Part shown: in pieces, positions 1 through 64,000 of the stretch
Layout of the letters: each line of letters begins with the position of its first letter
Numbering within the stretch: the stretch's first letter is position 1
Assembly: GCA_016208765.1 (NCBI GenBank)
Contig: JACQXK010000032.1
Coordinates: 118,385-182,384 of the forward strand
Length of the DNA stretch: 64,000 nt
Direction of reading: 5' to 3'
DNA from: Candidatus Omnitrophota bacterium
GTDB taxonomy: Bacteria > Omnitrophota > Gorgyraeia > Gygaellales > Profunditerraquicolaceae
Translations under genes and position numbers: made by a program
Notes under the pieces: model-generated
The model's database searches: none
What the model saw: only the letters and a program-made list of their open reading frames with translations
Told to the model about the DNA's origin: nothing

Positions 1-474
1 AAAAGGCATAGCCCCTGCTTTGGCAAAACAAGCTGCAGCAATCAATAAATACGCCGCCAAACCCAGGCCTGAAGAATTGCCTGTCAAAGAAATATTGATC
101 TCATCCATTTGAATTGAACCGGAGAGAAAATATAAAATACTTATTCCCAATAACATTAACGCATCAGTCCCGCCGACAATCACAAATGTTTTCTTAGCGG
201 CTAAATTCGCTCCTTCCCCCCCAAGGTTTACCAAAAGATACAAAGTTAAACCTAAAATCCCCCAGAAGAATAGCAACAACACAAGATTATTAGTCAAGAC
301 AGCGCCTATAGCGCAAATTGCGGTAATTACCATATAAAGGTAATATTGAACAAGCCCGCGCTTTGCCTGCATAAATTTGGAAGAATAAACAAGGGCTAAC
401 ACCGTAAAAAAACCAATCGCCAGGACTACAAATCCATTAAGGCTGTCTAATTTAAACAACTGGAAAAAGTTCAT
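1..474 (-). CDS. NuoL/MnhA(Mrp)-like antiporter-type membrane subunit of group-4 hydrogenase; 5' part only, 3' end beyond window edge
   Basis: Not in ORF track because it runs off the window. Rev-comp translation from ATG (474..472) reads MNFFQLFKLDSLNGFVVLAIGFFTVLALVYSSKFMQAK..., continuously hydrophobic and multi-TM. The ATG overlaps the TGA of the upstream large-subunit gene (ATGA). Confidence 0.5.
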   Translation of the reverse strand, partial: MNFFQLFKLDSLNGFVVLAIGFFTVLALVYSSKFMQAKRGLVQYYLYMVITAICAIGAVLTNNLVLLLFFWGILGLTLYLLVNLGGEGANLAAKKTFVIVGGTDALMLLGISILYFLSGSIQMDEINISLTGNSSGLGLAAYLLIAAACFAKAGAMPF

Positions 475-1667
475 TTTAATAAATTCTCTTTTATCTTATT
501 GGTTTTTTCCTGAGATAACTTGATCAAATCCCAACCATTGAGGATCTTCTTATTATCAGGTTTATTAATTACCGTCACTCTTTCTGTACAGCAATAGCAT
601 GGATCAACCGCAGCCAATGTAAGAGTGGCGTCAGAAATCGTCCCTCCTACTGCAGAAACCTTATCTGAGGCAACGTTCATAAAACTAGGCGCCCGTATTT
701 TGTGCCGTATCGGGCGGTTTGTTCCGTCGGACCTTATGTAATGAAAACATTCCCCGCGCGGCGCTTCAACCCTGCCAATACCTTCTCCGGCAGGAATATC
801 TTTTATGTCCGCGTCAATAGGGCCTTTTGGCATTTTATCCAAACACTGGCGTATAATACCTACACACTCGTATAACTCTAAAATTCTTACTACGGTCTTT
901 GCAAAAATATCACCTTCTTTTTCAATAATCACGTTCCAGTCTACCTTATCATATGCACCATATGGATCGTCTCTTCTAACGTCAATATTTAAACCTGAAG
1001 CCCTGGCAGTAGGCCCAACAACGCACCAATCAATAACTTGCTGCTTGGTTAAAACACCGACATCTTTAAGGCGCGCCTGAATTACCGGATCATCCATCAC
1101 AGCTCCCTTAAACATATCCACTGCCGGAACCAGTTCGTCTAAAGTTTTCTTAAGGATAGGAATATCTTCATCTTTAATATCTCTACGTACTCCGCCCACT
1201 TTAAACATGGCATAATTATTACGATTTCCGGTAATCATTTCAAACATATCCAGAATCGGCTCGCGATATTTCCAGGCCCACATCCAAACTGTATTATAAC
1301 CAATAAAATGCCCGGCAAGCCCCAACCAAAGAAGGTGGCTATGAATACGCTCCAACTCGTTAGTAATTGTTCTAATATATAGCGCACGCTCTGGCACCAC
1401 CAGAGACTCTCCTCCGAGAATATTCTCAACTGCCAAAACATATGCATAAGGATGGCTTGATGAACAAATACCGCAGATGCGCTCCACAAGAAAAGCTACC
1501 TGATCAAAATGCTTTGATTCAGATAATTTCTCTATCCCGCGGTGGTTATAACCGATAATAATATCAATATCAACGACCTTCTCCCCTTCAACATAAAGCT
1601 GAAAGAACTCTGGCTCTTCCTGCAAAGGATGATACGGGCCTATCGGGACAATTACTTTATGCGACAT
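471..1667 (-). CDS. [NiFe] hydrogenase large subunit, group 4 (NuoD/EchE/MbhL-like)
   Basis: N-terminal RICGICSSSH (RxCGxCxxxH Ni-Fe ligand motif) and C-terminal DPCYCCTER (DPCxxCxxR, the group-4 variant). Length about 398 aa. I chose the start at M14 (MSHKV..., ATG 1667..1665) because it sits 2 nt after the upstream gene's TAA with a purine-rich RBS; the track start at 1706 would overlap by 37 nt. Confidence 0.85.
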   Translation of the reverse strand: MSHKVIVPIGPYHPLQEEPEFFQLYVEGEKVVDIDIIIGYNHRGIEKLSESKHFDQVAFLVERICGICSSSHPYAYVLAVENILGGESLVVPERALYIRTITNELERIHSHLLWLGLAGHFIGYNTVWMWAWKYREPILDMFEMITGNRNNYAMFKVGGVRRDIKDEDIPILKKTLDELVPAVDMFKGAVMDDPVIQARLKDVGVLTKQQVIDWCVVGPTARASGLNIDVRRDDPYGAYDKVDWNVIIEKEGDIFAKTVVRILELYECVGIIRQCLDKMPKGPIDADIKDIPAGEGIGRVEAPRGECFHYIRSDGTNRPIRHKIRAPSFMNVASDKVSAVGGTISDATLTLAAVDPCYCCTERVTVINKPDNKKILNGWDLIKLSQEKTNKIKENLLK

Positions 1668-1669
1668 AT

Positions 1670-2095
1670 TTACTCTCTTCTTAAAGGATATTTGCCTTCC
1701 GGCCACTCATCAGCCAGCAATAGGCGTTTTAAATTTGGATGCCCGACGAACTTAATTCCCAGCATCTCCCACATCTCGCGCTCAATCCACTCAGCTCCGG
1801 GGAAAAGCGGGGTAATTGATTTCACCTGAGGGTCATTTTTATCCTGGATTAAAATCCTGACAGAAAACATTTCTCCTGTCTGATCAAAACTAAAATGATA
1901 AAGTATTTCAAGCCCCTGCAAAGTATCTACTCCGGAGGCCGTAGAAAACCTTAATCCCAAATCCTTAAATAAAAACCTGACCACTTCAAAAATATCTTCT
2001 GGTTTAACTGAAAAATAAATCCTTCTTACAGTCTTCTCTTCCCAGCTAACAATTTTTCCTGCAAGGCCTTCCTTTATCCTATCCTTTGTTTCCAT
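1670..2095 (-). CDS. NuoC/30-kDa-like hydrogenase subunit (EchD/MbhK-like)
   Basis: 141 aa with typical NuoC-family core (...FSFDQTGEMFSVRILI...ITPLFPGAEWIEREMWEMLGIKFVGHP). Sits between the small-subunit and large-subunit genes. Confidence 0.75.
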   Translation of the reverse strand: METKDRIKEGLAGKIVSWEEKTVRRIYFSVKPEDIFEVVRFLFKDLGLRFSTASGVDTLQGLEILYHFSFDQTGEMFSVRILIQDKNDPQVKSITPLFPGAEWIEREMWEMLGIKFVGHPNLKRLLLADEWPEGKYPLRRE

Positions 2096-2098
2096 AAG

Positions 2099-2524
2099 TT
2101 ATTTCTCCCCCCGGATTTTCTTTACCAATTTTACAATCCCGTCAATAATTGCCTCGGGCCTTGGCGGGCAGCCAGGAATATAGACATCAACAGGAAGGAT
2201 AGAATCAAGCGGGCCTTCAACATTGTAACTATCCTTAAACATGTGCTGAGAAAGCGCGCACTGGCCCACAGCCACGACCACACACGGCTTTGGGGCCTGC
2301 TCATAAATCTTTTTCATCTTTGGCACAGACTTTTTGTTCATTGCTCCGGTAATTAACAGCGCATCGGCATGGCGCACAGAACCAACCAACTGGATCCCAA
2401 ACCGCTCTAAATCAAAACGCGGAGTCAGGCAGTCAAGGATCTCAATATCGCAATTATTGCAGCTCCCTGCGCTAACATGAAAAACCCAGATTGATTTAGT
2501 TAAAGCCTTTAGTTTAAGGTTCAT
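2099..2524 (-). CDS. [NiFe] hydrogenase small subunit, group 4 (NuoB/EchC/MbhJ-like)
   Basis: 141 aa with Cys ligands for the proximal 4Fe-4S cluster (SAGSCNNC...C...GCPP) in NuoB-family spacing. Confidence 0.8.
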   Translation of the reverse strand: MNLKLKALTKSIWVFHVSAGSCNNCDIEILDCLTPRFDLERFGIQLVGSVRHADALLITGAMNKKSVPKMKKIYEQAPKPCVVVAVGQCALSQHMFKDSYNVEGPLDSILPVDVYIPGCPPRPEAIIDGIVKLVKKIRGEK

Positions 2525-3441
2525 TTTCCGAATATAGCCAGCACCACCGCGATTACCGACAGAACAGTTGGAACCCTCCAGAAAAACCTCATTGCCTGGT
2601 CAATGCGTAAGCGCGGGTTAGTGTTTTTAATCAAAATAATTATTACTAAAATCCCCACAAACTTTAAGATCACAAATAACGGGCTTAAGTCCCTTCCTAT
2701 AAATAAAATAATCACAAACAGGGGCATTGTATAAAGCATGACTGCCTTTGTCAATTTAAATAAGGCCAATCCTAATCCTGAATATTCAATTAAAGCCCCG
2801 CCCATAATCTCCTGTTCAGCTTCTGAGGCATCAAAAGGAACAAGCCCAAGTTTTGCCTGCATGCAAAAAATAATGGACACAAATGCCAAGAATCCTGAAA
2901 AAGAAAAAACGTTTGAACCAAAGAACAACTGATGGTTAATAACTTTTCCTAATTGGATTGCGCCGGAACTTTTGATGATCATCGCAATAACCGCTAAAAT
3001 AAAAGGCAGCTCATAAGCTAAAACCATCTTCATTTCACGCGATGCCCCTACCGAAGCCAGGGGGTTGCGCGACGCAGAAGCCCCTAAAATAATTGCCACA
3101 GCCGGCACAAGCAAAAGATACAGAACAACGATTAGATCAGAAGAAAAACTTTTATCAGGATTCAAAATACTCCAACCTAAAATTGCCGCCACTAAACTTG
3201 CGCTTAAAAAGCCTAAAAAAGGAGATAGTAAGAAGGTAAATTTACCGCCTTGAGGGAAAATTGTTTCTTTCCCTGATAATTTAATAATATCCGTAAAGTT
3301 CTGGTGCCACGGAGGGCCAACCCTCCACTGCAGGCGCGCAGAAACCTTCCTGTCTATCCATCCGGCCATTAATCCGGCAAAAACACTAAACAGCAACCCC
3401 GGAAAAACCAAATAGTTAAATACAGATTTAAGTATTTCCAT
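2521..3441 (-). CDS. NuoH-like membrane subunit (EchB/MbhM/HycD-like)
   Basis: Polytopic membrane protein with an RLQWRVGPPW-like motif of NuoH/HycD. Start moved to M26 (ATG 3441..3439) to give the usual 4-nt spacing after the ferredoxin stop (3445..3443); the track start at 3516 would overlap by 74 nt. Confidence 0.7.
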   Translation of the reverse strand: MEILKSVFNYLVFPGLLFSVFAGLMAGWIDRKVSARLQWRVGPPWHQNFTDIIKLSGKETIFPQGGKFTFLLSPFLGFLSASLVAAILGWSILNPDKSFSSDLIVVLYLLLVPAVAIILGASASRNPLASVGASREMKMVLAYELPFILAVIAMIIKSSGAIQLGKVINHQLFFGSNVFSFSGFLAFVSIIFCMQAKLGLVPFDASEAEQEIMGGALIEYSGLGLALFKLTKAVMLYTMPLFVIILFIGRDLSPLFVILKFVGILVIIILIKNTNPRLRIDQAMRFFWRVPTVLSVIAVVLAIFGK

Positions 3442-3442
3442 A

Positions 3443-3937
3443 TTATCTTTTCTTCGGCGGCTGAACATCCTCGCGAGACCACTTGATGCTATGTACCGCC
3501 AGATGCTCACCGACAAAATAAATATTCTTTTCTAAATCTTCGCTTACTTCTTTAACCTCTATTGCCTTCTCCGGGCAGCTAACTGCGCATTTGGGCAATT
3601 CTTTTCCAGCGCCAAGGCAATAATCGCACTTAGAATCAAGATACGGAATAAAATCCTGAAAGATAATCCCAAAGGGACAGGCAACTGTGCAGGATTTGCA
3701 ACTCGTGCAGCGCATTTTATAACGTTTTAGATGCCCGTCTGTTGCGCGCTCCAAAGCCTTATGATAGCAGGCATTGACGCAAGGAGCGTCTTCACAATGC
3801 CGGCAGATTGTGGCAAATGTTGCATACTCCCGCAAAGAAGAAATCCCATTATTCTGCGGGTGATAAAAATAATCACAGGCAACTTTACATTCTTCACAAC
3901 TATTGCATTTGTCTAAATCTATGAACAATCTTTTCAT
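3443..3937 (-). CDS. poly-ferredoxin (multiple 4Fe-4S clusters), electron-transfer subunit
   Basis: 164 aa with about 16 Cys arranged as repeated CxxCxxCxxxC(P) motifs (CNSCEECKVAC, CRHCEDAPCVNAC, CTSCKSCTVACP, CDYC...CAVSCP). Confidence 0.8.
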   Translation of the reverse strand: MKRLFIDLDKCNSCEECKVACDYFYHPQNNGISSLREYATFATICRHCEDAPCVNACYHKALERATDGHLKRYKMRCTSCKSCTVACPFGIIFQDFIPYLDSKCDYCLGAGKELPKCAVSCPEKAIEVKEVSEDLEKNIYFVGEHLAVHSIKWSREDVQPPKKR

Positions 3938-3974
3938 TTTTCGTTTATCGCTTTGGCTTTAAGTTTTTCGCTTT

Positions 3975-4793
3975 CTAATCCCAGATATCGTGATTATCCT
4001 TTAACTCTTCAAATGTAAACACCGGGCCGTCTTTACAGGCATAAAATTTACCAACCCTGCAATGCCCGCATTTACCCAAACCGCAAGACATGCTTTTTTC
4101 CATAGACAAATAAATATCCTTAGGCTTGAATCCCAATTCCAGCAACTTTAAAGTAACAAACTTCATCATAATTGGCGGGCCGCAAACCACTCCCACGGCC
4201 TTATTTAAATCTATAGACAAATCTTTTAAAATTGTAGTAACCAGCCCCACATTCCCCTGCCAGCTGGAATCCCCGACATCTACAGTAAACATGATATCCG
4301 TCTTCTTGTTCTTAGACCATGCCGGAACAAGATTTTTGTAAATAATATCGGCGGATGTTCTCGCCCCATAACGTAAAACTACTCTATTATAATTATCCAT
4401 GTCCCCAAATAAACTATACAGCAAAGAACGCAAGGGCGCCAATCCCACGCCTCCACCGACGATTAAAACATCCTTGCCCTTAAATTTATCCAGTGGATAC
4501 CCTTTGCCATAAGGCCCGCGAATCCCGAGAGAATCGCCTTTTTTTAAAGAATGCAATTTCTCTGTTACGCAACCGGCTTTAACAATAGTAACTTCAAATT
4601 TATCTTTAATTCCCGGGTCGGATGAAGGCGTAAAAGGCGCTTCCCCAATCCCAGGCACAGTTAATTCAACAAACTGCCCGGTACAAAAAGAAAATTCTTG
4701 TTTCGGCCGCAGCACAAAAGTCTTGATCAGGGCAGTTTCCTGAATAACGTCCTCAATTATTGCCTCAAACGGCTGATAAATATTTTTCTTCAT
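3975..4793 (-). CDS. FAD/NAD(P)-binding oxidoreductase with C-terminal 2Fe-2S (sulfhydrogenase gamma HydG / AsrB / PyrK-like)
   Basis: 272 aa with an FNR-like fold (GxxxE/T..P, LIVGGGVGLAPL NAD-binding loop) and a C-terminal CGLGKCGHC...C cluster motif typical of the PyrK/AsrB/HydG family. Confidence 0.75.
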   Translation of the reverse strand: MKKNIYQPFEAIIEDVIQETALIKTFVLRPKQEFSFCTGQFVELTVPGIGEAPFTPSSDPGIKDKFEVTIVKAGCVTEKLHSLKKGDSLGIRGPYGKGYPLDKFKGKDVLIVGGGVGLAPLRSLLYSLFGDMDNYNRVVLRYGARTSADIIYKNLVPAWSKNKKTDIMFTVDVGDSSWQGNVGLVTTILKDLSIDLNKAVGVVCGPPIMMKFVTLKLLELGFKPKDIYLSMEKSMSCGLGKCGHCRVGKFYACKDGPVFTFEELKDNHDIWD

Positions 4794-5859
4794 ATAATTT
4801 TCTCAAAATATAACGGATATCAATCTTTCCCGGACAAACATCAATACACCTACCGCACCCGCAGCAGCCTTGTATGCCTAAATTATCAACAAAAAAATCA
4901 AACTTTTTTAAATAACGGTTGCGTAAACGCATATAACGCATCTTTAAAGGATTCGCCCCTCCGGCTACCCGTGAGAAATTCTTAAACATACATCCATCCC
5001 AAAGCCGCAACCTCTTGGCATTATCACCTGCAGGCTCGTCTGAAAGTAAAAAACAATGGCAGGTATCGCACATGAACACGCACCCGCCGCATTCAACACA
5101 GGTCTGCATCTGTTCATCCCAGACCTTGGAATTCAATCCGGAAAGCACAATCTCCTTTAGGACATCTTTCTTGGGAATCTTGTGGCAGGAAAGATGCTCA
5201 TCCATTTTCTTGATTACATTTTCCCTTTTCGCCGCCCTGCCCGAGGTTTGCCCCAAGCCAGCCGCAACAAAAATGTCTTTTAAAGAATCCGTAATGCGCC
5301 TTGCTTTATCCGAGGCAACATCTACAAGAAAACCTCCGGTAAGCGGAGAAAGATTAAAATCAAAACCCTCAGAAGCGTGAGGATTAATATCAAATGCCCG
5401 GCAAAAACAGGCTTCCTTAAAATTAGGACAATCACTGGAAATAATCAGGGCGTTTGATCTTCTTTCCTGGTATAGAGGATCTATTTCATTACCACCTAAA
5501 AAAACAAAATCCTGGATTTTTAATGAAAAAATATCACAATTCTTAACTCCGCAGATAGCCGGAGGTTTTTCCTGATTGTTTTGCGGTTGGTCCTTAAAAT
5601 AAGTGCAGGTTTCTTCCTTTATATAGGTAAGAAATGTGCGGATTGGCTCAATGCAACGGTAATCGTTATAAACTATATCTTCTTTATTTACTTCTGAAAA
5701 CTTCCTGAGGGCATAGTCATCGCTGGGCAGATTAAACCCGTAATCACATTTAATGCGGGAAGATGTTTCTACTCTCACAGGCACAAAGAGCTCGTATTCT
5801 TGTGCTATACGGTTGTAGAATTTAAAGACATCCTCGTCTTTTAGAAAATACGTTTCCAT
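4765..5859 (-). CDS. Fe-S subunit of the sulfhydrogenase beta (HydB) / anaerobic sulfite reductase AsrA family
   Basis: 364 aa with many Cys, including CVECGGCVFMCDTCHC and CCGCGRCIDVCP ferredoxin-like motifs. Size and Cys pattern match HydB/AsrA-type proteins that pair with the gamma/AsrB subunit; it is the first gene of the operon. Confidence 0.6.
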   Translation of the reverse strand: METYFLKDEDVFKFYNRIAQEYELFVPVRVETSSRIKCDYGFNLPSDDYALRKFSEVNKEDIVYNDYRCIEPIRTFLTYIKEETCTYFKDQPQNNQEKPPAICGVKNCDIFSLKIQDFVFLGGNEIDPLYQERRSNALIISSDCPNFKEACFCRAFDINPHASEGFDFNLSPLTGGFLVDVASDKARRITDSLKDIFVAAGLGQTSGRAAKRENVIKKMDEHLSCHKIPKKDVLKEIVLSGLNSKVWDEQMQTCVECGGCVFMCDTCHCFLLSDEPAGDNAKRLRLWDGCMFKNFSRVAGGANPLKMRYMRLRNRYLKKFDFFVDNLGIQGCCGCGRCIDVCPGKIDIRYILRKLYEEKYLSAV

Positions 5860-5934
5860 GCAGCAAAAACCTATATTTAGAGATTTTAGGAATGAAAATT
5901 ACAAAGACTGCTCGGCAATCTTTAAGAAGCTATT

Positions 5935-5964
5935 AAAATACCACACAAAAAAACAATTGTCTAC
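5935..5964 (-). promoter_or_regulatory. candidate sigma70-type promoter for the hydrogenase operon
   Basis: On the minus strand, TAGACA-N18-TATTTT lies about 75-105 nt upstream of the ATG at 5859. The -35 is a weak match. Confidence 0.2.
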
Positions 5965-5971
5965 TAAAATT

Positions 5972-6421
5972 TCAGGATTTTTGCAGCCTTTCCCTGACTA
6001 AGTCGCTTACAAGCTTGCCATCAGCCTGGCCACTGACCTTGGCATTGACCTCTTTCATTACCTTGCCCATATCTTTCATGCCGCAAGCAGAAGTAGCAAC
6101 TACAACTTCTTCAATGATCTTCTTAATTTCATCCGCAGAGATCTCCGGCGGCAGATACGATTTTAAAACTTCCATCTCTTTCTTTTCTTTTTCTGCCATC
6201 TCAAGGCGGTTTCCTTTAGTAAATTGCTCAATAGAATCCTGCCTTTGCTTTATCTGCTTCTTAATCACAGAGACCACCTCTGGGTCATCAAGTTTATCTT
6301 TCTTTTTGGCAACCGCAACATTAAGCATATCCGCGCGCAAAAAACTCAACACAGAACTCTTAACCGCATCTCTTGATTTCATTGCCTCTTTATAATCACT
6401 TAAAATCTTCTCCTCAAACAT
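5972..6421 (-). CDS. yqeY: GatB/YqeY domain protein
   Basis: 149 aa, Lys/Glu-rich helical protein with the YqeY-family layout (N-terminal ...DYKEAMKSRD..., C-terminal ...GKVMKEVNAKVSGQADGKLVSDLVRE). Confidence 0.7.
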   Translation of the reverse strand: MFEEKILSDYKEAMKSRDAVKSSVLSFLRADMLNVAVAKKKDKLDDPEVVSVIKKQIKQRQDSIEQFTKGNRLEMAEKEKKEMEVLKSYLPPEISADEIKKIIEEVVVATSACGMKDMGKVMKEVNAKVSGQADGKLVSDLVRERLQKS

Positions 6422-6493
6422 TTTTATCTCCTTCCCGCTTCCTCATATTCTCAATTTTTAACAAATTTTAAATTTGGTATTTTTATCTTTTCT

Positions 6494-7393
6494 TTAAAAA
6501 TGAAAGCATTTTTTGAATTGTCCAAGGCGCTCCTCCAGATCTCTAAGTTTCAATTTACCTGTCTTTTCAACACCAAACCCTTCAACATTAAGCGATGCAG
6601 CCACTGTCCCGTAGGCGAGTGCACGTTTTAAAGATAGTTGATCCAACTTTTGTACCTTTGCCAGATAACCCATAAACCCGCCTGCAAAAGTATCCCCTGC
6701 CCCTGTTGGGTCAATTACTTTATCCGTCGGATAAGCAGGCAGAGACAAAATAAATTTATCCGAATAAAACAAAACCCCATGCTCGCCTTTTTTAATTAAA
6801 ACCATCTTTGGCCCCATGGCATGCAAGGCTTTGGCTGCCTTAATTAAATGCGTTTCCTGGGAAAGCGAACGCGCCTCCTGGTCGTTGGCAACATATATAT
6901 CTACATATTTTAAAAGCCGGATAAGCTGGGCCTTTTTGTGATGAATCCAGAAATTCATACTATCTACACCCAAAAGACGCGGCTTAGACATGCTTTCTAA
7001 AACGTGCATTTGAATTTCAGGGTCAAGGTTAGCCAAGAAAACATATTTAGTCTTTCTTTGCTCAGGCGTAAGCTCGGGGCGAAAAGCTGCTAATACCCCT
7101 AATTCAGTACGCAAGGTGTTAGCGCTGTTTAAATCCCCCACATATTCGCCTTCCCATTTAAAACACGGCCCTTCTTCACAGACAACAGAAGCGGTATTAA
7201 TTCCCCTTTGTTCCAAAAATTTAATGTGCTTTTGGGGAAAATCTTTTCCCACAACCGCAACCAGGCTTACTTTTGTAAAAAGGCGCGCTGACATGGAAAA
7301 ATGAACAGCTGAACCGCCAAGCATAAGCTCGCGTTTTCCAAAAGGGGTCTTTACGGTATCTAATGCCACAGTCCCTAATACAATAATACTCAT
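6494..7393 (-). CDS. PfkB-family carbohydrate/nucleoside kinase (ribokinase-like)
   Basis: C-terminal DPTGAGDTFAGGF motif (PfkB signature 2) and an N-terminal GG-type motif. 299 aa. Confidence 0.8.
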   Translation of the reverse strand: MSIIVLGTVALDTVKTPFGKRELMLGGSAVHFSMSARLFTKVSLVAVVGKDFPQKHIKFLEQRGINTASVVCEEGPCFKWEGEYVGDLNSANTLRTELGVLAAFRPELTPEQRKTKYVFLANLDPEIQMHVLESMSKPRLLGVDSMNFWIHHKKAQLIRLLKYVDIYVANDQEARSLSQETHLIKAAKALHAMGPKMVLIKKGEHGVLFYSDKFILSLPAYPTDKVIDPTGAGDTFAGGFMGYLAKVQKLDQLSLKRALAYGTVAASLNVEGFGVEKTGKLKLRDLEERLGQFKKCFHF

Positions 7394-7417
7394 GACTCAC
7401 CTTTCTTTATTCTACGG

Positions 7418-8158
7418 TTAAACAAATAACAAGGTAATTATCGCTAATATAATACAATAATACGCAAAATACTGCAACTTTGCTTTCTTTAACGCCTGCC
7501 TGAAGAGCCAAAGCGCAAATAATCCGAATACAAAACTTGCCAGAAAGCCTGCTGCGACATTTCCAAACTGATTAGCCGCAACACAACTGATATCTTTTAA
7601 CTCTAACAGCGCCGCCCCCATGATCGCAGGAATTGCCGCTAAAAAAGAAAAGCGGAAACTCTCCTCTTTAGAGATACCGCGAAACAAAAGCGTAGAAACC
7701 GTGATCCCTGAACGGGATATTCCCGGCACAATAGCAATACCCTGCGTAATACCCAAAATAAAAGCATCTTTGAAACTTACCTTTTCGCGCTTAGCCTGCA
7801 TAAATCTCGCTGCAAAGAACAATACTCCCGCCGTAATAAACCATGAAAACGCTACAAGTTTAGGCGAAGAGAATAATTTTTCAAAAAAGTCCTTCCCTGA
7901 AAGGCCGATAACTCCGGTAATAAGAGTTATCAAACCAATTAGCATGACGGATTTTAAATCACGGAACAATTTTAAGATATCCCTAAAAAAGAAAACTAAC
8001 AAAGACAAAACTGTTCCTAAATGCAAAACAACCGAAACAGCTATAGTCCCGGTTTGCATACCAAATAATTTCTGCGCCACCACCAAATGCCCGGAACTGC
8101 TCACCGGAAGAAACTCTGTCAAGCCCTGAATAATACCTAATAATATGAATTTAATCAT
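7418..8158 (-). CDS. uppP: undecaprenyl-diphosphate phosphatase
   Basis: N-terminal GLTEFLPVSSSGHL is the UppP/BacA signature. 246-aa polytopic membrane protein. Confidence 0.9.
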   Translation of the reverse strand: MIKFILLGIIQGLTEFLPVSSSGHLVVAQKLFGMQTGTIAVSVVLHLGTVLSLLVFFFRDILKLFRDLKSVMLIGLITLITGVIGLSGKDFFEKLFSSPKLVAFSWFITAGVLFFAARFMQAKREKVSFKDAFILGITQGIAIVPGISRSGITVSTLLFRGISKEESFRFSFLAAIPAIMGAALLELKDISCVAANQFGNVAAGFLASFVFGLFALWLFRQALKKAKLQYFAYYCIILAIITLLFV

Positions 8159-8208
8159 GACAAGAATAACTGCTCCTTTCTTAGGACAATAAATGTTTTG
8201 GGCATAAA

Positions 8209-8850
8209 TTAAACACTGCCTTCTGCAGGTTTTTTATCTACCAATTTCTTCATATCCTCGGGCAAATCTAACGACAACTGAATAAACTTGCCTGAAACCG
8301 GATGTTTAAATTCCAGCTTTTTTGCCTGCAAACAAAGGCGTTTAGACCTTAATTTAAAATCACGACGGAAGGAAAATTTATCCTCCCCCACAACAGGATG
8401 TCCAATCTGAGAAAAGTGGATCCTGATCTGATTCGTGCGCCCGGTAATCGGTTCTACTTCTAAAACGCTAAAATTATTTTTCTCCTTAATCAACTTGTAT
8501 CTTGTCTGGGCAGGTTTTCTTTCAATAGGAATATTTATTTCACCTGCTGCTTTAGCAATATGCCCCTGTACAAAAGCAATATATGTTTTTTTTATTTTTC
8601 TTTGATGGAACAAATCCATCATCTTTTTTTGGACCGATTTACCCTTGGCGTAAATAATTAAACCGGAGGTCTGGCGGTCAAGACGATGGCAGGGGTGCAA
8701 ACGATAAGAAATATTTCTTTCTATTAAATCTTGATTGAGAATGCTCGTGAGGGTTCGTGGCTCATTTTTGGGAGAGGGGATAGTTAACAGCCCTTGTGGT
8801 TTATCTAAAACCACAAGCCATTCGTCCTCGTAAATAACGGGGATATTCAT
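8209..8850 (-). CDS. RluA-family pseudouridine synthase
   Basis: HRLDRQTSGLIIYAKG catalytic motif (HRLD...SG) and VLDKPQGLLT. 213 aa, lacks an S4 domain. Confidence 0.8.
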   Translation of the reverse strand: MNIPVIYEDEWLVVLDKPQGLLTIPSPKNEPRTLTSILNQDLIERNISYRLHPCHRLDRQTSGLIIYAKGKSVQKKMMDLFHQRKIKKTYIAFVQGHIAKAAGEINIPIERKPAQTRYKLIKEKNNFSVLEVEPITGRTNQIRIHFSQIGHPVVGEDKFSFRRDFKLRSKRLCLQAKKLEFKHPVSGKFIQLSLDLPEDMKKLVDKKPAEGSV

Positions 8851-8851
8851 C

Positions 8852-9769
8852 CTAAATGACTTCTAACATCCTGTCTATTGCCTTTTTTGCACGCTGGCGT
8901 ATTTCATCAGAGACCCTGACTTCTTCTTTCAATTCTTCCAGCGCCCAAAGTATCTTTTCCTGTGTGGTCCGCTTCATGTTAGGGCAGGCCGCCCTTTCAG
9001 AAGCAGGATAAAATTCTTTTGCAGGGTTATCTTTTTTAAGCCTGTAGATCAGGCCAACCTCTGTACCGATGATCATTTCTTTTGCCTCAGTTTCCTTGGC
9101 ATATTTAGACATCTGGCTTGTAGATAATACTGCGTCTGCCATGGATACAACAGCAGGCAGGCACTCCGGATGTACAATCACCTTGGCAAAAGGATGGAAT
9201 TTTCTTTCTCTTTTAATATCTTCAGGTAAAATCTTGATATGAGTCGGGCAAAAACCGTTCCAGCTGATCAGCTTACGGCCGGTATTCTTAGAGACATAAT
9301 CCGCCAGATATTTATCCGGAACAAAAATAATCTCCTCATAATCGCGCAAGGCATTTACTACCGCAATGGCATTGGTAGAAGTGCAGCAATAATCTAATTC
9401 CGCTTTTACCTCTGCCGATGTATTCACATAACCAACAGCCACAGCCTTGGGATGCTCTTCTTTTAGTTTTCTTAATTCCTGCGCAGTGATCATATTTGCC
9501 ATCGGACAGGCAGCATGAACATCAGGCATGATCACCAACTTGTCCGGAGAAAGGATGGAAGCAGTCTCAGCCATAAAATGCACGCCGCAAAAAACAATCA
9601 CCTTGGCATTGGTAGTAGCTGCAATACGGCTCAATTCCAGGGAATCCCCGCGGTAATCTGCCACATCCTGCACCTCGGGAAGCTGATAATTATGCGCCAG
9701 GATTATGGCGTTACGTTTTTTCTTCAGCTCTTTAATTTTTGTTTCTACTTCTGAAATTTCTTTTTTCAT
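8852..9769 (-). CDS. nadA: quinolinate synthase
   Basis: 305 aa with NadA hallmarks (ILAHNYQ, VHFMAETA, HPEC..., Cys ligands). Confidence 0.85.
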   Translation of the reverse strand: MKKEISEVETKIKELKKKRNAIILAHNYQLPEVQDVADYRGDSLELSRIAATTNAKVIVFCGVHFMAETASILSPDKLVIMPDVHAACPMANMITAQELRKLKEEHPKAVAVGYVNTSAEVKAELDYCCTSTNAIAVVNALRDYEEIIFVPDKYLADYVSKNTGRKLISWNGFCPTHIKILPEDIKRERKFHPFAKVIVHPECLPAVVSMADAVLSTSQMSKYAKETEAKEMIIGTEVGLIYRLKKDNPAKEFYPASERAACPNMKRTTQEKILWALEELKEEVRVSDEIRQRAKKAIDRMLEVI

Positions 9770-9773
9770 TGCC

Positions 9774-10841
9774 TTAACTTATTACCCTTTCAATAAAACC
9801 TCCCCCCACAACAGTATCTTTATCATAAAATACAGCTGACTGCCCGGGGGTAATGGCAAATTGCGCTTTACGAAAAACTACTTTGCATCTTCCTCTTAAA
9901 GGCAGGATGTCTGCCAAAGCTTCTTTGTGATTATACCTTATCCGCACTTTAAGAGCAACTTTCTTTTTTATCGGCCCTAAGATAAAATGCGCCTTTTTGA
10001 TTAAAAAAGATTTCTTGCAGGCTTGCTCTCTTGTGCCGACAACTAATTGGTTCTTTTTGACATCAATCCGGTTAATATACAAAGGATATCCCCTGGAAAC
10101 ACCAAGCCCCTGCCGCTGGCCAATTGTATAAAAAGCAATACCATTGTGCTGTCCCAGCACATTTGCTTTTTCATCTGTTATCAAACCTTTTTTTAGTGCC
10201 TGCGGAATATGCTTTTTAAGAAAATCACGGTAATCACTGTTTGCCAAAAAACAGATTTCCTGGCTGTCAGCTTTTTTAGCTACCGGAAGCTTAAATTTCA
10301 CAGCCAATTCCCGCACCTGTTGCTTTGTAAAGCCTGCTAAAGGAAAAATTATATTTTTGAGCTGCGCCTGAGAAAGCCGGTACAAGAAATATGATTGATC
10401 CTTGCTCAAATCCCCGGCTTTTTTTAAAAGATATTCCTGCTGTCTTGTTTTACTCCCGGATAGATGCACTATTCTTGCGTAGTGGCCGGTAGCAATCTTA
10501 TCAGCACCCAGGGCCTTAGCGTTATTTATCAAAATTCCAAATTTGATATACTGGTTACATTTTACGCAAGGATTTGGAGTTTTCCCGGAAAGGTATTCAT
10601 TCAAAAAGTCTTTAATCACAATGCCTTTAAAACTGTCTTTCAAATTTACAACATAATGTTTTATTCCTAATTTTGCGCAGACCCTCTTGGCATCTATGAT
10701 ATTTTTATTTGGCGCAGATCCTTTCCGTATCCCAAAATCCATGGTGATCCCGAATATATCAAAACCCTGTTGCTTAAGTAAACACGCTGCCACCGAGGAA
10801 TCAACCCCTCCGCTCATTGCCACTGCCACGCGTAATGCCAT
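9774..10841 (-). CDS. mnmA: tRNA-specific 2-thiouridylase
   Basis: N-terminal AMSGGVDSSVAA PP-loop, catalytic Cys region (CVKCNQYIKF) and C-terminal barrel domain. 355 aa. Confidence 0.85.
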   Translation of the reverse strand: MALRVAVAMSGGVDSSVAACLLKQQGFDIFGITMDFGIRKGSAPNKNIIDAKRVCAKLGIKHYVVNLKDSFKGIVIKDFLNEYLSGKTPNPCVKCNQYIKFGILINNAKALGADKIATGHYARIVHLSGSKTRQQEYLLKKAGDLSKDQSYFLYRLSQAQLKNIIFPLAGFTKQQVRELAVKFKLPVAKKADSQEICFLANSDYRDFLKKHIPQALKKGLITDEKANVLGQHNGIAFYTIGQRQGLGVSRGYPLYINRIDVKKNQLVVGTREQACKKSFLIKKAHFILGPIKKKVALKVRIRYNHKEALADILPLRGRCKVVFRKAQFAITPGQSAVFYDKDTVVGGGFIERVIS

Positions 10842-10845
10842 AAGC

Positions 10846-11136
10846 CTATTTCACCCTGTCAATTTTCTTTAAATTAAAATACCCTAACACCTTAACTTTT
10901 GCCGAGGACTTCTCTACCAGCCAATCATGGTATTTATTCATAAAACTGTCATGCTCGGCTTTACTTTTCCATTCATAAACAGAGGCATATTGATTCTTGA
11001 AATCATATCTCTTCACGGTATGATACGAAATAAAACCTTTCGCCTTTCGGGCATAACCTGCCCACATCTTGCTGTCCTTGCGGTATTTTCCAACTTCTTT
11101 AGGCTGGATCTCAAATAAAGCTACATGTATAAACAT
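10846..11136 (-). CDS. small alpha+beta-barrel protein, possibly ABM/antibiotic-biosynthesis-monooxygenase-like
   Basis: 96 aa with no strong motif. The fold guess rests on size and composition only. Confidence 0.3.
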   Translation of the reverse strand: MFIHVALFEIQPKEVGKYRKDSKMWAGYARKAKGFISYHTVKRYDFKNQYASVYEWKSKAEHDSFMNKYHDWLVEKSSAKVKVLGYFNLKKIDRVK

Positions 11137-11163
11137 AGATGGGCCCCTTCTTTTTTTTAACTT

Positions 11164-12954
11164 CTACCATTCAAATTTTAATCCCGATTGGATCCAGCGC
11201 CCGGGCTGCAAAACTCCGGAAATCTCAGTATATTTCGCATTGCTGAAGTTGTCAATCTTTACAAACGGCTCAAAGATATAATCCCGGTAGTGGATTTTTT
11301 TGCCTAAATATAAGTTACCCACAAAATAAGTTTCCCCATAATACCTCTGGTTATAAGATAACTGAAAATTAGCCTCCAGCCCTAAAAAACCGGAGAAAAT
11401 CTCCAAAAGATACCGGTGTTTAAGAATATCCAGTGCATATTTTGAAAGAAAACCCCCTGTATTTTTATCTGCCAACATATAGTTATATGAAAAAGCGGCT
11501 TTATCAAATGAGGCATATTTAAATTTCAAATTTGTCTTTAGCTTTGATTTAAACTCAACTCCCCAGAAATCCACCTTGCCTAAATTTGTTGCCTGCCAGG
11601 GGTCAGCTGTGGTTGCGCGCGTCCAATCAATCAAATTATGCCCTTTGCGCAAGAATCCATCAAGCCCAAGTTCAAGGATATTCTGAGCATAATCAAAGCC
11701 TATCCTAAAATTATCAGATTTCTCCGGTTTTAATTCAGGATTTCCCTTATTTGCCGCATCAGAATAATAAAGTTCCGTAAAAGTGGGTATCCTGAAGGAA
11801 TGGCCAAATGAACCGTTAACTTTTAACCGCTCTTTGATCAGATCATACCCTAAGCCTGCGCTATATGTCTCTTCGTCTCCCCATTGCTGATAATTATCAG
11901 CGCGAAAACGCAGATCCGCAGTAAACTTGTCTCCAAGCTTAGGAACTATTCCAAATGAGCCTGCCTGATGAAAACGAGAGTGTTTTCCTAAATTAGTAGA
12001 ATTAATCTGATCCTCTGCGATATTTACTCCAAAAACAAAATCTGCTAAACGCGCAGGAATTTCCAACTCTGAATCAATGCCGGAAAGATACGTTGTGTGA
12101 TAATTTACAGAAGTAGGATTATTTCTTCTTAAAATAAACTTGTCGCGGTGTTTCCTGAAAAATAAATTATCCTTAAGCTTGCCAAGGGAAAAATCTGAGG
12201 TATGCCCAAGTTTTGTAAAAACTGTTTCAGTATGCTCTTCTTCTTCCGGAAATAAATTAGAATAAAAACTATCTGCTCCAAAATCTTTCTTCTGATAACC
12301 AAACAAGGCATTGATATTTGTCTGGGCGAGGTCTTTATCTATGTAAAAAGAAGCTGTTTTATATTCAAAATCTGTGTTTGGGCGCGCAGCCTTTGCAATT
12401 TTGTGGTCAAATGAGACGCGCGTAGAAAAACTCTCCTGCGGCAGGCTTAAAGAAAATGACTGTCCGAATAAAGCATGCTCGCCGAAAAGCGTATCAATAT
12501 TTAATGATTTCTTAACAGGTTTCTTAACGATAAAATTTACGCTCCCTGCAAAGGCACCGTTTCCATAAAGAGACCCCACCCCGGTCTTATCAATTTCTAT
12601 TTTTTCCAAATCATACTGAGTAAGAGGAATATCCAAATTATGATGGCCGGTCTGAGGGTCATTAACATTTACCCCATCTATCAAGATTCCCACCTGCTCA
12701 TAGGTAGAGCCGTTTAAAGAAAGATCAGATTGAATACCAAATGGGCCGCGGTTACGTAAATCAACCCCTGCCACCCTATCAAGCACTTCAACCGGAGAAT
12801 TAACATTTTCTTTGCGTATTTGAGATCCGCTAAGGCTCTCAAAAGAATAATTAACAGGCCTGATCACAATATCATCAAGCTTGTATTTATCTTCTGCCCC
12901 CGCTAAAGAAAAGACTGCAAAGATTATTAAAATAACAGAAATAATTATTTTCAT
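11164..12954 (-). CDS. TonB-dependent outer-membrane receptor (short, BtuB-like size)
   Basis: N-terminal signal peptide; plug-domain motifs (DDIVIR...VLDRVAGV, NGS...ILIDGV), a beta-strand-rich body and an aromatic C-terminal residue (...KFEW). 596 aa. Confidence 0.8.
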   Translation of the reverse strand: MKIIISVILIIFAVFSLAGAEDKYKLDDIVIRPVNYSFESLSGSQIRKENVNSPVEVLDRVAGVDLRNRGPFGIQSDLSLNGSTYEQVGILIDGVNVNDPQTGHHNLDIPLTQYDLEKIEIDKTGVGSLYGNGAFAGSVNFIVKKPVKKSLNIDTLFGEHALFGQSFSLSLPQESFSTRVSFDHKIAKAARPNTDFEYKTASFYIDKDLAQTNINALFGYQKKDFGADSFYSNLFPEEEEHTETVFTKLGHTSDFSLGKLKDNLFFRKHRDKFILRRNNPTSVNYHTTYLSGIDSELEIPARLADFVFGVNIAEDQINSTNLGKHSRFHQAGSFGIVPKLGDKFTADLRFRADNYQQWGDEETYSAGLGYDLIKERLKVNGSFGHSFRIPTFTELYYSDAANKGNPELKPEKSDNFRIGFDYAQNILELGLDGFLRKGHNLIDWTRATTADPWQATNLGKVDFWGVEFKSKLKTNLKFKYASFDKAAFSYNYMLADKNTGGFLSKYALDILKHRYLLEIFSGFLGLEANFQLSYNQRYYGETYFVGNLYLGKKIHYRDYIFEPFVKIDNFSNAKYTEISGVLQPGRWIQSGLKFEW

Positions 12955-13033
12955 TACTTATAAACTCCGCATCTTACTTCAGATTCTTCCCCTTCGCCTT
13001 CGGCTCAGGGTCAGAATGACGCGTTCCGTAATT

Positions 13034-13078
13034 GTACAAAAAAATAAACCGGCTTTTATTATATAAAGGCCGGTTCAA
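13034..13078 (-). terminator. rho-independent terminator downstream of birA
   Basis: Minus-strand hairpin AACCGGCC-loop-GCCGGTT (forward 13049..13077) followed by a U-run (forward A-run 13036..13047), 30-60 nt after the birA stop. Confidence 0.6.
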
Positions 13079-13110
13079 CTGTCAACTAATTTTATTTTTT
13101 CAGTTTACAA

Positions 13111-14067
13111 TTACCTGCAATGCACAACATCCCCAGATAAGACCCTTTCAATTACCCCGGTGTCTCTTCTTACAAGAAGGCCCCCGTCAGTATCAATGTC
13201 AACCGCATCGCCTTCAATATGCTGCTTCTGGCAATAAACTTTTATGCGCCTTCCCAGAGTAATATTATAATGCCGCCATTTCTCAAGGATTTTCCCCCGG
13301 CCCTTATCCTGAAGAAGCAAATAATTCTCCTCCATTTTCAATAATATCTCCTGCAGTAATTTAACACGGTTAACTTCCTCTTTTTTCTCTTCCTTTAAAG
13401 AAGTTGCCTGGCTGACCAGGGCCTTTAAATCATTATTCACATTCAGCCCCAGGCCAATAACAACAAAATTAACCTTGTCAATCTCTGCATTAAGTTCCGT
13501 CAATATTCCGCCTATTTTCTTATTGCCAATTAACAAATCATTTGGCCATTTGATCTGCAGATCTAAATTACAGGCATCTTTTACTGCTTCACAGATACTT
13601 ACTGCCGCAAGAAGCGTTAGCAAAGAGGCCTGATTAGGTAAAATCTTCGGCCTTAAGATTATTGATAAATAAATCCCTTTATGTTTAGGTGAAAACCAAA
13701 TACGCCCGAGCCTGCCACGGCCCTTTGTCTGTGTCTCAGCAATAATTAATGCCCCATCAGCAGCTGATTTCATTCCTAACTCTACGGCTACATCCATTGT
13801 TGAAGAAAGCGCATCGTAATAGTATATCTTTCTTCCGAAAAATTTGGTTTTTAAGCCTGAAAGTACTTCGGCAGCAAACAAGCGGTCAGGCGCACTATCC
13901 AAACGATACCCCAAATGAGGCACGGCTACAATTTCGTAACCGGCATCACGCAACTCCTGAATATGCTTCCAAAGCGCCTGGCGAGTTATTCCAAGTTTAT
14001 GGCTCAACTGGTCCCCGGAAAAATACCCGTCTTCCTTTCTTAAGAAATCTAAGATTTTTTCCTGCAT
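13111..14067 (-). CDS. birA: bifunctional biotin operon repressor / biotin-protein ligase
   Basis: N-terminal HTH (LSHKLGITRQALWKHIQELR), central ligase motif GRGRLGRIWFSP (GRGRxGR) and a C-terminal SH3-like domain. 318 aa. Confidence 0.85.
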   Translation of the reverse strand: MQEKILDFLRKEDGYFSGDQLSHKLGITRQALWKHIQELRDAGYEIVAVPHLGYRLDSAPDRLFAAEVLSGLKTKFFGRKIYYYDALSSTMDVAVELGMKSAADGALIIAETQTKGRGRLGRIWFSPKHKGIYLSIILRPKILPNQASLLTLLAAVSICEAVKDACNLDLQIKWPNDLLIGNKKIGGILTELNAEIDKVNFVVIGLGLNVNNDLKALVSQATSLKEEKKEEVNRVKLLQEILLKMEENYLLLQDKGRGKILEKWRHYNITLGRRIKVYCQKQHIEGDAVDIDTDGGLLVRRDTGVIERVLSGDVVHCR

Positions 14068-14873
14068 AAATAATCCTTTAAGTTCTCATTTAAGCTGCCG
14101 GTACGATAACCTGCCAAATCTAAAGTTACATAATTATAGCCGGCCTCTTTTAAACCCTTAAGCACTCTTAAACGTTTACTCACTAACAGAGGAACATATT
14201 TCTTCTCCACTTCAATCCGGCATAACTCGCGATAATCCCTTACCCTTACCTGTCTAAACCCGATTTTCTTTAAAAAAGATTCTGCCTTTTGAATCCGGCT
14301 AAGCACATCAGCAGTAATTTTTATACCATAAGGCACTCTTGAAGCAAGGCAGGCCATGCTTGGCTTATCCCAAGTATCAAGTTTCATCTTTTTGCTTAAC
14401 TTACGAATATCTTTTTTAGTAAAACCAGCATCTACAAGCGGAGAAAAAACCCCTAATTCTTTTAAAGCAGTTCTCCCGGGCCTAAAGTCTTTCTCATCGG
14501 AAATATTACTGGCGTCAATAACACAACTAAGCCCATATTTACGCGCCAGACCTTTAAGCCGTAAAAACAAATCCTTCTTGCAAAAATAACAACGCTGATA
14601 AGAATTCCGCACAAATTTTTTGTTTTCTAACTCAGCTGTATTAATTATTTTATGCCTTACGCCTATTTTTCTAGCAAATTTCTTTGCAGATAATAGTTCC
14701 TCCTGCGGATATGTCTTGGAATTTGCTGTTATAGCAAGCAAGTTATTCTTTGGGAGGACCCCGGCGCAAAGGCTCAAAAGAAATGAGCTGTCCAAGCCTC
14801 CTGAAAAAGCTATCAGGCAAGAGCCGCAATCTCTAATAATTTGTTTTAATTTGTTTAATTTTCTCTCAAAGGC
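14049..14873 (-). CDS. LarE-like PP-loop ATP pyrophosphatase / sulfur transferase (TIGR00268 family)
   Basis: LIAFSGGLDSSFLL PP-loop close to the N-terminus and an ACLASR motif like the sacrificial-Cys motif of LarE. Start taken at MAFERKLNKL (ATG 14873), which abuts the upstream gene's end (14876); the track ORF starts at 14939. Confidence 0.6.
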   Translation of the reverse strand, partial: AFERKLNKLKQIIRDCGSCLIAFSGGLDSSFLLSLCAGVLPKNNLLAITANSKTYPQEELLSAKKFARKIGVRHKIINTAELENKKFVRNSYQRCYFCKKDLFLRLKGLARKYGLSCVIDASNISDEKDFRPGRTALKELGVFSPLVDAGFTKKDIRKLSKKMKLDTWDKPSMACLASRVPYGIKITADVLSRIQKAESFLKKIGFRQVRVRDYRELCRIEVEKKYVPLLVSKRLRVLKGLKEAGYNYVTLDLAGYRTGSLNENLKDYLCRKKS

Positions 14874-14875
14874 CA

Positions 14876-15283
14876 TCAAAAACGCACTTCCATCGCTCTC
14901 GTCGGGCAGATCCTTACGCACAACTCGCAGGCAATACACTTTTTATCATGGAAAATTATTTTGCGGGATTCCTGGTCAACCGTCAAAGCGCCGGCAGGAC
15001 AAATCGGAACACACACTCCGCAATGGGTGCATTTTTCTTCATTGCGAATAACATCCTGGCTCAAAGGCTGGATCTTGACACCGCAGGAGTTTAAATATTC
15101 AATCCCTTTGTCAAAATTCTCCTTTTTACCGGTAAGTTCAAGGACCATCAAGCCCTCTTCCTGCGGAGTAACAGAGGCTTTAAGGATGTTGAATTTTAAA
15201 TCAAATTCCTTGACCAGTTTATAAACAATCGGCTGATCCACCAAGCGATGAGGAAAATGTAAAACTATTCGTTTGGAAGTCAT
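14876..15283 (-). CDS. NIL-domain / 2x[4Fe-4S] ferredoxin fusion protein (homocysteine-synthesis partner, MA1822-like)
   Basis: 135 aa. The N-terminal half resembles the MetN C-terminal NIL domain. The C-terminal half has CTHCGVCVPICP and CIACELCVRICP ferredoxin motifs. It sits next to the DUF39 gene. Confidence 0.7.
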   Translation of the reverse strand: MTSKRIVLHFPHRLVDQPIVYKLVKEFDLKFNILKASVTPQEEGLMVLELTGKKENFDKGIEYLNSCGVKIQPLSQDVIRNEEKCTHCGVCVPICPAGALTVDQESRKIIFHDKKCIACELCVRICPTRAMEVRF

Positions 15284-15293
15284 ATATCTCTCC

Positions 15294-16499
15294 TTAGCTT
15301 AACGATGGATTTTGTTTTAAAGGCTTAAATGCATACCCGGATTCAGCTCCCGGGATGTTTGCCACCGGCTCGCTCAAAGTAAAATCGCCTTTTTTGATCC
15401 ATGACTTAAGTGTTTCTGCGATTTCGCGCGCTTTGGAATAACTGGATAAATTACCCGTCGGTATTTCTTTATTCTGCACAACGATCTTACCTGTCTTAAG
15501 CTGCGCATAACTCACCTGAGCAAGCGAGCCTGGAATACAATTAGGATAATTGTTGCTATAATCAATTACCTGCGTAAATATTTCCTCATCTCTTGCTGCG
15601 GCATATTTAACAACATCTTCATCTAAAACAGGTATCGGCACGCCGATCCCGACAATCATGGTTACCCCATAACCAACCATACTTGTCCCCACCAGCCACT
15701 CCGGCTTCATTTGCTTTAAATCCCCGATGACTGCCAATGTGCCTGCAGGGACCTTTGGAATGCCATTATCAGACCTTGGCACACCGGGGTTATGCTGAGT
15801 GCCGTGCCAGGCGACAAAACCAATGCCTCCTCCAAGGAATATCTTTGTTCCCACACCTATGGTTTTATAGCAGGGGTCTTTTAAAAGCGGAGAAAGCTGT
15901 CCTGCCGAGCAATAATTAGCATTGCCTAAATTCGGCTTCAATACACCCATATAGGTATAGACCATTTTATCCGACAAGTTAACAGCCACATTATAATTCT
16001 GATAGCAGTTGCGTATATTAAATAAAACTGCTTCATTTAGGTCTTTAAGATTAATTGCAGTTTCTAATTTTTTTAAAGGATAACAATCCGTGCCATAAGC
16101 CGTTGCCTCCAAAGATACATTTTTGCCTTCCAAAAGTTCATGAATAACATGCCCTCCGCCATATTTAAATTCACCCGGATAAACCTTGTTACGCGGGTCA
16201 TCGTCGGGGATAGCAGTTGCACCCAGAAAAATATCAACCGCAGCAAGCCCTGTATAGGCAGGGACATCGTTTAGCTTACACACTCCTCCGCCTAATTTAA
16301 TTCGCGGCTTGGAGTGGCCAATATTAAAATAAGCGCCTGATGAACACATCGGGCCGAAAGTGCCGGTAGTAACCACATCTACTTCCTGCGCAACCTTCTT
16401 TAAGCCTTTTTTCTCAACCAAATCAGCCACTTCCTCAGCGGTAACAACCACTGCCTCGCCCTTCCTGATCTTTTCATTGATTTCTTTTATTGTCTTCAT
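15294..16499 (-). CDS. DUF39/COG1900 family protein (sulfide-dependent homocysteine biosynthesis, MA1821-like)
   Basis: 401 aa. Length, the conserved TGTFGPMCSSGA block and pairing with a NIL-ferredoxin gene match the COG1900 homocysteine-synthesis family. Confidence 0.6.
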   Translation of the reverse strand: MKTIKEINEKIRKGEAVVVTAEEVADLVEKKGLKKVAQEVDVVTTGTFGPMCSSGAYFNIGHSKPRIKLGGGVCKLNDVPAYTGLAAVDIFLGATAIPDDDPRNKVYPGEFKYGGGHVIHELLEGKNVSLEATAYGTDCYPLKKLETAINLKDLNEAVLFNIRNCYQNYNVAVNLSDKMVYTYMGVLKPNLGNANYCSAGQLSPLLKDPCYKTIGVGTKIFLGGGIGFVAWHGTQHNPGVPRSDNGIPKVPAGTLAVIGDLKQMKPEWLVGTSMVGYGVTMIVGIGVPIPVLDEDVVKYAAARDEEIFTQVIDYSNNYPNCIPGSLAQVSYAQLKTGKIVVQNKEIPTGNLSSYSKAREIAETLKSWIKKGDFTLSEPVANIPGAESGYAFKPLKQNPSLS

Positions 16500-16510
16500 T
16501 GTGCTTGCCC

Positions 16511-16732
16511 CTAAACAGAGATAACCTCTTTTACCTCTGGAACTTCTTGTTTAAGTATTCTCTCAATCCCCATCTTTAATGTCATCTGGCTCATCGGGCA
16601 GCATCCACAAGCGCCCTTTAATTTTAATTTTACTACACCATCTGCGCTTACCTCTACTAATTCCACATTTCCACCGTCTGCCATAAGCATCGGCCTGATT
16701 TTTTCTAACGCCTTTTCTACTTTATCTTTCAT
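16511..16732 (-). CDS. NifU-like (Nfu) Fe-S cluster carrier domain protein
   Basis: 73 aa with a GACGCCPMS motif (CxxC of the NifU C-terminal domain). Confidence 0.7.
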
Positions 16733-16745
16733 AACTCTCTCCTTG

Positions 16746-17675
16746 TTATTTATACAATATCGTGCTTAAATATCTTTCTCCTGAATCAGGCAATATTACC
16801 ACAATAAGTTTTCCTTTATTTTCTTTTCTCTGTGCTATCTTTAAAGCTGCCCAAGCCGCGGCTCCGGAAGAAATACCGCACAAAATACCTTCCTGGCGAG
16901 CAAGTTTATTAGCAACCTGAACTGCATCTTCATCTGAAACAGCAATTACCTCATCAAGAATATCCCTATTTAAAACTTCAGGTATAAAACCTGCGCCTAT
17001 TCCCTGGATCATGTGCGGCCCGGGTTTTCCTCCGGACAAAACTGCAGAAGCTAAAGGCTCAACCGCAAATACTTGAAGCTTTGGGTTCTTCTTTTTTAAC
17101 ACTTCTGCAACCCCTGTTATTGTACCGCCGGTTCCCACGCCTGCAATCAAGATGTCAATCTTTCCGTCGGTATCACGCCAAATCTCAAGGGCAGTAGTCA
17201 GGCGATGCGCCTGCGGATTAGCTGGATTCTTAAATTGCTGCGGCAGGAAACATCTTTCACTGCTCTTTGCCAACTCTTCAGCTTTTTTAACCGCTCCATT
17301 CATACCCTCTTTTCCTGGAGTAAGCACAATTTCCGCACCAAAAGCAGATAACAGCTGCCTGCGCTCAATACTCATTGTATCCGGCATAGTTAAAACCAGC
17401 TTGTAGCCTTTCACTGCGCAAACAAAAGCCAAAGCAATCCCGGTATTCCCCGAGGTTGGTTCAATGATAATGGTATCAGGAGTAATTTTGCCTTCTTTTT
17501 CAGCCTGTTCAATCATGCTTAAACCAATACGATCCTTTAACGAAGAACAAGGATTAAAAGATTCCAATTTTGCCACAATTTCAGCGCTGCATCCTTGGGC
17601 AATCTTATTAAGGCGCACTAAAGGCGTGTTTCCAATCAACTCTGTAATATCTTTTGCGATTTTCATTTTATGCAC
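16746..17675 (-). CDS. cysK: cysteine synthase (O-acetylserine sulfhydrylase)
   Basis: GNTPLVRL, the PLP-binding Lys region (SSLKDR), [12 protein letters not shown] and GTGGT motifs. 309 aa. Confidence 0.85.
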
Positions 17676-17678
17676 CTC

Positions 17679-18119
17679 TTAAATTTGATAAACAAAATTT
17701 CCCTGAGATTTTCTGGATTTCTTTACTAAATCTTCAAAGGTAACTTCTTCAAGAATCTTCTCAGTAGCATTTGTTATTTTCTGCCAGATATCGCGAAAAA
17801 CACATTTATCAATGTCGCGGCACCTGCGGTATTTCTTATCAACGCAGGCAATCGGCTCAACCGGCCCTGCAACAAAACGCACAACCTCTAATAACCCAAT
17901 TTTAGAAGGATGCTTGGCCAATAGATACCCTCCGACTTTACCACGCCTGCTCTCTACAAAACCTCCGCGTTTTAAATCAAGAAGTATCTGCTCCAAAAAC
18001 TTGATGGGTATGTCAGAACGTTTAGCCAGCTCATGAATAGTTACCGGCTCCTCTCCATAATGTATGGCAAGGTTCAAAATTGTCTTTAAAGAATAATCGC
18101 TTTTATAAGTTATTCTCAT
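17679..18119 (-). CDS. Rrf2-family transcriptional regulator (IscR/CymR-like), likely Fe-S liganding
   Basis: N-terminal wHTH typical of Rrf2 (YSLKTILNLA...) with three clustered Cys (CVDKKYRRCRDIDKC). It is the first gene of the cysK / NifU / DUF39 operon. Confidence 0.75.
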   Translation of the reverse strand: MRITYKSDYSLKTILNLAIHYGEEPVTIHELAKRSDIPIKFLEQILLDLKRGGFVESRRGKVGGYLLAKHPSKIGLLEVVRFVAGPVEPIACVDKKYRRCRDIDKCVFRDIWQKITNATEKILEEVTFEDLVKKSRKSQGNFVYQI

Positions 18120-18131
18120 CGTCCTTCTCTA

Positions 18132-18148
18132 TAATGTCTATTACATTA
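18132..18148. promoter_or_regulatory. 17-bp perfect palindrome (TAATGT-CTATT-ACATTA), candidate Rrf2 operator
   Basis: Seen directly in the sequence, 13-29 nt upstream of the Rrf2 ATG and just downstream of the predicted -10. Confidence 0.35.
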
Positions 18149-18152
18149 GTAG

Positions 18153-18180
18153 AGTTTACACGATAATTCAGCTTTGTCAA
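18153..18180 (-). promoter_or_regulatory. candidate sigma70 promoter of the Rrf2-cysK operon
   Basis: Minus strand TTGACA (18180..18175) - N16 - TAAACT (18158..18153). Confidence 0.35.
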
Positions 18181-18252
18181 GTATTTTGTTAGGATTTTCA
18201 AAATGCTGCACAATTGATTTTATGTATTATACTGACAGCACAAGATAATTTA

Positions 18253-18433
18253 GCAATAAAAGTTTCTCTTCGCACACGAGATAATTTGGCGTCTTCTGCG
18301 GTTTATGACTCGCTTTCGTAACGGCTTACGCAAAAAACTCTATACTCTCGCTCGTCATAAATCCTTGAAGACTATAAATAATAACGCGTTGCCAAAAAAT
18401 CTCTGATTGTGTGCTAACAGAAACTTTTATTGC
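18253..18433. repeat. about 181-bp MITE-like element with about 40-bp imperfect terminal inverted repeats (copy A)
   Basis: The left end GCAATAAAAGTTTCTCTTCGCACACGAGAT pairs with the rev-comp of the right end (GCAATAAAAGTTTCTGTTAGCACACAATCAGAGAT). The internal part has its own 8+ bp inverted repeat (TTTATGAC...GTCATAAA). The rev-comp of the whole element aligns at about 85% identity with 27076..27254. Confidence 0.7.
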
Positions 18434-18459
18434 TTTGTGCTTTGGATTTTATTTTGCGG

Positions 18460-18614
18460 GTGACAAGGCATGTTTCGAGCAGCATGTTAGAAAGCTCTTG
18501 CGGGCATGGTTCGCCTGCTATCACATAGTTGGCGAGAGCAAGAGCTTTCTACCGAGCGAAGATTTTCCACGCTGGGGAAAATCAAGCGGTGCTGCGAGAA
18601 ATATGCCTTGGCAC
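18460..18614. other. GC-rich 155-bp structured element (24-bp inverted-repeat arms enclosing two hairpins); candidate ncRNA or second MITE-like element
   Basis: GTGACAAGGCATGTTTCGAGCAGC (18460..18483) pairs with GCTGCGAGAAATATGCCTTGGCAC (18591..18614). Inside are an 11-bp perfect hairpin (AAAGCTCTTGC...GCAAGAGCTTT, 18491..18548) and an 8-bp hairpin (GATTTTCC...GGAAAATC). GC content is much higher than the flanks. Confidence 0.5.
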
Positions 18615-18656
18615 CTGAATACTTAAAATACAAGACTTGGCTAAATTTATAATTTT

Positions 18657-18947
18657 CTACGCGATTATTTTTAAAACTTCTTTGATAGGCTGGCCCTTAA
18701 AGATCCCCATCTTGCGGGCAGAAGAAGTGCAGGAATGAACACCTGTATTAATGGTTTGTTTAATTGAAGACACGCCTGTAACCTTTATAGCAACATCTTT
18801 AAATTTATCGGCGACTTTTAAATTTAAATATCCGCACATAACATAACCTTTGCTTCCTCTCAATAAAATCAAATTTTTACTAGCAAGCTTTATTAGATAC
18901 GCTTCAATATGTTTATTACCAATTTTTATCTTCTTTTGCTTTATCAC
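18657..18947 (-). CDS. DUF1805 (YunC-like) domain protein
   Basis: 96 aa. A central LILLRGSKGYVMCGYLN block resembles the conserved GYIMCG core of the YunC/DUF1805 family. Confidence 0.5.
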   Translation of the reverse strand: MIKQKKIKIGNKHIEAYLIKLASKNLILLRGSKGYVMCGYLNLKVADKFKDVAIKVTGVSSIKQTINTGVHSCTSSARKMGIFKGQPIKEVLKIIA

Positions 18948-19333
18948 AACGCCCCCTTCTTCTCCAATTTCTTAATCTTATTCCAATTCCTGATAATTTC
19001 GTGGCTGGATTTAACTTTAACCTTGCCAAACACATGCGGGTGACGGCGTTTCAGCTTCTTAATTAATCCATCAATTACATCTTCAATATCAAATTTATTT
19101 TCCTTAGAGGCAATTTGCGCATGAAACATAACCTGCAACAAAATATCCCCCAATTCCTCCTTCATGTGGTTAAGATTTCCACCATTTACAGCAGAGATAA
19201 ATTCTCCACTCTCCTCTTTAAGATACTTCAACAGGCTTTTATGCGTCTGCTTTTTATCCCAGAGGCAACCAACTGGCCCATGCAGAATTTGGAAAATTTC
19301 TCTTAGTTGAATAAATTTTGTTGTTTTAGACAT
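18944..19333 (-). CDS. MazG-type nucleotide pyrophosphohydrolase domain protein
   Basis: 129 aa with EExxE..ELGDxL metal-binding helices (EESGEF...EELGDILLQV) and a RRHPHVF motif. Confidence 0.7.
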   Translation of the reverse strand: MSKTTKFIQLREIFQILHGPVGCLWDKKQTHKSLLKYLKEESGEFISAVNGGNLNHMKEELGDILLQVMFHAQIASKENKFDIEDVIDGLIKKLKRRHPHVFGKVKVKSSHEIIRNWNKIKKLEKKGAL

Positions 19334-19355
19334 ACGTGGATGATTGGAAAGAAAA

Positions 19356-20318
19356 TCAAGCCTTAAAATCTTTAATTATTTCTCCGAGCATTTCTTCAAG
19401 CCCCACTTTAGGAATATAGCCTGTATATTTCTTTATCTTAGACAAATCAGGGATCCTGCGCTGCATATCCTCAAAGCCATCCCCATAGGCATCCTTATAA
19501 GAAATATAATGAATTACAGATTTACTATTGGTAAGTTTCTTGATTTTGTGCGCGAGTTCCTCAACGCTGATCTCTTCATCGTTGCCAATATTAAAAACCT
19601 CGCCAAAACATTTAGAAGTTTCTAATAATTTAATTATCCCATTTACAATATCCCCGACATAGGAAAAGCACCTTCTCTGTTTTCCATCGCCGTAGATTGT
19701 AATCGGCTGGTTTAAAATAGCCTGTTTAATAAAACGCGGCACCACCATCCCGTATTCTCCGGTTTGACGCGGGCCGCAGGTGTTAAAAAATCTCGTAATT
19801 ACAACCGGGATTTTATGCTCTTTAAAATACGCAAATGCCAAAAACTCATCAAGTTTTTTTGTGCAGGCATAGCTCCAGCGGTAAAGCTTGGTGTAGCCGA
19901 TTATGCTATCATCCTCTTCTTTAAAGGGGACCTTATTATTTTTTCCGTAAACCTCAGAAGTTGAAGCAATCAAAACCGGCGTATTAGACCTGCTTGCCTC
20001 TTCAAGAATAATTTCTGTGCCGCGCACATTTGTAGTGATGGATTTTAAAGGATTATCAATAATATATTTAACTCCCACAGCAGCAGCCAAATGATAAACG
20101 CAATCAACATCTTTAATCAGGCGCGACATCAGTTTTTCATTCATGATACTTTCAAGATGAAACTTAAAATGCTCATGATGCTTAAGATGCGCGATATTAT
20201 CAAGCTTTCCGGTGGACAGGTCATCCACAGCTACTACGCTGTTATTTTGCGAAAGCAGCTTATCTGCAAGATGCGACCCAATAAAACCCGCTCCTCCGGT
20301 AATCAATACTTTCTTCAC
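19356..20318 (-). CDS. NAD-dependent sugar-nucleotide epimerase/dehydratase, UDP-glucuronate decarboxylase (UXS/ArnA-C)-like
   Basis: N-terminal ITGGAGFIGSHL Rossmann motif, a YxxxK catalytic pair (SYACTKK) and a GDGKQRRCFSYVGD block resembling the UXS/ArnA decarboxylase subfamily. 320 aa. Confidence 0.7.
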   Translation of the reverse strand: MKKVLITGGAGFIGSHLADKLLSQNNSVVAVDDLSTGKLDNIAHLKHHEHFKFHLESIMNEKLMSRLIKDVDCVYHLAAAVGVKYIIDNPLKSITTNVRGTEIILEEASRSNTPVLIASTSEVYGKNNKVPFKEEDDSIIGYTKLYRWSYACTKKLDEFLAFAYFKEHKIPVVITRFFNTCGPRQTGEYGMVVPRFIKQAILNQPITIYGDGKQRRCFSYVGDIVNGIIKLLETSKCFGEVFNIGNDEEISVEELAHKIKKLTNSKSVIHYISYKDAYGDGFEDMQRRIPDLSKIKKYTGYIPKVGLEEMLGEIIKDFKA

Positions 20319-20320
20319 TT

Positions 20321-21358
20321 TTATTTCCTTTGTTTTGCCATATGATGCTGGCGCATTTTTACTTGATGTAATTTCCAGATACCCCAGATAAAAAATAAAA
20401 TAAAACCGGATGATACCAATATAGCGCTCTTTATTCCGTCTTTAGGTATTGAAATTGCGATACAAACCAGGACAAAATTAATAATATAAATAAACATCAC
20501 TGTTTCCCTCTGGCTCAGGCCCATGTGTGTAAGTCTATGCGATAAATGATCTGTATCCGCGTGTTCAAGCCACTGCCTGAACGTGCGTACCTTTCCTTCA
20601 GCTATCCTTAAAACAGTGATCATGGATGTATCAAAAATCATCACCCCGAGCATTAAGACAGGGATTGTTACGGCGATTAACTTACTTTCCGACCAAGAAG
20701 CCATTATTGCCATAGATGAAATAACAAATCCAAGAAACGTACTTCCGGAATCTCCCATAAATACTTTAGCAGGATTAAAATTATAGCGTAAAAATCCCAA
20801 AGTACTACCTAATAAACTAATGCTCAGAAAAACCAGCCACCTCTGGCCGGTTTTATAAGCAATTGCAGCTATACCGAAACAACAGATTGCCGCAATTCCC
20901 CCGGCAAGACCGTCCATATTGTCTAAGAAATTCAAAGCATTAGTAATACCGACGATACCGGCAACAGTAAAGAATACATTAGCAGCATCCCAAGGAAAAA
21001 CTTTAATTACTACGCCATGCGCTACCACCACAATACATGCCACCAACTGAAAAAAAAGCCTTAACGACGCGCGTAAATGCCGCATATCATCAATCACGCC
21101 AATAAACATAATAATGCTTGCGCCTATCAATATCCCGCGCAGCTGAGTATTATAATCAAAACTGGAAAGCGTTCCGATGACAAACGCCATATACATTGCC
21201 ATGCCTCCTAATTTAGGCATTGGCTGTTTATGAATTTTGCGGCTCTTAGGATGGTCCAAAATATCAAATTTAAAAGCAAGCCTCATACATAAAGGCACCA
21301 GAAACAATGAAGCGATTAAGGAAATAATTGCTACTCTTATATATTGGCTGACAATCAT
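20321..21358 (-). CDS. polyprenyl-phosphate HexNAc-1-phosphate transferase (WecA/MraY family), initiating transferase
   Basis: About 10 TM segments and an ITNALNFLDNMDGLAGG motif (NxxNxxDGxDGL of the MraY/WecA family). 345 aa. Confidence 0.8.
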   Translation of the reverse strand: MIVSQYIRVAIISLIASLFLVPLCMRLAFKFDILDHPKSRKIHKQPMPKLGGMAMYMAFVIGTLSSFDYNTQLRGILIGASIIMFIGVIDDMRHLRASLRLFFQLVACIVVVAHGVVIKVFPWDAANVFFTVAGIVGITNALNFLDNMDGLAGGIAAICCFGIAAIAYKTGQRWLVFLSISLLGSTLGFLRYNFNPAKVFMGDSGSTFLGFVISSMAIMASWSESKLIAVTIPVLMLGVMIFDTSMITVLRIAEGKVRTFRQWLEHADTDHLSHRLTHMGLSQRETVMFIYIINFVLVCIAISIPKDGIKSAILVSSGFILFFIWGIWKLHQVKMRQHHMAKQRK

Positions 21359-21361
21359 CGG

Positions 21362-22411
21362 TTAATCTACTATCGCCTTAAGCGTTTTAGTAATAATATG
21401 CCTGGCCTTTTGGCTACTTAACTCTGGATATATGGGCAAAGAAATGGTGTTTTTAAAAACTTCATTGGTAGAAGGGAAATCACTGCTTTTAAATCTTAGA
21501 TATTGATGCAAGGGCCTAAAAACCGGCTTCTTTGCTTCAATGCCTGACTTTTGCAATTTTTCAACTAAAACATCAGCGCTATTCTTGCTTCTTATAACAT
21601 AACGAAAATAAACATGCTCTTTATTCTGGACAGGTAAAGGTAAAATCAACCCAGAATCAGCGAAAGATTTATTATACATCTTGGCAATCCTTTGTCTACG
21701 GGAAATAAACTCAGGGATTTTCTTTAACTGCTCTAAGCCCATTGCCGCAGCCAGATCATTCATTTTGTAATTAAAACGCAGGTGATAATCAGGCTTATTA
21801 TCATAATCTTTTAAATCTCTGACAAAATCAGAAACCTTTTTGTCGTTGGTAAGGATCATCCCGCCTTCTGCAGTCGTAAGCATTTTTGTAGCATAGAAAG
21901 AAAATACAGAGATCACGCCAAAACTTCCTATATTTTGCCCCTTATAAGTTGCTCCCACTGCCATGGCACAATCCTCAATAACCGGTACGCCAAGCTTTAG
22001 CAATTCTCTTAAATCTGCAGCCAGTCCGAACATATGCGGCACGATTATCGCCTTAGTTTTATTAGTAAGCGCTTCTTTTACTGCAAAACGGCAAATATTA
22101 AAAGACTCCGGGTCAATATCCACAATCTTTACTGTTGCACCGGTATAATTAACGGCATTTAAAACCGCAGTACAAACATAACTGGGGATGATTACTTCAT
22201 CTCCTTTTCTTATTTTTAATGCCAATAAAGCAAGGTGCAAACCTGATGTGCCTGAATTAACCGCTGTTGCAAAACGCATACCGATAAAATCAGCTAACCC
22301 CTGTTCAAACTTACCAGTTAACTTACCCTCGGCAATAAAACCGCTTTTTAAAACAGAATTCAGGAATTTTATTTCCCTAAAATTAATGGATGGTTTTGAG
22401 TGTGGGATCAT
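21362..22411 (-). CDS. DegT/DnrJ/EryC1/StrS-family PLP-dependent sugar aminotransferase (ArnB-like)
   Basis: 349 aa with typical N-terminal blocks (VNSGTSGLHLAL..., ...DIDPE...) and a Lys-containing SFYATK region. Confidence 0.8.
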   Translation of the reverse strand: MIPHSKPSINFREIKFLNSVLKSGFIAEGKLTGKFEQGLADFIGMRFATAVNSGTSGLHLALLALKIRKGDEVIIPSYVCTAVLNAVNYTGATVKIVDIDPESFNICRFAVKEALTNKTKAIIVPHMFGLAADLRELLKLGVPVIEDCAMAVGATYKGQNIGSFGVISVFSFYATKMLTTAEGGMILTNDKKVSDFVRDLKDYDNKPDYHLRFNYKMNDLAAAMGLEQLKKIPEFISRRQRIAKMYNKSFADSGLILPLPVQNKEHVYFRYVIRSKNSADVLVEKLQKSGIEAKKPVFRPLHQYLRFKSSDFPSTNEVFKNTISLPIYPELSSQKARHIITKTLKAIVD

Positions 22412-23093
22412 TCTTTAAAATAATTTCTAAGGATTTCGGCCCATAATTAAACAATAAATCAGCAATTGCCAAATCCGGAACAAAACCCGCTTTCATATAT
22501 TGCTGTTTGTATTCAGGGCAATGCCAATCTTGCAAAGAAACTTTTATACCTGCATCATTAAATACTTTTTCATCAAGATAAACTTCCAAAGCATACGCAC
22601 CGGACAGATATGTATCAGCGCCTAATTCTTTGCAAATATTCACCAAACGAAGCGATTCTATTCCGGGAACGCTTAATTCAGAAGACTTGACTATCTTTTG
22701 CTTAAGGCCCAGGCATTCAAGATAGAAAAAAAACATTTCATAATTAATATCATTTAAATTCTCCCAGTCTTTTTGATAAATATTCTCAAAAAAACTCTTA
22801 TATTCCTTAAAATAGGGAGCCTTGCTGTAATTAAAGCACAAAGAATTCCAGTGCTTTTTGCGCCAATTTTGTGAATTATCAATTTTAACTTCGTTAATAT
22901 TCTGCTGAAACTTATTATAAACCGGGACAGTTAAATATGACCAACCCTGGGCAGTTTTAATTTTATTGCGATTCTGCCAGCCGTTTTTATTAAACTGAAT
23001 ATCATCCATGACTACAAATATATCTGAATGATAAATTTTATGAAAATAACGCAACCAGGGAAAGTAATGCAGCTGGTGAGCAGAAAGAATCAT
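22383..23093 (-). CDS. WbqC-like family protein
   Basis: 236 aa. The N-terminal MILSAHQLHYFPWLRYFHKI matches the conserved (Q/H)P.YFPW..YF start of the WbqC family (PF08889) found in O-antigen clusters. Confidence 0.55.
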   Translation of the reverse strand: MILSAHQLHYFPWLRYFHKIYHSDIFVVMDDIQFNKNGWQNRNKIKTAQGWSYLTVPVYNKFQQNINEVKIDNSQNWRKKHWNSLCFNYSKAPYFKEYKSFFENIYQKDWENLNDINYEMFFFYLECLGLKQKIVKSSELSVPGIESLRLVNICKELGADTYLSGAYALEVYLDEKVFNDAGIKVSLQDWHCPEYKQQYMKAGFVPDLAIADLLFNYGPKSLEIILKNDPTLKTIH

Positions 23094-23096
23094 TTC

Positions 23097-23816
23097 TTAA
23101 ACTACAAACCTGTGGCACATAAATGCCTCTGCAGCCTCTACTGAAATTTCACGGCCGCGCACCTTGGCAAGGTTCTCAATATTCTCAAGGCTGGCATGAT
23201 GAATTGAAGGCTTCATCTGTGACTTATGAAATGACACAGCTTTTAATTTTTTATCAAGATATTTAGAAATATCCACATAAAAAGTAGGATGAAATTTCTC
23301 ACGCTCAAGGCTCCAGGAGATTGCCGGATTATCACAGGATAAAACAATTTTCTGAAATGGCTTAACATCCGGTAAATGCGGCCTGCAAGCGGTAAAGCCG
23401 GCACGAAATACAGCTTCATGATCCTGGTTATATGAGGCTGCCGGTAAAATCATCATTGTCGGCTTAATCCGGTCAATAGACAGCTTGCATTCTCTTTCAA
23501 AACAATTTACCAGGTCCTTGCGCGGGATGGCATCTAAACGTAAATGCACTTTTGTATCATTAAAAACAACTTCATAGTCATCAACTTTTAAATATTTCAT
23601 TGCCCCTTCAAATTCTTCATTACGGGTATTTCCATTAACAACCATATCATTGCTTTTTGGCCCGTAATGCACAACCTCTCCCACAGAAACTACAATCACA
23701 TAAACTTCAGCCCCAAGGTCTTTCATCTTGGCAATTGTCCCGCCGCAACCAAAGACCTCGTCATCAGCATGCGGAGCCAAAACCAAACATTTTTGTTTCT
23801 TTAAGAATGCATCCAT
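23097..23816 (-). CDS. PIG-L/LmbE-family N-deacetylase
   Basis: LVLAPHADDEVFGCGGT (HxDDE...GCGG zinc-site signature) and an HxDH region (NQDHEAV). 239 aa. GGAGGA RBS 5 nt upstream. Confidence 0.8.
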   Translation of the reverse strand: MDAFLKKQKCLVLAPHADDEVFGCGGTIAKMKDLGAEVYVIVVSVGEVVHYGPKSNDMVVNGNTRNEEFEGAMKYLKVDDYEVVFNDTKVHLRLDAIPRKDLVNCFERECKLSIDRIKPTMMILPAASYNQDHEAVFRAGFTACRPHLPDVKPFQKIVLSCDNPAISWSLEREKFHPTFYVDISKYLDKKLKAVSFHKSQMKPSIHHASLENIENLAKVRGREISVEAAEAFMCHRFVV

Positions 23817-23850
23817 ATTATTAATCCTCCACTGTAATTAATTGTCGGCT

Positions 23851-23932
23851 GACGTCATTGCGAGCCCGAAGGGCGAAGCAATCTCTGTTTTAGGATTGCT
23901 TCGTCGCGCTTCGCGCTCCTCGCAATGACGAT
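23851..23932. repeat. 82-bp composite palindromic (REP-like) element overlapping the 3' end of the 668-aa CDS
   Basis: GTCATTGCGAG-(X)-GAAGCAATC / loop TCTGTTTTAG / GATTGCTTC-(X')-CTCGCAATGAC. The X and X' bulges each form a small GC hairpin with GAA/TTC loops (GCCC-gaa-GGGC and GCGC-ttc-GCGC). The stop codon of the upstream gene (23892..23890) lies in the central loop. Confidence 0.6.
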
Positions 23933-25896
23933 TTCTTAATTTTCAATAATTCACAATACAAATTATCTATTCTATTCACCATTTCTTTAGCGCTGAAATT
24001 CTCATTCATTATTTTCCTGGCGTTTTCTCCGAATAACTTTGCCTTATCTGGATAAGACAGTAACTGAATAATTCCCTTTGCTAATTCACTACTACTTGCA
24101 GGTTCAACTAAGACACCACTCTCGCCATCTTTCACTAATTCCGGAATACCGCTTACCTTTGTGGCAACGCTTGGCTTTCCCATAACCCCTGCTTCAACAA
24201 GCACCCTGCCCATACCTTCGTTAAGGGAACAAAGCACAAAAATGTCCATTATTGAAATCATGCGCGCCACATCCTGCCTGATACCGGAAAAAATTACTTT
24301 TTGCGATATTCCCAGCTCTTCAACCCTGTTTTGCAGAAATTTACGCTGACTGCCGTCGCCAACCAAGAGAAAATGTGAATTTGGAAATTTCTCCAAGACT
24401 TGCGGCATGGCCTCTACAAAGAAACTTATTCCTTTAATCGGCTCAATTCTGGCAACTGTACCAATAACTTTTCTATCTAAAGGAATCCCTAATTCACCCT
24501 TCGTCTTTTTATTATCAAAAGAACCATTAAAATCCTCTACCTTGACCCCGCTTGGGATAGTGATAAATTTATCCGCTGTGGCAATCTTAAGTTTTAGATG
24601 TTCATTCTTGCAATTATCCGTCAGGGTAATTATCTTATCACAAAAACAGGAGAAAATCATCTCTAAAAACCTGTATAGCATGCTTTCAAAACGGCCAAAA
24701 TAACTATGAAAAACATGCCCATGCGGCGTGTGCACCACTACCTGCACTCCTGCAAGCTTAGCCGCAAGCCTACCCACAATCCCAGCCTTTGAGGTATGAG
24801 TATGCACAATATCAAAACGATATCTTTTGATTAGAAAATATAATTTAACCAAACTAATCAAATCTTTTACAGGATTAACTTGGCGAACTAACTCTGGAAT
24901 TACCGCTAAATCAATATTTTGCCTACGCACAACTGATTCAATCTCGCCTTCTGGCCCTGATGTTGGGCCGCTTGCCAACATCACCTGATAACCTTTTTCT
25001 CTTAAACCCAAAACTGTTAAAAGAGTATTCTCCTGCGCACCGCCCTTGATTAAACGAGTAATAATATGCAGCACCCTTATTGGACGATTACTATCTTTGA
25101 GTCTTTCCTTAATCATCTTGGACAATAACTTTCTCTGTATCTTAGTTGGCCAGCTAAATTTAGTAGCCAGGCCTAAATCTTGCTTAACCGGCATTGCCCG
25201 GTTATTTTCAATCTGAGTAACTACTTCCACCACCATCTTGCTGCCCAAGGCTAAACCCCGCAGATAAAGCGTTTTTTCATTATCAAAAGGCCAAATTGTA
25301 ATTTTCTTTTGAATCAGGATATCTCCCCTATCTAACTCTTCATTTACAAAATGCACAGTTACGCCGGTTTCATTTTCTTTATTAAATAATGCCCAAAAGT
25401 TAGAATCTAATCCTGCATATTTAGGTAAAAGCGATCCGTGCAGGTTAAGGCAACCGGATTTTGGGATTTGGAAAATATTTTTCTTAATTAAACGCGTATT
25501 GGTGAGAACAACTAAATCCGGATTAAACTTGCGAATTATATTCTCGCTATCCACGCCATTATGATCCTTAACCAAGAAAAATGGAATTTTATAATCTAAT
25601 ACCAGCTCCTCTATTGAAAGATAATGTTTGCTGCGAAAAATATTGCTTCCAAATATTTTTCGTAAAATATAATGCAATTTAATATTAATAAATTCAAGTA
25701 GCCTGTCCTTTGTAAACGAAAAACCATGTTTCTTAAAAGAATCCGACAGTAAAGAAAGGTTGCTGCCATTCTTCTTTAATAACTGTCCCCGCTCCTCGGC
25801 AACAATAGCCACTAAATTTTTCCCAGCATCAAGCAAGCATTTAGCAATTAATGCGCCTGACGGCCTACCAGTCCTGGTTAAAAATACTATTCTCAT
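23890..25896 (-). CDS. bifunctional formyltransferase-domain / GT4 glycosyltransferase fusion protein
   Basis: The N-terminal roughly 250 aa has a formyl-transferase fold (Fmt/ArnA-N/PurN type) with SGCLNLHGSLLPKYAG (HxSLLPxxxG catalytic motif). The C-terminal roughly 380 aa is a GT-B/GT4 domain (GMGRVLVEAGVMGKPSVATKVSGIPELV, EX7E region). The last 11 codons are encoded by the palindromic element. Confidence 0.75.
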   Translation of the reverse strand: MRIVFLTRTGRPSGALIAKCLLDAGKNLVAIVAEERGQLLKKNGSNLSLLSDSFKKHGFSFTKDRLLEFINIKLHYILRKIFGSNIFRSKHYLSIEELVLDYKIPFFLVKDHNGVDSENIIRKFNPDLVVLTNTRLIKKNIFQIPKSGCLNLHGSLLPKYAGLDSNFWALFNKENETGVTVHFVNEELDRGDILIQKKITIWPFDNEKTLYLRGLALGSKMVVEVVTQIENNRAMPVKQDLGLATKFSWPTKIQRKLLSKMIKERLKDSNRPIRVLHIITRLIKGGAQENTLLTVLGLREKGYQVMLASGPTSGPEGEIESVVRRQNIDLAVIPELVRQVNPVKDLISLVKLYFLIKRYRFDIVHTHTSKAGIVGRLAAKLAGVQVVVHTPHGHVFHSYFGRFESMLYRFLEMIFSCFCDKIITLTDNCKNEHLKLKIATADKFITIPSGVKVEDFNGSFDNKKTKGELGIPLDRKVIGTVARIEPIKGISFFVEAMPQVLEKFPNSHFLLVGDGSQRKFLQNRVEELGISQKVIFSGIRQDVARMISIMDIFVLCSLNEGMGRVLVEAGVMGKPSVATKVSGIPELVKDGESGVLVEPASSSELAKGIIQLLSYPDKAKLFGENARKIMNENFSAKEMVNRIDNLYCELLKIKKSSLRGARSATKQS

Positions 25897-27062
25897 CTAA
25901 CTCTTTCGTCATTGCGAACCTTATTTAGCTTTTCTCTAAATATCTCAACCGCCCTCTGCCAATTCAATTCTTCAACTACCCTTTTTCTTCCGTTCTCGCC
26001 TAATCTCTTAGCAAGCTCTCTATCCAAAAGCAGTTTTAAAATTGCTTGGGTAACATCGTCTTTGCTAAAAGGGTCCACCAATAAACCGGTTTTACCATCT
26101 TCTATCGCTTCATTTACTCCTCCGGATTTACCACCGACAACCGGCTTTTCACAGGCATTTGCCTCCAAATAAACAATTCCAAAACCCTCAATATCTCCTC
26201 TCTCTTCTAGAGTGCGGCTGGGCATAACAAAAATATCACAAAGATTATAGAATTTAAGCAACTCTTCATCCGGCACTCTTCCGGCAAAACGAAGATATCT
26301 TTCTACGCCCAACACATTAGTAAGGTTCTCTAAATTCTGACGAAACGATCCTCCACCAACCAAAACATAGACAACATCAGGATGAGCTTTAATTATTTCA
26401 GGCATAGAGCGAATAACCATATCAAAACCTTTTCTTTCCACCAGTCTGCCCACAGAAAGAATTACTTTTTTACCTAAAAGATTATACTTAGACCTAAAAT
26501 CATCTGTTACTTTTAAAGGATAATATTTTTGATGGTCGGTTCCCGGTTTAATTAAGATGATCTTTTCTTTAATAACGCCGAATTTTATCAGGCGCTCTTT
26601 TACAAACTCTGTGATTGCTGCCACAAACAGAGCATTATTGTAGATTTTTAAATATAATTTGTGCATAAACTTATTTCTCTCAAATTTACCAAATTCATAT
26701 CCATAAGCCCACATAGCATACTTAAAACCTAATATTTTAGAAAATAAATACGCGATAACTCCGCCATAAGCAATATTCATTGGGATTACAATCTTAATCC
26801 GGTATCTTAAAATTACCCACGGCATTACAAAAAGAATAGGGATAAGCCTCAAATAACCTAATTCATACCAGGGAGTGCGAATTACTTTAAATTTCTGCAA
26901 GCTATCATACTCCTTAGCACCTTTTGCCTGGGGGCCGATAACAATAATTTGCTCTCCGGCACCAGACAAGCGCGAAGCTAATTCATGCGCCACTGTGCTA
27001 ACGCCATCAGTGTGCGGGGGAAAATCTACCGAAACAATAAGAATCTTGGTTTTTATTTGCAT
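25893..27062 (-). CDS. GT4-family glycosyltransferase
   Basis: C-terminal EGFGIVYLEANACEKPVVGGKSGGVNEAIEDGKTGLLVDP (EX7E GT4 motif). 389 aa. Confidence 0.8.
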   Translation of the reverse strand: MQIKTKILIVSVDFPPHTDGVSTVAHELASRLSGAGEQIIVIGPQAKGAKEYDSLQKFKVIRTPWYELGYLRLIPILFVMPWVILRYRIKIVIPMNIAYGGVIAYLFSKILGFKYAMWAYGYEFGKFERNKFMHKLYLKIYNNALFVAAITEFVKERLIKFGVIKEKIILIKPGTDHQKYYPLKVTDDFRSKYNLLGKKVILSVGRLVERKGFDMVIRSMPEIIKAHPDVVYVLVGGGSFRQNLENLTNVLGVERYLRFAGRVPDEELLKFYNLCDIFVMPSRTLEERGDIEGFGIVYLEANACEKPVVGGKSGGVNEAIEDGKTGLLVDPFSKDDVTQAILKLLLDRELAKRLGENGRKRVVEELNWQRAVEIFREKLNKVRNDERVR

Positions 27063-27075
27063 AATATACTATTTG

Positions 27076-27254
27076 GCAATAAAGGTTTCTGTGAGCGCAC
27101 AATTAGAGATTTTTTGGCATAGCATTCTTATTTACAGTCTTCAAGGCTTTATGACGAGCGAGAGTACACCTAAATGCGTAAGCCGTTACGAAAGCGAGTC
27201 ATAAACCGCAGAAGACGGCAAAAAATCTCGTGCGCGAACAGAAACTTTTGTTGC
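27076..27254. repeat. about 179-bp MITE-like element (copy B), in the opposite orientation to the copy at 18253..18433
   Basis: Matches the rev-comp of 18253..18433 block by block, including the shared core AAAGCGAGTCATAAACCGCAGAAGACG (27 of 27) and TIR-specific substitutions. It lies in the 214-bp intergenic region upstream of the GT4 gene at 25893..27062. Confidence 0.7.
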
Positions 27255-27276
27255 TGAATAATGATCCAGCAACAAA

Positions 27277-28149
27277 TTATACTTTCATCAACCTATTAAA
27301 AACCCGTAATATTTTGTTTAAAAAAATACAGTTCTTGATTTCTAACAAATCTAGCTCCCCATTAAGTTTGGCCAGAAATGTAAACATATTATCCGAAGAC
27401 TCTATCCCTATGCGCCTTAACTCAAACAAATCAGTGCTAACATCATTTACCCCGTTCATCGCAGTAAACCCAAAAATATAACCTGCCTCCTCGGCAACCT
27501 TTTTTACATCCTGGTTAAAATCAATCACTAAACCAAACGGATACGAAATCATATCAATCTTACTTCCAAGCTCTTTTTCTATAATTTCCTTTGAATCTGT
27601 AATTTCCTTCTTAAAATCTGTGACTTTACCCAAATTAGCATGATTAATTGTATGCGACCCAAAATCAATCCCATACCTTGACATTTCTCTTACTTGATCC
27701 CAGGCAAGGAAATGATTATAAATAGGATTATCGTTAATATCATGCGGCAATATTTTCTCTGTACCGATGTATCCTGCGGTTAAAAATATTGTTGCCGGGA
27801 CTCCTAAATTTCTTAAGATAGGATACGCATTAGTGTAGTTATCCGAGTAGCCGTCATCAAAAGTAACTGCCACTGCCTTTTTAGGCAAGCATCTTTTTTG
27901 TTTTAACAAACCACAGGCATCTTTTAATGAAAGTAAAGAATAATTCTTTGCCAAAAACTGCATTTGTTTCCTGAATTTATTTATCTTTACATTTACCTCG
28001 TGCTTTCTAAAATCGCCTACACTGTGATACCTTATAATTACCAGCTTATTCTTTCTACGGCCAAGCCAGAGAGGTAAAAAAATACAATAACCAATAACAG
28101 CAAGAAAGATCAAGATTAACTTTTTAATAAAAATCTTTAAAGCAATCAT
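27277..28149 (-). CDS. polysaccharide deacetylase (NodB homology; ArnD-like deformylase/deacetylase candidate)
   Basis: N-terminal TM helix, then a VAVTFDDGYSDNY...H motif set (the TFDDG NodB signature). 290 aa. Confidence 0.8.
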   Translation of the reverse strand: MIALKIFIKKLILIFLAVIGYCIFLPLWLGRRKNKLVIIRYHSVGDFRKHEVNVKINKFRKQMQFLAKNYSLLSLKDACGLLKQKRCLPKKAVAVTFDDGYSDNYTNAYPILRNLGVPATIFLTAGYIGTEKILPHDINDNPIYNHFLAWDQVREMSRYGIDFGSHTINHANLGKVTDFKKEITDSKEIIEKELGSKIDMISYPFGLVIDFNQDVKKVAEEAGYIFGFTAMNGVNDVSTDLFELRRIGIESSDNMFTFLAKLNGELDLLEIKNCIFLNKILRVFNRLMKV

Positions 28150-29897
28150 TTAGAACTACCTTTGTTAAAAGAATATTTTACAATCCCATACCCAAACCCT
28201 AAGGCATAAACAAAATATGCTAATGCACGCAGAAACTTAAACTCAAAAATAGCTTTTACTATCCTTAAAGGAAACCTGAATATGCGGACAAAAAATGGCA
28301 CTTTTGGCTTAAATGAATTAAGTTCCAGTGCTTCGTCTGTATCATAGATAAGTTGTGGCTGGTATTTCAGGCAGTAAGCAGAGCCCAGCCCATTTCTGAA
28401 AAATGTTTTGGCTAATTTACCGATACTACCCGGTAACGGATGATACACCCATGTATTGGGTGCAAGCACTGTCTTATAGCCTTTTTGGCGCATGCGAAAT
28501 CTTAGATCCGGGTCAAGCCCGCGCAAGATATTCTCCCTTTCTCCTCCAACTTCATCAAATACTTTCCTAGGGATAGCACAACAACCGTGGCAAGCCATAT
28601 CGCTTTCTGTTACTTCTTCCACAACCTTCATCCCAAACCGCGGGAATTCTTCTCCGGCTTTCTTTTGCAGCCAATTCGCATCCGGGGGAACTAAGATTGA
28701 CGCACCTGCCATGCCAATATCCTTATTTTCTTTAAGCGTTCTAAGAAGATTTTCAATTACATAAATGTTATCAACCCGTGAATCATCGTCTATAATAACC
28801 AAAGTATCTCCTCCAGCGGCAGAAACACCCATATTAATTGCCTTACCCTGGGGAGAAACTTTCTTTACAACCAATACTTCAAAGTTGCGATATGCCTGCC
28901 TGCTTAAATCTGCCAAAAGTTTACTAACATTGCCTCCTCTATCTCCGTCTAAAGAAGGGATAATCACCGAAACATCAGGATTCATACTATAAACAATCTT
29001 TCTAATTTGCCCGTTTTCGGAATCACTAAGAGAATGCCCTTCTTGAGAGTTTTTCTGAATAACACTGACTTCTTTTTTCTCCAGGACAAAAAGTAAACAA
29101 GAACCAGATCCTGAATCATTAACATAATCATCCCTCAATATCCGGCTAAAAACAGAAGCAATGATCTTACGATGAAAATTTATCCCTATAAAACTTAAAA
29201 CATTAGAGATAAATCTAACCATCGAACCAAGATTTACTTTGCTTATTCCAATATACTGCAGGTCCGTCCAAAGAAAAAATGTTCCTTCCACTTTAGGCGA
29301 TAAATAATATTTACTTTCTAATATTTTAAAGTTTGTTTTAGCAAAAATCCGCTTCCAAAAAGCGGCATCTTTAAGGCTATTAAGCGCCAGGCGCTTACTC
29401 AAATACCTCTTCCAGGTCAAACTCAACTTACTCAAGCCGTATTTTTTTAAGAAAACGAAAACCGGATCTTGATCACTAAAGTTTGCGCAATTAATCGTAA
29501 GCACAACTTTGGCTTTATCCTTTAAAACCCTTGAAGATTCAGACAAAACCTCTTCTATCCCTCCCTCAGGAACATGCTCTAAGAATGAATTAATTAACAA
29601 GCTTGAGAAAGAATTGTTCTTAAAAGACATGGCTCTGGCATCACAAACTACTAATCCGGAATAAACTTTCTTTCTTTTTGCTAAGAATAGATTTGCAGCC
29701 TTATAATCCAGCCCCACAGCGGAATTTCTTTCTAAAAGCACAGAAGTAAATGTGCCATCGCCGCAACCCATATCCAATATCGGCGGTTTTAATTCAACAG
29801 GAGAAATAATTCTCGCCTCAATAGCCCTCAATAAAGCCTTTGCAGGATCCCAGTGGTAGTTATATAAAAATTCGCTTAAATAATCCTTCATAGCCAT
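28146..29897 (-). CDS. SAM-methyltransferase / GT2 glycosyltransferase fusion
   Basis: N-terminal class-I MTase motif I (ILDMGCGDGTFT) and a C-terminal GT2 domain (VSVIIPSL...NFEVLVV...IDDDS DxD). 583 aa. Confidence 0.75.
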   Translation of the reverse strand: MAMKDYLSEFLYNYHWDPAKALLRAIEARIISPVELKPPILDMGCGDGTFTSVLLERNSAVGLDYKAANLFLAKRKKVYSGLVVCDARAMSFKNNSFSSLLINSFLEHVPEGGIEEVLSESSRVLKDKAKVVLTINCANFSDQDPVFVFLKKYGLSKLSLTWKRYLSKRLALNSLKDAAFWKRIFAKTNFKILESKYYLSPKVEGTFFLWTDLQYIGISKVNLGSMVRFISNVLSFIGINFHRKIIASVFSRILRDDYVNDSGSGSCLLFVLEKKEVSVIQKNSQEGHSLSDSENGQIRKIVYSMNPDVSVIIPSLDGDRGGNVSKLLADLSRQAYRNFEVLVVKKVSPQGKAINMGVSAAGGDTLVIIDDDSRVDNIYVIENLLRTLKENKDIGMAGASILVPPDANWLQKKAGEEFPRFGMKVVEEVTESDMACHGCCAIPRKVFDEVGGERENILRGLDPDLRFRMRQKGYKTVLAPNTWVYHPLPGSIGKLAKTFFRNGLGSAYCLKYQPQLIYDTDEALELNSFKPKVPFFVRIFRFPLRIVKAIFEFKFLRALAYFVYALGFGYGIVKYSFNKGSSK

Positions 29898-31468
29898 TCA
29901 CCTATTTGAGTAGATGTGGTTTTAATTCCAAATAAAGATTTCAGCAATTTGAGTTCCTTTAATTTAAACAAGACTGACAGAAGTAAATAAACAATTCCTG
30001 CTATTAACGAAATAAACAGCAAACTGAAAATTCTCCTGCTAAAACCATTGAATAAACCCAGGTATTCAAAATAATATCGTAAGAGAAAAACACAAAATCC
30101 GGAAATTAAAGTAATGATAGCCACCTTGAACAAGTAAAAGAAAAACTCAGTATTAAATTTATAATCAATGACTTTCCCTAGAAAATAATACGTCAGCAGG
30201 ACTGTATTCAATAACAATGCAATTGAGAAAGACACTGATAAAGCAACAACCGGAGTCAAATACTTCAATAAAATAAACATCAGGATACAATTAACAAATA
30301 GCCTAAAAATAAGAAAACACAAATACATGGCTGTTCTCTTTAAAACAATTGCCGTTCTTAAGCTAACTGCCTCAATACCAAGGCCTGTCAGGCCCAAAGA
30401 AAATAAAGCAATCGCTTGTGCGGTCTGGTCAGCCGTTGACCAATCAAACTTCCCATGAAGAAACAAAACTCTTGAGATCAAACCTGATAGTAAGAAAATA
30501 AGAACCGAGACCGGAATCAAAACAAATATCATTATTCGGAAAAACCGAATGATCATTTCCTTGAATCTTCCATTATTGTCCAAGATAGAGTGCTCTACCA
30601 TTATAGGATAGTAAATATAAAATGTTAATCCTTCAATAACCAAAAGAGGAGCCTGGATCACAATATAGCCGTAATTAAGTATTGAAATGGCCCCTGAGTA
30701 ATGAGAAGCAAAAATCCGAGTAATAGCCATAATGCTCTCCATCACCAACAATACTGCGACAATCATAATAAAAGATTTCCAAATTTCCGGCATCTGGCTC
30801 TTGGCTTCAAAATGTTTTTGCGAATGGCTAATTCCTTTAAAATGATCAAATGAAACAAGCTGGCCTGCCATTTTAGAAAAAGCCCCTGCTAATACGCCCA
30901 CCGCAATAGCATAAATCCCCCAGAAATAAGTAAGAAACAACACGAAAAAAAGGACCACAAAGTTATTCAAAGGCTGAGAGCAGGAAGCTATGGTTTTATT
31001 ATTGTGGCTCGTATTAACCGACTGTAAAATCGCAGCCGCCCCTCCAAACAGAATTGCAAAAGACATAACCCTTAACAAGACTACAGCCAAAGATAACGAC
31101 TGATAATCAAACCCGGGAACCAGAAATCTCAGGATAGACTCAGCGCCAAAAACTACAGCAAGACTAACTCCCAAGAGCCACAAAAGAACAACCTTTGAAA
31201 ATGACATAAACAAAATAAGCCCGTCCTCTTTTCTGTATTTTCTTACCGCAATATAAACCGGGACAAATGCAGAATATAATGCCCAGCTCACAATGCTCTC
31301 AATCCTAAGAGGAATAGCCCTGGCTGCGATAAAAGCATCGGTTATACGGGAGGCCCCGAATTTGATGGCAATAAACAGGTCAACAAAGTAACCCAAAAAC
31401 TTTCCCAGAATAATAACCGCGCCAATTAAAACAATCGGCTTCTTAAGAAATTCAAAGATATGCTTCAT
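29888..31468 (-). CDS. MOP-superfamily flippase (MurJ/MviN-like; Wzx-type candidate)
   Basis: 526 aa with about 14 TM segments. The N-terminal FGASRITDAFIAARAIP resembles the MurJ-family start. Confidence 0.65.
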   Translation of the reverse strand: MKHIFEFLKKPIVLIGAVIILGKFLGYFVDLFIAIKFGASRITDAFIAARAIPLRIESIVSWALYSAFVPVYIAVRKYRKEDGLILFMSFSKVVLLWLLGVSLAVVFGAESILRFLVPGFDYQSLSLAVVLLRVMSFAILFGGAAAILQSVNTSHNNKTIASCSQPLNNFVVLFFVLFLTYFWGIYAIAVGVLAGAFSKMAGQLVSFDHFKGISHSQKHFEAKSQMPEIWKSFIMIVAVLLVMESIMAITRIFASHYSGAISILNYGYIVIQAPLLVIEGLTFYIYYPIMVEHSILDNNGRFKEMIIRFFRIMIFVLIPVSVLIFLLSGLISRVLFLHGKFDWSTADQTAQAIALFSLGLTGLGIEAVSLRTAIVLKRTAMYLCFLIFRLFVNCILMFILLKYLTPVVALSVSFSIALLLNTVLLTYYFLGKVIDYKFNTEFFFYLFKVAIITLISGFCVFLLRYYFEYLGLFNGFSRRIFSLLFISLIAGIVYLLLSVLFKLKELKLLKSLFGIKTTSTQIGEWL

Positions 31469-32744
31469 TCTTCTTCTCTTTCTCCCATAGCCATAAGATT
31501 AACGCTGTCATTGCCCAAAAAACAAACATAATGCGCGAAATCATAAAAACCACTAAAGCATTAGAGACAATAAGTAAACCGAGAAAACCACCAAGATATC
31601 CTATGGCAAGCCCCCTGATAAAATTACTCGCTGTTTTTCTTTGTAAAAACCAAACAGTTTTAAAGATTGTAAATATTACCGATATAAAGGCAATGAAACC
31701 AAAAATTCCCATTTCAGCAAGAATCATCAGGTACTGATTTTCATAAAATACCCTTTCTCTGCCTCCTATACCTATGCCAAATAAAGGATACTGCCTTATG
31801 CCTTCCCAGGCATATTTGATTTGTTGAAAACGATAGGCAACTGAAGAATTGTTTGGATCGGAATTCAGAAAAGTTTGCTTAATAGAAACCAGGCGTTCAA
31901 ATATTGCATGGGGAGAAAGAACTGCTATAAATATCATAATAAATATTGTTAAAAATAAAATTTTTTTGCTTCTTAATGCGGAAATAAACAACAGCGAAAC
32001 AAAAAGCGCTATGTAGCTTGCACGAGAGTAAGTCCAGAATAACGGTAAGCACAACAAAATAATCCCAGCTAAAAAAATAACTTTCTTTAATAACGGCTTG
32101 TCCATATAAAGCAATATCCCAAACAATAACGATGAAAAAAACATCAACACTGCAGCAAAATGGCTGGCATCATGATAGAAGAATCCTCTTTCATAAATTC
32201 GGTAATAAAAAGGACAGCTAAAAGGATAATGCGCATAGGGGAAAAAATGTTCAATTATTCCATATCCGGCTATTAGAAAAACAGGAACAAACATCAACTT
32301 CAAGAAGAAACCAGCCTTCAGCTCTTGCTGAAAAATAACCAAGCTAAGATAAAACACAAGAAAATACTGAGCAATTTTAGTTAGATAAAAGAAACCAGCA
32401 AACGGTTCAGAAATTGTATGTCTTAAAATACCAAAGAACACAGACAACAAGCCAATAAAAATAAAAACTATAATTGGTAAATCTAACGGAAGGCTATTGA
32501 CGGCTTTTAATCTGAAGGCTGCCAGAAAAAACAACAAAACAAATACAATATCCTCAAGCTTAACAAACACTACTTCACTGCCAAGTTGAAATAAATTTAT
32601 CTTAAAAGAAAATAGAGAAAAGAAAATTAATAATGCCCAAACTAATTTTACCAGGGCAGAATACTCTTTTGATCTGGGTAGATGCGGAAAAATACTTAGG
32701 AATCTTGAAGTGGTAAAAACTCCAGAAACTTCTGCTTGAGGCAT
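31452..32744 (-). CDS. O-antigen ligase / polymerase family (Wzy_C domain) membrane protein
   Basis: 430 aa, polytopic, with Wzy_C-like blocks (TYSRASYIALFVSLL... and a periplasmic loop FLNSDPNNSSVAYRFQQI...GIGIGG). Confidence 0.6.
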   Translation of the reverse strand: MPQAEVSGVFTTSRFLSIFPHLPRSKEYSALVKLVWALLIFFSLFSFKINLFQLGSEVVFVKLEDIVFVLLFFLAAFRLKAVNSLPLDLPIIVFIFIGLLSVFFGILRHTISEPFAGFFYLTKIAQYFLVFYLSLVIFQQELKAGFFLKLMFVPVFLIAGYGIIEHFFPYAHYPFSCPFYYRIYERGFFYHDASHFAAVLMFFSSLLFGILLYMDKPLLKKVIFLAGIILLCLPLFWTYSRASYIALFVSLLFISALRSKKILFLTIFIMIFIAVLSPHAIFERLVSIKQTFLNSDPNNSSVAYRFQQIKYAWEGIRQYPLFGIGIGGRERVFYENQYLMILAEMGIFGFIAFISVIFTIFKTVWFLQRKTASNFIRGLAIGYLGGFLGLLIVSNALVVFMISRIMFVFWAMTALILWLWEKEKKNEAYL

Positions 32745-33226
32745 TAATATTCCTTCCTTTTGACGCTAAACACCACTCCCCTTAAAACATAATCTTTGTT
32801 CTCAAGAATAAAATCCTGCCCGGGGCGCAAAATATTGCTGCCATATTTAATAAACCCATAACTGTCAACAGAAGCTCTTAATTTCAAAACAACAATCTTT
32901 CCGTAAACTTCCCCGTTTTGTGAATAATCTTTTAGCCCAATTATTTGAGCCATAAAATTATTCTCTAAATCCCTTTGGCCATCGCCTATTTTCACATAAT
33001 CTTTAAGCCATTGTTTTTCTTTATTTAACAATACCTCAACATAAACTTCTTCCTGCTGAGGCATTCTTCTTATTTTCTTTAAAATACTTTTCGGGATAAA
33101 GGTGTGAGCAAAAAAAGCAAAGATTAATAAAAAAATGAAACATAAGACCAATAAATCAGCCAGATTAAAATTTTTTATAAAACTTTTTTTATCCATACCG
33201 TGCCTTTTGTTTATACTCTTAAGCAA
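32744..33226 (-). CDS. hypothetical membrane-anchored protein
   Basis: 160 aa with one N-terminal TM helix and no recognisable motif. Transcriptionally coupled within the glycan locus. Confidence 0.4.
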   Translation of the reverse strand: MLKSINKRHGMDKKSFIKNFNLADLLVLCFIFLLIFAFFAHTFIPKSILKKIRRMPQQEEVYVEVLLNKEKQWLKDYVKIGDGQRDLENNFMAQIIGLKDYSQNGEVYGKIVVLKLRASVDSYGFIKYGSNILRPGQDFILENKDYVLRGVVFSVKRKEY

Positions 33227-34071
33227 AATAAATTAGTAAAATTTTGTTTTTCTTCAGTATAAGTATCCAGTAAAACTTTTGCACTTGTTCTTACCAGTTG
33301 ATCATTAGTTGACCTTATTTCATAAAAATCAAAGCCATAGCCTGAAAGAAGCTCCAGGAATAAATTCGCATTACTCCCGCAATATTTAAGCCCAAATGGC
33401 CAAAACTCAACCAAAAGCTTAATATTGTTATTCTGCAACAAAATACCTTCCATTCCTTTTATAATCCCGGCCTCTGCACCCTGCGCATCAATTTTTACAA
33501 AATCTATTTTTCCTGAATAATCTTTGAAATAATCATCCAGGCTTATTGCGCCCACATCTATAGAATTAGGCATACTACTATCTATCAAGCGATTATCCGC
33601 CTGATTATTCCTGTTAAAACACAACCTCATTCTTTTAGACTTATCTGATACTGCTAAAGGCTCCAAAGTAACATTACGATAATTATTGCACTCAATATTC
33701 TTCTTAAGTAACTTAAAATTATTCGGCTCAGGTTCAAAAGCGAATACGCAACCAGAGTCACCGGCCAATCTCGCGAAAATCAATGTATAATAACCTATAT
33801 TTGCACCAATATCTAAAACCGTATCACCTTTTTCAATCTTCTCTTTAACTAATCTCTTAATTACAGATTCATAATTTTTGTTAATTGACAGCCTGAGTGC
33901 ATCGTATTTATCCAAAATGATCCTATCTCCATCAACTATAATCTCTGCGGGCTTGAGCTTAAATAATACATAATTATTTATAGCCCTGATAAAAGGAAAT
34001 CTTGCAAAACCGCGCCCTCCTGCAAAATTGTAAAATCTTTTGTATATTTCAAGAATCTTGATGTTTGACAT
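33211..34071 (-). CDS. FkbM-family methyltransferase
   Basis: VLDIGANIGYYT motif I, FAFEPEP and KIDAQGAE blocks typical of FkbM MTases. 286 aa. Confidence 0.8.
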   Translation of the reverse strand: MSNIKILEIYKRFYNFAGGRGFARFPFIRAINNYVLFKLKPAEIIVDGDRIILDKYDALRLSINKNYESVIKRLVKEKIEKGDTVLDIGANIGYYTLIFARLAGDSGCVFAFEPEPNNFKLLKKNIECNNYRNVTLEPLAVSDKSKRMRLCFNRNNQADNRLIDSSMPNSIDVGAISLDDYFKDYSGKIDFVKIDAQGAEAGIIKGMEGILLQNNNIKLLVEFWPFGLKYCGSNANLFLELLSGYGFDFYEIRSTNDQLVRTSAKVLLDTYTEEKQNFTNLFCLRV

Positions 34072-34077
34072 TTTTGG

Positions 34078-34992
34078 TTATTTTTTAGCGAAGACTATCA
34101 AAGAAGAAGAAACGAAAACTCTACGGAAAGTAACAAAATAAATTAAATTAGCTATAAAATTAAGGGAAATCTTTAATAACTCTACTATGTTCTCATTAAA
34201 ATTAAATGATTTATAAGGATCCCCTTTTGTAAGAAAAGAGTTTTCTACTCTTACAGAATTAAACCCGGCGCCATAGAGAATCTTTTTTATGGTTTTTGCA
34301 GTAAACCCATAATTTACAATAATTGAAGGATCCTTCGTTTCTTTTGAAAACAGTTTAAACAAATAAAATGCCCGGTGCAAATAAAAATGAAATGTAACAT
34401 TAGGGACACGTATAACGATAATTCCTCCCGGCCTTAGTATCCGGTTAAGCTCTTTAAGCGTGGACATTGGATCGCGTAAATGATCCAACACGTTCCAAAG
34501 TGTGATAACATCAAAACTGTTTTCCCCAAAACGCGCTTCCTCTATGCCTGAATTTAGAACTTCTAACCCAGATTTACTCTTTGCATAGTCACATGCATCT
34601 TTTGACAATTCCACTCCTATCGTCCGCCACCCTGAAGATTTTGCCAAATTAAGAAAAATACCCACACCACAGCCAACATCCAGAATACATCCCTTTGCTC
34701 CGCTACGCAGTAGCTCAATATCTGACAAAAATTTCTTAAAAACTCTTTCCCTGGCTCCGGAAATTCTTTCTTCCAAATCCAGCGAATGATGGCTTTTACT
34801 AAAGAAGTCCCTATTCGCCCGTTCCTTTGGGCGCGGATTGGCATAAACTAACCCGCAACAAATACACTGAACAATATTTGTATTTCCGTAATTATAAAGA
34901 TGCTTGGTATTATTGTTGCCGCACAAATTGCAACTAACAAGCTCCTGTTCATTCAGCAAATCATTCTTCATATTTTTTGTTTCCTCAGCCAC
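34078..34992 (-). CDS. class I SAM-dependent methyltransferase with N-terminal Zn-ribbon
   Basis: N-terminal CxxC...CxxC and a motif I ILDVGCGVGIF. 304 aa. Confidence 0.75.
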   Translation of the reverse strand: MAEETKNMKNDLLNEQELVSCNLCGNNNTKHLYNYGNTNIVQCICCGLVYANPRPKERANRDFFSKSHHSLDLEERISGARERVFKKFLSDIELLRSGAKGCILDVGCGVGIFLNLAKSSGWRTIGVELSKDACDYAKSKSGLEVLNSGIEEARFGENSFDVITLWNVLDHLRDPMSTLKELNRILRPGGIIVIRVPNVTFHFYLHRAFYLFKLFSKETKDPSIIVNYGFTAKTIKKILYGAGFNSVRVENSFLTKGDPYKSFNFNENIVELLKISLNFIANLIYFVTFRRVFVSSSLIVFAKK

Positions 34993-36848
34993 AACTCAAA
35001 AACCAATAAAGCAAAAATTTGCGCTCCAAAATCCTGTTTATTATCAAAATGATCTTTAAGCATCCATTCCACAAACGATACTGAAAAGAAGCGCCTGCTC
35101 TGACAATCGTTGGCCAACAACATCTCTTTTGCGTTATTTTTCAATTGAAATCTAAACCAATTATTTAAAGGCATTGTAAAACCGAGCTTCCTTTGCCTAA
35201 GGACTTGAGCAGGCAATTCTTCCTTCAGGGCTTTCTTAAGGATATATTTACTTATTCTTCCTTTTAACTTAAACTCTAAAGGGATTGAAGACACAAACTC
35301 AACAACCTTATGGTCTAAAAAAGGGACCCTGACTTCAAGAGAATTCTTCATGCTCATCATATCAACCTTACAAAGACAATCATCCGGAAGATATGATTTT
35401 GTATCTACAAACAAGAGCCTTTCAATATCATTATCTATTGACACCCCAGAGAATAATCCTGATAATTTAGAAGCACTTTGATAATTGCCCAAAGGACCTA
35501 CTATTTCTTCCTGAAACAAACGCGTTTTCAATGCCTCCGAAAAACACGTCCTTCTGCGCAGGAATGAATCTTCCAAAGACAACTCTGAATCATAAACAAA
35601 TCTTTCTATTTTATTCAATATTCTGTTTCTTCTGTCTGGCTGGTAATCGCGGCTTAACAAAACATGCTTCATGGCTTGTCTTACAACGCGCGGAATTCTT
35701 CTGTAATCATTAATAAATTTCTGCCTTCTTGTCCAATCGTAACCGGCAAACAGTTCATCTCCCCCGTCACCGGAAAGGCAAACCGTAACTTCTTTACGCG
35801 CAAAACCTGAAATTAAATATGTGGGAATAAGCGAGGAATCCGCAAACGGTTCATCAAAATGCCCCACTAAATCAGGCAACAATTTTATAATATCAGGTTC
35901 CAGGTTTATCTCGTGATGTTCTGTTCCAAACTTCTTAGCTACAAGCCTAGCATACTTTAATTCATCAAAACCCCTGGTATTAAAACCAACAGAAAATGTT
36001 TTTATCGCTTGCCCACTAACCTCGCTCATCAGAGCAACAATAGCGCTTGAGTCCATCCCTCCGCTTAAAAAAGCCCCAAGAGGGACTTCACTCATCAAAT
36101 GCATTTTTATTGTTTCTTTTAATAAAGAACTTAAATTTTCAATATAATAACTCTCATACTGCTTCTCTCTCTTTTTATAACTTATCTCCCAATACTTCTT
36201 TATATTGATTTTATCCTTCTCAAATATGAGTAAACAAGCCGGTGGCAATTTATAAATATCTTCAAAAATTGTATCCGGGCCGGGAATATACAAATATGTC
36301 AAATAATCACTAACTGCTGTTAACGAAATGCCAGTTTGCACACCAGGATACTGCTTTATCGCCTTAATCTCAGAACCAAACAGGAATACTCCATTTTTAG
36401 AATAATAATACAAGGGCTTTATGCCCAGCCTATCCCTAGCCAAAATAAGCCTTTTTTTATCCAAATCATAAATTGCTATAGCAAACATTCCCCTTAAATC
36501 ATCAACAAAATCCTCTCCCTTATCTTCATATAAATGCACTATTACTTCTACATCCGAGCTTGTTTTAAAGATATGGCCAGACTTCATAAGCCGCTCTTTA
36601 AGCTCAATGTAATTATAAATTTCTCCGTTACAAATTACGCAAACATTCTTTCTCTCATTATAAATAGGCTGATGCCCTCCCTTAACGTCAATAATGCTCA
36701 AACGGCGCATTCCCATACCGGCATTTTTAAACAAAAAATGTCCATCCTCATCAGGGCCACGATGAACAAGAGCGTCAGTCATTTCCTTGAGGCACTCTTT
36801 CTCTACGAAACTACCCTCTTTTTTAATAACTCCGCATATGCCGCACAT
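34968..36848 (-). CDS. asnB: asparagine synthase (glutamine-hydrolysing) family amidotransferase
   Basis: N-terminal MCGICG (Ntn Cys2) and a PP-loop SGGMDSS. 626 aa. In a glycan locus it is likely a sugar-amidating paralogue rather than a housekeeping AsnB. Confidence 0.8.
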   Translation of the reverse strand: MCGICGVIKKEGSFVEKECLKEMTDALVHRGPDEDGHFLFKNAGMGMRRLSIIDVKGGHQPIYNERKNVCVICNGEIYNYIELKERLMKSGHIFKTSSDVEVIVHLYEDKGEDFVDDLRGMFAIAIYDLDKKRLILARDRLGIKPLYYYSKNGVFLFGSEIKAIKQYPGVQTGISLTAVSDYLTYLYIPGPDTIFEDIYKLPPACLLIFEKDKINIKKYWEISYKKREKQYESYYIENLSSLLKETIKMHLMSEVPLGAFLSGGMDSSAIVALMSEVSGQAIKTFSVGFNTRGFDELKYARLVAKKFGTEHHEINLEPDIIKLLPDLVGHFDEPFADSSLIPTYLISGFARKEVTVCLSGDGGDELFAGYDWTRRQKFINDYRRIPRVVRQAMKHVLLSRDYQPDRRNRILNKIERFVYDSELSLEDSFLRRRTCFSEALKTRLFQEEIVGPLGNYQSASKLSGLFSGVSIDNDIERLLFVDTKSYLPDDCLCKVDMMSMKNSLEVRVPFLDHKVVEFVSSIPLEFKLKGRISKYILKKALKEELPAQVLRQRKLGFTMPLNNWFRFQLKNNAKEMLLANDCQSRRFFSVSFVEWMLKDHFDNKQDFGAQIFALLVFELWLRKQKI

Positions 36849-36876
36849 AGAATATTAAATAACCCCTGCTTTAACC

Positions 36877-37980
36877 TCAAGAAGTTGCCTTCTTGTAAAA
36901 CTCCTCATAATCAGTAATCATCCGATTAAAAGAAAATTTGCTTTCTATGGTTTGCCTTGCTGTTTTACCCATCTGTTTTCTTATATTTGAATCATTTAAA
37001 AGCTCAATCACGTTTGAAGAAAAATATTTAACAGAAAAACTGTTTACTACAATCCCGTCTTTCCCACTACTAATTACCTCAGAAATTCCTCCGGCATCAA
37101 CAGCAACTACAGGTAACGCACAAGCCATCGCCTCTAAAATAGCGTTTGGTAGACCCTCGGTTTTTGAAGTAAATAAGAAAACGTCTATTAAATTGAGAAC
37201 ATGCTCAACATCGTTTCTTTCACCAGTAAAAATAACATTTTTATTTAATCCCAAGTTGTCAACTTGTTGCTCAAGTTCTCTTCTAAGATAGCCATCTCCT
37301 ACTAAGAGGCATTTAATATCAGGAAAGTGTTTTTTTACTTCTTTAATGACCTCAACCAGAAACTCATGGTTCTTTTCTATTGAAAAATTTGCTACATTTC
37401 CAATAACTAAATCAGTTTCTTTCAATCCAAAGGCACATAAACCTTTTTTTTCCTTCGCTCGCTGAGAATATTTCTCAAGGTCTATACCGTTATAAATCCT
37501 AAGAATCTTTGACTTTGACAAAATTTCTGTTCTCAAAACATAGGTGCTCACAGCTTCTGAACAAGTCACTACCTTATCAACAAACATATTTCCAAAATTC
37601 TCCAGAAGATGATGATGCAGTTTTTTCCAAGTGGCCAATTCTCTGCGAGAGGAAACAGTTAGACAAACACCAGCTATCTTTGCAGGTAGCAAAGCTAAAT
37701 AATGAAAGCCGAATAAATAAGCATGAACAACATCATATTTGTTATTCTTGATTAACACGTAGAGAGAATGCAATATGCTTAAATCATAAATGCTAGTTTT
37801 ATTAAGACAGATTATTTTAAAACCAAACTGTTTACACACGCTGTCGCATATTCCTATTTCAAATAAACAGCAAATGGTAACATCAAATCCCCTCTCACTA
37901 AGGCCCTTGCTTAACAATAAAAGATGCGTCTCAGTACCGGCATTTGCTAATCTTGGAATAACAAAAAGTATTTTCTTCAT
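36877..37980 (-). CDS. GT4-family glycosyltransferase
   Basis: TEGLPNAILEAMACALPVVAVDAGGISEVI EX7E region. 367 aa. Confidence 0.8.
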   Translation of the reverse strand: MKKILFVIPRLANAGTETHLLLLSKGLSERGFDVTICCLFEIGICDSVCKQFGFKIICLNKTSIYDLSILHSLYVLIKNNKYDVVHAYLFGFHYLALLPAKIAGVCLTVSSRRELATWKKLHHHLLENFGNMFVDKVVTCSEAVSTYVLRTEILSKSKILRIYNGIDLEKYSQRAKEKKGLCAFGLKETDLVIGNVANFSIEKNHEFLVEVIKEVKKHFPDIKCLLVGDGYLRRELEQQVDNLGLNKNVIFTGERNDVEHVLNLIDVFLFTSKTEGLPNAILEAMACALPVVAVDAGGISEVISSGKDGIVVNSFSVKYFSSNVIELLNDSNIRKQMGKTARQTIESKFSFNRMITDYEEFYKKATS

Positions 37981-39111
37981 CTAAAACCCGAGCCTTGTTA
38001 TACGGCTTAATAACTTATCCCAAATAATTTTCCTGCCTTTGCCGGGGAGGCTCTTTATCCAGTATCCTTCAACCCTGCTAAGGCCATAAAGATCACATCC
38101 TCTTTTAGGAATATTCCAACCATTCATAAACCTGAACACTGTTTTAAAACCTAATTCTTTAAGCCACAATAAGCTTAAATCTCCGCTAATGTTCCAAGGA
38201 TAAGCAAAATGTTCGCAGGCTTTATCCAACTTCTGCTCAATCAGCAATTTAGAGTTTAAGAGCGAGTCTCTGATATTAATCTCACTTTCCAGATCACTCT
38301 CAAAATAAGTTTTTAATTCATTTGCTTTAGAATAGTCTTTTACAAAATTAATTAGTTTATTTTTCCAGTTCTTTATAGAGAAGAATGCAATGCCCTGATT
38401 TTCTTTAACAAAATCAATACACGCCTGCCTTAATCCTGCGTCATCATAAAAACGCTTTGCAATCATCCTTGAGCTGAATGGATAGACAGGAGCCCCCCAA
38501 ATGGAATCCTCCGAACCAAGATCCATTGCACTAAATAACCATGGATAGACAGAATTTCCATCTTTTCCAGGACGCTGAAAGTCAATAATCTTGTTTTTTG
38601 TAAAACATAATTGGTGAAATAAACTATGCGATTCAATGTCTATTATTCCCGATTTCTGCATCTTTCTTGCTTCTTCCCAATTAATAAACATCTCTTTTTC
38701 TTCAATGATATCAAGCTCAGAATGAGAAATCTTAGATTGCCAAACATCCTCAAGATTATATCTTGCCTGCCCGCTTTCCATGATCTTTTCAGGATTAACA
38801 TAAAAAACCGCTTTCATGCTGAATTTCTTAAGAATAGGATACACCACCGACCAATTATTCCTTAGCCCATCATCAAAGGTAATGATAATCTTCTTATCCT
38901 TATCATGCTTCTTACCGCTTAGGTATTCATAATATTCTTTAATGCCTAGAGTACGGTAGCCATTCCTCTTTAAATAATCAAGCAACTCGGAAAAATCTTC
39001 TGGCTCCACCTTATGCATAATAAAAGAAGGTATGGCCCCTGGTCTTAATCCGGCCCCGGAAAGGGCGAAATATGGAATCTCCATAACTAAAGAAACATGG
39101 ATTTTCTTCAT
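37981..39111 (-). CDS. polysaccharide deacetylase (NodB homology) family protein
   Basis: KIIITFDDGLRNNW NodB motif 1 and downstream His motifs. 376 aa. Confidence 0.7.
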   Translation of the reverse strand: MKKIHVSLVMEIPYFALSGAGLRPGAIPSFIMHKVEPEDFSELLDYLKRNGYRTLGIKEYYEYLSGKKHDKDKKIIITFDDGLRNNWSVVYPILKKFSMKAVFYVNPEKIMESGQARYNLEDVWQSKISHSELDIIEEKEMFINWEEARKMQKSGIIDIESHSLFHQLCFTKNKIIDFQRPGKDGNSVYPWLFSAMDLGSEDSIWGAPVYPFSSRMIAKRFYDDAGLRQACIDFVKENQGIAFFSIKNWKNKLINFVKDYSKANELKTYFESDLESEINIRDSLLNSKLLIEQKLDKACEHFAYPWNISGDLSLLWLKELGFKTVFRFMNGWNIPKRGCDLYGLSRVEGYWIKSLPGKGRKIIWDKLLSRITRLGF

Positions 39112-40208
39112 TTATTTTCCTTAAGAATACCTCCGTTTATAACTTGTTTCCAAAGAAGAGCGTTCTTTATTAGAGAAAAACTATTTTCAACAGTATCTCT
39201 TCCGCTTAAACCGACTGTCTTGCGCAAACTTTCACTCAATATCAATTTTTCTAGTTTATTTTCCCAATCCTGACTAGTGTTCGCAATAAACCCGTTTTCA
39301 CTATCTTTAATAAAAGAAGTAACCACGCCTACGGGAGAAGAAACTACCGGAATGCCGCTTGCCATGTAAAGCAACGCCTTAAAAGCACATTTACGCCTAT
39401 TCCAAAGAGTATCATATACAGGCATAATCCCAATATCGGCATCAAAGAATACTTTCTTTTCTGTTTTTGTATCCCATTTAATAAAATTAAAATCAATCTC
39501 TGGAAGGAACTTTCTTACCATTGAACTGTCACCATCGCTAAGTATTACGATTTTAAAGGAACGCCTTTCTCTCAATTTAAGCAATGCGGGATAACAAATC
39601 TTAAGCAACTCATGCCCACTCTGGTTGCCTGACCAAAGAATATTGATTACATCTTTTTTACGATATTTATCTGCGTTAACCGACCAATATTCAGTGTCAA
39701 CCGGAGTAGGAATAATAAAAATGTTCCGATTAAATTCAGAGATATCGTCACTTAACCTCTGGTTTCCTACAATCACAGCCTTTGCTAAACTTACAATCTT
39801 GTATATTTGCTTCCTGTCCTGGAAAATTACCCACGGGAATAACTTTACTTCTGTAACCGGGCTTATCGTTACTGCATCATCAAAATCTACAATCAAATTC
39901 TTACTAAAAAGAGAAAGCAAACAGTGCAAGCCGCGGTAATTAATTGTTGCAATGCTTTTCTGTAAAAAAACTACATCATACTTGAAAGAAAAAACAATAT
40001 CTTTTAACCTTGTAAAAAATTCAAACAAGTGAAAAACAGCCTTCTCTATAAATGATTTTTTCCCGTAAAATCTCCTAAATACCCATTCCGGGACAACTGG
40101 CCTTATAGCATATTTGGTATCAGGGCCAAGATAAGGTAGAAATTGCAAGATACGAAACCTCGTACTTGGCTGTAAACCCGGGTATAATGTAAGAAACAAT
40201 ATTTTCAT
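39108..40208 (-). CDS. putative GT-B glycosyltransferase (GT4-like, divergent)
   Basis: 366 aa. The C-terminal ...YMASGIPVVSSPVG...ENGFIA resembles a degenerate GT4 C-terminal motif. Confidence 0.5.
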   Translation of the reverse strand: MKILFLTLYPGLQPSTRFRILQFLPYLGPDTKYAIRPVVPEWVFRRFYGKKSFIEKAVFHLFEFFTRLKDIVFSFKYDVVFLQKSIATINYRGLHCLLSLFSKNLIVDFDDAVTISPVTEVKLFPWVIFQDRKQIYKIVSLAKAVIVGNQRLSDDISEFNRNIFIIPTPVDTEYWSVNADKYRKKDVINILWSGNQSGHELLKICYPALLKLRERRSFKIVILSDGDSSMVRKFLPEIDFNFIKWDTKTEKKVFFDADIGIMPVYDTLWNRRKCAFKALLYMASGIPVVSSPVGVVTSFIKDSENGFIANTSQDWENKLEKLILSESLRKTVGLSGRDTVENSFSLIKNALLWKQVINGGILKENK

Positions 40209-41233
40209 GGACGCCTGAGAATGATTTTCTTTCTATTAATATAAAAACTGCAAAACTTCCTCCAGAAAAAATACAACATTGGATTACCAGCTATTTCATA
40301 TTCGCCCGCAAGCTCAAACCGCTCCCCTCCTAAGCCCTGTTTATAAAATTGTATCCCTGGAAGCTCATTTTTATCCGGCGGGACACCACCCAAATCGTAT
40401 ACAAGAAAATCATTTTCTTTCAGCCAATTAATTATTTTCCAGTGAATCAACTGACTAGCCCCTATATCATTATTTAATTTTAAGCTTGCCGCCCACATCT
40501 GCTCTGCTTTCTTGGCGTAAAAGAAAATAAACTCGCATGCCACAGTCCGTCCCTCAAAATCAGCAGTAAAAATCTTGACCTGCTTCTTAGGGCCGAATTC
40601 CTCAACTATTTTCTTAAAGAAGCTAAAAACATGGGTGCTGGTTTTGCCTTCTTCTGATAAAGTTTGATAAACTTTGTAAAACTTATTTAAATCATCAAGC
40701 GTTTCACCTGCGTTAACCACAACTCCAACTCTCTCTGCTTTCCTTATTGCCGTCCTAACATTGCCGCGAAAATTACCCCATATCTTTGATAGCTCCATAC
40801 TGAGGTTAATCCTATAAGTACAAACATGCATATCTCTCATTTTTGATTTTATAAAATTGTTTTTTCTAAACAACTCTTCGCAACTGCTTGATTTTGTAAT
40901 CAATGGATTAATCTTGCAGAAAATTCCCCTCTCTTTAATCATCAATGTCTTAATAGCTTGAACAATAGAAGATAAGCTATCTGAATCACAAAATATTGGC
41001 CCGCGAGGAATATAGAAAATAGAGAAATGGAATTTCTTGCGTTGCAATATCTGTGCAAAGCCGCAAATTTTTCCTTTATTTTCAAACAAAAATCTTAAGG
41101 GCTGCCAACCCAACTCCCGAGACACTTCTCCCCAGGCATAAGTTTGAAAAAGATGTCCACTTGGAGAGCTTAATACAAATTGATCAATGGCCTCTATCTC
41201 TCCCTCTTCTTTGTTTATTTGCTTTAAATTCAT
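40205..41233 (-). CDS. FemAB-family / GNAT-fold (acyl- or aminoacyl-)transferase
   Basis: 342 aa. Overall layout and an N-terminal ...FQTYAWGEV... block resemble FemAB-like (PF13480-type) proteins often found in O-antigen loci. Confidence 0.4.
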   Translation of the reverse strand: MNLKQINKEEGEIEAIDQFVLSSPSGHLFQTYAWGEVSRELGWQPLRFLFENKGKICGFAQILQRKKFHFSIFYIPRGPIFCDSDSLSSIVQAIKTLMIKERGIFCKINPLITKSSSCEELFRKNNFIKSKMRDMHVCTYRINLSMELSKIWGNFRGNVRTAIRKAERVGVVVNAGETLDDLNKFYKVYQTLSEEGKTSTHVFSFFKKIVEEFGPKKQVKIFTADFEGRTVACEFIFFYAKKAEQMWAASLKLNNDIGASQLIHWKIINWLKENDFLVYDLGGVPPDKNELPGIQFYKQGLGGERFELAGEYEIAGNPMLYFFWRKFCSFYINRKKIILRRP

Positions 41234-41265
41234 TTTTAAGATAGCCGTTTTTAATTACAGCTATT

Positions 41266-41964
41266 TTATTTCCGGCCCAGATAAAATATACCAAAAGGCA
41301 TAAGCTCGGCCTGTTTATATTTGGTTAGAAAATAATCAAGTAATTTAATGGGCAAAACAAACCACCCAAAGACATAGTAATATAAGATATGAAACAACTT
41401 ATCGCTATTAAAAGAAAATAGCAATGCTAAATAAGCCCTTAAAATATGGGCAAATGCGGCGCTTGGCCCGGAAATAATACCCGACTTTATCTTTCTAAAT
41501 CCGGCATCGCCGAATGATTTCTCAAGCCCCAACTGGGTAAATCTTTGGAAATCATACGGAGCTGCATGCACAATCTGAAAAAAAGGAGTCTCAACAAAAA
41601 CATACCCTTTGTCCTTTAAGATCCTGTAAATTTCTCTGGCACAAACCCTGGGATTATTTAAATGCTCAACAACCCCTCCCAGCCAAACAAATCCAATTGA
41701 TTTGTCCAAAAAAGGAAGATAGTGCGCATCAGCAGCAACATCAATACCCGGTGCCGGGCCAAAATCCAATTTAATGGCATTCTTTGTAATCGGCCTCTCT
41801 CCACAACCAATATCTAAAACAGGAGAATTATTCTCAAAAAGAGGCAAAACATCCTTTCTTGCCTCTTTTACATCCTTATTTAACATAACGCAGCTGTGCG
41901 CAAGAGCCCCGCGATTTAAACATTTCTTTATCATTTTCAACATACTATTTCTCCAAACAACCAA
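41266..41964 (-). CDS. class I SAM-dependent methyltransferase
   Basis: Motif I VLDIGCGERP and a post-I acidic motif. 232 aa. Confidence 0.65.
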   Translation of the reverse strand: MVVWRNSMLKMIKKCLNRGALAHSCVMLNKDVKEARKDVLPLFENNSPVLDIGCGERPITKNAIKLDFGPAPGIDVAADAHYLPFLDKSIGFVWLGGVVEHLNNPRVCAREIYRILKDKGYVFVETPFFQIVHAAPYDFQRFTQLGLEKSFGDAGFRKIKSGIISGPSAAFAHILRAYLALLFSFNSDKLFHILYYYVFGWFVLPIKLLDYFLTKYKQAELMPFGIFYLGRK

Positions 41965-41968
41965 GGTT

Positions 41969-43486
41969 TTATCTAATTACCCTGAGTTTTCTAACACTCC
42001 TGGTTAACGGTAAAATAAAATAATTCAAGAATACATTTAGTGGCTTCTTAACTAAAACAGGAGAATTATTATAAATAGCATTATATAAAGGATAAAAGAA
42101 AAACTTCTTATTAAAGATATGACGGCCTACCAAAGTAAAACCGATGAAGATCCTTCTTAAGACATATTTTAAAGAAACATTTTCTTCCATGAATTTATCA
42201 TGATAATCAAGAATAGTATTCCCGTCCAGTCCGAACGGGACAAACATTGGATTTTCCGTACTTCTATAATCCTCCCATTTAGTTGATAAAATAACTCCGG
42301 TATCCTTGGCAATATCATTAAATAGTTTCGTGCCGACATACGGGGTCATACATTGGAAAACATACCTAAATGGCTTTAGTTGCCTGATAAGGTTTATAGA
42401 ATCATTTATAGTTTCCTTTGTTTCATAAGGATGCCCTATAATCATAAGCGCTAAAGTAGCGATCCCTGATTCATGCGTTAATAAAAATGCTCTTTTTATC
42501 ATCTCTATTGTAATTCTTTTCTTAGCCCGATCTAATATTTGCTGGTTTCCTGACTCAACCCCATAACAAATTTTAACGCAACCAGCCTGCTTCATCAAAA
42601 CAAGCATTTCCTTATTAACCTGGTCAACTCGTGCCAAACATCTCCACTTAATATCAATTTTCTTGGTAATTAAGCTCTGACAAAATTGATACAAAAATTC
42701 TTTTTTTAAGGTTAACCCGTCATCCAGAAAAATAAAATAGCGAATATTATAAGCCTTTATTAATAACTCAACTTCATTAATTACGCTCTCAACTGACCTG
42801 AATCTTATCTGTCTTTTCCAGTAATCAGGAGAACTGCAAAATATACATTCATATGGGCATCCACGCGAAGCCATTACTTCAATCATGGGATTTCCAAAAA
42901 TTGTCTCACCAGAAAAATACTCCTTCATGGGCAATAGGTTTCTGGAAGGTAAAGGCAATTCATTTAAATCCTCTATAAATTCTCTGTCTTGCGTTACAAA
43001 AATATTCTTATTATATAAGAATGCCAACCCCTTAATCTGTTGAAAATCACTGCGATCATTCTCAAGAGCCCTGACCAACTCCAAAAAGGTCAACTCTCCT
43101 TCTCCCCGAATGATAAAATCAATAAGGCCCGGTTCTTTAATCAATAGCTCCTTATAACAATATGTTGCATGGATCCCCCCAAACATAATAATTAAACCAG
43201 GATTGCTTTCTCTTAACTTCTTTGCTAAATTAAAACCATTTGTTATCTGATGCGTCATTCCGGTTATGCCAACAATGTTAAATTTTCCCTCTTTAACATA
43301 ATCGCCAATCCGATTATCGGCAACATTAGAAGCAGGCATATCAAGGATGTCTATATCATAACCATTCTCCTGCATATAAGCCGCCAAATAAGCAAGACCA
43401 AAAGGAGGATGCTTGTCATTCTTAGTATCAATACCGTCTCCCGGATAAGTCCTGGGATTAATTAATAATATTCTTGGTTTCTTCAT
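41969..43486 (-). CDS. B12-binding-domain radical SAM enzyme (class B radical SAM, candidate C-methyltransferase)
   Basis: N-terminal Rossmann-like B12-binding region (MKKPRILLINP...) and a central CPYECIFCSS (CxxxCxxC) radical SAM motif. 505 aa. Confidence 0.75.
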   Translation of the reverse strand: MKKPRILLINPRTYPGDGIDTKNDKHPPFGLAYLAAYMQENGYDIDILDMPASNVADNRIGDYVKEGKFNIVGITGMTHQITNGFNLAKKLRESNPGLIIMFGGIHATYCYKELLIKEPGLIDFIIRGEGELTFLELVRALENDRSDFQQIKGLAFLYNKNIFVTQDREFIEDLNELPLPSRNLLPMKEYFSGETIFGNPMIEVMASRGCPYECIFCSSPDYWKRQIRFRSVESVINEVELLIKAYNIRYFIFLDDGLTLKKEFLYQFCQSLITKKIDIKWRCLARVDQVNKEMLVLMKQAGCVKICYGVESGNQQILDRAKKRITIEMIKRAFLLTHESGIATLALMIIGHPYETKETINDSINLIRQLKPFRYVFQCMTPYVGTKLFNDIAKDTGVILSTKWEDYRSTENPMFVPFGLDGNTILDYHDKFMEENVSLKYVLRRIFIGFTLVGRHIFNKKFFFYPLYNAIYNNSPVLVKKPLNVFLNYFILPLTRSVRKLRVIR

Positions 43487-43498
43487 TTTTTATAAAAA

Positions 43499-44641
43499 TC
43501 AGGCAGCTACTTTCTTGTAAATATTAACAATTTCACCTGCTGTTTTATTCCAAGAAAACAATTTGGCCCTTTCTATTCCTTTTCTTGATAATTCAATCTT
43601 AAGCTGAGAAGAATCCATTATTTCTCCTATCTGATACGCCAAAGCATTTACATCGTCAGGATCAAACAACACTGCAGCGTCACCAACAACTTCCGGAAGA
43701 GAACACCTGTTTGAACATAAAACAGGGCACCCGCAAGCCATCGCCTCTAAAGGAGGGAATCCAAATCCTTCAAATATAGAAGGAAAAACAAACAAAGAAG
43801 CCAGATTATAAAGCGAAACTAACTGAGGATCATTAATGTTGTTCAAGAAAACAACCGAATCCTTAAGCAACAGGCTCCCTGCCAATTGTTCCAGTGGCAA
43901 ATACATTTTATTATCATATTTCTGAGGGCGTCTGCCAACTATCACTAATTTCAAGTCACTATAATGCGAATCAGCCGAAAGAATGCCGAATGCTTTAATC
44001 AAAGTTGTTAGATTCTTTCTAAAATCAAGCCCTCCGGCATATAAAATAAACCTTCCTGAAAGATTAAACTGATTCAATAAAGACCGTGCTTCTTCCTCAT
44101 TTAACGGCAACTTTCTAAACGCCTGCCCAAGCCCATTATAAACCCTAAAAACCTTTCCGGGGTTAACTCCGAGGACATCTACAATATCCCTCTTTGAAAA
44201 ATCAGAAACTGTTAGAATACAATCCGCGTTTTTTTTAATGCACCTTAACTCTTTAAGATACTGTTTAAAATGGTCAACATCTTTAAAAAACCTTTCAGGG
44301 AAATGATACGGGGCTAAATCGTGCATAGTAACAACTGTTTTACAGTATTTAGAACTCCAGATATCAGAATTAGGAAAATGAAACAAATCCAAATCCTTAT
44401 AAAAATGCTTCCCAATACAACCTAAGCCCGGACGCCTGATAAACCGGAATCTTTTAGCCAAAGGCTCAATAGAAAAATTGGGTCTAAGCCCAAAATCCTT
44501 CACCAACAAAGTATTATCAGAAAAAAGGACAAACTCATCCTCTTTGTCTATCTGGCTAAACGCCTTAATTAAACTACAAGTATATCTATCAATGCCTCGA
44601 CCTTGCGAATTTATTCTTGTTGCCTCAATGCCAATTCTCAA
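43499..44641 (-). CDS. GT4-family glycosyltransferase
   Basis: [41 protein letters not shown]7E region. 380 aa. Confidence 0.8.
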
Positions 44642-44656
44642 TCAGCTACCTCTCTA

Positions 44657-45613
44657 TTAACTACTGAACGTCCTTTGATTATAAAATCTGCCTACAAAAA
44701 AATCACACACACCTGCTAATGAAGCAAAAAAAAGTTTATGTTTTTTTTCTATAAGAAAACCTAAAATGTTGGTTCTTATAAATTCCCACGAAAAATTGAC
44801 AAAAAATGCGGCAAACGTGGTTTTTGAGAAATTCTTCCACATAAAAAGTAGGCGGTTTCTTGTACGGTAATAATAAAAACTGGAAGACTCTCTTCCTAAA
44901 GACGAAGAAACCTTGTGCCAGACTTTTGCATTGCATGCAAATGCTATCTTGAGCCCGTATTTTCTTAAACGTAAACACCAGTCAGGATCCTCATAATAAA
45001 TAAAAAATCTTTCATCCAACATACCAATGAGCTCAATGACCTTTCTTTTTATAAAAGTAAAACCTCCGGGAAGGCTGTCAAACACCCTGCCATCTCTGTC
45101 ATACTGGCCCACATCAAGCTCGCCCTGCCCTGAATTATAGAAGCATCCGCTTCTTAAATCTAATTTGGCTCCTCCGGCAATCCAGAATTTATTTGGCTCA
45201 TTAAAATAATATACTTTCATGCCTACCAATCCTATATCTTCTTTACTTTCAGCTACTTTTACAAGCTCTGTTAGAATATCCACATCAACAACAGCATCGT
45301 TATCCAAAAAGAAAAGGTAATCCGCGTCACTATTATTCATAAAATATCCTATTCCCAGATTCCTGCCTCCGGCACACCCTAAATTCTTCTTTTCCTCAAT
45401 GATCTTTAAAGGATGTTTTTCCATATCCCATTTCACAGGAAAATTTCCGATAGATTCATTATTAACAAGGATGATTTCAAAATCTTCGTATTTAACATTC
45501 TTTAGCGAATTTAAACATTCCAATGTCAATTCATCCTGTCTGTGATTTAAGATTAATATGGCTATTTTTTTCATGTTCAAGAAATGCGCAAGATCGCCTA
45601 AACTACTTCCCAC
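44657..45613 (-). CDS. GT2-family glycosyltransferase
   Basis: N-terminal ILILNHRQ...FEIILVNNES, a DxD (FLDNDAVV) and GCAGGRNLG. 318 aa. Confidence 0.8.
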   Translation of the reverse strand: MGSSLGDLAHFLNMKKIAILILNHRQDELTLECLNSLKNVKYEDFEIILVNNESIGNFPVKWDMEKHPLKIIEEKKNLGCAGGRNLGIGYFMNNSDADYLFFLDNDAVVDVDILTELVKVAESKEDIGLVGMKVYYFNEPNKFWIAGGAKLDLRSGCFYNSGQGELDVGQYDRDGRVFDSLPGGFTFIKRKVIELIGMLDERFFIYYEDPDWCLRLRKYGLKIAFACNAKVWHKVSSSLGRESSSFYYYRTRNRLLFMWKNFSKTTFAAFFVNFSWEFIRTNILGFLIEKKHKLFFASLAGVCDFFVGRFYNQRTFSS

Positions 45614-46854
45614 TTGTAAGGAAAAGAGGCCACGCCCGGACGCCCATCAAATTGCCTGCCGCTTAAGAAGCTATTTCCAATCTCAAAAGAAAGAATGTGC
45701 TCTGACCAATCATAAATTACCTTCAAAGGGCCAAAGATACCGACAGAAACAGTATACCTGCCGGGCATAAGAAAATTAGGGTCAATAATTAATGCGCACT
45801 TGATATTGCTTCCCTGATTCCCCTTGATTTTCTCTGCATTATCGTAATAAAACGATGTCAAAACCGTATCACCAAAACTGTTGTAAATAAAAACCCAGGG
45901 GATAATGGTTAAATCCGATTGGAAAGATTCTATTTCAATTACTATTTTAAAAGGTTCCCATATATCAAATTGCCTGGAAGATTTTTTATCTAAGGCTTCT
46001 ATTGCCGCAGAAATAACTGAAGCGGATTCTGTTTTAACGCGCTTCTTCTCAGCAGGGATCAAGCCGGAATTATTAACGTTTTCATCACTTAAAATATTCT
46101 TCATGTATCTGCCAATTATCTCTCCGGAGCTTCCTATGGCCTCTACCCTGCCATTATCAAGGAATATTGCTTTCTCACACAAATACCTGACCAAGCCCAT
46201 ATTGTGGCTGACAAAAATTACTGTGCGGCCGAGCCTTGCCACATCTTCCATTTTCCCTAAACATTTTTTCTGAAAGGCTAAATCACCAACAGCCAGAACT
46301 TCATCAACCAGTAAAATCTCAGTCTCTAAATAAGCTGCTACTGCAAAGGTAAGGCGGACATACATACCGCTGGAATAACGCTTAACCGGCGTGTCAATAA
46401 ACTTAGTAATCTCTGTAAAAGCGATTATTTCATCAAGCTTACGGTCAATTTCCCGTTTAGACATTCCTAATACAGCTCCGTTCATATAAATATTCTCTCT
46501 TCCGGTAAGCTCAGGATGAAAACCGGTGCCCACCTCAAGAAGGCTGCCTATCCTGCCGCAAATCTCAACCCTGCCCTTTGTCGGCTCGGTAATTCGGGAA
46601 AGTATCTTTAGAAGAGTTGACTTTCCAGCACCATTTCTCCCGATTATTCCTACAACTTCAGACCTTTTCAATTCAAAACTGACATCTTTTAACGCCCAGA
46701 CAAAATCATCATTATCATGAATTTTCTTTTCTTTCTTTCTTAACAAACCATGAAAAGAATCAGTCAATAAATCGCGGAGAGTATCGTGGTGTATCGTCTC
46801 GCCTATTTTGTAAGATTTGGATATTTTCTCAACTTTGATTATTGCTTCGCTCAT
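45598..46854 (-). CDS. polysaccharide/O-antigen ABC exporter ATP-binding protein (Wzt/TagH-like) with C-terminal extension
   Basis: Walker A GRNGAGKST, signature YSSGMYVRLTFA, Walker B LLVDEVLAVGD, followed by a roughly 170-aa C-terminal domain (a possible carbohydrate-binding domain as in Wzt). 418 aa. Confidence 0.85.
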   Translation of the reverse strand: MSEAIIKVEKISKSYKIGETIHHDTLRDLLTDSFHGLLRKKEKKIHDNDDFVWALKDVSFELKRSEVVGIIGRNGAGKSTLLKILSRITEPTKGRVEICGRIGSLLEVGTGFHPELTGRENIYMNGAVLGMSKREIDRKLDEIIAFTEITKFIDTPVKRYSSGMYVRLTFAVAAYLETEILLVDEVLAVGDLAFQKKCLGKMEDVARLGRTVIFVSHNMGLVRYLCEKAIFLDNGRVEAIGSSGEIIGRYMKNILSDENVNNSGLIPAEKKRVKTESASVISAAIEALDKKSSRQFDIWEPFKIVIEIESFQSDLTIIPWVFIYNSFGDTVLTSFYYDNAEKIKGNQGSNIKCALIIDPNFLMPGRYTVSVGIFGPLKVIYDWSEHILSFEIGNSFLSGRQFDGRPGVASFPYKWEVV

Positions 46855-47684
46855 ATAATATCCGCAAACGTCCTTTCCAAGCGCTTAAAATAAAACAGGC
46901 CTGAAACAAAAATAATAACAGAAATTAAAACTTGCAAGAATAGCCAATTCCAACTAAAAGGAATGCCCAAAAAAACCCAGCGTAATCCATCGATTGCCCC
47001 TGCTACCGGATTTAAATAATAAAGCCAGAGATACTTTTGCGGGATGGCGGCTTTAAGATACGCAACCGGAGTAAGAAAGAATATTGTTTGGATAAAATAA
47101 GGCAAAATCTTGCCCACATCACGAAATTTAACACTGATAGCGGCTGCCCATAGCCCAACACCACTTGATATCAAAGTAATTAGAATTATAAAAACCGGCA
47201 AGAAAATAATAGATAAAGATAGCTGCACTCTAAAATAAAATATCATTAAAATAAGCAATACCGAAGCAATCACAAAATCTAACAACGCCCTTAAGACTAC
47301 TGACAATGGAATAATCAAACGCGGAAAATAAATTTTTGAAATCAAGTTTGTATTTGTCAGCATCGCATTTCCTGCCCCATTTACAATCTCAGAAAAATAA
47401 TTCCAGGCGATTGTGCCGCTTAAAGTTATTAGCACATACGGAACCCCGGCTGAAGGGAATTTTGCAATAACCCCAAAAACAAACGCCCAAACAAACATCT
47501 GCATAAGAGGATTAACTAGCGCCCAGGAAACTCCTAAAAATGTCTGCTTATAGCGGACCTTAATATCTCTTAAGGCAAGAAAATAGAACAACTCTCTATA
47601 CTGCCATAATTCTTGCAATTTGAGACACGCCCAGCCTTTCGTAGGCTCAATTATTATCTTATTTACAATAGTAGCTCTTTTCAT
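46851..47684 (-). CDS. ABC-2 type polysaccharide exporter permease (Wzm-like)
   Basis: 277 aa with 6 TM segments and the ABC-2 family layout. Overlaps the ATPase gene by 4 nt. Confidence 0.8.
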   Translation of the reverse strand: MKRATIVNKIIIEPTKGWACLKLQELWQYRELFYFLALRDIKVRYKQTFLGVSWALVNPLMQMFVWAFVFGVIAKFPSAGVPYVLITLSGTIAWNYFSEIVNGAGNAMLTNTNLISKIYFPRLIIPLSVVLRALLDFVIASVLLILMIFYFRVQLSLSIIFLPVFIILITLISSGVGLWAAAISVKFRDVGKILPYFIQTIFFLTPVAYLKAAIPQKYLWLYYLNPVAGAIDGLRWVFLGIPFSWNWLFLQVLISVIIFVSGLFYFKRLERTFADII

Positions 47685-47690
47685 AATTGT

Positions 47691-48281
47691 TTATTGACTG
47701 CCCGATGATCTATCCGTCTCTAACCTGGATTTGATCACCCTAGCAGGAGACCCAACTGCAATGGAATAAGCAGGGATATCCTTATTTACAAAACTATTTG
47801 CTCCAATCACGCTTCCCTTACCAATTTTAACGTTTCCTGCAATCACCACATGCGCTCCCAGCCAGCAATCATCCTCTATTATTACCGCCCCTTCACCACT
47901 AAGCGGCTGCTTAATCATCGGTTGATTTGTATCTAAAACACTGTGTTGTTGAGAAGTAATCACACAGTATGGCCCCAACATTACATTCTCTCCTAAGCTA
48001 ATCTGGGCTTTACCGGTAGCAAAAAGCATACACCCTGTATTTATCCAAGAACCTTGCCCGATAGAAATTAAATTCCAACCTTTAATTATCACCCCTGTAT
48101 GCGTATAAAACCTCCCGCAATTTTTGAGGCGTTTCTTATAAAATCTCCATCTAAATTCAGGGAAAATACCTTCTGACGGAAGATTCCTGATAAAATGCAC
48201 CCACAATGCAGCCCTATTCTCTGAATTAAATACTGAAAAATACAGCCTGATGTTATTTAATACGTTTTTAAATTTATTCAT
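47691..48281 (-). CDS. hexapeptide-repeat (LbH) acetyltransferase (WcaF/maltose O-acetyltransferase-like)
   Basis: Tandem hexapeptide repeats (ISLGENVMLGPYCVITS...IEDDCWLGAHVVIAGNVKIGKGSVIGANSFV). 196 aa. Confidence 0.8.
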   Translation of the reverse strand: MNKFKNVLNNIRLYFSVFNSENRAALWVHFIRNLPSEGIFPEFRWRFYKKRLKNCGRFYTHTGVIIKGWNLISIGQGSWINTGCMLFATGKAQISLGENVMLGPYCVITSQQHSVLDTNQPMIKQPLSGEGAVIIEDDCWLGAHVVIAGNVKIGKGSVIGANSFVNKDIPAYSIAVGSPARVIKSRLETDRSSGSQ

Positions 48282-49806
48282 GTGAGATTAGTTGATGTTG
48301 CATTGAGCGTTTTATGACCTGCTTATTCCAGTAATCATTAAGATAATTATTTACCTCTAAAGAATTTATTGCCTCTGCCTGAGATATATATTCCTGGGCC
48401 TTCTTAACATCATTAAAAACATAATTACATAAGCCTAATCCAAGGTAGGGCCAAAAACTTTGCCCATCTATTGACATAGCCTTTAAAAAATACTCCTTGG
48501 CTTTATTGAGCCTATCTGAATAATCATACCGCCAAGTAGCAAATCTAAGCATCCACAAACCAGTATAATTATATGCTTTAGATAAATTAACCGAACAAAG
48601 CCCGAATAATTTCTTAGCCTCGTCTTCAGATACTAAATTCAGACTCTTCCTTTCTTGGAATATCTCTAAGATTTTATCAGCAATTAACTGCGATATAAGA
48701 ATATAACCTTTAATATTAGGATGGTTGCCATCAATCATTAAGTCATATCCTACAAGACCATCTGCAGAATTATTTGTTAAATGATCCTCAGAATCAACCA
48801 CAAAAACATGCTCTTTGTTTAGCAAGCTTCTTAGAAAATCATTCTGGCCAGAAACAGCCCTCACAGGCATTGCATCAAAATCAACTGCTTTCTTAAAAGC
48901 CTGCTTAGCAACACTAAAATTATTCTGCTTTTGGTAACACTTTCCAAGCTGATAATGCGCTTCAGCAAAGTTGCTGCACAACGAAAGCGCCATAGAATAT
49001 AATTCTGCAGCTTTACTAAAATTATTAAAATCCAATTCTTTCTTGGCCAGTTCCATCAGGTTCTTCAGTTCATCCCTTTGGGCTGATGTTCCAGAGAAAA
49101 CCGAGCGATTCGGCTCAAAATCAGAAATATTTGATGCCAAGGTTGAGAAAATACCTACAACTTTATATTTACGCAACAAACTCTCCGCGCCCGCTACTCC
49201 TAACTTATATCTTGAAATTACCTCTTTATATTTCTTTTGTTCAAACAGCGGCTGATCAAAAAGACTCCTCTCTCCAAGCTCAAACCTGCGGACTTTTGAG
49301 CTTGGCACCAATCTATTAATTATTTTTCTTGCTAAAAAAGAATATTCATATAAAAATGCCAGGAAAATATTATTAAAGATCTCTTTGGCATATTCTTTAG
49401 TGTACCTTAAATACTCGTTGTGGCCCCCATAGAAGATACATAAAGATGGGTAGAAAATATTTTTATTCTTTAACACTACTCTTAGCCTTGTAAGATTATA
49501 GTGAAAATTTATTGCGCATTTACCAAGATTTACATAACAGACAGCCCGATTAAGCATTGAGTCACCTAACATGAAACTGACCAATTTAGGAATTGAAAGA
49601 GCTGGATCATAAGGCACCCCAACCATTGTTGATGAACCGAAATAATAAATATTAAAAGTATTCTCGGAAACTCCGCTTTTATCCGATAATTCTTTTATTT
49701 CTTTCTCCAATAACCAATCCTGCCTTTTTCTTAGAAAGAATTCCATAACAATTATTTCTGTCAAAAAGAAAATAAAAATCACCGGAATAAAATAATTATT
49801 AAACAT
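48274..49806 (-). CDS. membrane-anchored SGNH-hydrolase-like protein with TPR repeats
   Basis: N-terminal TM helix; candidate SGNH blocks (YYFGSSTMVG, YGGHNEY, MIDGNHPN = block V DGxHP) and TPR-like repeats (AEAHYQLGKCYQKQNNFSVAKQAFKKAVDFD). 510 aa. Confidence 0.45.
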   Translation of the reverse strand: MFNNYFIPVIFIFFLTEIIVMEFFLRKRQDWLLEKEIKELSDKSGVSENTFNIYYFGSSTMVGVPYDPALSIPKLVSFMLGDSMLNRAVCYVNLGKCAINFHYNLTRLRVVLKNKNIFYPSLCIFYGGHNEYLRYTKEYAKEIFNNIFLAFLYEYSFLARKIINRLVPSSKVRRFELGERSLFDQPLFEQKKYKEVISRYKLGVAGAESLLRKYKVVGIFSTLASNISDFEPNRSVFSGTSAQRDELKNLMELAKKELDFNNFSKAAELYSMALSLCSNFAEAHYQLGKCYQKQNNFSVAKQAFKKAVDFDAMPVRAVSGQNDFLRSLLNKEHVFVVDSEDHLTNNSADGLVGYDLMIDGNHPNIKGYILISQLIADKILEIFQERKSLNLVSEDEAKKLFGLCSVNLSKAYNYTGLWMLRFATWRYDYSDRLNKAKEYFLKAMSIDGQSFWPYLGLGLCNYVFNDVKKAQEYISQAEAINSLEVNNYLNDYWNKQVIKRSMQHQLISHE

Positions 49807-49842
49807 TTCTAAATTGTGCTCTATTTAATGAACTTTACCCAT

Positions 49843-50916
49843 CTATTTCTTTTTTGCGATAACAACAAAAAATCCGCCGTTTTTACTGCCTCCTGTTGAC
49901 ATGGCTATTTCAGAGAACAAAATCTCTAAGACGTGGCTTGGGGCTTCTGATAAAAAAGCGTTCTTAGAAACACCAGGGCTTCCAAAAAGCTTAAATCTTG
50001 GATAGCTTTTTACAAAAGAAAATCCGTAATCATTCAACCAGCCAAAAACTTCCCTGAGAGTATGCTTTGATTCCCTTGGGTGCTTATATTGATCGTAAAG
50101 CCAAATCTTTTTCTTTAAAGGGCTGATTTTCTTATCACCCAAAATCGGATCCAATGAATAAAAACGCTCACCGGTAAGTTTAAAAATAACCTGCCTAAAA
50201 TTAGTTATAAGCCTACCGTATTTATGATACAGGCCTATGAGAATATAACCTCCTGGTTTCACCAACCTTGATATTGCTCTAAAACCAGCCTTTGGATCTG
50301 CAGTATGATGCAGGACACCCTTAGAAATAACCAAATCAAAGGTATTTTCTTTAAAAGCCGGATAAAACAAATTCATTTGCAGAAAATGTGCGCCATCAAT
50401 TCCCGCCTTCTCTTTAAATTTTTGGCCCAACTTCAAAGAATTTACACAAATATCTGTTCCAATTACGCTTCTTCCTCTTAAAGAAAGAAAGTTAGTCAGC
50501 TGTCCAGTTCCACAACCACACTCAATAATCTTGGCCTCAAGAGGCACTGAAGCGTCTAATAATCTTTCAAACGGCCCTTCATTAAGACGCCTTGTTAAGC
50601 TATTCCCGTCACTTAAATTATCATAATTTGGAAAAGGATTTTCTTCATAGAATGATTTAACTGTATCTGTAGCTACGTCTCCGGCATTCCTGTCTTCTTC
50701 CTTATAGAATAAAGAAGGGATGTCATCAAAAAAACCATAAACATTATTACATGAATTACAAATAAACCCATTGTCCTTAAATATTATATCTTTTTGACAT
50801 TTAGGACAACATAGCAAATCAACATTCTCTTTAAAAAAACCAAAATTTACCATGATTAAGTTATTTCTAGATTTACCATAAGGTATAAATATTATCTTTG
50901 AGCTCATTTTCTTCAA
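49843..50916 (-). CDS. class I SAM-dependent methyltransferase with N-terminal Zn-ribbon
   Basis: CCPKCQKD...CNSCNN Zn-ribbon, motif I IIECGCGTGQL and VLHHT. The real start may be M22 (50853), since the first 21 codons overlap a small upstream ORF with a strong RBS. Confidence 0.7.
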   Translation of the reverse strand: MKKMSSKIIFIPYGKSRNNLIMVNFGFFKENVDLLCCPKCQKDIIFKDNGFICNSCNNVYGFFDDIPSLFYKEEDRNAGDVATDTVKSFYEENPFPNYDNLSDGNSLTRRLNEGPFERLLDASVPLEAKIIECGCGTGQLTNFLSLRGRSVIGTDICVNSLKLGQKFKEKAGIDGAHFLQMNLFYPAFKENTFDLVISKGVLHHTADPKAGFRAISRLVKPGGYILIGLYHKYGRLITNFRQVIFKLTGERFYSLDPILGDKKISPLKKKIWLYDQYKHPRESKHTLREVFGWLNDYGFSFVKSYPRFKLFGSPGVSKNAFLSEAPSHVLEILFSEIAMSTGGSKNGGFFVVIAKKK

Positions 50917-51007
50917 CTTTATCTTTTTTTGAAAGAAAATGAAAAATAATAAGTCCGCTAATTAACAACAATCCCAAAATTACAATTAACAAAGTCCATC
51001 CAGACAT
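50871..51007 (-). CDS. small (45 aa) single-TM protein, unannotated ORF
   Basis: Not in the ORF track. ATG at 51007..51005 preceded by GGAAGGAG 7 nt upstream. The ORF encodes MSGWTLLIVILGLLLISGLIIFHFLSKKDKVEENELKDNIYTLW: a hydrophobic helix followed by a charged tail. Confidence 0.4.
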
Positions 51008-51058
51008 AAATTTACTCCTTCCACTAAAAACTATCCCTCAAATCAATAAAAATAAATA

Positions 51059-53332
51059 TTAAAATATACTACTCAACCCGTTACTATCAATAACCTCAAC
51101 CCTAATTCGGTAGTTTCCCTTCTGCACTCCTCTTTCATCCGAAAGATCATCGTTGACCCAAGAAGAACCATTATAGAAACTTGATTTTGTACCATTACTG
51201 GCAAGCTTCACTTTACCAGAAACCCGATAATCTCCTTTTTCTAAATAATTATAAATGGATGTCTCAAAATCTGTCTTTGCAAAAAGAGGTCCTACAAAAT
51301 ATTCTTGATTATCAAGAATTGGGTAATCACCGTACATCTTTAAAACGCCTGCTTTTGTTTTGACATCCGGTTTATGCTCAAGCTCAATCTTAACATTTCC
51401 GCCTCTTTCTAACAAAGATAAATCTATGGGAATAGAAAACCACCTGCGCATCAAAGAAGAATCTTTTACAACATAATCGTAAGCGAAGAAATTATAACCC
51501 TTACCATCAATAGGCAATTTTCTGTTAAACCTCTTCACCTCCTGAGCGTTAACCGAAACAATCAATTCTCCAAAAGGAATAAAATCTTGTTGAAGATCAA
51601 TTAACAAATTGGCTCTTTTTGCTCCAATCAATTTGTCGCGGCCAATCACTATCTCCTGAGATACCTTTTTGCCTTTATCAAGGGTAATAAACCACTCTTG
51701 CCATGACCGGTTAAATCTAATCCCATCAGTATAAGCCCATGAATTAAAGATAAGAAGATAACATAATGAGCAAGAAATTAATACGGCAATTCTCTTTGCT
51801 TTGGATAAATTAGATAAAAGGATGCTCAGACCAAACAAAAACAAAATTACACTAATATTCTTTATTCCGAGATTAATTAAGAACGCTGTAAATGGCCTAA
51901 ACTTTCTAAAAAAGATCAGCAAAATAGGAACAGTTAAATATTGAGAAACTATATACAGACACAAGGCCGTAAACAACATTAACAAAGTTTTGTTTTTATT
52001 TTTATGGCGGAGCTTACAAAATAACTCCCATAAATAAAAACAAGTAACTATTGAAATTATAAACAACGAAGGAATAATAGGTAAAAGATAGCGCGGGTCT
52101 AAAACAATTAGGCTATTAATCAGCACCAAATAAAGAATAGGAATAGCTAAGAATATAGATAGAGGGGTCAAATAGCAGCTTAAAATCAGGCTCACAGGTA
52201 ATAAAAAGGCCAGAAACCTGAGAAATGAATCAAATAGAAAATTGGCTTGATCCGGCCACCAGAATATAGTTGAATTCCACCAATGATTAGCAATTTTAGA
52301 TAAATAAAGAGTAACAAAACCTGGGATATCTTTAGCAACTGCGCCCAAAAAAGCCTTGTAACAAATTAGATTTGGAGGATTTATCTGTCCACCCCAACTA
52401 AATCCTTGATTCTTTAACCAAGCGATTAATTGTGGGCCAAGATTAGCCCTATCCGCATCACTAAAATAAAACCAACCAACAACATCATTATTCATAGACA
52501 TGGCCAAATCACTTTTAACCAAAGAAAGTGGGCCGGAGAAATTATTTAACGTTGTTCCAAATTTATGCGATTCTAAAGAAGAAAAATAAGTCCAAATAAG
52601 AAATGGAATTAAAAAACCAGCAAAAATTAATATAATCTTGCCAGGCACGACTATCTTTTTCTTACTAAACTTAAAAAGCAAAGTGAGCCCAAGAAACAAG
52701 AAAATGTAAAGATGCATAAATGCCAAACGCCCGGTAGATAGTAAAAAAAGACTTATACCAGATAAAAAGAGGGTCACTCTTGAATTATCAAACAGCCCCC
52801 TAAGTAACAAGTATACCGTAACCACCAAAAGAAAAGTTACTATGGTTTCCTGCATAAGCAAAGACGCAAATTCTATAAAAGGCAGGTATATTACACACAA
52901 AAAAGCAGCAATAATACCGACCTTAAAACTGAATAAACGCCTGCCCAGCAGGAATACGATCACGCAGGTAAGAGAACTTAATAAAGCCTGGAAAATAAAT
53001 ATTGAAAAGAAGTTATTTTCACCGAATAGAATAAATAATAAAGCATAAAGCAAAGGCTGAATCAAACCTGTGCGGAAAACAGTTATTGGCGCAACAATCC
53101 CATATTTACTTAAAACATCCTGCCCGGAGCCGAGATTTCCTTTTAAAAGCTCGCGGAAAAATATCGGAAGCTTTGATAAAACACTATAAACCTCATTGGT
53201 TGAAGAAAGATACAGCTCTGGATCAGAACCAGGAAGTATCGTCTTCTGATAAGTAGAAAGTCCCGAGCCTAACCTAAATGATAACGCCAATAAGAAAATA
53301 ATAATTGGAAATAAAGTTTTTCTAAAACTCAT
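51059..53332 (-). CDS. GT-C superfamily membrane glycosyltransferase (ArnT/PMT-like) with large C-terminal extracytoplasmic domain
   Basis: 757 aa. The N-terminal roughly 500 aa has 12+ TM segments with a polyprenyl-P-sugar-utilising GT-C architecture. The C-terminal roughly 250 aa is a soluble domain. Confidence 0.55.
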   Translation of the reverse strand: MSFRKTLFPIIIFLLALSFRLGSGLSTYQKTILPGSDPELYLSSTNEVYSVLSKLPIFFRELLKGNLGSGQDVLSKYGIVAPITVFRTGLIQPLLYALLFILFGENNFFSIFIFQALLSSLTCVIVFLLGRRLFSFKVGIIAAFLCVIYLPFIEFASLLMQETIVTFLLVVTVYLLLRGLFDNSRVTLFLSGISLFLLSTGRLAFMHLYIFLFLGLTLLFKFSKKKIVVPGKIILIFAGFLIPFLIWTYFSSLESHKFGTTLNNFSGPLSLVKSDLAMSMNNDVVGWFYFSDADRANLGPQLIAWLKNQGFSWGGQINPPNLICYKAFLGAVAKDIPGFVTLYLSKIANHWWNSTIFWWPDQANFLFDSFLRFLAFLLPVSLILSCYLTPLSIFLAIPILYLVLINSLIVLDPRYLLPIIPSLFIISIVTCFYLWELFCKLRHKNKNKTLLMLFTALCLYIVSQYLTVPILLIFFRKFRPFTAFLINLGIKNISVILFLFGLSILLSNLSKAKRIAVLISCSLCYLLIFNSWAYTDGIRFNRSWQEWFITLDKGKKVSQEIVIGRDKLIGAKRANLLIDLQQDFIPFGELIVSVNAQEVKRFNRKLPIDGKGYNFFAYDYVVKDSSLMRRWFSIPIDLSLLERGGNVKIELEHKPDVKTKAGVLKMYGDYPILDNQEYFVGPLFAKTDFETSIYNYLEKGDYRVSGKVKLASNGTKSSFYNGSSWVNDDLSDERGVQKGNYRIRVEVIDSNGLSSIF

Positions 53333-53342
53333 CGCTAATCCT

Positions 53343-56407
<3,065 letters not shown>

Positions 56408-56409
56408 TT

Positions 56410-57150
56410 TTAATATTTTTGCGCATAAATCAATAGCGATCCTGCGATCTCCCTTAAAACCGGGATCTTCTCAATTACCTTTTCTATAAGACAAACAAAA
56501 CTAATTAGTCTTTGCGGAGTCACCGGATGAAGGAAATCAAAAGGAAAAACCGCTATATTAATAAACCCGCTTTTCTTAAGCTTGTTATTCAGATGCCATC
56601 TTACAAAGGCAGACTCACTGTCAACATCCCCACAAATCCGCTTTAAGAAAATAATATTCTTTACCAGGAATATTTGCGGATTAAGCATATTAGGTTCAGA
56701 AAAAACTAACTTTCCATTTTGCTTTAAAAGCATAAATATTCCTTTTAAGGCCGTATCAATGTTTAAATGATGCAGAATTGACACTCCTGTAATAGTATTA
56801 AATGAATTATCTTTAAAAGGCATAGCCTCAGCATCTGCGACAACAAAATATACATTTTTATTCTGAAGTTTACTTTTTGCTTGTTTTATTAAATCCAAAG
56901 AAATATCCATAGATACCAATTTCTTAATTCCTTTTTCCTGAAGACGAACAGTAAATTCACCCGTCCCACAACCTAACTCTAAGGCCACATCGGATAAAAC
57001 AAGCTCTCCTAATTTAAAAAGATAATTTGCCCTTCTTTGCGCTCTTTTTTCTCCGGCAATACCAGCCCATCCCCAAACTATCTCAGCACGATCTTTTATT
57101 TTTGCGCCGTGTGCAATCTCTAGGAATTTCTTATTAGAAATATCTTTCAT
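56410..57150 (-). CDS. class I SAM-dependent methyltransferase
   Basis: Motif I ALELGCGTGEFT and ILHHL. 246 aa. Confidence 0.7.
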   Translation of the reverse strand: MKDISNKKFLEIAHGAKIKDRAEIVWGWAGIAGEKRAQRRANYLFKLGELVLSDVALELGCGTGEFTVRLQEKGIKKLVSMDISLDLIKQAKSKLQNKNVYFVVADAEAMPFKDNSFNTITGVSILHHLNIDTALKGIFMLLKQNGKLVFSEPNMLNPQIFLVKNIIFLKRICGDVDSESAFVRWHLNNKLKKSGFINIAVFPFDFLHPVTPQRLISFVCLIEKVIEKIPVLREIAGSLLIYAQKY

Positions 57151-57172
57151 AGCATCCTTTATGCAGAAAAAA

Positions 57173-58771
57173 TCAAAAAGCCATCAAACATTCTATATTA
57201 TAAATCTTAATAAACCTTGTGCGCGGATCAGAAATTATCTTATTTATTGTCTTATGATTATATAAATCAGTTAAATGCACATACGAATTAGATAATGTAT
57301 TCTCAAAAACTGCTTCGGGCTTCAGAGAATTTGTTATTTCACCAATAAAACCTTGGCCATATTTTGAATAAAGCACATTATAATCTACCACTAATATTTT
57401 TATACCCGCTTGTTTAGTCATCTTCATCAATTCAGCTAAATTAGCCGGCCTTTCATAAGGTTTATAAGCTATCCTTCCGGCATAAGCGCGAAAAACTGCT
57501 TCATTATCTAAAACAAAAATGCTAGTATACCCTCTTTTATTTATATAACTAGCGGCCTCTTTATAACCAGAATATAAATGCGGCTTCTTATAAACATTAA
57601 AGAAGCCGTAACTTAATATGAGTAAAACTAATAAGTAAATAACCCGGATGTTTTTTACATTCATAAACAACCTGGCAATAATAATTGAGCTGAAAAATAA
57701 ACTGATAGAAACAGTCCTGCTTAAATTCTCTCCAGAATATGTCAACAAACTGAAGGCCAAAAAAGGCAAAATAGTTATTAAAAAAATGTAAATGTCTGCT
57801 TCCTTATTCTTCTTAAACACATCTATCGCTAACCTTATTATCCCGTAAAATAAAATTAGCGATAAAATCGGACCTTCAATTATCCAGAAATATTTTAAAA
57901 ATACCCAGCTGTTTTGAAATGAAAAGACCATAGGTTCTCCAGCAGCAAGCCTCTCAGATAGCTGCTGAAAATAAGTCCTGAAAGGAAGATACTTATTAAC
58001 CAAAAGCAGGATTTTATAAGGGGCCTGAAATGATACTATTGGAATAAGGCAAAAACTGATGAAAACAAAATTTCTTTTTACCAGGTTATAAAAATTAATT
58101 TTATGCATAGTAAGCCTTAAAAAATCAAAGAAAACTATGCTAAGCGGAAGGAATACCCACCTCCATTGGTTACAGGTAAAAGCATACCCAACGGCAAATC
58201 CTGAAAGCGCAAGAAAAAGCACACCTCTTCTTTGAATGCTTAGGAGATAACAATAAAAGCCTATAAGAAAAAATACTGCTCCTACCATTTCCGGCAGTGC
58301 TATAGTAGAATAATATATGTGGTAAGAAGATACAGCAGCTAAAGACGCTGAAATTAACCCTAACCATTTATTGTATAGATGTTGGGTAATTAAGAAAATC
58401 AAGAATATATTTATAATACCAAACATAACAGAAACAAGGATCAGCGTACGATCATTAACCCCAGCCGCAAGAGAGAACAAGAATAGCACTAAATTATATC
58501 CGGGCTTGCCGGTTATCAAGGGAATCCCATTAGTTTCTGATTTTAGCCTTCCAAAGTCTATTGCCTTATCAAGCCCGTTAATCATAATATATCTAAAGCC
58601 TTCGTTTAAGAATCTGGTCTCAGAAAAATACAATCCTTCATCATAATGAAACAACCCTCTGTCTTTAGCAGAATAACAACGAAAAAAATAACCGGAAATT
58701 AAGATTAATAATAGAAATATTAATACTACCCCATTACTTCCACTAAATGTTTTCTTATTCATCTGTATCAT
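57173..58771 (-). CDS. GT-C superfamily membrane glycosyltransferase (ArnT/PMT_2-like) with C-terminal periplasmic domain
   Basis: 532 aa. N-terminal polytopic region with an early acidic loop (HYDEGLY); C-terminal roughly 150-aa soluble domain. Confidence 0.5.
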   Translation of the reverse strand: MIQMNKKTFSGSNGVVLIFLLLILISGYFFRCYSAKDRGLFHYDEGLYFSETRFLNEGFRYIMINGLDKAIDFGRLKSETNGIPLITGKPGYNLVLFLFSLAAGVNDRTLILVSVMFGIINIFLIFLITQHLYNKWLGLISASLAAVSSYHIYYSTIALPEMVGAVFFLIGFYCYLLSIQRRGVLFLALSGFAVGYAFTCNQWRWVFLPLSIVFFDFLRLTMHKINFYNLVKRNFVFISFCLIPIVSFQAPYKILLLVNKYLPFRTYFQQLSERLAAGEPMVFSFQNSWVFLKYFWIIEGPILSLILFYGIIRLAIDVFKKNKEADIYIFLITILPFLAFSLLTYSGENLSRTVSISLFFSSIIIARLFMNVKNIRVIYLLVLLILSYGFFNVYKKPHLYSGYKEAASYINKRGYTSIFVLDNEAVFRAYAGRIAYKPYERPANLAELMKMTKQAGIKILVVDYNVLYSKYGQGFIGEITNSLKPEAVFENTLSNSYVHLTDLYNHKTINKIISDPRTRFIKIYNIECLMAF

Positions 58772-58785
58772 TCCATAAACAAATC

Positions 58786-59985
58786 CTAAGACGATTTCCT
58801 GTCTCTACCTATCAGGCTAAATTTCTCGCTGAATAATAATATTATTTTATAAAAAAACCCGTAAGTAATAATTTGCGCTCCTAGTAAAACTAGGAAACCT
58901 CCAACCAAAATATACACCCAATGAGTCAATATTTTACCTGCATGCACATATTCACTTATCGGACCAATATTTATCAAAACTCCAAACATGGACATAATAG
59001 CGCCTATTATCAAAAAACTTCTCGGGCAGAATAATGATTTAAGCCACCTACTTCTTACTTTCCCTAAGAAGATCTTCTGGCTATTCATTACCGCCGCCAT
59101 CTCGCTTCCTAAGAATCCTAATATTATGAAATTAAAGCCTACCAAACAAAAAACAACAATGGAAATTAACCTATAAATGAAATCTTCTTCTATCCTCCCA
59201 TAATATAAATAATAAAATATGGGCTTAAATGAATACATTATTGCAATACAAATTAAGAATATTCCGATACTTGAAAGAAATTTCAATGGTTTATAGAAAA
59301 GTATGGCTTCAAAAATAACCCTTAAGAAACGAATACCATCCTTGCATATACGTAATTTTGATGCCCCCACCCTCTCCTTATATGGCATAGGAATCTCAAT
59401 AATTTTTACTTCTTTATTCATTACTGCCTTACAACTCATGGCAGGAGTAAAATGCAAACCATCAGGCAAAGGATATAATTTTTCTAAGACACCCCTTTTA
59501 AAAACCCTCATACCGCTTGCCGAATCAATGATTTTAGAATTTCCGAAGAAATTAATTATAAAAGCAAATAATTTATTCCCAATCATCCTAATTTTAGGCA
59601 TTTGGCTATCCACGCCTAAACGAGACCCCAAAGCAATATCCGCATCCTGAACATGCAATACTTTAATTAATTCCAGAAAAAACAGCGGATCGCAGGTACC
59701 GTCTGCATCTATAAAACCTAACAAATCACCGCTTGCGTGTAAAAACCCTTCTTTTAAAGCAGTTCCATATCCTTTATTAATAGAATTATCAATTAAAATT
59801 ACTCCTAAATACCTTCGCACTATCTCAGGAGTATTATCCTTAGAACCATCATTAACTATAATTATTTCTACTTCATTGTATTTGGTTAATTTAACAATCC
59901 TGTCTTTAGCAGATAAAGTTCTTTCAATAGTATCTCCTATCGCCTTCTCCTCATTATAAGCTGGGATAATAATTGAAAATTTCAT
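58786..59985 (-). CDS. polyprenyl-phosphate glycosyltransferase, GT2 (ArnC/GtrB/DPM1-like) with C-terminal TM helices
   Basis: FSIIIPAYNEE, VNDGSKD, GYGTALKEGF and FIDADG blocks of DPM1-like GT2, then 4 predicted TM helices. 399 aa. Confidence 0.75.
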   Translation of the reverse strand: MKFSIIIPAYNEEKAIGDTIERTLSAKDRIVKLTKYNEVEIIIVNDGSKDNTPEIVRRYLGVILIDNSINKGYGTALKEGFLHASGDLLGFIDADGTCDPLFFLELIKVLHVQDADIALGSRLGVDSQMPKIRMIGNKLFAFIINFFGNSKIIDSASGMRVFKRGVLEKLYPLPDGLHFTPAMSCKAVMNKEVKIIEIPMPYKERVGASKLRICKDGIRFLRVIFEAILFYKPLKFLSSIGIFLICIAIMYSFKPIFYYLYYGRIEEDFIYRLISIVVFCLVGFNFIILGFLGSEMAAVMNSQKIFLGKVRSRWLKSLFCPRSFLIIGAIMSMFGVLINIGPISEYVHAGKILTHWVYILVGGFLVLLGAQIITYGFFYKIILLFSEKFSLIGRDRKSS

Positions 59986-59989
59986 TTTA

Positions 59990-61198
59990 TTATTTTTTGA
60001 CGAAGACTTTACCTTTCAGATAAACAAGAGCGCTTGCTGCAAATATAATCAAAAACGGCATTATTGGATATCTATATCTTATTGAAGAAATAGTAATTAA
60101 GGAAATTACATTTAAATAAATAATTAAAAAAAACAAAAGACAACTCTTGGCAAGACTATTTGAAAAGGCCAAAAATATACCCAAAACAGCTAAAATCATA
60201 ATTGGAACATATAACAGACTCATAAGCAGCTTATTAAGAAAACGCGCATCAGCATAAAATGGCCTCCACATATTTACCATTTTTCTCCAGCACAACCATA
60301 AAAATCTTTTTGGATTATGAGATATAAATTCAATTGCTTTTTTAGTCAATTCTCTATCCGACTCAACAGTAAAAAGCTTGCCAGAATCTTGTGGAACAAA
60401 CTGATCCTGCCCCCACTTGGTCCAACCGCCTGTTCCCCCTGTTGCTAAATGATTATTGCCTAGATAAAGAAAAAGCCCTGTTTCCAGTGTGCCAGGAATA
60501 AAAGTTTTATAAATAGTATAATTTCTAAAAGCCCAGGGGGAAATAACTAATGAAAACCCAACTAAAACAAACAATAAAGCTTTGATTAATTTATTAATTT
60601 TATTTGTATAGATGATTAACAACCAGATAAAAACAAAAACAATAAAGGGAAAAATGACACTCCTGCATAAAGCAGCAATCCCTAATAATAAAGTAGCTAC
60701 AAACAAATAGTTATTATTTCTAAGATTATAATAACGAAGATAAAAATATACACTACTTAGCAACAAAAAGGTAAAGAAGGATTCAGTAACTAAATAAGCG
60801 GGCATATAGATAAAAGGGTAGTAAATTACGCAAATTATGGCAGCAACTATTCCACACCTCTTATTAAAGGCTTCTAAGCCTATCAGATATACTAAAATAC
60901 AGCTGATAGCGCTAAGAGCGGATTGAATAAATCTTACCGCTACAAAAGAGTGGCCAAAAATAAAGTAAACAACCGCGAGAAAAAAAGGATACACCGGAAC
61001 TCTACGTGCATAAAGGCCATCATCAGTAACCATACCCTTGCCTTCTAAAAAGTTAACTGCTATCTGATCATAACTGCTTTCGTCAGCCGCATAGAAATTA
61101 TCAGATAACATCTGCCCATTATTATAAAAGAGCAAAAAACCCACCCGAAGCAATAAAGCAAAAGTAAATATTAATAACAAAAATCCTCTGCTTTTCAA
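59990..61198 (-). CDS. ArnT-like GT-C glycosyltransferase (PMT_2 family)
   Basis: 402 aa, polytopic. First periplasmic loop with AADESSYDQIA (DE motif) and RRVPVYPFF, typical of the ArnT/GT83-GT39 family. Confidence 0.6.
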   Translation of the reverse strand: MKSRGFLLLIFTFALLLRVGFLLFYNNGQMLSDNFYAADESSYDQIAVNFLEGKGMVTDDGLYARRVPVYPFFLAVVYFIFGHSFVAVRFIQSALSAISCILVYLIGLEAFNKRCGIVAAIICVIYYPFIYMPAYLVTESFFTFLLLSSVYFYLRYYNLRNNNYLFVATLLLGIAALCRSVIFPFIVFVFIWLLIIYTNKINKLIKALLFVLVGFSLVISPWAFRNYTIYKTFIPGTLETGLFLYLGNNHLATGGTGGWTKWGQDQFVPQDSGKLFTVESDRELTKKAIEFISHNPKRFLWLCWRKMVNMWRPFYADARFLNKLLMSLLYVPIMILAVLGIFLAFSNSLAKSCLLFFLIIYLNVISLITISSIRYRYPIMPFLIIFAASALVYLKGKVFVKK

Positions 61199-62558
61199 CT
61201 TTGCCTCAACACTGCTTCTTGATTATTTAACTGTGATTGATTGTATAAGAATAAATATGCAACTAATGCCGCTAGTGCCCAAAATGGCTCGGCAATTCTT
61301 ACAATATAGAAAGTAATATTACCGAATGAATGTATTAATAATCCTATAACCACAACTAAAAAACCAAGGCCCATGCCCTTCATCCAATCAGCTGATTCCT
61401 TGAATATTGCAATTCCCATTTTAAAAAGCCTAACAATCAACCAGAAAAATAGAGATAAACCGATTAAGCCTGTTTCTATCATAATTCTTGCATACTGACT
61501 ATCAAGCACTCCGCCTGCTGCAGTAATCCCGCCCCCAAAAATTGGATAAGCTTTAACATATCCCCAAGCTTTTTTAAAAGCAAAGAACCTTTCCCATATA
61601 ACGTTCTTTCAATTACTGCTCTTGACAGTATAAAAAGGCTCAAGATAGCAAAGATTACAAGTGTAGCAATTAACCACTTCTTTCTGCTTATGATAGCAAC
61701 TGCCACGAGAATCGCTAAAGTGGCGTAATATGCTGAACGCGCAAAAGAAAACATAATAGGAAAAGGAAGGAGCAATAATAAAACACCAGAGAGCTTTCTT
61801 AATACGCCTGCCTTAGAATAAATAAATAAACTGAGTGCAATCCCGAAGAAAATAGCAAGATAGGCCCCTAAGGTATTAGGCTCAGGCTTTCCCTCAAATG
61901 GTGCTGTAAGACGATTTGAAGTAAAGATTTCTGTTTTAGGAATCTGCAAAGTTGCATATATTCCCACAATAAGAGCAGTAATTAATAAAACATGCAAAAC
62001 AAATTTTACCTCACTAATATTGTTCAAGTTATTTACAATTAAGAAATAAATCGCAAAAAACTCAATTATCTTAAGATTTGTAAAAATACAAAAACTTACA
62101 TCAACCCAGCCTGAGGAGATCGCCCTAAATGAACAAATAATGTTCCAAATTATTATTGAAAAAATCGGCAGGTTCAAAGGAGTCTTAATAAAGAAATTCT
62201 TTTGAACACCCATAGCCAGCCTGCCAAGCCAAGCCAGCATTAAGATTATAATCAAAGTATCTTCAGTTCTTATGGTAAAACCCCTGTACTGCGAAAATGG
62301 CAAGTCAATCTCCGGAGATAACAAAAAAGCGAATATAATCAAAACAAAACCAATGCGAATATTAATAAAAGAAAGTAAGAAAAACCCCAAAAGGAATATT
62401 ATTCCAACTGTATAAGCTGGAGAAAGGTCACGCAATGAAATAAAAAACGCCCCGATAAAAACGATTGCAAGGCCAGCAATCATAATAACATTGCGTTTAT
62501 GCTGTATCTGATTAACTTCAGTTACCGATAATTCTCTTACTGGAACAACTGGCGGCAT
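61195..62558 (-). pseudogene. Wzy_C/O-antigen-ligase-like gene split in two frames (candidate frameshift or sequencing error)
   Basis: Track ORFs 61479..62558 (Wzy_C core: ...SFARSAYYATLAIL...) and 61195..61509 (MLDSQYARIMIETGLIGL..., equivalent to the HNxYLxxLAETGxxG C-terminal motif) overlap by 31 nt in different frames. The downstream frame stays open upstream to about 61597 (...KAYPIFGGGITAAGGVLDSQYARIMIETG). Homopolymer runs (CCCCCAAAAA, TTTTTAAAA) lie in the switch region. Confidence 0.5.
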
Positions 62559-62560
62559 AT

Positions 62561-64000
62561 TTATTCTTTCTTAGGCTCTAATCCTTTTTCTTTTGCAAAC
62601 TTATCAAAAACTAAACCAATATCAATATTATTCACGTTACTATCAGGGACAGCCATTCTTAGTTCTTCATAATTCTGAGTATATTTATAGATTTCCTCAA
62701 AAACACCCTGAATATCGCCATAACGACTGGTAAAAATCCCGTCATCACTAATAAACAGGCTCAACGACTTATGATAAGCCTTCAATGCTTCATCCAATAA
62801 ATAATGTTCCAAGCAATAATCTGCGTAAGGATAATAATATGCCCCAACGCTGGGATTTACTCCAACTGCCTTCCTAAAACATAATAAAGCATCTTTCAGC
62901 TGATTTCTCTGCGCGTAAACCTGCGCAAGCCTAAGCCAATAATCAGCCTGATAACTGTTTAATCCAATCGCCTGCTTTAGGTTCTCAATCTCTTCTTCCT
63001 GGAATTTAAATCTATCCTGCCCAAAACCTGATTTCAATTCATAAGCTTTTGCAATGCCAGCATGGGTCTCTGCCCTTAATGGCATTATTTCTCTGGACTT
63101 ACTAAAATCAATCAGTGCTTCAACAAGCTGCATGCGCGCTAACTTATTTTCTGCCAACAAATAATACTTATTTGAAAAGTAAATAGCAGTAAATAATCCG
63201 CCGCAAATTAGCGCTGCTATTAAAGACCAAATAAATGCGCGCCTGCCAGGCTTTATATGGCTGCATTCTCCAAAACAAGTTAAGCTCGCCAACATTCCCG
63301 TAATAACAAAAAACAAAACTGCATTTGCAGGCACCTGTAAAGGAAAGTCAACTAAAGCCTGCAACAAAAATGAACAAAAAGCACAAAATATACCTAATCC
63401 AAGAACAACTTGCTCTTTATTCTCCGGCTGGCTAAGAAATCTTAGAGATCTCAGAATTACAAGAATAACAAACCAAAGCAATAAGCCAAAACCGATAATC
63501 CCTGTTTCTGCAAATACTTGCAGAAAATCACTATGCGCTGCTTCAACAAAAAACCTGTCAGAATGGATCCTAAAACTTGGATAAATATACGAAAACGCAC
63601 CCAACCCGGCCCCAAAAGGATGCGCAATAATAAGCTTTATCGTACCCACCCAGATATCCATCCTTTGAAACAAACTCTGGAAATTTGTAATTGAGGCTAC
63701 TTGAAGCCTATGCAAAAAAGGAACCCTAAGATAATAAAGAGCACAACATAATATTATAACAAATCCCAAGACAGAAATAAAACCCTTTGTTTTAGAAATA
63801 GTTACATTCTTAAGCATCAAAACTAACCATAAAATAGCAATTAACAAAAACACGATCCAAGATATACGACTATTACTCAAAATTAGAGTAACAAAAAAAA
63901 TTGCCGGAAAAATAAAACATAAAACCCTGGAAATTGCCCTCTTTGAAGACATGGCCAATCCTAAACTAAGGAACAAATTTATGTTAATATAAGCCCCGAA
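62561..64000 (-). CDS. Wzy_C/O-antigen-ligase domain protein fused to C-terminal TPR repeats; 5' end beyond window
   Basis: Wzy_C blocks (SNSRISW..., GAGLGAF..., AHSDFLQVFAETGIIG), then TM helices and TPR-like repeats (YQADYWLRLAQVYAQRNQLKDALLCFRKAV). The reading frame stays open to the window edge; the track start at 63976 is a TTG. Confidence 0.6.
   Translation of the reverse strand, partial: FGAYININLFLSLGLAMSSKRAISRVLCFIFPAIFFVTLILSNSRISWIVFLLIAILWLVLMLKNVTISKTKGFISVLGFVIILCCALYYLRVPFLHRLQVASITNFQSLFQRMDIWVGTIKLIIAHPFGAGLGAFSYIYPSFRIHSDRFFVEAAHSDFLQVFAETGIIGFGLLLWFVILVILRSLRFLSQPENKEQVVLGLGIFCAFCSFLLQALVDFPLQVPANAVLFFVITGMLASLTCFGECSHIKPGRRAFIWSLIAALICGGLFTAIYFSNKYYLLAENKLARMQLVEALIDFSKSREIMPLRAETHAGIAKAYELKSGFGQDRFKFQEEEIENLKQAIGLNSYQADYWLRLAQVYAQRNQLKDALLCFRKAVGVNPSVGAYYYPYADYCLEHYLLDEALKAYHKSLSLFISDDGIFTSRYGDIQGVFEEIYKYTQNYEELRMAVPDSNVNNIDIGLVFDKFAKEKGLEPKKE

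Follow-up and report, generated by a model that had tools for sequence, protein, structure and literature searches.

An Omnitrophota operon of the predicted Mbh-Mrp-oxidoreductase type, with an AsrA/AsrB-like NAD(P)H module beside a group-4 [NiFe] hydrogenase

A single long operon for a membrane [NiFe] hydrogenase of modular, complex-I-like build appears to have its promoter-proximal half on the minus strand at positions 1-5859 of the window (the whole 64-kb stretch of Omnitrophota DNA that was analysed). On balance, we assign this operon to the type named 'Mbh-Mrp-oxidoreductase' in metagenome papers and lean towards reading its predicted product as a reversible NAD(P)H-linked, Mrp-coupled hydrogenase for redox balancing. 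All eight genes were confirmed by ORF inspection and by profile and PDB searches, and the Pfam, NCBIfam and PDB assignments agree with the gene list and order given in the preliminary description, from the AsrA-like to the NuoL/Mrp-like gene:

4765..5859, minus strand: AsrA/sulfhydrogenase-beta-like iron-sulfur subunit, 364 aa, first gene of the operon (Fer4_22, NCBIfam, PDB)
3975..4793, minus strand: AsrB/sulfhydrogenase-gamma-like subunit, FAD-, NAD(P)- and [2Fe-2S]-binding, 272 aa (Pfam, NCBIfam, PDB)
3443..3937, minus strand: HycB/HydN/CooF-like ferredoxin, 164 aa, 16 Cys, four cluster motifs (Pfam Fer4_11)
2521..3468, minus strand: NuoH/MbhM-like membrane subunit, 315 aa (Pfam NADHdh, 2e-61)
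2099..2524, minus strand: NuoB/MbhJ-like small subunit, 141 aa (Pfam Oxidored_q6, 2e-30)
1670..2095, minus strand: NuoC/MbhK-like subunit, 141 aa (Pfam Complex1_30kDa, 6e-30)
471..1667, minus strand: group-4 [NiFe] hydrogenase large subunit, 398 aa (Pfam Complex1_49kDa and NiFeSe_Hases)
1..474, minus strand: NuoL/MrpD/MbhH-type antiporter-like subunit, first 158 residues, cut by the window edge (translation, NCBIfam)

From these coordinates, the AsrA-like and AsrB-like genes overlap by 29 nt and a 37-nt gap separates the AsrB-like gene from the ferredoxin gene, which in turn overlaps the NuoH-like gene by 26 nt or, if the NuoH start is at 3441, precedes it by 1 nt. Gaps of 3 nt and 2 nt follow the NuoB-like and NuoC-like genes, and the tight stop/start junctions with ATGA overlaps reported earlier are seen at the NuoH/NuoB and large-subunit/antiporter-like boundaries. 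The NuoH-like length of 315 aa is that of the gene call on an identical Logan contig (L001), while the ATG at 3441 would give 306 aa. For the large subunit, the GTG start at 1706 in the ORF list probably makes the protein too long; public data have the 398-aa form that starts at ATG, and an identical protein is present in NCBI as an Omnitrophica MAG protein.

All four Ni-Fe cysteines are present in the large subunit, in the motifs RICGICSSSH and DPCYCCTER, the second being followed by a C-terminal extension, and the best structural matches are MbhL (6cfw_L, 6e-87) and HycE (7z0s_E, 5e-77). In the alignment, the MbhL residues listed in PMC11228991 (Glu21, Cys68/71/374/377, His75, Ser110, Arg320, His325 and Asp372) are conserved. 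The NuoB-like protein scores 143 bits against the NCBIfam NuoB subfamily, exceeding the cut-off of 116, and has four Cys for one [4Fe-4S] cluster (SCNNC, GQC, GCPP).

The AsrA-like protein matches Pfam Fer4_22 (1e-27) as well as NCBIfam ShyB (2e-42), HydB (5e-40) and AsrA (1.5e-32), all three under the curated cut-offs, and its Cys motifs align with those of sulfhydrogenase 1 beta (9nez_B, 2e-33). Its AsrB-like partner combines the Pfam domains FAD_binding_6, NAD_binding_1 and DHODB_Fe-S_bind, matches the NCBIfam models AsrB/HydG/ShyC (AsrB best at 6e-67, HydG 2e-53, again under the equivalog cut-offs) and matches sulfhydrogenase 1 gamma (9nez_C, 8e-53). Its GGGVGLAPLRS and CGLGKCGHC...C segments align with motifs of the gamma subunit of the Pyrococcus soluble hydrogenase (SHI). 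The ferredoxin matches NCBIfam HydN (6.5e-15), HycB4 of HDCR (7qv7_B, 6e-13) and HycB of formate hydrogenlyase (7z0s_B, 2e-12), and presumably conducts electrons between the hydrogenase arm and the beta/gamma pair.

Beyond the window edge, the antiporter-like subunit, for which NCBIfam matches are NuoL, MrpA and MrpD, reaches a full length of 547 aa on L001. There it is followed by MbhD/E-, MnhB- and NuoK/MnhC-like genes and by a second antiporter-like gene, so that Mrp-type genes continue past position 1 on this identical contig. Complete operons in relatives end with MnhE/F/G and a NuoI/HycF-like two-cluster protein; the window genes do not include a NuoI-like subunit, whose place in relatives, at the far operon end, corresponds to DNA beyond position 1. 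The Mrp module, or every antiporter-like gene, is missing from some relatives, indicating that ion coupling is not uniform across the clade.

Related places were found in species-representative genomes 474 times, and the best 80 of these, all Omnitrophota-type loci, were examined. Seven genes occur in the same order in each of the 60 loci with enough upstream DNA, with no counterexample; the remaining 20 are interrupted by contig ends. This constancy, a conserved promoter before the AsrA-like gene, accompanied in relatives by a Rex operator, and a predicted shared transcription unit in Kosmotoga olearia support the single operon proposed earlier, and a sequence scan of the AsrB-like/ferredoxin gap (3937-3975), where an internal promoter or terminator had been considered, predicted no site of either kind. 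In a neighbour-joining tree, carriers of the beta/gamma pair form one clade apart from Pyrococcus Mbh. The AsrA/AsrB/ferredoxin trio was present in all four further lineages of this clade that were examined (Kosmotoga, L085, L086 and L092) and absent from five of five loci outside it, at 42-49% identity. Beta/gamma genes co-occur with group-4 cores in Omnitrophota and in four further lineages. The arrangement had been called unusual, which does not hold for this lineage, since the examined members of the large-subunit clade all carry the pair. As to a known subgroup that routinely has such genes, the genes are routine in the subgroup, but the subgroup is not biochemically well described.

The 112-nt gap between a yqeY-like gene and the AsrA-like gene contains two further features:

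5935..5963, minus strand: promoter-like site TAGACA-17 nt-TATTTT with an upstream TG (sequence scan)
5902..5924, minus strand: imperfect palindrome or hairpin TAAAGATTGCCGAGCAGTCTTTG, in the presumed leader (flagged terminator-like by the scan)

TAGACAA ... TGTGnTAnnnT is likewise found upstream of the AsrA-like gene in relatives, for example L005, L007, L017 and L053. The hairpin occupies the place of a Rex operator in many relatives: related loci amounting to 1.2 Mb have 22 exact TGTGA-N6-TCACA sites, every one of them 19-76 nt before an AsrA-like start, and Kosmotoga has TTGTGAATTTTATCACAA 32 nt upstream of this gene. A Rex gene lies upstream in seven Omnitrophota loci and directly upstream in L092; the window has no Rex box in its own promoter region and no Rex gene within its 64 kb. 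Rex, a sensor of NADH/NAD+ and a repressor of hydrogenase genes, lets go of DNA at high NADH, and Rex control in the relatives fits induction upon NADH build-up. Hydrogenase operons under the control of Rex have been described, together with its consensus site, TTGTGAANNNNTTCACAA (PMC6391272). A Rex box is no proof of NADH as substrate, because the ferredoxin-dependent Ech of Caldicellulosiruptor is also Rex-controlled (PMC6391272).

The cultured K. olearia has the same operon, with HycI, HypF, HypC and HypD downstream; the window itself yielded no hyp or hycI motifs. Kole_0568-0575, from the large subunit through the AsrA-like gene, form one transcription unit as predicted from RNA-seq start and stop sites (PMC5674127 Table S2). 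On pyruvate these genes reach an RPKM of 30-204 versus about 1900-2600 for an Fe-only hydrogenase (PMC5674127), which would fit Rex repression without glycolytic NADH.

The most economical reading is that of a membrane-bound, probably ion-coupled NAD(P)H:H+ oxidoreductase, with its donor, its direction and the coupling to ions predicted from homologues. NAD(P)H would reduce the FAD on the AsrB/SHI-gamma-like subunit, and electrons would pass via its [2Fe-2S] cluster to the AsrA/SHI-beta-like clusters, through the four clusters of the HycB/CooF-like ferredoxin and on to the NuoI-like subunit, whose gene would lie past position 1, and the NuoB-like subunit, with protons being reduced to H2 at the [NiFe] site. 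The NuoH-like subunit and the Mrp-type module would couple this chemistry to H+/Na+ movement. Excess NAD(P)H could be disposed of as H2 where partner organisms keep H2 low or where the ion gradient pays. Under standard conditions H2 formation from NAD(P)H is endergonic, and only at low H2 could it drive pumping. Since the reaction is uphill at high H2, the complex would most likely act as a reversible redox valve.

Ferredoxin could instead be the main donor, because the NuoI-like subunit, its donation site in Mbh, is present. We regard as rather unlikely a ferredoxin-driven Mbh-type hydrogenase with the beta/gamma pair as a side branch, with the NuoI-like or HycB-like subunit as the entry point for reduced ferredoxin and either protons or NAD(P)+ as the electron acceptor; the complex would then be an ion-translocating ferredoxin:NAD(P)+ oxidoreductase plus hydrogenase, or would merge electrons from ferredoxin and NAD(P)H for H2. 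Among solved structures, the large subunit is closest to the ferredoxin-dependent Pyrococcus MbhL, and full operons keep the NuoI/MbhN-like subunit. However, the gamma-like subunit carries the single predicted flavin site, whose SHI counterpart does not bifurcate electrons. The complex thus shows no evident bifurcating centre, in the absence of which electrons from ferredoxin would flow downhill to NAD(P)+, uncoupled. K. olearia reportedly lacks a bifurcating [FeFe] hydrogenase (bioRxiv 10.1101/322537), in favour of such a branch, and from AlphaFold models of related group-4b clusters a branched iron-sulfur network with bifurcation/confurcation was proposed (PMC13582414). That three-way branch used a degenerate Fdh-like subunit. 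Its gene is absent from the window, and it was not found within 5 kb before the AsrA-like gene in any of the 42 Omnitrophota loci that extend this far.

Somewhat less probable still is an uptake enzyme for lithotrophic or acetogenic growth, which would oxidise H2, pass the electrons to NAD(P)+ and use the small drop in energy for ion pumping, providing reductant as well as ion-motive force. This direction is exergonic under standard conditions, and therefore pumping would be easy; yet the operons with a Rex operator would be switched on when the cell has least need to reduce NAD(P)+, because Rex releases DNA at high NADH. 'Mbh-Mrp-oxidoreductase' clusters occur in Elusimicrobia predicted to be acetogens (bioRxiv 10.1101/765248), and the title of Xiao et al. 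2025, cited in PMC13582414, presents SHI as a reversible NADPH-oxidising hydrogenase. Against uptake, K. olearia ferments with production of H2 (PMC5674127), and Omnitrophota with Mrp-linked group-4 enzymes have been interpreted as reductant-disposing fermenters (PMC8542988).

We consider it highly improbable that the complex serves sulfur chemistry, exchanging electrons of H2 or NAD(P)H with sulfite, polysulfide or elemental sulfur in the manner of anaerobic sulfite reductase or of the side activity by which sulfhydrogenase reduces sulfur. AsrB is the best match of the gamma-like protein, the beta-like protein also matches AsrA, and SHI was first described as a sulfhydrogenase, as cited in PMC8542988; but the AsrA, AsrB, HydB and HydG scores all lie under the equivalog cut-offs, the pair is fixed beside a core with intact Ni-Fe ligands, and no AsrC (siroheme) gene occurs in the operon here or in the gene tables of Kosmotoga L083 or L007. 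That the beta/gamma genes just happen to lie here, are transcribed separately and serve an unrelated partner, as the 37-nt gap might suggest, is close to refuted by the lack of predicted signals in that gap, the invariant order in the 60 Omnitrophota loci and four other lineages, and the predicted K. olearia transcription unit.

[quoted passage not shown] Its AsrA/AsrB-like pair resembles the NADPH-binding half of Pyrococcus SHI, a soluble hydrogenase, but is here joined to a membrane-bound [NiFe] hydrogenase of the ion-pumping type.

Positions 1-5859 of the window hold eight minus-strand genes arranged head to tail. Pfam, NCBIfam and matches to solved structures agree on what they encode and, together with the gene order, confirm the eight-gene arrangement reported in the preliminary description:

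4765-5859, minus strand: Fer4_22 iron-sulfur protein, AsrA-like; nearest solved structure the beta subunit of Pyrococcus furiosus sulfhydrogenase I, SHI (9nez_B, 2e-33)
3975-4793, minus strand: FAD_binding_6/NAD_binding_1/DHODB_Fe-S_bind protein, AsrB-like; nearest solved structure SHI gamma (9nez_C, 8e-53)
3443-3937, minus strand: 16-cysteine ferredoxin of the HycB/HydN/CooF kind (7qv7_B, 7z0s_B)
2521-3468, minus strand: NuoH-like subunit (Pfam NADHdh)
2099-2524, minus strand: NuoB-like subunit (Pfam Oxidored_q6)
1670-2095, minus strand: NuoC-like subunit (Pfam Complex1_30kDa)
471-1667, minus strand: NuoD-like [NiFe] large subunit with motifs RICGICSSSH and DPCYCCTER (Pfam Complex1_49kDa and NiFeSe_Hases)
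1-474, minus strand: NuoL/MrpD-like protein, first 158 residues, reaching the window edge

The large subunit aligns over its whole length with MbhL, the large subunit of the Pyrococcus membrane-bound hydrogenase (Mbh). Glu21, the four Ni-Fe cysteines (Cys68/71/374/377), His75, Ser110, Arg320, His325 and Asp372 of MbhL, which make up the active-site environment (PMC11228991), are all kept, as is the C-terminal extension after the second motif; Lys24 and Glu343 are not conserved. Since these active-site residues are retained, the protein looks like a genuine hydrogenase and not like a relative of the Mbx/Ehr type that lacks the metal site. The exact protein is also recorded in an NCBI Omnitrophica MAG and in two short Logan contigs. 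Residue-level alignments of the AsrB-like and AsrA-like proteins to 9nez_C and 9nez_B show conservation of the cysteine motifs and of the glycine-rich NAD(P) motif, and the Arg that follows the second strand of the NAD(P) domain in the AsrB-like protein aligns with SHI-gamma.

Further Mrp-like subunits past position 1, which the preliminary description proposed to look for, were found on an identical contig from public data (L001). There, the large-subunit gene is followed by the full antiporter-like gene (547 aa, Proton_antipo_M), MbhD/MbhE-like, MnhB-like and NuoK/MnhC-like (Oxidored_q2) genes and a second antiporter-like gene (Proton_antipo_M); longer related loci continue with MnhE, MnhF and MnhG and end in a 200-aa two-cluster protein matching HycF, NdhI, TYKY and MbhN. 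The complex is thus of the Mrp-linked kind. The window contains no NuoI-like gene. Since such a gene closes the operon in 50 related loci, and in Kosmotoga as well, the NuoI-like subunit of the window genome is expected at the operon's far end. No Hyp or HycI signature motifs were found in the 64-kb window; in Kosmotoga, the HycI, HypF, HypC and HypD genes come after the NuoI-like gene.

When one genome per species was scanned, relatives of the large subunit turned up at 474 places. The 80 top-ranking ones are 79–96% identical to it and carry the label Omnitrophota in nearly every case. In 60 of these 80, one strand holds the complete set of seven genes, AsrA-like gene through large subunit, in unchanged order; in the other 20 the contig ends before the seven are complete, and there was no counterexample. 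A protein-database search returned Omnitrophota proteins alone, at identities of at least 82%, and so reached no relatives outside the phylum. The enzyme appears to be very common in Omnitrophota. Several MAGs labelled 'uncultured Planctomycetales' or 'Patescibacteria group' (L005, L012, L016, L022, L025 and others) carry a large subunit that is 83–88% identical and show the Omnitrophota gene order; these MAGs have probably been assigned to the wrong taxa.

Conservation extends to the upstream neighbours, which are housekeeping genes (MnmA, NadA, RluA, UppP, a PfkB-type kinase and YqeY). No Fdh-like molybdopterin gene was found in the window, nor, among the 42 Omnitrophota loci that extend far enough, in the 5 kb ahead of the AsrA-like gene. 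Downstream of the large subunit, three variants occur: a full Mrp set, one antiporter-like gene followed by the NuoI-like gene, and a form in which the large-subunit gene is followed by about 2.2 kb of additional genes. The short form, which has no Mrp module, was seen in L013, L021, L023, L024, L026, L036, L041, L045 and L047. Ion coupling may differ within the clade. In 53 related loci, a PhoU-domain gene (205 aa; 11199-11816 in L007) stands between the large-subunit gene and the first antiporter-like gene; the window genome lacks it, and there these two genes overlap by ATGA. The AsrA-like proteins fall into two classes by identity to that of the window, about 64–72% and about 39–47%, while the large subunit stays at 79% or above.

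Elsewhere in the window, a long minus-strand run of genes at 19356-39111, and probably beyond, is devoted to making surface polysaccharide; among the products are epimerase/dehydratase, GT4 and GT2 glycosyltransferases, DegT aminotransferase, WbqC, PIG-L, a formyltransferase–glycosyltransferase fusion, deacetylases, methyltransferases, a MurJ-like flippase, Wzy_C and asparagine synthase. A homocysteine-biosynthesis enzyme (HcyBio, PF01837) is encoded at 15294-16499, with a weak ferredoxin-like match just downstream at about 14885-15043 and a PALP enzyme nearby at 16746-17675; the HcyBio route of sulfur incorporation is better known from methanogens. All 43 ORFs of at least 150 aa between 11164 and 63976 lie on the minus strand, as do all the operon genes, and the first 14 kb show a negative GC skew throughout, which suggests a very strong strand bias.

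Relatives outside the phylum were sought through 50%-identity cluster representatives and cluster look-up. The nearest representatives are 59% identical to the window large subunit and the remainder at most 49%. One of the 59% clusters is Kosmotoga and includes the cultured K. olearia TBF 19.5.1, whose operon matches that of the window gene for gene at 34–58% protein identity per subunit. The other, represented by locus L085, shares this layout, but a gene for a molybdopterin-type protein is inserted between those for the AsrB-like protein and the ferredoxin; this 535-aa protein (3534-5141), which has a weak Molydop_binding match alone, looks like the degenerate Fdh-like subunit described for related clusters (PMC13582414). 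At lower identity, the operons of L086 (46%) and L092 (45%) also begin with the AsrA-like, AsrB-like and ferredoxin genes (the trio); L086, from another lineage, is without any antiporter-like gene. Five other relatives at 42–49% identity have different gene orders in which the trio is not present. In a neighbour-joining tree of 131 sequences, computed without bootstraps or other support values, the trio carriers form one clade, apart from Pyrococcus MbhL (group 4d) and E. coli HycE (group 4a). Adjoining this hydrogenase clade is an Ehr/Mbx-like derivative in L093 (3698-4816), a NuoD-like protein without three of the four Ni-Fe cysteines (GSSC at ligand positions); the gene order of that locus (ferredoxin, NuoH-, NuoB-, NuoC- and NuoD-like genes, Mrp genes, NuoI-like gene) is similar to that of the window operon.

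Junctions within the window operon are overlaps of 4–29 nt or gaps of 1–3 nt, save for one A-rich gap of 37 nt that precedes the ferredoxin gene. An alternative already raised in the preliminary description is that the beta/gamma genes belong to a unit of their own, with a terminator or promoter at 3937-3975. Scanning this 37-nt gap gave neither a terminator-like nor a promoter-like site. Two elements lie upstream of the AsrA-like gene:

5963-5935, minus strand: promoter-like TAGACA-17-TATTTT with TG, found on the scan
5902-5924, minus strand: palindrome TAAAGATTGCCGAGCAGTCTTTG with a T-rich run after it, in the stretch from the predicted promoter to the AsrA-like start

Counterparts of the promoter-like element are visible in related loci. 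In K. olearia, Kole_0568 to Kole_0575 are predicted from RNA-seq start and stop sites to be one unit (PMC5674127, Table S2), which covers the large subunit, the NuoC-, NuoB- and NuoH-like subunits, the ferredoxin, the FAD/NAD(P) protein and the AsrA-like protein, as well as a small upstream gene. Since gene order is conserved, a single transcript is also expected for the window operon. Taken together, the single K. olearia unit, the conserved order and the promoter-like element make a separate transcription unit for the beta/gamma genes very unlikely.

The head of the operon carries a recurrent operator-like sequence in the relatives. TGTGA-N6-TCACA has 22 exact matches in 1.2 Mb of related loci, where by a rough estimate one or two would be expected by chance, and all 22 lie 19–76 nt upstream of an AsrA-like start. 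The motif agrees with the Rex operator consensus TTGTGAANNNNTTCACAA. Counting exact and one-mismatch sites at 19–76 nt, it precedes the AsrA-like gene in 20 of 54 Omnitrophota loci and in Kosmotoga, where K. olearia has TTGTGAATTTTATCACAA at 32 nt before the gene; further loci have variants with shorter spacers or one or two changes. The exact boxes are mostly in loci of the low-identity AsrA-like class. A Rex gene (Put_DNA-bind_N and CoA_binding) is found upstream in seven Omnitrophota loci, and in L092 it stands first, directly ahead of the AsrA-like gene. Rex is a sensor of NADH relative to NAD+, and in Caldicellulosiruptor it acts as a repressor of hydrogenase operons (PMC6391272). If Rex controls the operon in the relatives, expression would be expected at high NADH, in keeping with a role in venting reductant. 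On pyruvate, the K. olearia homologues are expressed at low levels (RPKM 30–204), and we infer that this is consistent with Rex control and venting because pyruvate fermentation bypasses glycolytic NADH. Near the window operon itself, no site was found within two mismatches of TTGTGAANNNNTTCACAA, and the 64-kb window has no Rex gene. The palindrome at 5902-5924 occupies the place where the relatives have the Rex operator, and could be a leader hairpin or the site of another regulator.

As to class, the NuoD-like large subunit with both CxxC motifs (L1, RxCGxCxxxH; L2, DPCxxCxxR) is that of a group-4 [NiFe] hydrogenase, and the NuoB-, NuoC-, NuoH- and antiporter-like partners of a group-4 core are encoded in the window, the NuoI-like one being predicted from the relatives. 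As to subgroup, Mrp-linked Omnitrophota hydrogenases, perhaps including the enzyme described here, have been called group 4g and read as ferredoxin-dependent (PMC8542988); clusters with SHI-beta/gamma homologues were placed under 4b (PMC13582414). Three defined systems were considered and rejected. Mrp-type genes equivalent to MbhA-H are encoded with the core (in L001, with MnhE, MnhF and MnhG in relatives), as in Pyrococcus-type Mbh, but ferredoxin is the sole donor to Mbh, which has no dehydrogenase module of its own, whereas three extra redox subunits (FAD/NAD(P)-binding, Fer4_22 and HycB-like) are conserved here. The beta/gamma pair has sulfhydrogenase domains (FNR-type FAD domain, NAD(P) domain and C-terminal [2Fe-2S] motif in one protein, Fer4_22 in the other), but its partner is a group-4 core instead of delta/alpha, and NCBIfam scores of 137–181 bits fall far below the cut-offs of 600–750 for the HydB/HydG equivalogs. 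For the AsrABC sulfite reductase, the AsrA and AsrB NCBIfam scores are under their cut-offs, and no AsrC siroheme gene occurs in the window operon or in the gene tables of the Kosmotoga locus (L083) or L007. Judged from its sequence, the operon is of a recognised kind known from genomes and would function like a modular complex of the Mbh or formate-hydrogenlyase type.

We consider the NAD(P)H-linked function suggested in the preliminary description to be reasonable. Electrons from NAD(P)H would enter at the FAD and [2Fe-2S] cluster of the gamma-like subunit, pass to the clusters of the beta-like subunit and on to the four clusters of the HycB-like ferredoxin, and then travel through the NuoI-like and NuoB-like clusters to the [NiFe] site, where protons would be reduced; ion movement would be coupled to this transfer by way of the NuoH-like subunit and the Mrp module. 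Reduction of protons to H2 by NAD(P)H is uphill at standard conditions, so the forward reaction could run only at low H2 or at the cost of the ion gradient, while the reverse reaction, from H2 to NAD(P)+, could pump ions. The main rival holds that ferredoxin is the principal donor, entering through the NuoI-like subunit, and that the beta/gamma pair is a branch to NAD(P)+. Flavin-based bifurcation, proposed for the cousins that contain an Fdh-like subunit (PMC13582414), ranks lower because a single flavin-binding subunit, with one flavin site, is predicted in the window operon.

Returning to NAD(P)H as the donor, we tentatively suggest, as a proposal that falls somewhat short of probable, that the clade is an NAD(P)H-dependent respiratory hydrogenase in which an NAD(P)H module (SHI-beta/gamma plus HycB, not NuoEFG) was attached a second, independent time. 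It would vent the glycolytic NAD(P)H of Omnitrophota and Kosmotoga as H2 in H2-scavenged niches, exchange energy with the Na+/H+ gradient and be controlled by Rex in many lineages. To our knowledge, all biochemically characterised energy-converting hydrogenases take their electrons from ferredoxin, formate or CO. If the proposal is true, a membrane hydrogenase fed directly by NAD(P)H would supply a missing piece of anaerobic bioenergetics, namely the means of NADH disposal in fermenters without bifurcating hydrogenases, and would be a natural parallel to the acquisition of the NADH module by complex I. The apparent orthologue in cultured K. olearia makes the question directly testable.

The gene arrangement itself is already known. 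Saganbacteria RX5A-E encode an 'enigmatic' group-4 enzyme with asrA-, asrB- and cooF-like genes and Mrp-like subunits, for which the nearest relatives reported were those of Zixibacteria and Omnitrophica (PMC6349859, Matheus Carnevali 2019), Elusimicrobia have a 'Mbh-Mrp-oxidoreductase type' whose function was stated to be unknown (bioRxiv 10.1101/765248, Meheust 2020), and SHI-beta and SHI-gamma homologues occur in group-4b clusters with degenerate Fdh subunits (PMC13582414, 2026). These published clusters, together with conservation across the clade, weaken the earlier view of the operon as an unusual fusion. What is added here is the scale of conservation in Omnitrophota, a gene-for-gene orthologue with transcript evidence in a cultured bacterium, and a Rex operator that heads the operon in members of two phyla. 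The Mbh-Mrp-oxidoreductase clusters, including Kole_0555-0574 of K. olearia, place the same trio before NuoH, NuoB, NuoC and the large subunit and have Mrp-type genes thereafter, and their large subunits form one clade with that of the window in the neighbour-joining tree, a likeness that gives nothing firm on function. The Saganbacteria and group-4b versions and L085 include a molybdopterin Fdh-like subunit, often degenerate, which the window operon lacks.

Among characterised systems, P. furiosus Mbh (group 4d, PDB 6CFW) gives the closest match of known structure to the large subunit (6e-87) and shares the NuoB/C/D/H/I-like core and the Mrp-type module. Mbh takes electrons from ferredoxin and is without a flavoprotein or HycB-like subunit, unlike the window operon, and the window large subunit lies outside the MbhL clade in the tree. 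Gene order differs as well, since in the mbhA-N operon the Mrp-like genes are ahead of the hydrogenase genes, whereas here they come after them (L001). The first two genes find their closest counterparts of known structure in SHI (group 3b, PDB 9NEZ), whose order of beta, gamma, small and large subunits is echoed in the window. However, SHI is cytoplasmic with a group-3 delta/alpha pair, while the catalytic pair here is a complex-I-like group-4 core, to which a HycB-like ferredoxin and membrane subunits are added.

The modular logic is that of formate hydrogenlyase (E. coli Hyc, group 4a, PDB 7Z0S), whose HycE ranks second among the solved matches to the large subunit: a soluble substrate-oxidising module feeds a HycB/CooF-type four-cluster ferredoxin, then a HycF/NuoI-type protein, a NuoB-like subunit and the [NiFe] site, with HycB joining formate dehydrogenase to HycF, HycG and HycE. 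Thermococcus complexes of HydDB group 4b, which are Mrp-linked and depend on CO or formate, follow the same logic as the window complex. In Hyc and the Thermococcus complexes the input is formate or CO dehydrogenase, whereas here it is a flavin/NAD(P)-binding pair. Complex I likewise places an NAD(P)H-oxidising flavoprotein module, the NuoEFG N-module, on a homologous membrane core (NuoB/C/D/H/I and antiporters). Its NuoE/F/G are nevertheless unrelated to the window flavoprotein, an FNR/PyrK-type FAD protein with a beta partner, and where complex I has a quinone pocket, the acceptor site of the window enzyme retains the Ni-Fe cysteines.

Follow-up and report, generated by a model that had tools for sequence, protein, structure and literature searches.

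The closest described relatives of the homocysteine genes considered here are MA1821/MA1822 of Methanosarcina acetivorans, DvMF_1464/DvMF_0262 of Desulfovibrio vulgaris and DET0921-DET0919 of Dehalococcoides. [quoted passage not shown] Fitness data name DUF39, the NIL-ferredoxin and COG2122 as the only needs for homocysteine synthesis in D. vulgaris (PMC5764234). For the PP-loop sulfur insertase LarE, the reference points are the sacrificial enzyme of L. plantarum (5udq) and that of T. maritima, which is catalytic and takes its sulfur from a cysteine desulfurase (PMC9283937). CysK, NifS, NifU, LarE, MnmA, HcyBio and ThiI are known to recur around Thi4 genes in anaerobes, including an Omnitrophica MAG (Oliveira-Filho et al., ACS Omega 2026, PMC13325395). 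That study is centred on Thi4, and the Rrf2 operator and the class of LarE lie outside its analysis.

The 64-kb stretch of Candidatus Omnitrophota DNA analysed here (the window) carries seven closely packed minus-strand genes at 13111-18119, which either overlap or are separated by gaps of 1 to 13 nt. A consensus scan found no noteworthy terminator-like sites within this interval, and the curated cut-offs were passed for all family assignments. The features are as follows, in order from the promoter.

18153-18180, minus strand: promoter-like site 5′ of the Rrf2 gene, TTGACA / 16-nt spacer / TAAACT (consensus scan)
18134-18154, minus strand: operator-like imperfect palindrome CTCTACTAATGTAATAGACAT, between the -10 box and the Rrf2 start codon (conservation in relatives)
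17679-18119, minus strand: Rrf2-family transcription regulator, 146 aa (PF02082, 127 bits; TIGR00738, 122 bits)
16746-17675, minus strand: CysK, cysteine synthase A, O-acetylserine sulfhydrylase (TIGR01139, 478 bits, cut-off 351; PF00291)
16511-16732, minus strand: Nfu-type NifU C-terminal domain protein, 73 aa, motif GACGCCP (PF01106, 102 bits, full profile)
15294-16499, minus strand: HcyBio/DUF39 (COG1900a), catalytic subunit of L-ASST (PF01837, 509 bits, positions 1-349 of 349)
14876-15283, minus strand: NIL-domain, 2x[4Fe-4S] ferredoxin, electron-donor subunit of L-ASST, MA1822 type (PF09383, 65 bits, and Fer4 families)
14049-14876, minus strand: LarE, PP-loop ATP-dependent sulfur insertase of the [4Fe-4S] (CxxC...C) class, 275 aa (TIGR00268, 309 bits, cut-off 150)
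13111-14067, minus strand: BirA, bifunctional biotin ligase/repressor (TIGR00121, 228 bits; HTH_11, BPL_LplA_LipB and BPL_C domains)

The profile matches bear out the six gene identities given in an initial annotation, all on the minus strand, together with its proposal of a single operon behind a Cys-containing Rrf2 regulator, in which three Cys residues are present (Cys92, Cys100 and Cys106). Its extent of 14049-18119 placed these six genes correctly and ended one gene early. The birA gene overlaps the 3′ end of LarE by 19 nt and is the final gene of the transcription unit, though probably unrelated in function to the rest; beyond it, the consensus scan places a perfect sigma-70-like promoter at 13085-13058, in front of the gene that follows. 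LarE was also correctly identified, with its start misplaced at GTG 14939. From ATG 14876, which overlaps the stop codon of the NIL-ferredoxin gene (TGATG), the 275-aa product is identical to the deposited P0001 / MBI4707518.1, annotated as Candidatus Omnitrophota.

The DUF39 protein, for which a failed profile match had been considered beforehand, matches PF01837 over its full length. Its score on TIGR03287, the model for MMP16, is just 128 bits (cut-off 364), and we therefore assign it to the homocysteine (COG1900a) type. Cys52 and Cys139 of this protein, invariant in 98 homologs, agree with the description of two near-universal Cys residues in COG1900a (PMC12068725). The neighbouring ferredoxin carries two CxxCxxCxxxCP motifs (Cys85-95 and Cys116-126), and the PF01837, PF09383 and Fer4 matches uphold the proposed equivalence of the pair with the MA1821/MA1822 system. 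As in other sampled bacterial phyla, cysK and an Rrf2 gene accompany the pair. In contrast to the described systems, a COG2122/MA1715-type partner was not seen in the window operon, which adds the Nfu-type protein, probably an Fe-S cluster carrier, as well as LarE and BirA; L-ASST activity here is predicted.

Upstream of the operon, the promoter and palindromic operator are conserved across the phylum, in ~40 relatives. The sequence TTGACAAA-N17-TATACT occurs at the matching position in ~40 Omnitrophota relatives, and CTCTACTAnnnnnATAGAGATTATAGAG is kept in about 30-40. The operator motif has one real match in the 64-kb window, as against 0.23 expected by chance, and the palindrome at 18134-18154 is probably an autoregulatory Rrf2 binding site. 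The regulator resembles CymR and IscR in its Rrf2 fold and three C-terminal Cys residues, in being encoded close to cysK, and in the palindrome that overlaps the promoter of its own gene, but it misses both equivalog cut-offs (CymR, 96 against 195; IscR, 94 against 208). The operator CTCTACTA-N5-ATAGAG was recognised here through its conservation. We infer from this conservation that a three-Cys repressor, probably Fe-S sensing, would bind the palindrome and set expression of the whole operon.

The CLASR-type motif of LarE had been read as the mark of a sacrificial sulfur transferase. RCYFCKK and MACLASR instead form a CxxC...C triad, which together with Ala at the L. plantarum Cys176 position and a Cys one residue on defines the [4Fe-4S]-dependent, non-sacrificial LarE class (PMC9283937). 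Because Cys176 of L. plantarum aligns with Ala, a sacrificial mechanism is not expected; judged by its motifs, the window LarE truly belongs to the [4Fe-4S]-dependent class, of the T. maritima / M. maripaludis type. It matches structures of L. plantarum LarE at E=1.6e-47 and the 8cnz protein chain at 7.6e-19. With T. maritima LarE (PMC9283937) and 8cnz it shares the SGGxDS PP-loop, the triad with its shifted third Cys, and the phosphate-binding Ser, Arg and Arg, but it lacks the fourth Cys found in T. maritima. L. plantarum LarE belongs to the same fold family (5udq, E=5.5e-47, residues 10-266 alignable) and shares the ATP-site and substrate-phosphate residues, but has Trp and Ala at the window CxxC positions and Cys176 as its lone Cys. 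SGGxDS and the window protein's Cys96, Cys99 and Cys176 are invariant in 48 LarEs from Omnitrophota clusters and in the Paenibacillus LarE. So are the residues aligned with L. plantarum Ser180, Arg212 and Arg214, those that bind the phosphate of the normal LarE substrate (48/48 Omnitrophota-cluster LarEs, the window LarE and the Paenibacillus LarE).

The window LarE, unlike that of T. maritima, is not beside larB/larC and lies within a cysteine/homocysteine operon. The reported lack of LarB and LarC in the window held up within the sensitivity of tblastn: queries with LarA, LarB and LarC from Paenibacillus and L. plantarum gave no match at E<=1e-3 across the 64 kb. In ~75 related genomes, the +/-10 kb around the cluster likewise showed none of these genes, and protein searches seeded with LarC yielded no LarC carrying an Omnitrophota name. 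A LarE-family protein acting on a different carboxylate or nucleotide, in a lineage without LarB and LarC, might form a thiocarboxylate in the synthesis of an unknown sulfur metabolite. This reading draws on the lack of LarA, LarB and LarC in the window and ~1.3 Mb of related loci, on the breadth of TIGR00268, few members of which have been assayed, and on the 10 of 32 evaluable LarE-anchored loci without any marker gene nearby. We regard it as unlikely, if deserving of some weight. The functional residues known for P2CMN-using LarEs are all invariant, and scattering of lar genes is common: the L162/L118 lineage has its LarC 7 kb away and no LarB within 15-18 kb, and the T. maritima desulfurase genes are distant from larE (PMC9283937). 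In a neighbour-joining tree, the backbone of which is short and poorly resolved, LarEs linked to L-ASST intermingle with those linked to LarBC without a deep split, and the former make up no separate clade.

An association of LarE with larB/larC in relatives, named beforehand as speaking against a role in homocysteine synthesis, was seen in part. The 45% identical Paenibacillus LarE, with the same motifs, sits in a LarA-like/SDR/LarE/LarB/LarC cluster, and metagenomic LarEs 47-53% identical to ours occur in LarE-LarB-LarC clusters (L101, L117, L124, L144, L149, L163, L165, L167). Near the operon itself only LarC was found, in a second lineage with the order LarC..TilS-Rrf2-CysK-HcyBio-NIL-Fd-MnmA-LarE-ThiI-like..Thi4. 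LarE is near L-ASST genes in at least three lineages (12 of the 32 evaluable loci anchored on LarE); this goes beyond casual association, though the sample is biased towards relatives of the query.

The initial annotation had proposed LarE as the sulfur-relay partner of DUF39. As a dedicated donor, it might for example pass cluster-bound sulfide or persulfide to the essential DUF39 Cys, replacing the COG2122 used elsewhere. LarE is translationally coupled to the NIL-ferredoxin gene, whose stop codon overlaps its start, NIL-Fd is followed by LarE in the main Omnitrophota clade and L103/L106/L132 and by MnmA then LarE in L114/L118/L153/L162, lar genes were not detected nearby in Omnitrophota, and the sulfur species that L-ASST takes up has yet to be identified (PMC12068725). 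The distribution of LarE argues otherwise. It is lacking in 11 of the 50 evaluable loci labelled Omnitrophota and in all 10 from named other phyla, every one of which keeps Rrf2-CysK-HcyBio-NIL-Fd, and for this reason LarE is dispensable for the cluster; L-ASST clusters without it occur in Dehalococcoidia and other Chloroflexota, Deltaproteobacteria, Elusimicrobia and Latescibacterota. Moreover, birA is coupled just as tightly, other sulfur users occupy relatives' operons, the D. vulgaris fitness data flag just the three genes named above, and L-ASST acts on an aldehyde, with no obvious need for ATP-dependent adenylation. Given also the canonical LarE-LarB-LarC clusters, the LarC of the second lineage and the retained mononucleotide phosphate-binding residues, the relay proposal was not sustained, and we hold it to be distinctly improbable.

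A nickel-pincer cofactor made with LarE could instead be used within the operon, for instance by DUF39 as a hydride-transfer cofactor reducing a thioaldehyde intermediate. LarE, and LarC in one lineage, do recur beside the DUF39/NIL-ferredoxin genes, non-LarA users of this cofactor are still emerging (PMC13524815), and many genomes carry LarB, LarC and LarE without LarA (PMC11796402). The idea nonetheless strains belief: for most DUF39 loci of other phyla, a 10-kb radius contains no lar gene, the ferredoxin subunit already explains the electron supply, and lar genes were not flagged as methionine-rescued in D. vulgaris (PMC5764234).

The Rrf2-to-BirA unit of relatives also holds NifS (TIGR03402, 565 bits), sulfide-dependent Thi4 (TIGR00292), ThiM, ThiE, MetX, MetW, a Cys/Met PLP enzyme and an IscU-type NifU, with MnmA inserted in some. 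In most relatives NifS is directly 3′ of LarE, matching the desulfurase-dependent turnover of T. maritima; the window operon has neither NifS nor Thi4. The unit is best read as a mosaic operon for sulfur incorporation, of a kind that the 2026 Thi4 study had already remarked on (PMC13325395). The adjacency might also be inherited gene order without shared regulation or physiology, LarE like BirA merely lying in a compact genome. BirA, a TonB-dependent receptor, MnmA, NadA and a pseudouridine synthase do keep the same order in the window and relatives, and conservation of gene order across the phylum reaches well past the operon. However, the genes gained or lost in the unit across lineages are overwhelmingly sulfur-related, and LarE is near NifS, CysK or Rrf2 in unrelated lineages too (L108, L112, L156, L166, L168), which leaves inherited order quite unlikely.

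We favor, with reasonable confidence, an Rrf2-controlled sulfur-incorporation operon of Candidatus Omnitrophota in which LarE is a cofactor-thiolating enzyme that draws on the common sulfur supply rather than serving the homocysteine pathway as a partner. CysK would incorporate sulfide into cysteine, L-ASST would reductively incorporate sulfur into homocysteine, and the Nfu-type carrier would serve the Fe-S-dependent members. By analogy with T. maritima, LarE would adenylate the carboxylates of pyridinium-3,5-biscarboxylate mononucleotide and convert them to thiocarboxylates via a non-core sulfide on the open cluster iron, a step in nickel-pincer cofactor synthesis. It may use the same sulfide or cysteine-desulfurase-derived sulfur and would need Fe-S supply; its presence would not reflect a need of L-ASST for LarE. 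NifS would have been lost from the position after LarE in this genome, and birA would ride along at the 3′ end. In this uncultured Omnitrophota bacterium, one operon, regulated as predicted here, packs together the genes for sulfide-to-cysteine and sulfide-to-homocysteine conversion.

The window's minus strand carries seven consecutive genes at positions 13111-18119, listed here from the regulator onward with the profile scores behind each assignment.

Genes of the operon
17679-18119, minus strand: Rrf2 regulator (PF02082, 127 bits), with Cys92, Cys100 and Cys106
16746-17675, minus strand: CysK (TIGR01139, 478 bits against a cut-off of 351)
16511-16732, minus strand: Nfu-type NifU domain, 73 aa (PF01106, 102 bits)
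15294-16499, minus strand: DUF39/HcyBio, 401 aa (PF01837, 509 bits, profile positions 1-349 of 349)
14876-15283, minus strand: NIL-ferredoxin with NIL and two [4Fe-4S] domains (PF09383, 65 bits, plus Fer4 families)
14049-14876, minus strand: LarE, 275 aa (TIGR00268, 309 bits against a cut-off of 150)
13111-14067, minus strand: BirA (TIGR00121, 228 bits)

Where the genes do not overlap, the gaps between them are 3-13 nt (10 nt between the HcyBio stop and the NIL-ferredoxin start). The ATG of LarE shares bases with the stop codon of the ferredoxin gene (TGATG), and at its 3' end the LarE gene runs 19 nt into birA. Profile scores and coordinates show that the operon described in the initial annotation is real, correctly located and correctly identified gene by gene. 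Its extent required revision: the named genes are all present, LarE starts at 14876 and not at 14939, and the unit continues into birA. The GTG at 14939 was rejected as a start codon, since it would impose a 64-nt overlap with the ferredoxin gene and both homologs and the deposited protein begin at 14876. The resulting LarE is a 100% match to the Candidatus Omnitrophota protein MBI4707518.1.

The regulator passes the Rrf2 superfamily model alone among the Rrf2, CymR and IscR models; its scores lie below the NCBIfam equivalog cut-offs for CymR (96 vs 195) and IscR (94 vs 208), which places it outside both equivalogs. A sigma-70-like promoter (TTGACA, 16 nt, TAAACT) precedes the Rrf2 gene at 18180-18153, and approximately 40 related loci share the architecture TTGACAAA, 17 nt, TATACT, then CTCTACTAnnnnnATAGAGATTATAGAG. 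The window copy of this operator-like palindrome, CTCTACTAATGTAATAGACAT at 18134-18154, is the sole convincing operator match within the 64 kb. Autoregulation of the operon is the natural reading, with conservation of the site pointing to binding by the regulator. An Rfam scan of 12500-19500 gave no riboswitch or leader; its one match, to L20-leader, was sub-threshold.

Upstream of the Rrf2 promoter lies a gene-free spacer of 537 nt (18120-18656), which shares 82.5% identity over 504 nt with the closest relative, L006 (one of the loci around HcyBio homologs in related genomes). Within the spacer are a hairpin, TTTATGAC...GTCATAAA, and three words resembling AAATTATCTyGTG; it had no Rfam match. 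In most other relatives the end of a coding gene directly abuts the promoter in place of a spacer; in L036 and L047 this is the end of a MazG gene. In the window, a truncated MazG-type pyrophosphohydrolase (129 aa) and a DUF1805 protein are found directly upstream of the spacer (18657-19333), and the ORFs scanned beyond them (19356-23816) are sugar-nucleotide and glycosyltransferase genes.

The homocysteine genes could be assigned with some precision. The 401-aa protein matches the DUF39/COG1900 profile PF01837 end to end (509 bits), as the initial annotation had expected. Its score on the MMP16/CoM-synthase model TIGR03287 (128 bits against a cut-off of 364) is so far under the threshold that the protein is of the COG1900a type and not MMP16 (COG1900d). 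Two near-universal cysteines are reported for COG1900a (Cys54 and Cys131 in MA1821), one of them essential (PMC12068725); Cys52 and Cys139 of the window protein are invariant among 98 homologs and, going by that description, may be the corresponding pair. The NIL-ferredoxin contains two CxxCxxCxxxCP motifs. [quoted passage not shown] In Desulfovibrio, genetic work showed that homocysteine synthesis needs L-ASST as well as a COG2122 protein, and L-ASST is likewise needed in Methanosarcina (PMC5764234); the window operon has no COG2122/MA1715-type accessory protein among its genes. Rrf2-CysK-HcyBio-NIL-ferredoxin clusters also occur in metagenome-assembled genomes (MAGs) labelled Dehalococcoides, Dehalococcoidia, Chloroflexota, Deltaproteobacteria and Elusimicrobia. 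The homocysteine part of the operon appears to be one more member of a known system, here in an uncultured phylum.

The initial annotation had taken a CLASR motif in LarE as the mark of a sacrificial sulfur transferase, a reading that did not survive alignment to the Lactiplantibacillus plantarum (Lp) LarE structures (E=5.5e-47). The PP-loop SGGLDS is found at residues 25-30, and all of 50 sequences keep its S25, G27, D29 and S30. In the window protein, Ala175 occupies the position of Lp Cys176 and the third cysteine, Cys176, falls one residue on; the Lp Trp and Ala positions are occupied by a CxxC pair, Cys96 and Cys99 (RCYFCKK). The 8cnz chain carries this motif as well. The arrangement differs from the Lp-type sacrificial enzyme, which has a single Cys176 and no CxxC. 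A CxxC...C arrangement with the third cysteine shifted by one residue is the signature of [4Fe-4S]-dependent LarEs, which lose none of their cysteines, work catalytically and obtain sulfur from a cysteine desulfurase (PMC9283937). Ser179, Arg211 and Arg213, equivalent to the residues Ser180, Arg212 and Arg214 that in Lp bind the phosphate of the LarE substrate pyridinium-3,5-biscarboxylate mononucleotide (P2CMN), are invariant in 50/50 LarE sequences. Profile, cysteine triad and phosphate-binding residues all agree with the [4Fe-4S]-dependent class, and the best-supported reading is that the window protein would be an ordinary LarE of this class, with the same sulfur and Fe-S needs as its neighbours.

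To ask whether LarE is tied to DUF39, neighbours were mapped and counted in 80 species-representative genomes carrying a close HcyBio homolog. LarE is part of the cluster in 39 of the 50 evaluable Omnitrophota-labelled clusters, in seven of nine with Planctomycetes-type labels and the same architecture, and in none of the ten from named other phyla. In most relatives, a NifS cysteine desulfurase (TIGR03402, 565 bits) directly follows LarE with a 4-nt overlap, sometimes followed by a PurM-family protein and then BirA; the window operon has no NifS at this position. The same gene order persists past the operon in relatives (TonB-dependent receptor, MnmA, NadA, pseudouridine synthase), so that conservation within the phylum is weak evidence for function. 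The coupling of birA is as tight as that of larE. The Rrf2-BirA stretch of various relatives also holds Thi4 (sulfide-dependent ADP-thiazole synthase), ThiM, ThiE, MetX, MetW, a Cys/Met PLP enzyme, an IscU-type scaffold or DUF169, and by gene content the unit seems to behave as a mosaic of enzymes producing, relaying or consuming reduced sulfur.

In several Omnitrophota (L004, 11964-12995; also L030, L038, L058 and L091), the NifS gene downstream of LarE is coupled in translation to a gene for a 343-aa protein of the PurM/AIRS family; in a deltaproteobacterial MAG (L079, 11544-12590), a copy with 48% identity comes after HcyBio and NifS. The protein's scores fall under the HypE, ThiL and SelD cut-offs, which leaves an unclassified enzyme that uses ATP and is found with sulfur genes. 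DUF169 (PF02596, COG2043) lies between cysK and nifU in L010 (1146-1895), L018 (8949-9701) and L019 (4158-4901). Twelve MAGs labelled uncultured Planctomycetales/Planctomycetia have HcyBio loci close to the Omnitrophota ones (L008, L018, L019, L021, L039, L040, L045, L054, L063, L070, L071 and L084); where contigs are long enough, the cluster is of the Omnitrophota type as far as BirA, and the labels are probably taxonomic placeholders. The window carries nadA (quinolinate synthase) and mnmA (tRNA 2-thiouridylase) at 8852-10841, three to four genes downstream of the operon. NadA feeds the NaAD pool, the source of the nickel-pincer cofactor; the proximity of these two genes to the operon is probably conserved gene order only. 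A Mbh-type membrane-bound NiFe hydrogenase/Mrp-antiporter-like cluster with Fe-S and FAD oxidoreductase genes is recorded at 471-5859 of the window and in L088. It runs on past the window start, and a look beyond the window ends gave only an 8-kb contig bearing Mbh/Mrp hydrogenase genes.

The association was also approached from LarE itself. A metagenome scan returned 80 LarE loci (among them L101, L103, L114, L118, L153 and L162) at 44-60% identity to the window LarE, 32 of them evaluable, with at least 1.5 kb on both sides. HcyBio or NIL-ferredoxin is near LarE in 12/32 of these, NifS in 8/32 and LarB or LarC in 7/32 (two of the seven also near HcyBio/NIL-ferredoxin), while 10/32 have no marker gene nearby. 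Four loci (L114, L118, L153 and L162) represent a second lineage, with the order LarC..TilS-Rrf2-CysK-HcyBio-NIL-ferredoxin-MnmA-LarE-ThiI-like..Thi4, in which LarE again sits among predicted thiolation enzymes. A third arrangement, in L103, reads Rrf2-HcyBio-NIL-ferredoxin-LarE-NifS. Compared with named loci from several phyla, the L162 and L103 lineages show at most 75% identity in HcyBio and about 50% in MnmA, pointing to no one phylum. In a neighbour-joining tree, indicative only given its short backbone, L-ASST-linked LarEs branch in at least four places, mixed in among those linked to LarBC. LarE and L-ASST genes are genuinely associated in three lineages, even if relatives of the query are over-represented in the sample. 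In L162 (9758-10762) and L118 (8245-9249), the gene directly after LarE encodes a 334-aa fusion of a ThiI-like PP-loop and an NFACT-R_2 RNA-binding domain, followed by an FtrD-like membrane Fe-S protein and Thi4.

The absence of LarB and LarC from the window, part of the original description, was confirmed by tblastn with Paenibacillus and L. plantarum proteins from plasmid records; these LarA, LarB and LarC queries matched nothing in the window's 64 kb or in any of 85 related loci. LarC-seeded protein searches (from L101 and L162) gave no Omnitrophota-named LarC among the 120 nearest proteins listed. Canonical LarE-LarB-LarC clusters have LarEs 47-53% identical to the window LarE; that of L101, for example, bears the same motifs. 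A Paenibacillus megaplasmid with a LarA-like/SDR/LarE/LarB/LarC cluster has a LarE 45% identical. In L118 and L162, LarC is near the L-ASST cluster, approximately 7 kb from LarE, with no LarB within 15-18 kb, which indicates that dispersed lar genes are normal.

The proposal that LarE is the sulfur-relay partner of DUF39 fares poorly against these data. A broader form of it, applying to Omnitrophota and at least two other uncultured anaerobic lineages, has LarE working without LarB/LarC, either as an ATP-dependent sulfur-mobilising partner of DUF39/NIL-ferredoxin or as maker of another thiocarboxylate. Linkage to L-ASST across three lineages favours the L-ASST role. Three observations count against both options, namely L-ASST clusters that have no LarE, the need for just three genes in Desulfovibrio (PMC5764234) and the preserved residues for binding the substrate; we consider this broader form improbable. 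The same three observations oppose use of the nickel-pincer cofactor by an enzyme of the operon, which we regard as less probable still. The best-supported reading is a Rrf2-controlled sulfur-incorporation operon whose LarE is an ordinary member of the [4Fe-4S] class. The LarE cluster would draw on NifS and/or sulfide, with Nfu, and once loaded with sulfur it would thiolate P2CMN, both steps fitting T. maritima LarE biochemistry.

At present, the operon does not reveal a new kind of system. A comparative genomics study of Thi4 lists CysK, NifS, NifU, LarE, MnmA and HcyBio as recurring around Thi4, including in an Omnitrophica MAG (PMC13325395, 2026), so the neighbourhood pattern had already been noticed in outline. 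A NifS-type cysteine desulfurase adjoins L-ASST genes in several phyla, even without LarE (downstream of HcyBio/NIL-ferredoxin in L076, L079, L064 and L103; upstream of Rrf2 in L072), and may supply the persulfide that has been reported on the cysteine of DUF39. The recurrent L-ASST/LarE/NifS neighbourhood is a lead to sulfur delivery to L-ASST and to the feeding of cluster-type LarE in sulfide-rich anaerobes. The conserved Rrf2 promoter/operator, likewise a lead to sulfur delivery, is with this neighbourhood one of the two most useful products of the analysis and is now directly testable. If larB and larC are absent from these genomes, the LarE homolog becomes a worthwhile target, and if LarE does work without them, the NIL-ferredoxin-LarE(-NifS) order would mark a three-component sulfur-delivery module for L-ASST. 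As read from its genes, this uncultured phylum, whose cells are often small, would make homocysteine through the DUF39 route, which does not depend on homoserine, and gathers sulfur-consuming biosynthetic enzymes behind one predicted Rrf2 switch.

What the first reader, a model, noticed from the sequence alone, without database searches (positions are those of the whole stretch)
18253..18433. Short TIR element (about 180 bp, about 40-bp imperfect terminal inverted repeats) present twice in opposite orientation
18253..18433 and 27076..27254 are the same element at about 85% identity when one copy is reverse-complemented. The termini carry copy-specific substitutions that co-vary with orientation. 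That argues for two insertions of a MITE-like element rather than a single invertible promoter switch. Both copies sit in the only sizeable intergenic gaps of a gene-dense region, directly upstream of minus-strand operons (Rrf2-cysK, and the GT4 / formyltransferase-GT4 glycan genes). The interior can fold: a TTTATGAC...GTCATAAA stem plus the perfectly conserved AAAGCGAGTCATAAACCGCAGAAGACG core. No transposase is in the window, so the elements would be non-autonomous. They could supply promoter, terminator or RNA-structure functions to the adjacent operons.
Basis: seen in the sequence. Interest (0 to 1): 0.7.

Follow-up and report, generated by a model that had tools for sequence, protein, structure and literature searches.

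The report
Palindromic intergenic repeat family in Omnitrophota
The two 180-bp sequences are real copies of a small non-coding hairpin-forming repeat that is scattered between genes in a few uncultured groundwater Omnitrophota; it resembles repeat families already known in other bacteria, and how it spreads is still unknown.

Summary
Window 18253-18434 and 27075-27255 are two copies, in opposite orientation and 87% identical, of one ~181-bp non-coding element ("E").

- **Structure:** E is more than a pair of 40-bp terminal inverted repeats. Almost its whole length is an imperfect palindrome with 57 pairs. Across five full copies 96% of pair positions are paired, and six pairs are kept through changes on both sides.
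- **Distribution:** E is a dispersed family limited to two related Candidatus Omnitrophota species. It occupies at least seven distinct intergenic loci. It sits at contig ends in four assemblies and leaves single-arm remnants.
- **Insertion:** Copy B lies where more distant relatives have the deacetylase stop codon abutting the GT4 start codon, so it is an insertion.
- **Second family:** A separate hairpin repeat, "X" (18448-18620), sits beside E at several loci.
- **What is missing:** No target-site duplication, no promoter or terminator consensus inside E, no transposase or recombinase among the 63 window ORFs, and no Rfam, plasmid, phage or E. coli match.
- **Promoter switch:** Unlikely. 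The interior is nearly symmetric, and orientation is constant at each intact locus across 3-4 assemblies.

Verdict: a new member of the known class of bacterial interspersed palindromic repeats (MITE-, ERIC- or REPIN-like). The mobilising enzyme and any RNA-level role remain inferred. Interest is modest.

The parts
18253..18434 (+). Element E, copy A (182 bp; L arm at 18253, R arm ending at 18434). Relative to the minus-strand genes it is read R arm first.
   Evidence: Covariance-model score 214.8 bits. RNA fold -72.2 kcal/mol, z = -9.6. DNA fold -37 kcal/mol, z = -6.5.
27075..27255 (-). Element E, copy B (181 bp), opposite orientation on the chromosome. Relative to the minus-strand genes it is read L arm first. 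It lies 21 nt after the deacetylase stop codon and 12 nt before the GT4 ATG.
   Evidence: Covariance-model score 204.2 bits. RNA fold -58.6 kcal/mol, z = -5.3.
18253..18290 (+). L-type terminal arm of copy A (AGCAATAAAAGTTTCTCTTCGCACACGAGATAATTTGG).
   Evidence: (I6). The L type has no 5-nt insertion.
18391..18434 (+). R-type terminal arm of copy A (…GCCAAAAAATCTCTGATTGTGTGCTAACAGAAACTTTTATTGCT), with the 5-nt TGATT bulge.
18290..18332 (+). 43-nt core identical in copies A and B. It contains the inner stems GTCTTC (18291-18296) and TTTATGAC (18302-18309), and the apical hairpin CGTAACGGCTTACG (18317-18330). Partner strands are GTCATAAA 18354-18361 and GAAGAC 18367-18372.
   Evidence: Stems 4 and 5 carry 5 of the 6 compensated pairs.
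18448..18620 (-). Element X, a second and unrelated hairpin repeat (core GGTGCC…GGTCACC, 18459-18615). It lies between the DUF1805 stop codon and E copy A.
   Evidence: Fold -73.6 kcal/mol, z = -6.7. 85-92% identical copies lie next to E in L007/L037 and L034, plus a partial 57-nt match (96%) at the L004 contig end. Compensatory changes occur in its inner stem. No Rfam match.
18153..18180 (-). Sigma-70-like promoter match (TTGACA-16-TAAACT) for the Rrf2 operon. It lies outside E, between E and the gene.
   Evidence: 10 of 12 matches.
17679..18119 (-). Rrf2-family regulator gene, the first gene downstream of copy A.
   Evidence: Pfam PF02082, E = 5.5e-37.
18657..18947 (-). DUF1805 gene, upstream of X and copy A.
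   Evidence: Pfam PF08827.
25893..27062 (-). GT4 glycosyltransferase gene immediately downstream of copy B.
   Evidence: Pfam PF00534/PF13439.
27277..28149 (-). Polysaccharide deacetylase gene immediately upstream of copy B.
   Evidence: Pfam PF01522. In relatives L031-L033 its stop codon abuts the GT4 start codon.

Best explanation
E is one family of non-coding, interspersed palindromic repeats in a narrow lineage of groundwater Candidatus Omnitrophota. X is a second such family. E is a non-autonomous element that has been inserted, duplicated, recombined and partly deleted in intergenic spacers of co-directional operons.

**Shown**
- E is multi-copy and dispersed.
- It shows presence, remnant and absence states at one orthologous junction.
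- It encodes nothing.
- Its long hairpin is maintained by compensatory substitutions well beyond the terminal repeats.

**Inferred**
- The hairpin, in single-stranded DNA or in RNA, is itself the feature under selection.
- The most likely reason is that the hairpin is the substrate of an enzyme supplied in trans from elsewhere in the genome. Given the absence of target-site duplications and the apparent orientation bias, a hairpin-recognising HUH/Y1 (RAYT- or IS200-like) transposase is the leading candidate.
- Because both window copies lie inside transcribed operon spacers, each would also place a roughly 57-pair imperfect hairpin in the mRNA. Such a hairpin could be cut by RNase III or could block exonucleases, as reported for Correia and ERIC elements. 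This is a side effect that may or may not have been co-opted.
For: **Copies at different loci**
- Window sites A and B.
- L004, in a JACROS MAG.
- Between RuvB and QueH: L007, L037 and L038.
- After hcp: L014.
- After cbiO: L023.
- After DUF1805: L027.
- Single arms in L020, L023, L027 and L036.

**Assembly behaviour.** Contigs end inside E in Logan, JGI and NCBI assemblies.

**States at site B.** Full E in the window. 38-41-nt remnants in the sister species. No spacer at all in relatives with 66% protein identity and the same gene order.

**Hairpin conservation**
- 57 pairs, 96.1% paired, and 6 pairs changed on both sides. Slid controls give 0-1 such pairs. 0 of 500 shuffles reach the observed covariation score.
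- Two subfamilies differ by coordinated changes: GTCTTC/GAAGAC versus GTGTGC/GCACAC, and TTTATGAC/GTCATAAA versus TTTACGGC/GCCGTAAA.
- G·U and A·C mismatches are balanced at 5 versus 4, so neither RNA strand is favoured.
- The hairpin is also stable as DNA.

**Conservation between species.** Non-orthologous copies reach 93% (E) and orthologous X copies 92%, against 82-87% for flanking coding DNA.

**Orientation.** All four E-alone copies lie 3-66 nt after a stop codon with the L arm first.

**Parallels with REPINs (PMC3116915).** Hairpin doublets, common compensatory changes, singlets as remnants, and clusters of two unrelated elements.
Against: - No transposase, RAYT or recombinase lies in the 64-kb window or in about 230 kb of related loci inspected. 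No autonomous element with the same termini was found in metagenome or viral contig scans.
- There is no target-site duplication. This removes the classical signature of transposition, and it could also mean spread by recombination only.
- Copy number per genome could not be measured. An unselected 21-kb stretch of the sister species has no copy, so the family may comprise only tens of copies.
- Copy A is old and positionally conserved between species, so there is no evidence of current activity.
- The orientation bias rests on 4 + 2-3 loci.
- The covariation rests on five sequences in two subfamilies, so about six independent events.
Confidence: 0.62

Rival explanations
1. E (and X) are mainly functional cis-acting RNA hairpins. 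They would be domesticated intergenic structures acting as RNase III or RNase E processing sites, 3'-end stabilisers or transcription barriers between cistrons, kept by selection on the RNA and no longer mobile.
For: - Strong covariation of the hairpin.
- Conservation above that of neighbouring coding DNA.
- E and X are always in transcribed spacers of co-directional genes.
- E-alone copies lie 3-66 nt after stop codons in one orientation.
- Copy A and X are kept at the orthologous site in two species.
- There is precedent: Correia elements are cut by RNase III, and ERIC elements alter mRNA decay (PMC10969869).
Against: - The flanking genes have no common function: Rrf2/cysK, GT4, queH, hcp, cbiO.
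- Both orientations relative to transcription occur.
- G·U and A·C mismatches are balanced, so no single RNA strand is favoured.
- There is no U-tract or terminator consensus.
- Site B has lost most of the element in the sister species without loss of the genes.
- No Rfam family matches.
Confidence: 0.2
2. Each E is an inverton. A site-specific recombinase would flip the segment between the terminal repeats to switch the downstream operon (glycan genes, Rrf2) on and off. Copies A and B would simply be caught in opposite states.
For: - Terminal inverted repeats flank a ~100-bp segment upstream of glycan genes, a typical inverton setting.
- A and B are in opposite orientation relative to their downstream genes.
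- At site B the remnants in L020 and in L027/L036 are of opposite arm type, as if the parent had been in either orientation.
- Correia elements have been reported to invert (PMC10969869).
- A crossover inside the outermost 16 bp is not excluded by the arm-specific substitutions.
Against: - The interior is itself almost palindromic, so flipping changes very little.
- No promoter-like hexamers lie inside E. The Rrf2 promoter match lies outside it.
- No recombinase gene lies in 64 kb (Pfam).
- Orientation is identical at site A in the window, L012, L034 and L035, and at the RuvB-QueH site in L037, L038 and L039.
- E copies also lie directly after stop codons of unrelated genes.
Confidence: 0.05
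3. The two inverted copies act as the ends of a larger unit. This would be either a composite transposon carrying the 8.6-kb glycan gene block between them, or a large segment that inverts by recombination between the copies.
For: Two ~180-bp inverted repeats at 87% identity bracket 18435-27074.
Against: - The same gene order and strand (deacetylase, GT4, formyltransferase-GT4, PIG-L, WbqC, DegT, WecA-like, epimerase) is found in relatives that lack E at site B: L027, L031-L033 and L036.
- All genes inside and outside the block are on the same strand, so the block was neither imported as a unit nor inverted here.
Confidence: 0.02

Closest known systems
REPINs (REP doublets forming hairpins) mobilised by RAYT transposases (Bertels & Rainey 2011, PMC3116915)
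   Same: - Non-coding and intergenic.
- Two inverted arms plus a spacer form one long hairpin.
- Compensatory changes keep the hairpin.
- Single arms occur as decayed remnants.
- Clusters form from two unrelated elements side by side (here E next to X).
- No target-site duplication.
- Conserved over long times.
   Different: - E is about twice as long (181 bp versus about 100 bp).
- E is A+T-rich.
- Its arms are not short G+C-rich REP palindromes with a GTAG head.
- No RAYT gene has been found, and whole genomes could not be searched.
- The copy number seems low.
ERIC/IRU elements of Enterobacteriaceae and Vibrionaceae
   Same: - Imperfect palindromes of 127 bp or more in transcribed intergenic regions.
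- Found in either orientation.
- Copy number varies widely between taxa.
- They form mRNA hairpins that can change transcript decay when placed after a gene (PMC10969869).
   Different: - No sequence similarity: E has no match in 5,426 E. coli genomes.
- Different phylum.
- ERIC is usually described as a MITE. E shows no target-site duplication.
Correia elements (CREE/NEMIS) of Neisseria
   Same: - Similar size (about 100-200 bp), with terminal inverted repeats.
- Inserted near genes and co-transcribed.
- The RNA hairpin is cut by RNase III.
- In-place inversion has been reported (PMC10969869).
   Different: - From my own knowledge, Correia elements duplicate a TA target; that was not checked in a paper here. 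They also carry promoter boxes and an IHF site (PMC10969869).
- E has no duplication and no promoter consensus.
- In E the pairing extends over nearly the whole length and covaries.
Canonical bacterial MITEs derived from IS elements
   Same: Small, non-coding, terminal inverted repeats of about 26-40 bp, dispersed copies, and insertion polymorphism.
   Different: No target-site duplication, and no cognate IS with the same termini was found. The selection signal lies in the internal stems rather than only in the termini.

Membership tests
MITE (IS-derived miniature inverted-repeat transposable element) | Small (well under 1 kb) with no coding capacity | tested here: met
   181-182 bp. The only overlapping ORFs (18411-18626, 26875-27204, 27230-27481) have no Pfam family.
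MITE (IS-derived miniature inverted-repeat transposable element) | Terminal inverted repeats | tested here: met
   26-nt arms are 92% complementary and extend imperfectly to about 40 nt. This holds in every copy.
MITE (IS-derived miniature inverted-repeat transposable element) | Target-site duplication flanking each copy | tested here: not met
   Flanks of the four complete independent copies (window A, window B, L004, L007/L037) share no direct repeat of 2 bp or more at the junctions. Caveat: the insertions are old.
MITE (IS-derived miniature inverted-repeat transposable element) | Multiple dispersed copies within a genome | tested here: met
   At least 7 distinct loci in two species. The total per genome could not be counted.
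MITE (IS-derived miniature inverted-repeat transposable element) | Presence/absence polymorphism at orthologous sites | tested here: met
   Site B has a full copy (window), 38-41-nt remnants (L020, L027, L036), and no spacer at all (L031-L033).
MITE (IS-derived miniature inverted-repeat transposable element) | A cognate autonomous IS with the same termini and a transposase | tested here: inconclusive
   None in the window (Pfam on 63 ORFs). None among 22 metagenome stretches or in viral contigs matching the terminus pattern. The host genomes themselves could not be scanned.
REPIN / RAYT system | Two inverted repeat units plus a spacer forming one hairpin, kept by compensatory changes | tested here: met
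   57 pairs, 96% paired, 6 compensated pairs. Stable as RNA and as DNA.
REPIN / RAYT system | Each unit is a short REP palindrome (about 20-35 nt, G+C-rich stem, conserved 5' tetranucleotide) | tested here: not met
   The arms are A+T-rich, about 40-80 nt, with only a weak 4-bp local stem. No GTAG-like head (read from the sequence).
REPIN / RAYT system | Single units occur as decayed remnants; clusters form with unrelated elements | tested here: met
   Single arms in L020, L023 (2214-2252), L027 and L036. E lies adjacent to X at site A, at RuvB-QueH, and in L004.
REPIN / RAYT system | A single-copy RAYT (Y1/HUH transposase, PF01797) gene flanked by the repeats in the same genome | not testable with these tools
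   There is no such gene in the window or in the fetched loci.
Inverton (invertible promoter) | Asymmetric invertible segment carrying a promoter | tested here: not met
   The interior is nearly palindromic. No sigma-70-like site lies inside E.
Inverton (invertible promoter) | Both orientations present at one locus in a population | tested here: inconclusive
   Orientation is the same in 4 assemblies at site A and 3 at RuvB-QueH. However, remnants of opposite arm type occur at site B. Reads are not available.
Inverton (invertible promoter) | Site-specific recombinase encoded nearby | tested here: not met
   None among the 63 ORFs of the window.
Known RNA family (Rfam 15) | Match to a curated covariance model | tested here: not met
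   No match at gathering score in 64 kb. The only hit is a meaningless 14.7-bit match to a plant miRNA precursor at E = 6.9.

The most novel reading that the evidence does not exclude
E and X are not decaying junk. They would be long-lived, vertically inherited hairpin elements under purifying selection in Omnitrophota. One possibility is a REPIN-like population maintained by a single domesticated hairpin-recognising (HUH/RAYT-like or unknown) enzyme in a phylum where none has been described. The other is a new class of about 180-nt structured cis-RNA placed directly after stop codons. Either would explain the covariation, the conservation above coding DNA, the fixed polarity after stop codons, and the repeated E-X pairing.
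Probability: 0.25. Interest if true: 0.55.

Novelty: new member of a known kind. Interest (0 to 1): 0.35.

Why it matters
Interspersed palindromic repeats have been studied almost only in cultured Proteobacteria, Firmicutes, Neisseria and cyanobacteria. I found no paper linking Omnitrophota to such elements.

This family is small enough to follow copy by copy. It shows clear hairpin covariation, remnants, subfamily replacement at an orthologous site, and pairing with a second family. It could therefore serve as a tractable case of how such repeats persist in streamlined, gene-dense genomes of uncultured bacteria.

In practice, the repeats break metagenome assemblies of these organisms at predictable places. 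They may also mediate rearrangements near a large, variable glycan-synthesis locus.

None of this changes current understanding of how such repeats behave.

Tried and rejected
- **Rfam:** nothing at gathering score on the whole window or at E ≤ 10 on 18080-18700. No tRNA or tmRNA.
- **Public DNA collections:** E+X against plasmids, phages and E. coli genomes in distant mode gave no match. The viral-contig scan with the terminus pattern gave none.
- **Metagenome scans:** the type-1 core 24-mer found none. With the terminus pattern, 16 of the 22 stretches were chance or coding matches. Eight of these lie in one repeated sequence, and the L016 match lies inside a 450-aa ORF.
- **Target-site duplications:** searched with several boundary choices and none found.
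- **Promoter and terminator scans:** nothing inside E.
- **Strand test:** G·U versus A·C mismatches gave no signal.
- **More copies:** covariance model and nhmmer searches of the window and about 230 kb of related loci found no further or more diverged copies.
- **Integron attC site:** considered and rejected. The termini do not fit RYYYAAC/GTTRRRY, there is no integrase, and the genes are ordinary operons. This rests on reading the sequence and on my own knowledge of attC.
- **Riboswitch or leader for Rrf2/cysK:** rejected, because X and E recur next to unrelated genes.
- **Composite transposon or large inversion:** rejected by synteny.
- **Look-ups that added little:** L040 turned out to be the same contig as L027. 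L041, an unselected 21 kb of the sister species, has no copy. The search for a filled-versus-empty pair close enough to define the exact insertion point therefore failed.

Full report
**1.
- Window 18253-18434 and 27075-27255 align over their full length when one is reverse-complemented. Identity is 86.7% over 181 nt, E = 3e-58. The similarity ends at the element boundaries.
- Each copy has terminal inverted repeats. The 26-nt arms are 92% complementary (I6), with imperfect complementarity out to about 40 nt.
- A degenerate terminus pattern hits exactly the four termini, against 0.04 matches expected by chance.
- The two arms of a copy are consistently different. The R arm has a 5-nt insertion and several substitutions. 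These differences go with the orientation of the interior in every copy found. The whole element, arms included, is therefore in opposite orientation at the two sites.
- A 43-nt core (18290-18332) is identical between the copies.

**2. Setting.**
- All 63 ORFs of the window are on the minus strand, and the GC skew is negative throughout.
- Copy A lies in the 537-nt gap between a DUF1805 gene and an Rrf2-cysK-nifU-HcyBio operon.
- Copy B fills the 214-nt gap between a polysaccharide deacetylase gene and a GT4 gene inside a long glycan-synthesis array.
- Pfam scans of all ORFs found no transposase or recombinase.
- There are no tRNA genes and no Rfam matches.

**3. Anatomy.**
- E is more than terminal repeats around an interior. 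Nearly the whole 181 bp folds into one imperfect hairpin.
- As RNA the fold is -72.2 kcal/mol (z = -9.6) for copy A and -58.6 kcal/mol (z = -5.3) for copy B. As single-stranded DNA it is -37 kcal/mol (z = -6.5).
- The asymmetries are conserved: a 5-nt bulge, an 18-20-nt bulge on the R side, and an apical hairpin CGTAACGGCTTACG next to a variable stretch.

**4. Relatives and host.**
- The core 24-mer occurs once among 185,579 species-representative genomes. That hit is in a Candidatus Omnitrophota groundwater MAG (JACROS010000056.1, locus L004).
- The window's Rrf2 protein is identical to MBI4707523.1 of another Omnitrophica MAG with a 186-kb contig.
- A terminus pattern found true family members in five contigs of one JGI metagenome, Ga0208371.
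- Protein-guided look-ups added loci from GCA_016214325.1 and GCA_020063045.1.
- These assemblies are 94-99% identical to each other and about 85% identical to the window. The family is therefore seen in two sister species, here called Sp1 (the window) and Sp2.
- Covariance-model and nhmmer searches found no copies in loci of more distant Omnitrophota, nor further copies in the window.

**5. Loci.**

| Class | Locus | Position |
|---|---|---|
| E with X | Site A (DUF1805 \| X-E \| Rrf2) | Same orientation in Sp1 and in Sp2 (L034, L012, L035) |
| E with X | RuvB \| X-E \| QueH | Three Sp2 assemblies, same orientation |
| E with X | L004 | Next to a short secreted-protein gene |
| E alone | Site B | Window only |
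| E alone | L014 | 4 nt after the hcp stop codon |
| E alone | L023 | 3 nt after the cbiO stop codon |
| E alone | L027 | 66 nt after the DUF1805 stop codon |
| Single arm | L020, L027/L036 | At site B |
| Single arm | L023 | 2214-2252 |

- Contigs from Logan, JGI and NCBI assemblies stop inside E. This is what multi-copy repeats do to assemblers.
- The Logan contigs for the Rrf2 locus begin exactly 30 nt inside the L terminus in two samples. With 31-mers, this fits another copy that has the same terminus and a different flank. That is an inference.

**6. Evidence of insertion.**
- In relatives with 66% identical GT4 and the same gene order, the deacetylase TAG is immediately followed by the GT4 ATG (L031-L033).
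- In the window the same junction holds 214 nt, almost all of it E. The GT4 gene has acquired a short N-terminal extension and has no Shine-Dalgarno-like sequence.
- In Sp2 only a 38-41-nt arm remains there.
- The junction thus shows empty, filled and remnant states. The flanks are too diverged to define the exact insertion point.

**7. The hairpin is under constraint.**
- Five full copies were scored on 57 pairs. 96.1% of pair positions form standard pairs, and six pairs changed on both sides. Partner columns slid by 1-3 positions give 0-1 such pairs. None of 500 shuffles reaches the observed covariation score.
- Five of the six compensated pairs distinguish two subfamilies and lie in the inner stems, outside the terminal repeats. 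They are GTCTTC/GAAGAC versus GTGTGC/GCACAC, and TTTATGAC/GTCATAAA versus TTTACGGC/GCCGTAAA.
- The bulges are retained, so this is not blanket homogenisation of the two arms.
- G·U and A·C mismatches are balanced at 5 versus 4. Neither RNA strand is singled out, and a DNA-level hairpin is equally possible.
- X shows the same behaviour, for example GAAAGCTCTTGC/GCAAGAGCTTTC versus GAAAACTTTTGC/GCAAAAGTTTTC.

**8. Evolutionary dynamics.**
- Between species, window copy A and L004 are 93% identical, and X is 92% identical. Flanking coding DNA is 82-87% identical.
- The orthologous E copies at site A are only 80% identical, because Sp1 carries subfamily 1 there and Sp2 carries subfamily 2. This implies replacement or conversion by another copy.
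- L004 and L034 are 113/115 identical across the R arm, an 11-nt spacer and 57 nt of X, yet differ in subfamily inside E.
- Within Sp2, the sequence after the DUF1805 stop codon differs completely between two assemblies that are 98.8% identical up to that point.
- The site-B remnants are of opposite arm type in strains 94% identical.
- Together these observations point to frequent recombination or conversion among copies. I could not resolve the individual events.

**9. What it is not.**
- *Promoter switch:* the interior is nearly symmetric, so inversion would change little. No sigma-70-like hexamer pair lies inside E. The only good promoter match (TTGACA-16-TAAACT) lies between E and Rrf2. 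No recombinase gene is nearby. Orientation is constant across assemblies at the two intact multi-assembly loci.
- *Composite transposon or invertible 8.6-kb block:* the gene order and strand are the same in relatives without E at site B.
- *Known RNA family or relative of ERIC:* no Rfam match and no E. coli match.
- *Canonical MITE:* no target-site duplication flanks any of the four complete copies, and no parent IS was found.

**10. Most likely mechanism.**
- I commit to this: E is a non-autonomous interspersed palindromic repeat whose hairpin is the selected feature. Most probably the hairpin is the substrate of an enzyme encoded elsewhere in the genome.
- Several features match what was described for REPINs and their RAYT transposases (PMC3116915). 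These are the lack of duplications, the single-arm remnants, the clusters of two unrelated hairpin elements, and the compensatory changes.
- The apparent polarity (all four E-alone copies have the L arm first, just after a stop codon) is compatible with single-strand, replication-linked insertion. That link, and the enzyme itself, are inferences.
- Because both window copies sit in transcribed operon spacers, a roughly 57-pair imperfect RNA hairpin would form in the mRNA. It could be processed or protective, as shown for Correia and ERIC elements (PMC10969869). This was not tested here.
- Confidence that E is a dispersed, once-mobile, non-coding palindromic repeat is about 0.6-0.7. Confidence in a hairpin-recognising HUH-type mobiliser is about 0.3.

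**11. Novelty and value.**
- I found no paper linking Omnitrophota to such elements, and no sequence relative exists outside two species.
- In kind, E belongs to the well-known class of bacterial intergenic palindromic repeats. It sits between MITEs and REPINs without meeting all defining features of either.
- It is a new member of a known kind. It is useful as a compact example and as an assembly-breaking feature, but not a surprise to a specialist.
- Interest is 0.35. It would rise if a dedicated enzyme or an RNA function were shown.

Noticed in passing
window 18448-18620 (core 18459-18615); also L034 1712-1879, L037 9602-9786, L004 686-742, L023 2158-2204 and 2299-2414: A second, unrelated hairpin repeat family (X, about 170 nt, three-stem fold, z = -6.7) sits next to E at several loci. 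It has its own compensatory changes and no Rfam match. X is 92% identical between the two species, more than the neighbouring genes.
   Followed up: partly
window 1-64000: All 63 ORFs are on the minus strand, with negative GC skew throughout and almost no intergenic space. This is an unusually long co-directional stretch.
   Followed up: no
window 19356-63976: About 45 kb form one continuous glycan-synthesis array. It includes GT2, GT4 and PMT_2 transferases, many SAM methyltransferases, B12-radical SAM enzymes, FemAB-like, asparagine synthase, two Wzy-like genes, MurJ, and Wzm/Wzt. The gene content differs between the two sister species; for example a radical SAM gene sits in a different place in L027.
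   Followed up: no
window 27050-27075 versus L031 9990-10010: The GT4 gene downstream of copy B has no Shine-Dalgarno-like sequence. It also has a 4-aa N-terminal extension (MQIKT-KILIVS). In relatives the deacetylase TAG abuts ATG-KILIVS. The insertion seems to have remodelled a translationally coupled junction.
   Followed up: partly
L020 900-950 versus L027 9975-10025 and L036 1795-1845: At the orthologous site B, strains 94% identical keep a single arm of opposite type (R-type versus inverted L-type) with the same left junction. The cause is unexplained: in-place inversion, conversion from another copy, or independent events.
   Followed up: partly
L027 17911-18073 versus L034 1670-2070: Two assemblies of the same species are 98.8% identical up to the DUF1805 stop codon and diverge completely just after it. 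One has X, then E read R arm to L arm, then Rrf2. The other has an unrelated 67-nt spacer, then E read L arm to R arm, then the contig end. This suggests a rearrangement at the repeats.
   Followed up: partly
window 18944-19333: A MazG-type nucleotide pyrophosphohydrolase gene lies between DUF1805 and the epimerase gene in the window. It is absent from that position in the sister species (L027, L034).
   Followed up: no
window 27247-27276 (minus strand): A terminator-like hairpin is formed by the flank TTTGTTGCT and the E terminus AGCAACAAA. A 9-nt inverted copy of the terminus lies 12 nt outside copy B. It could be a leftover of another end, or chance.
   Followed up: no
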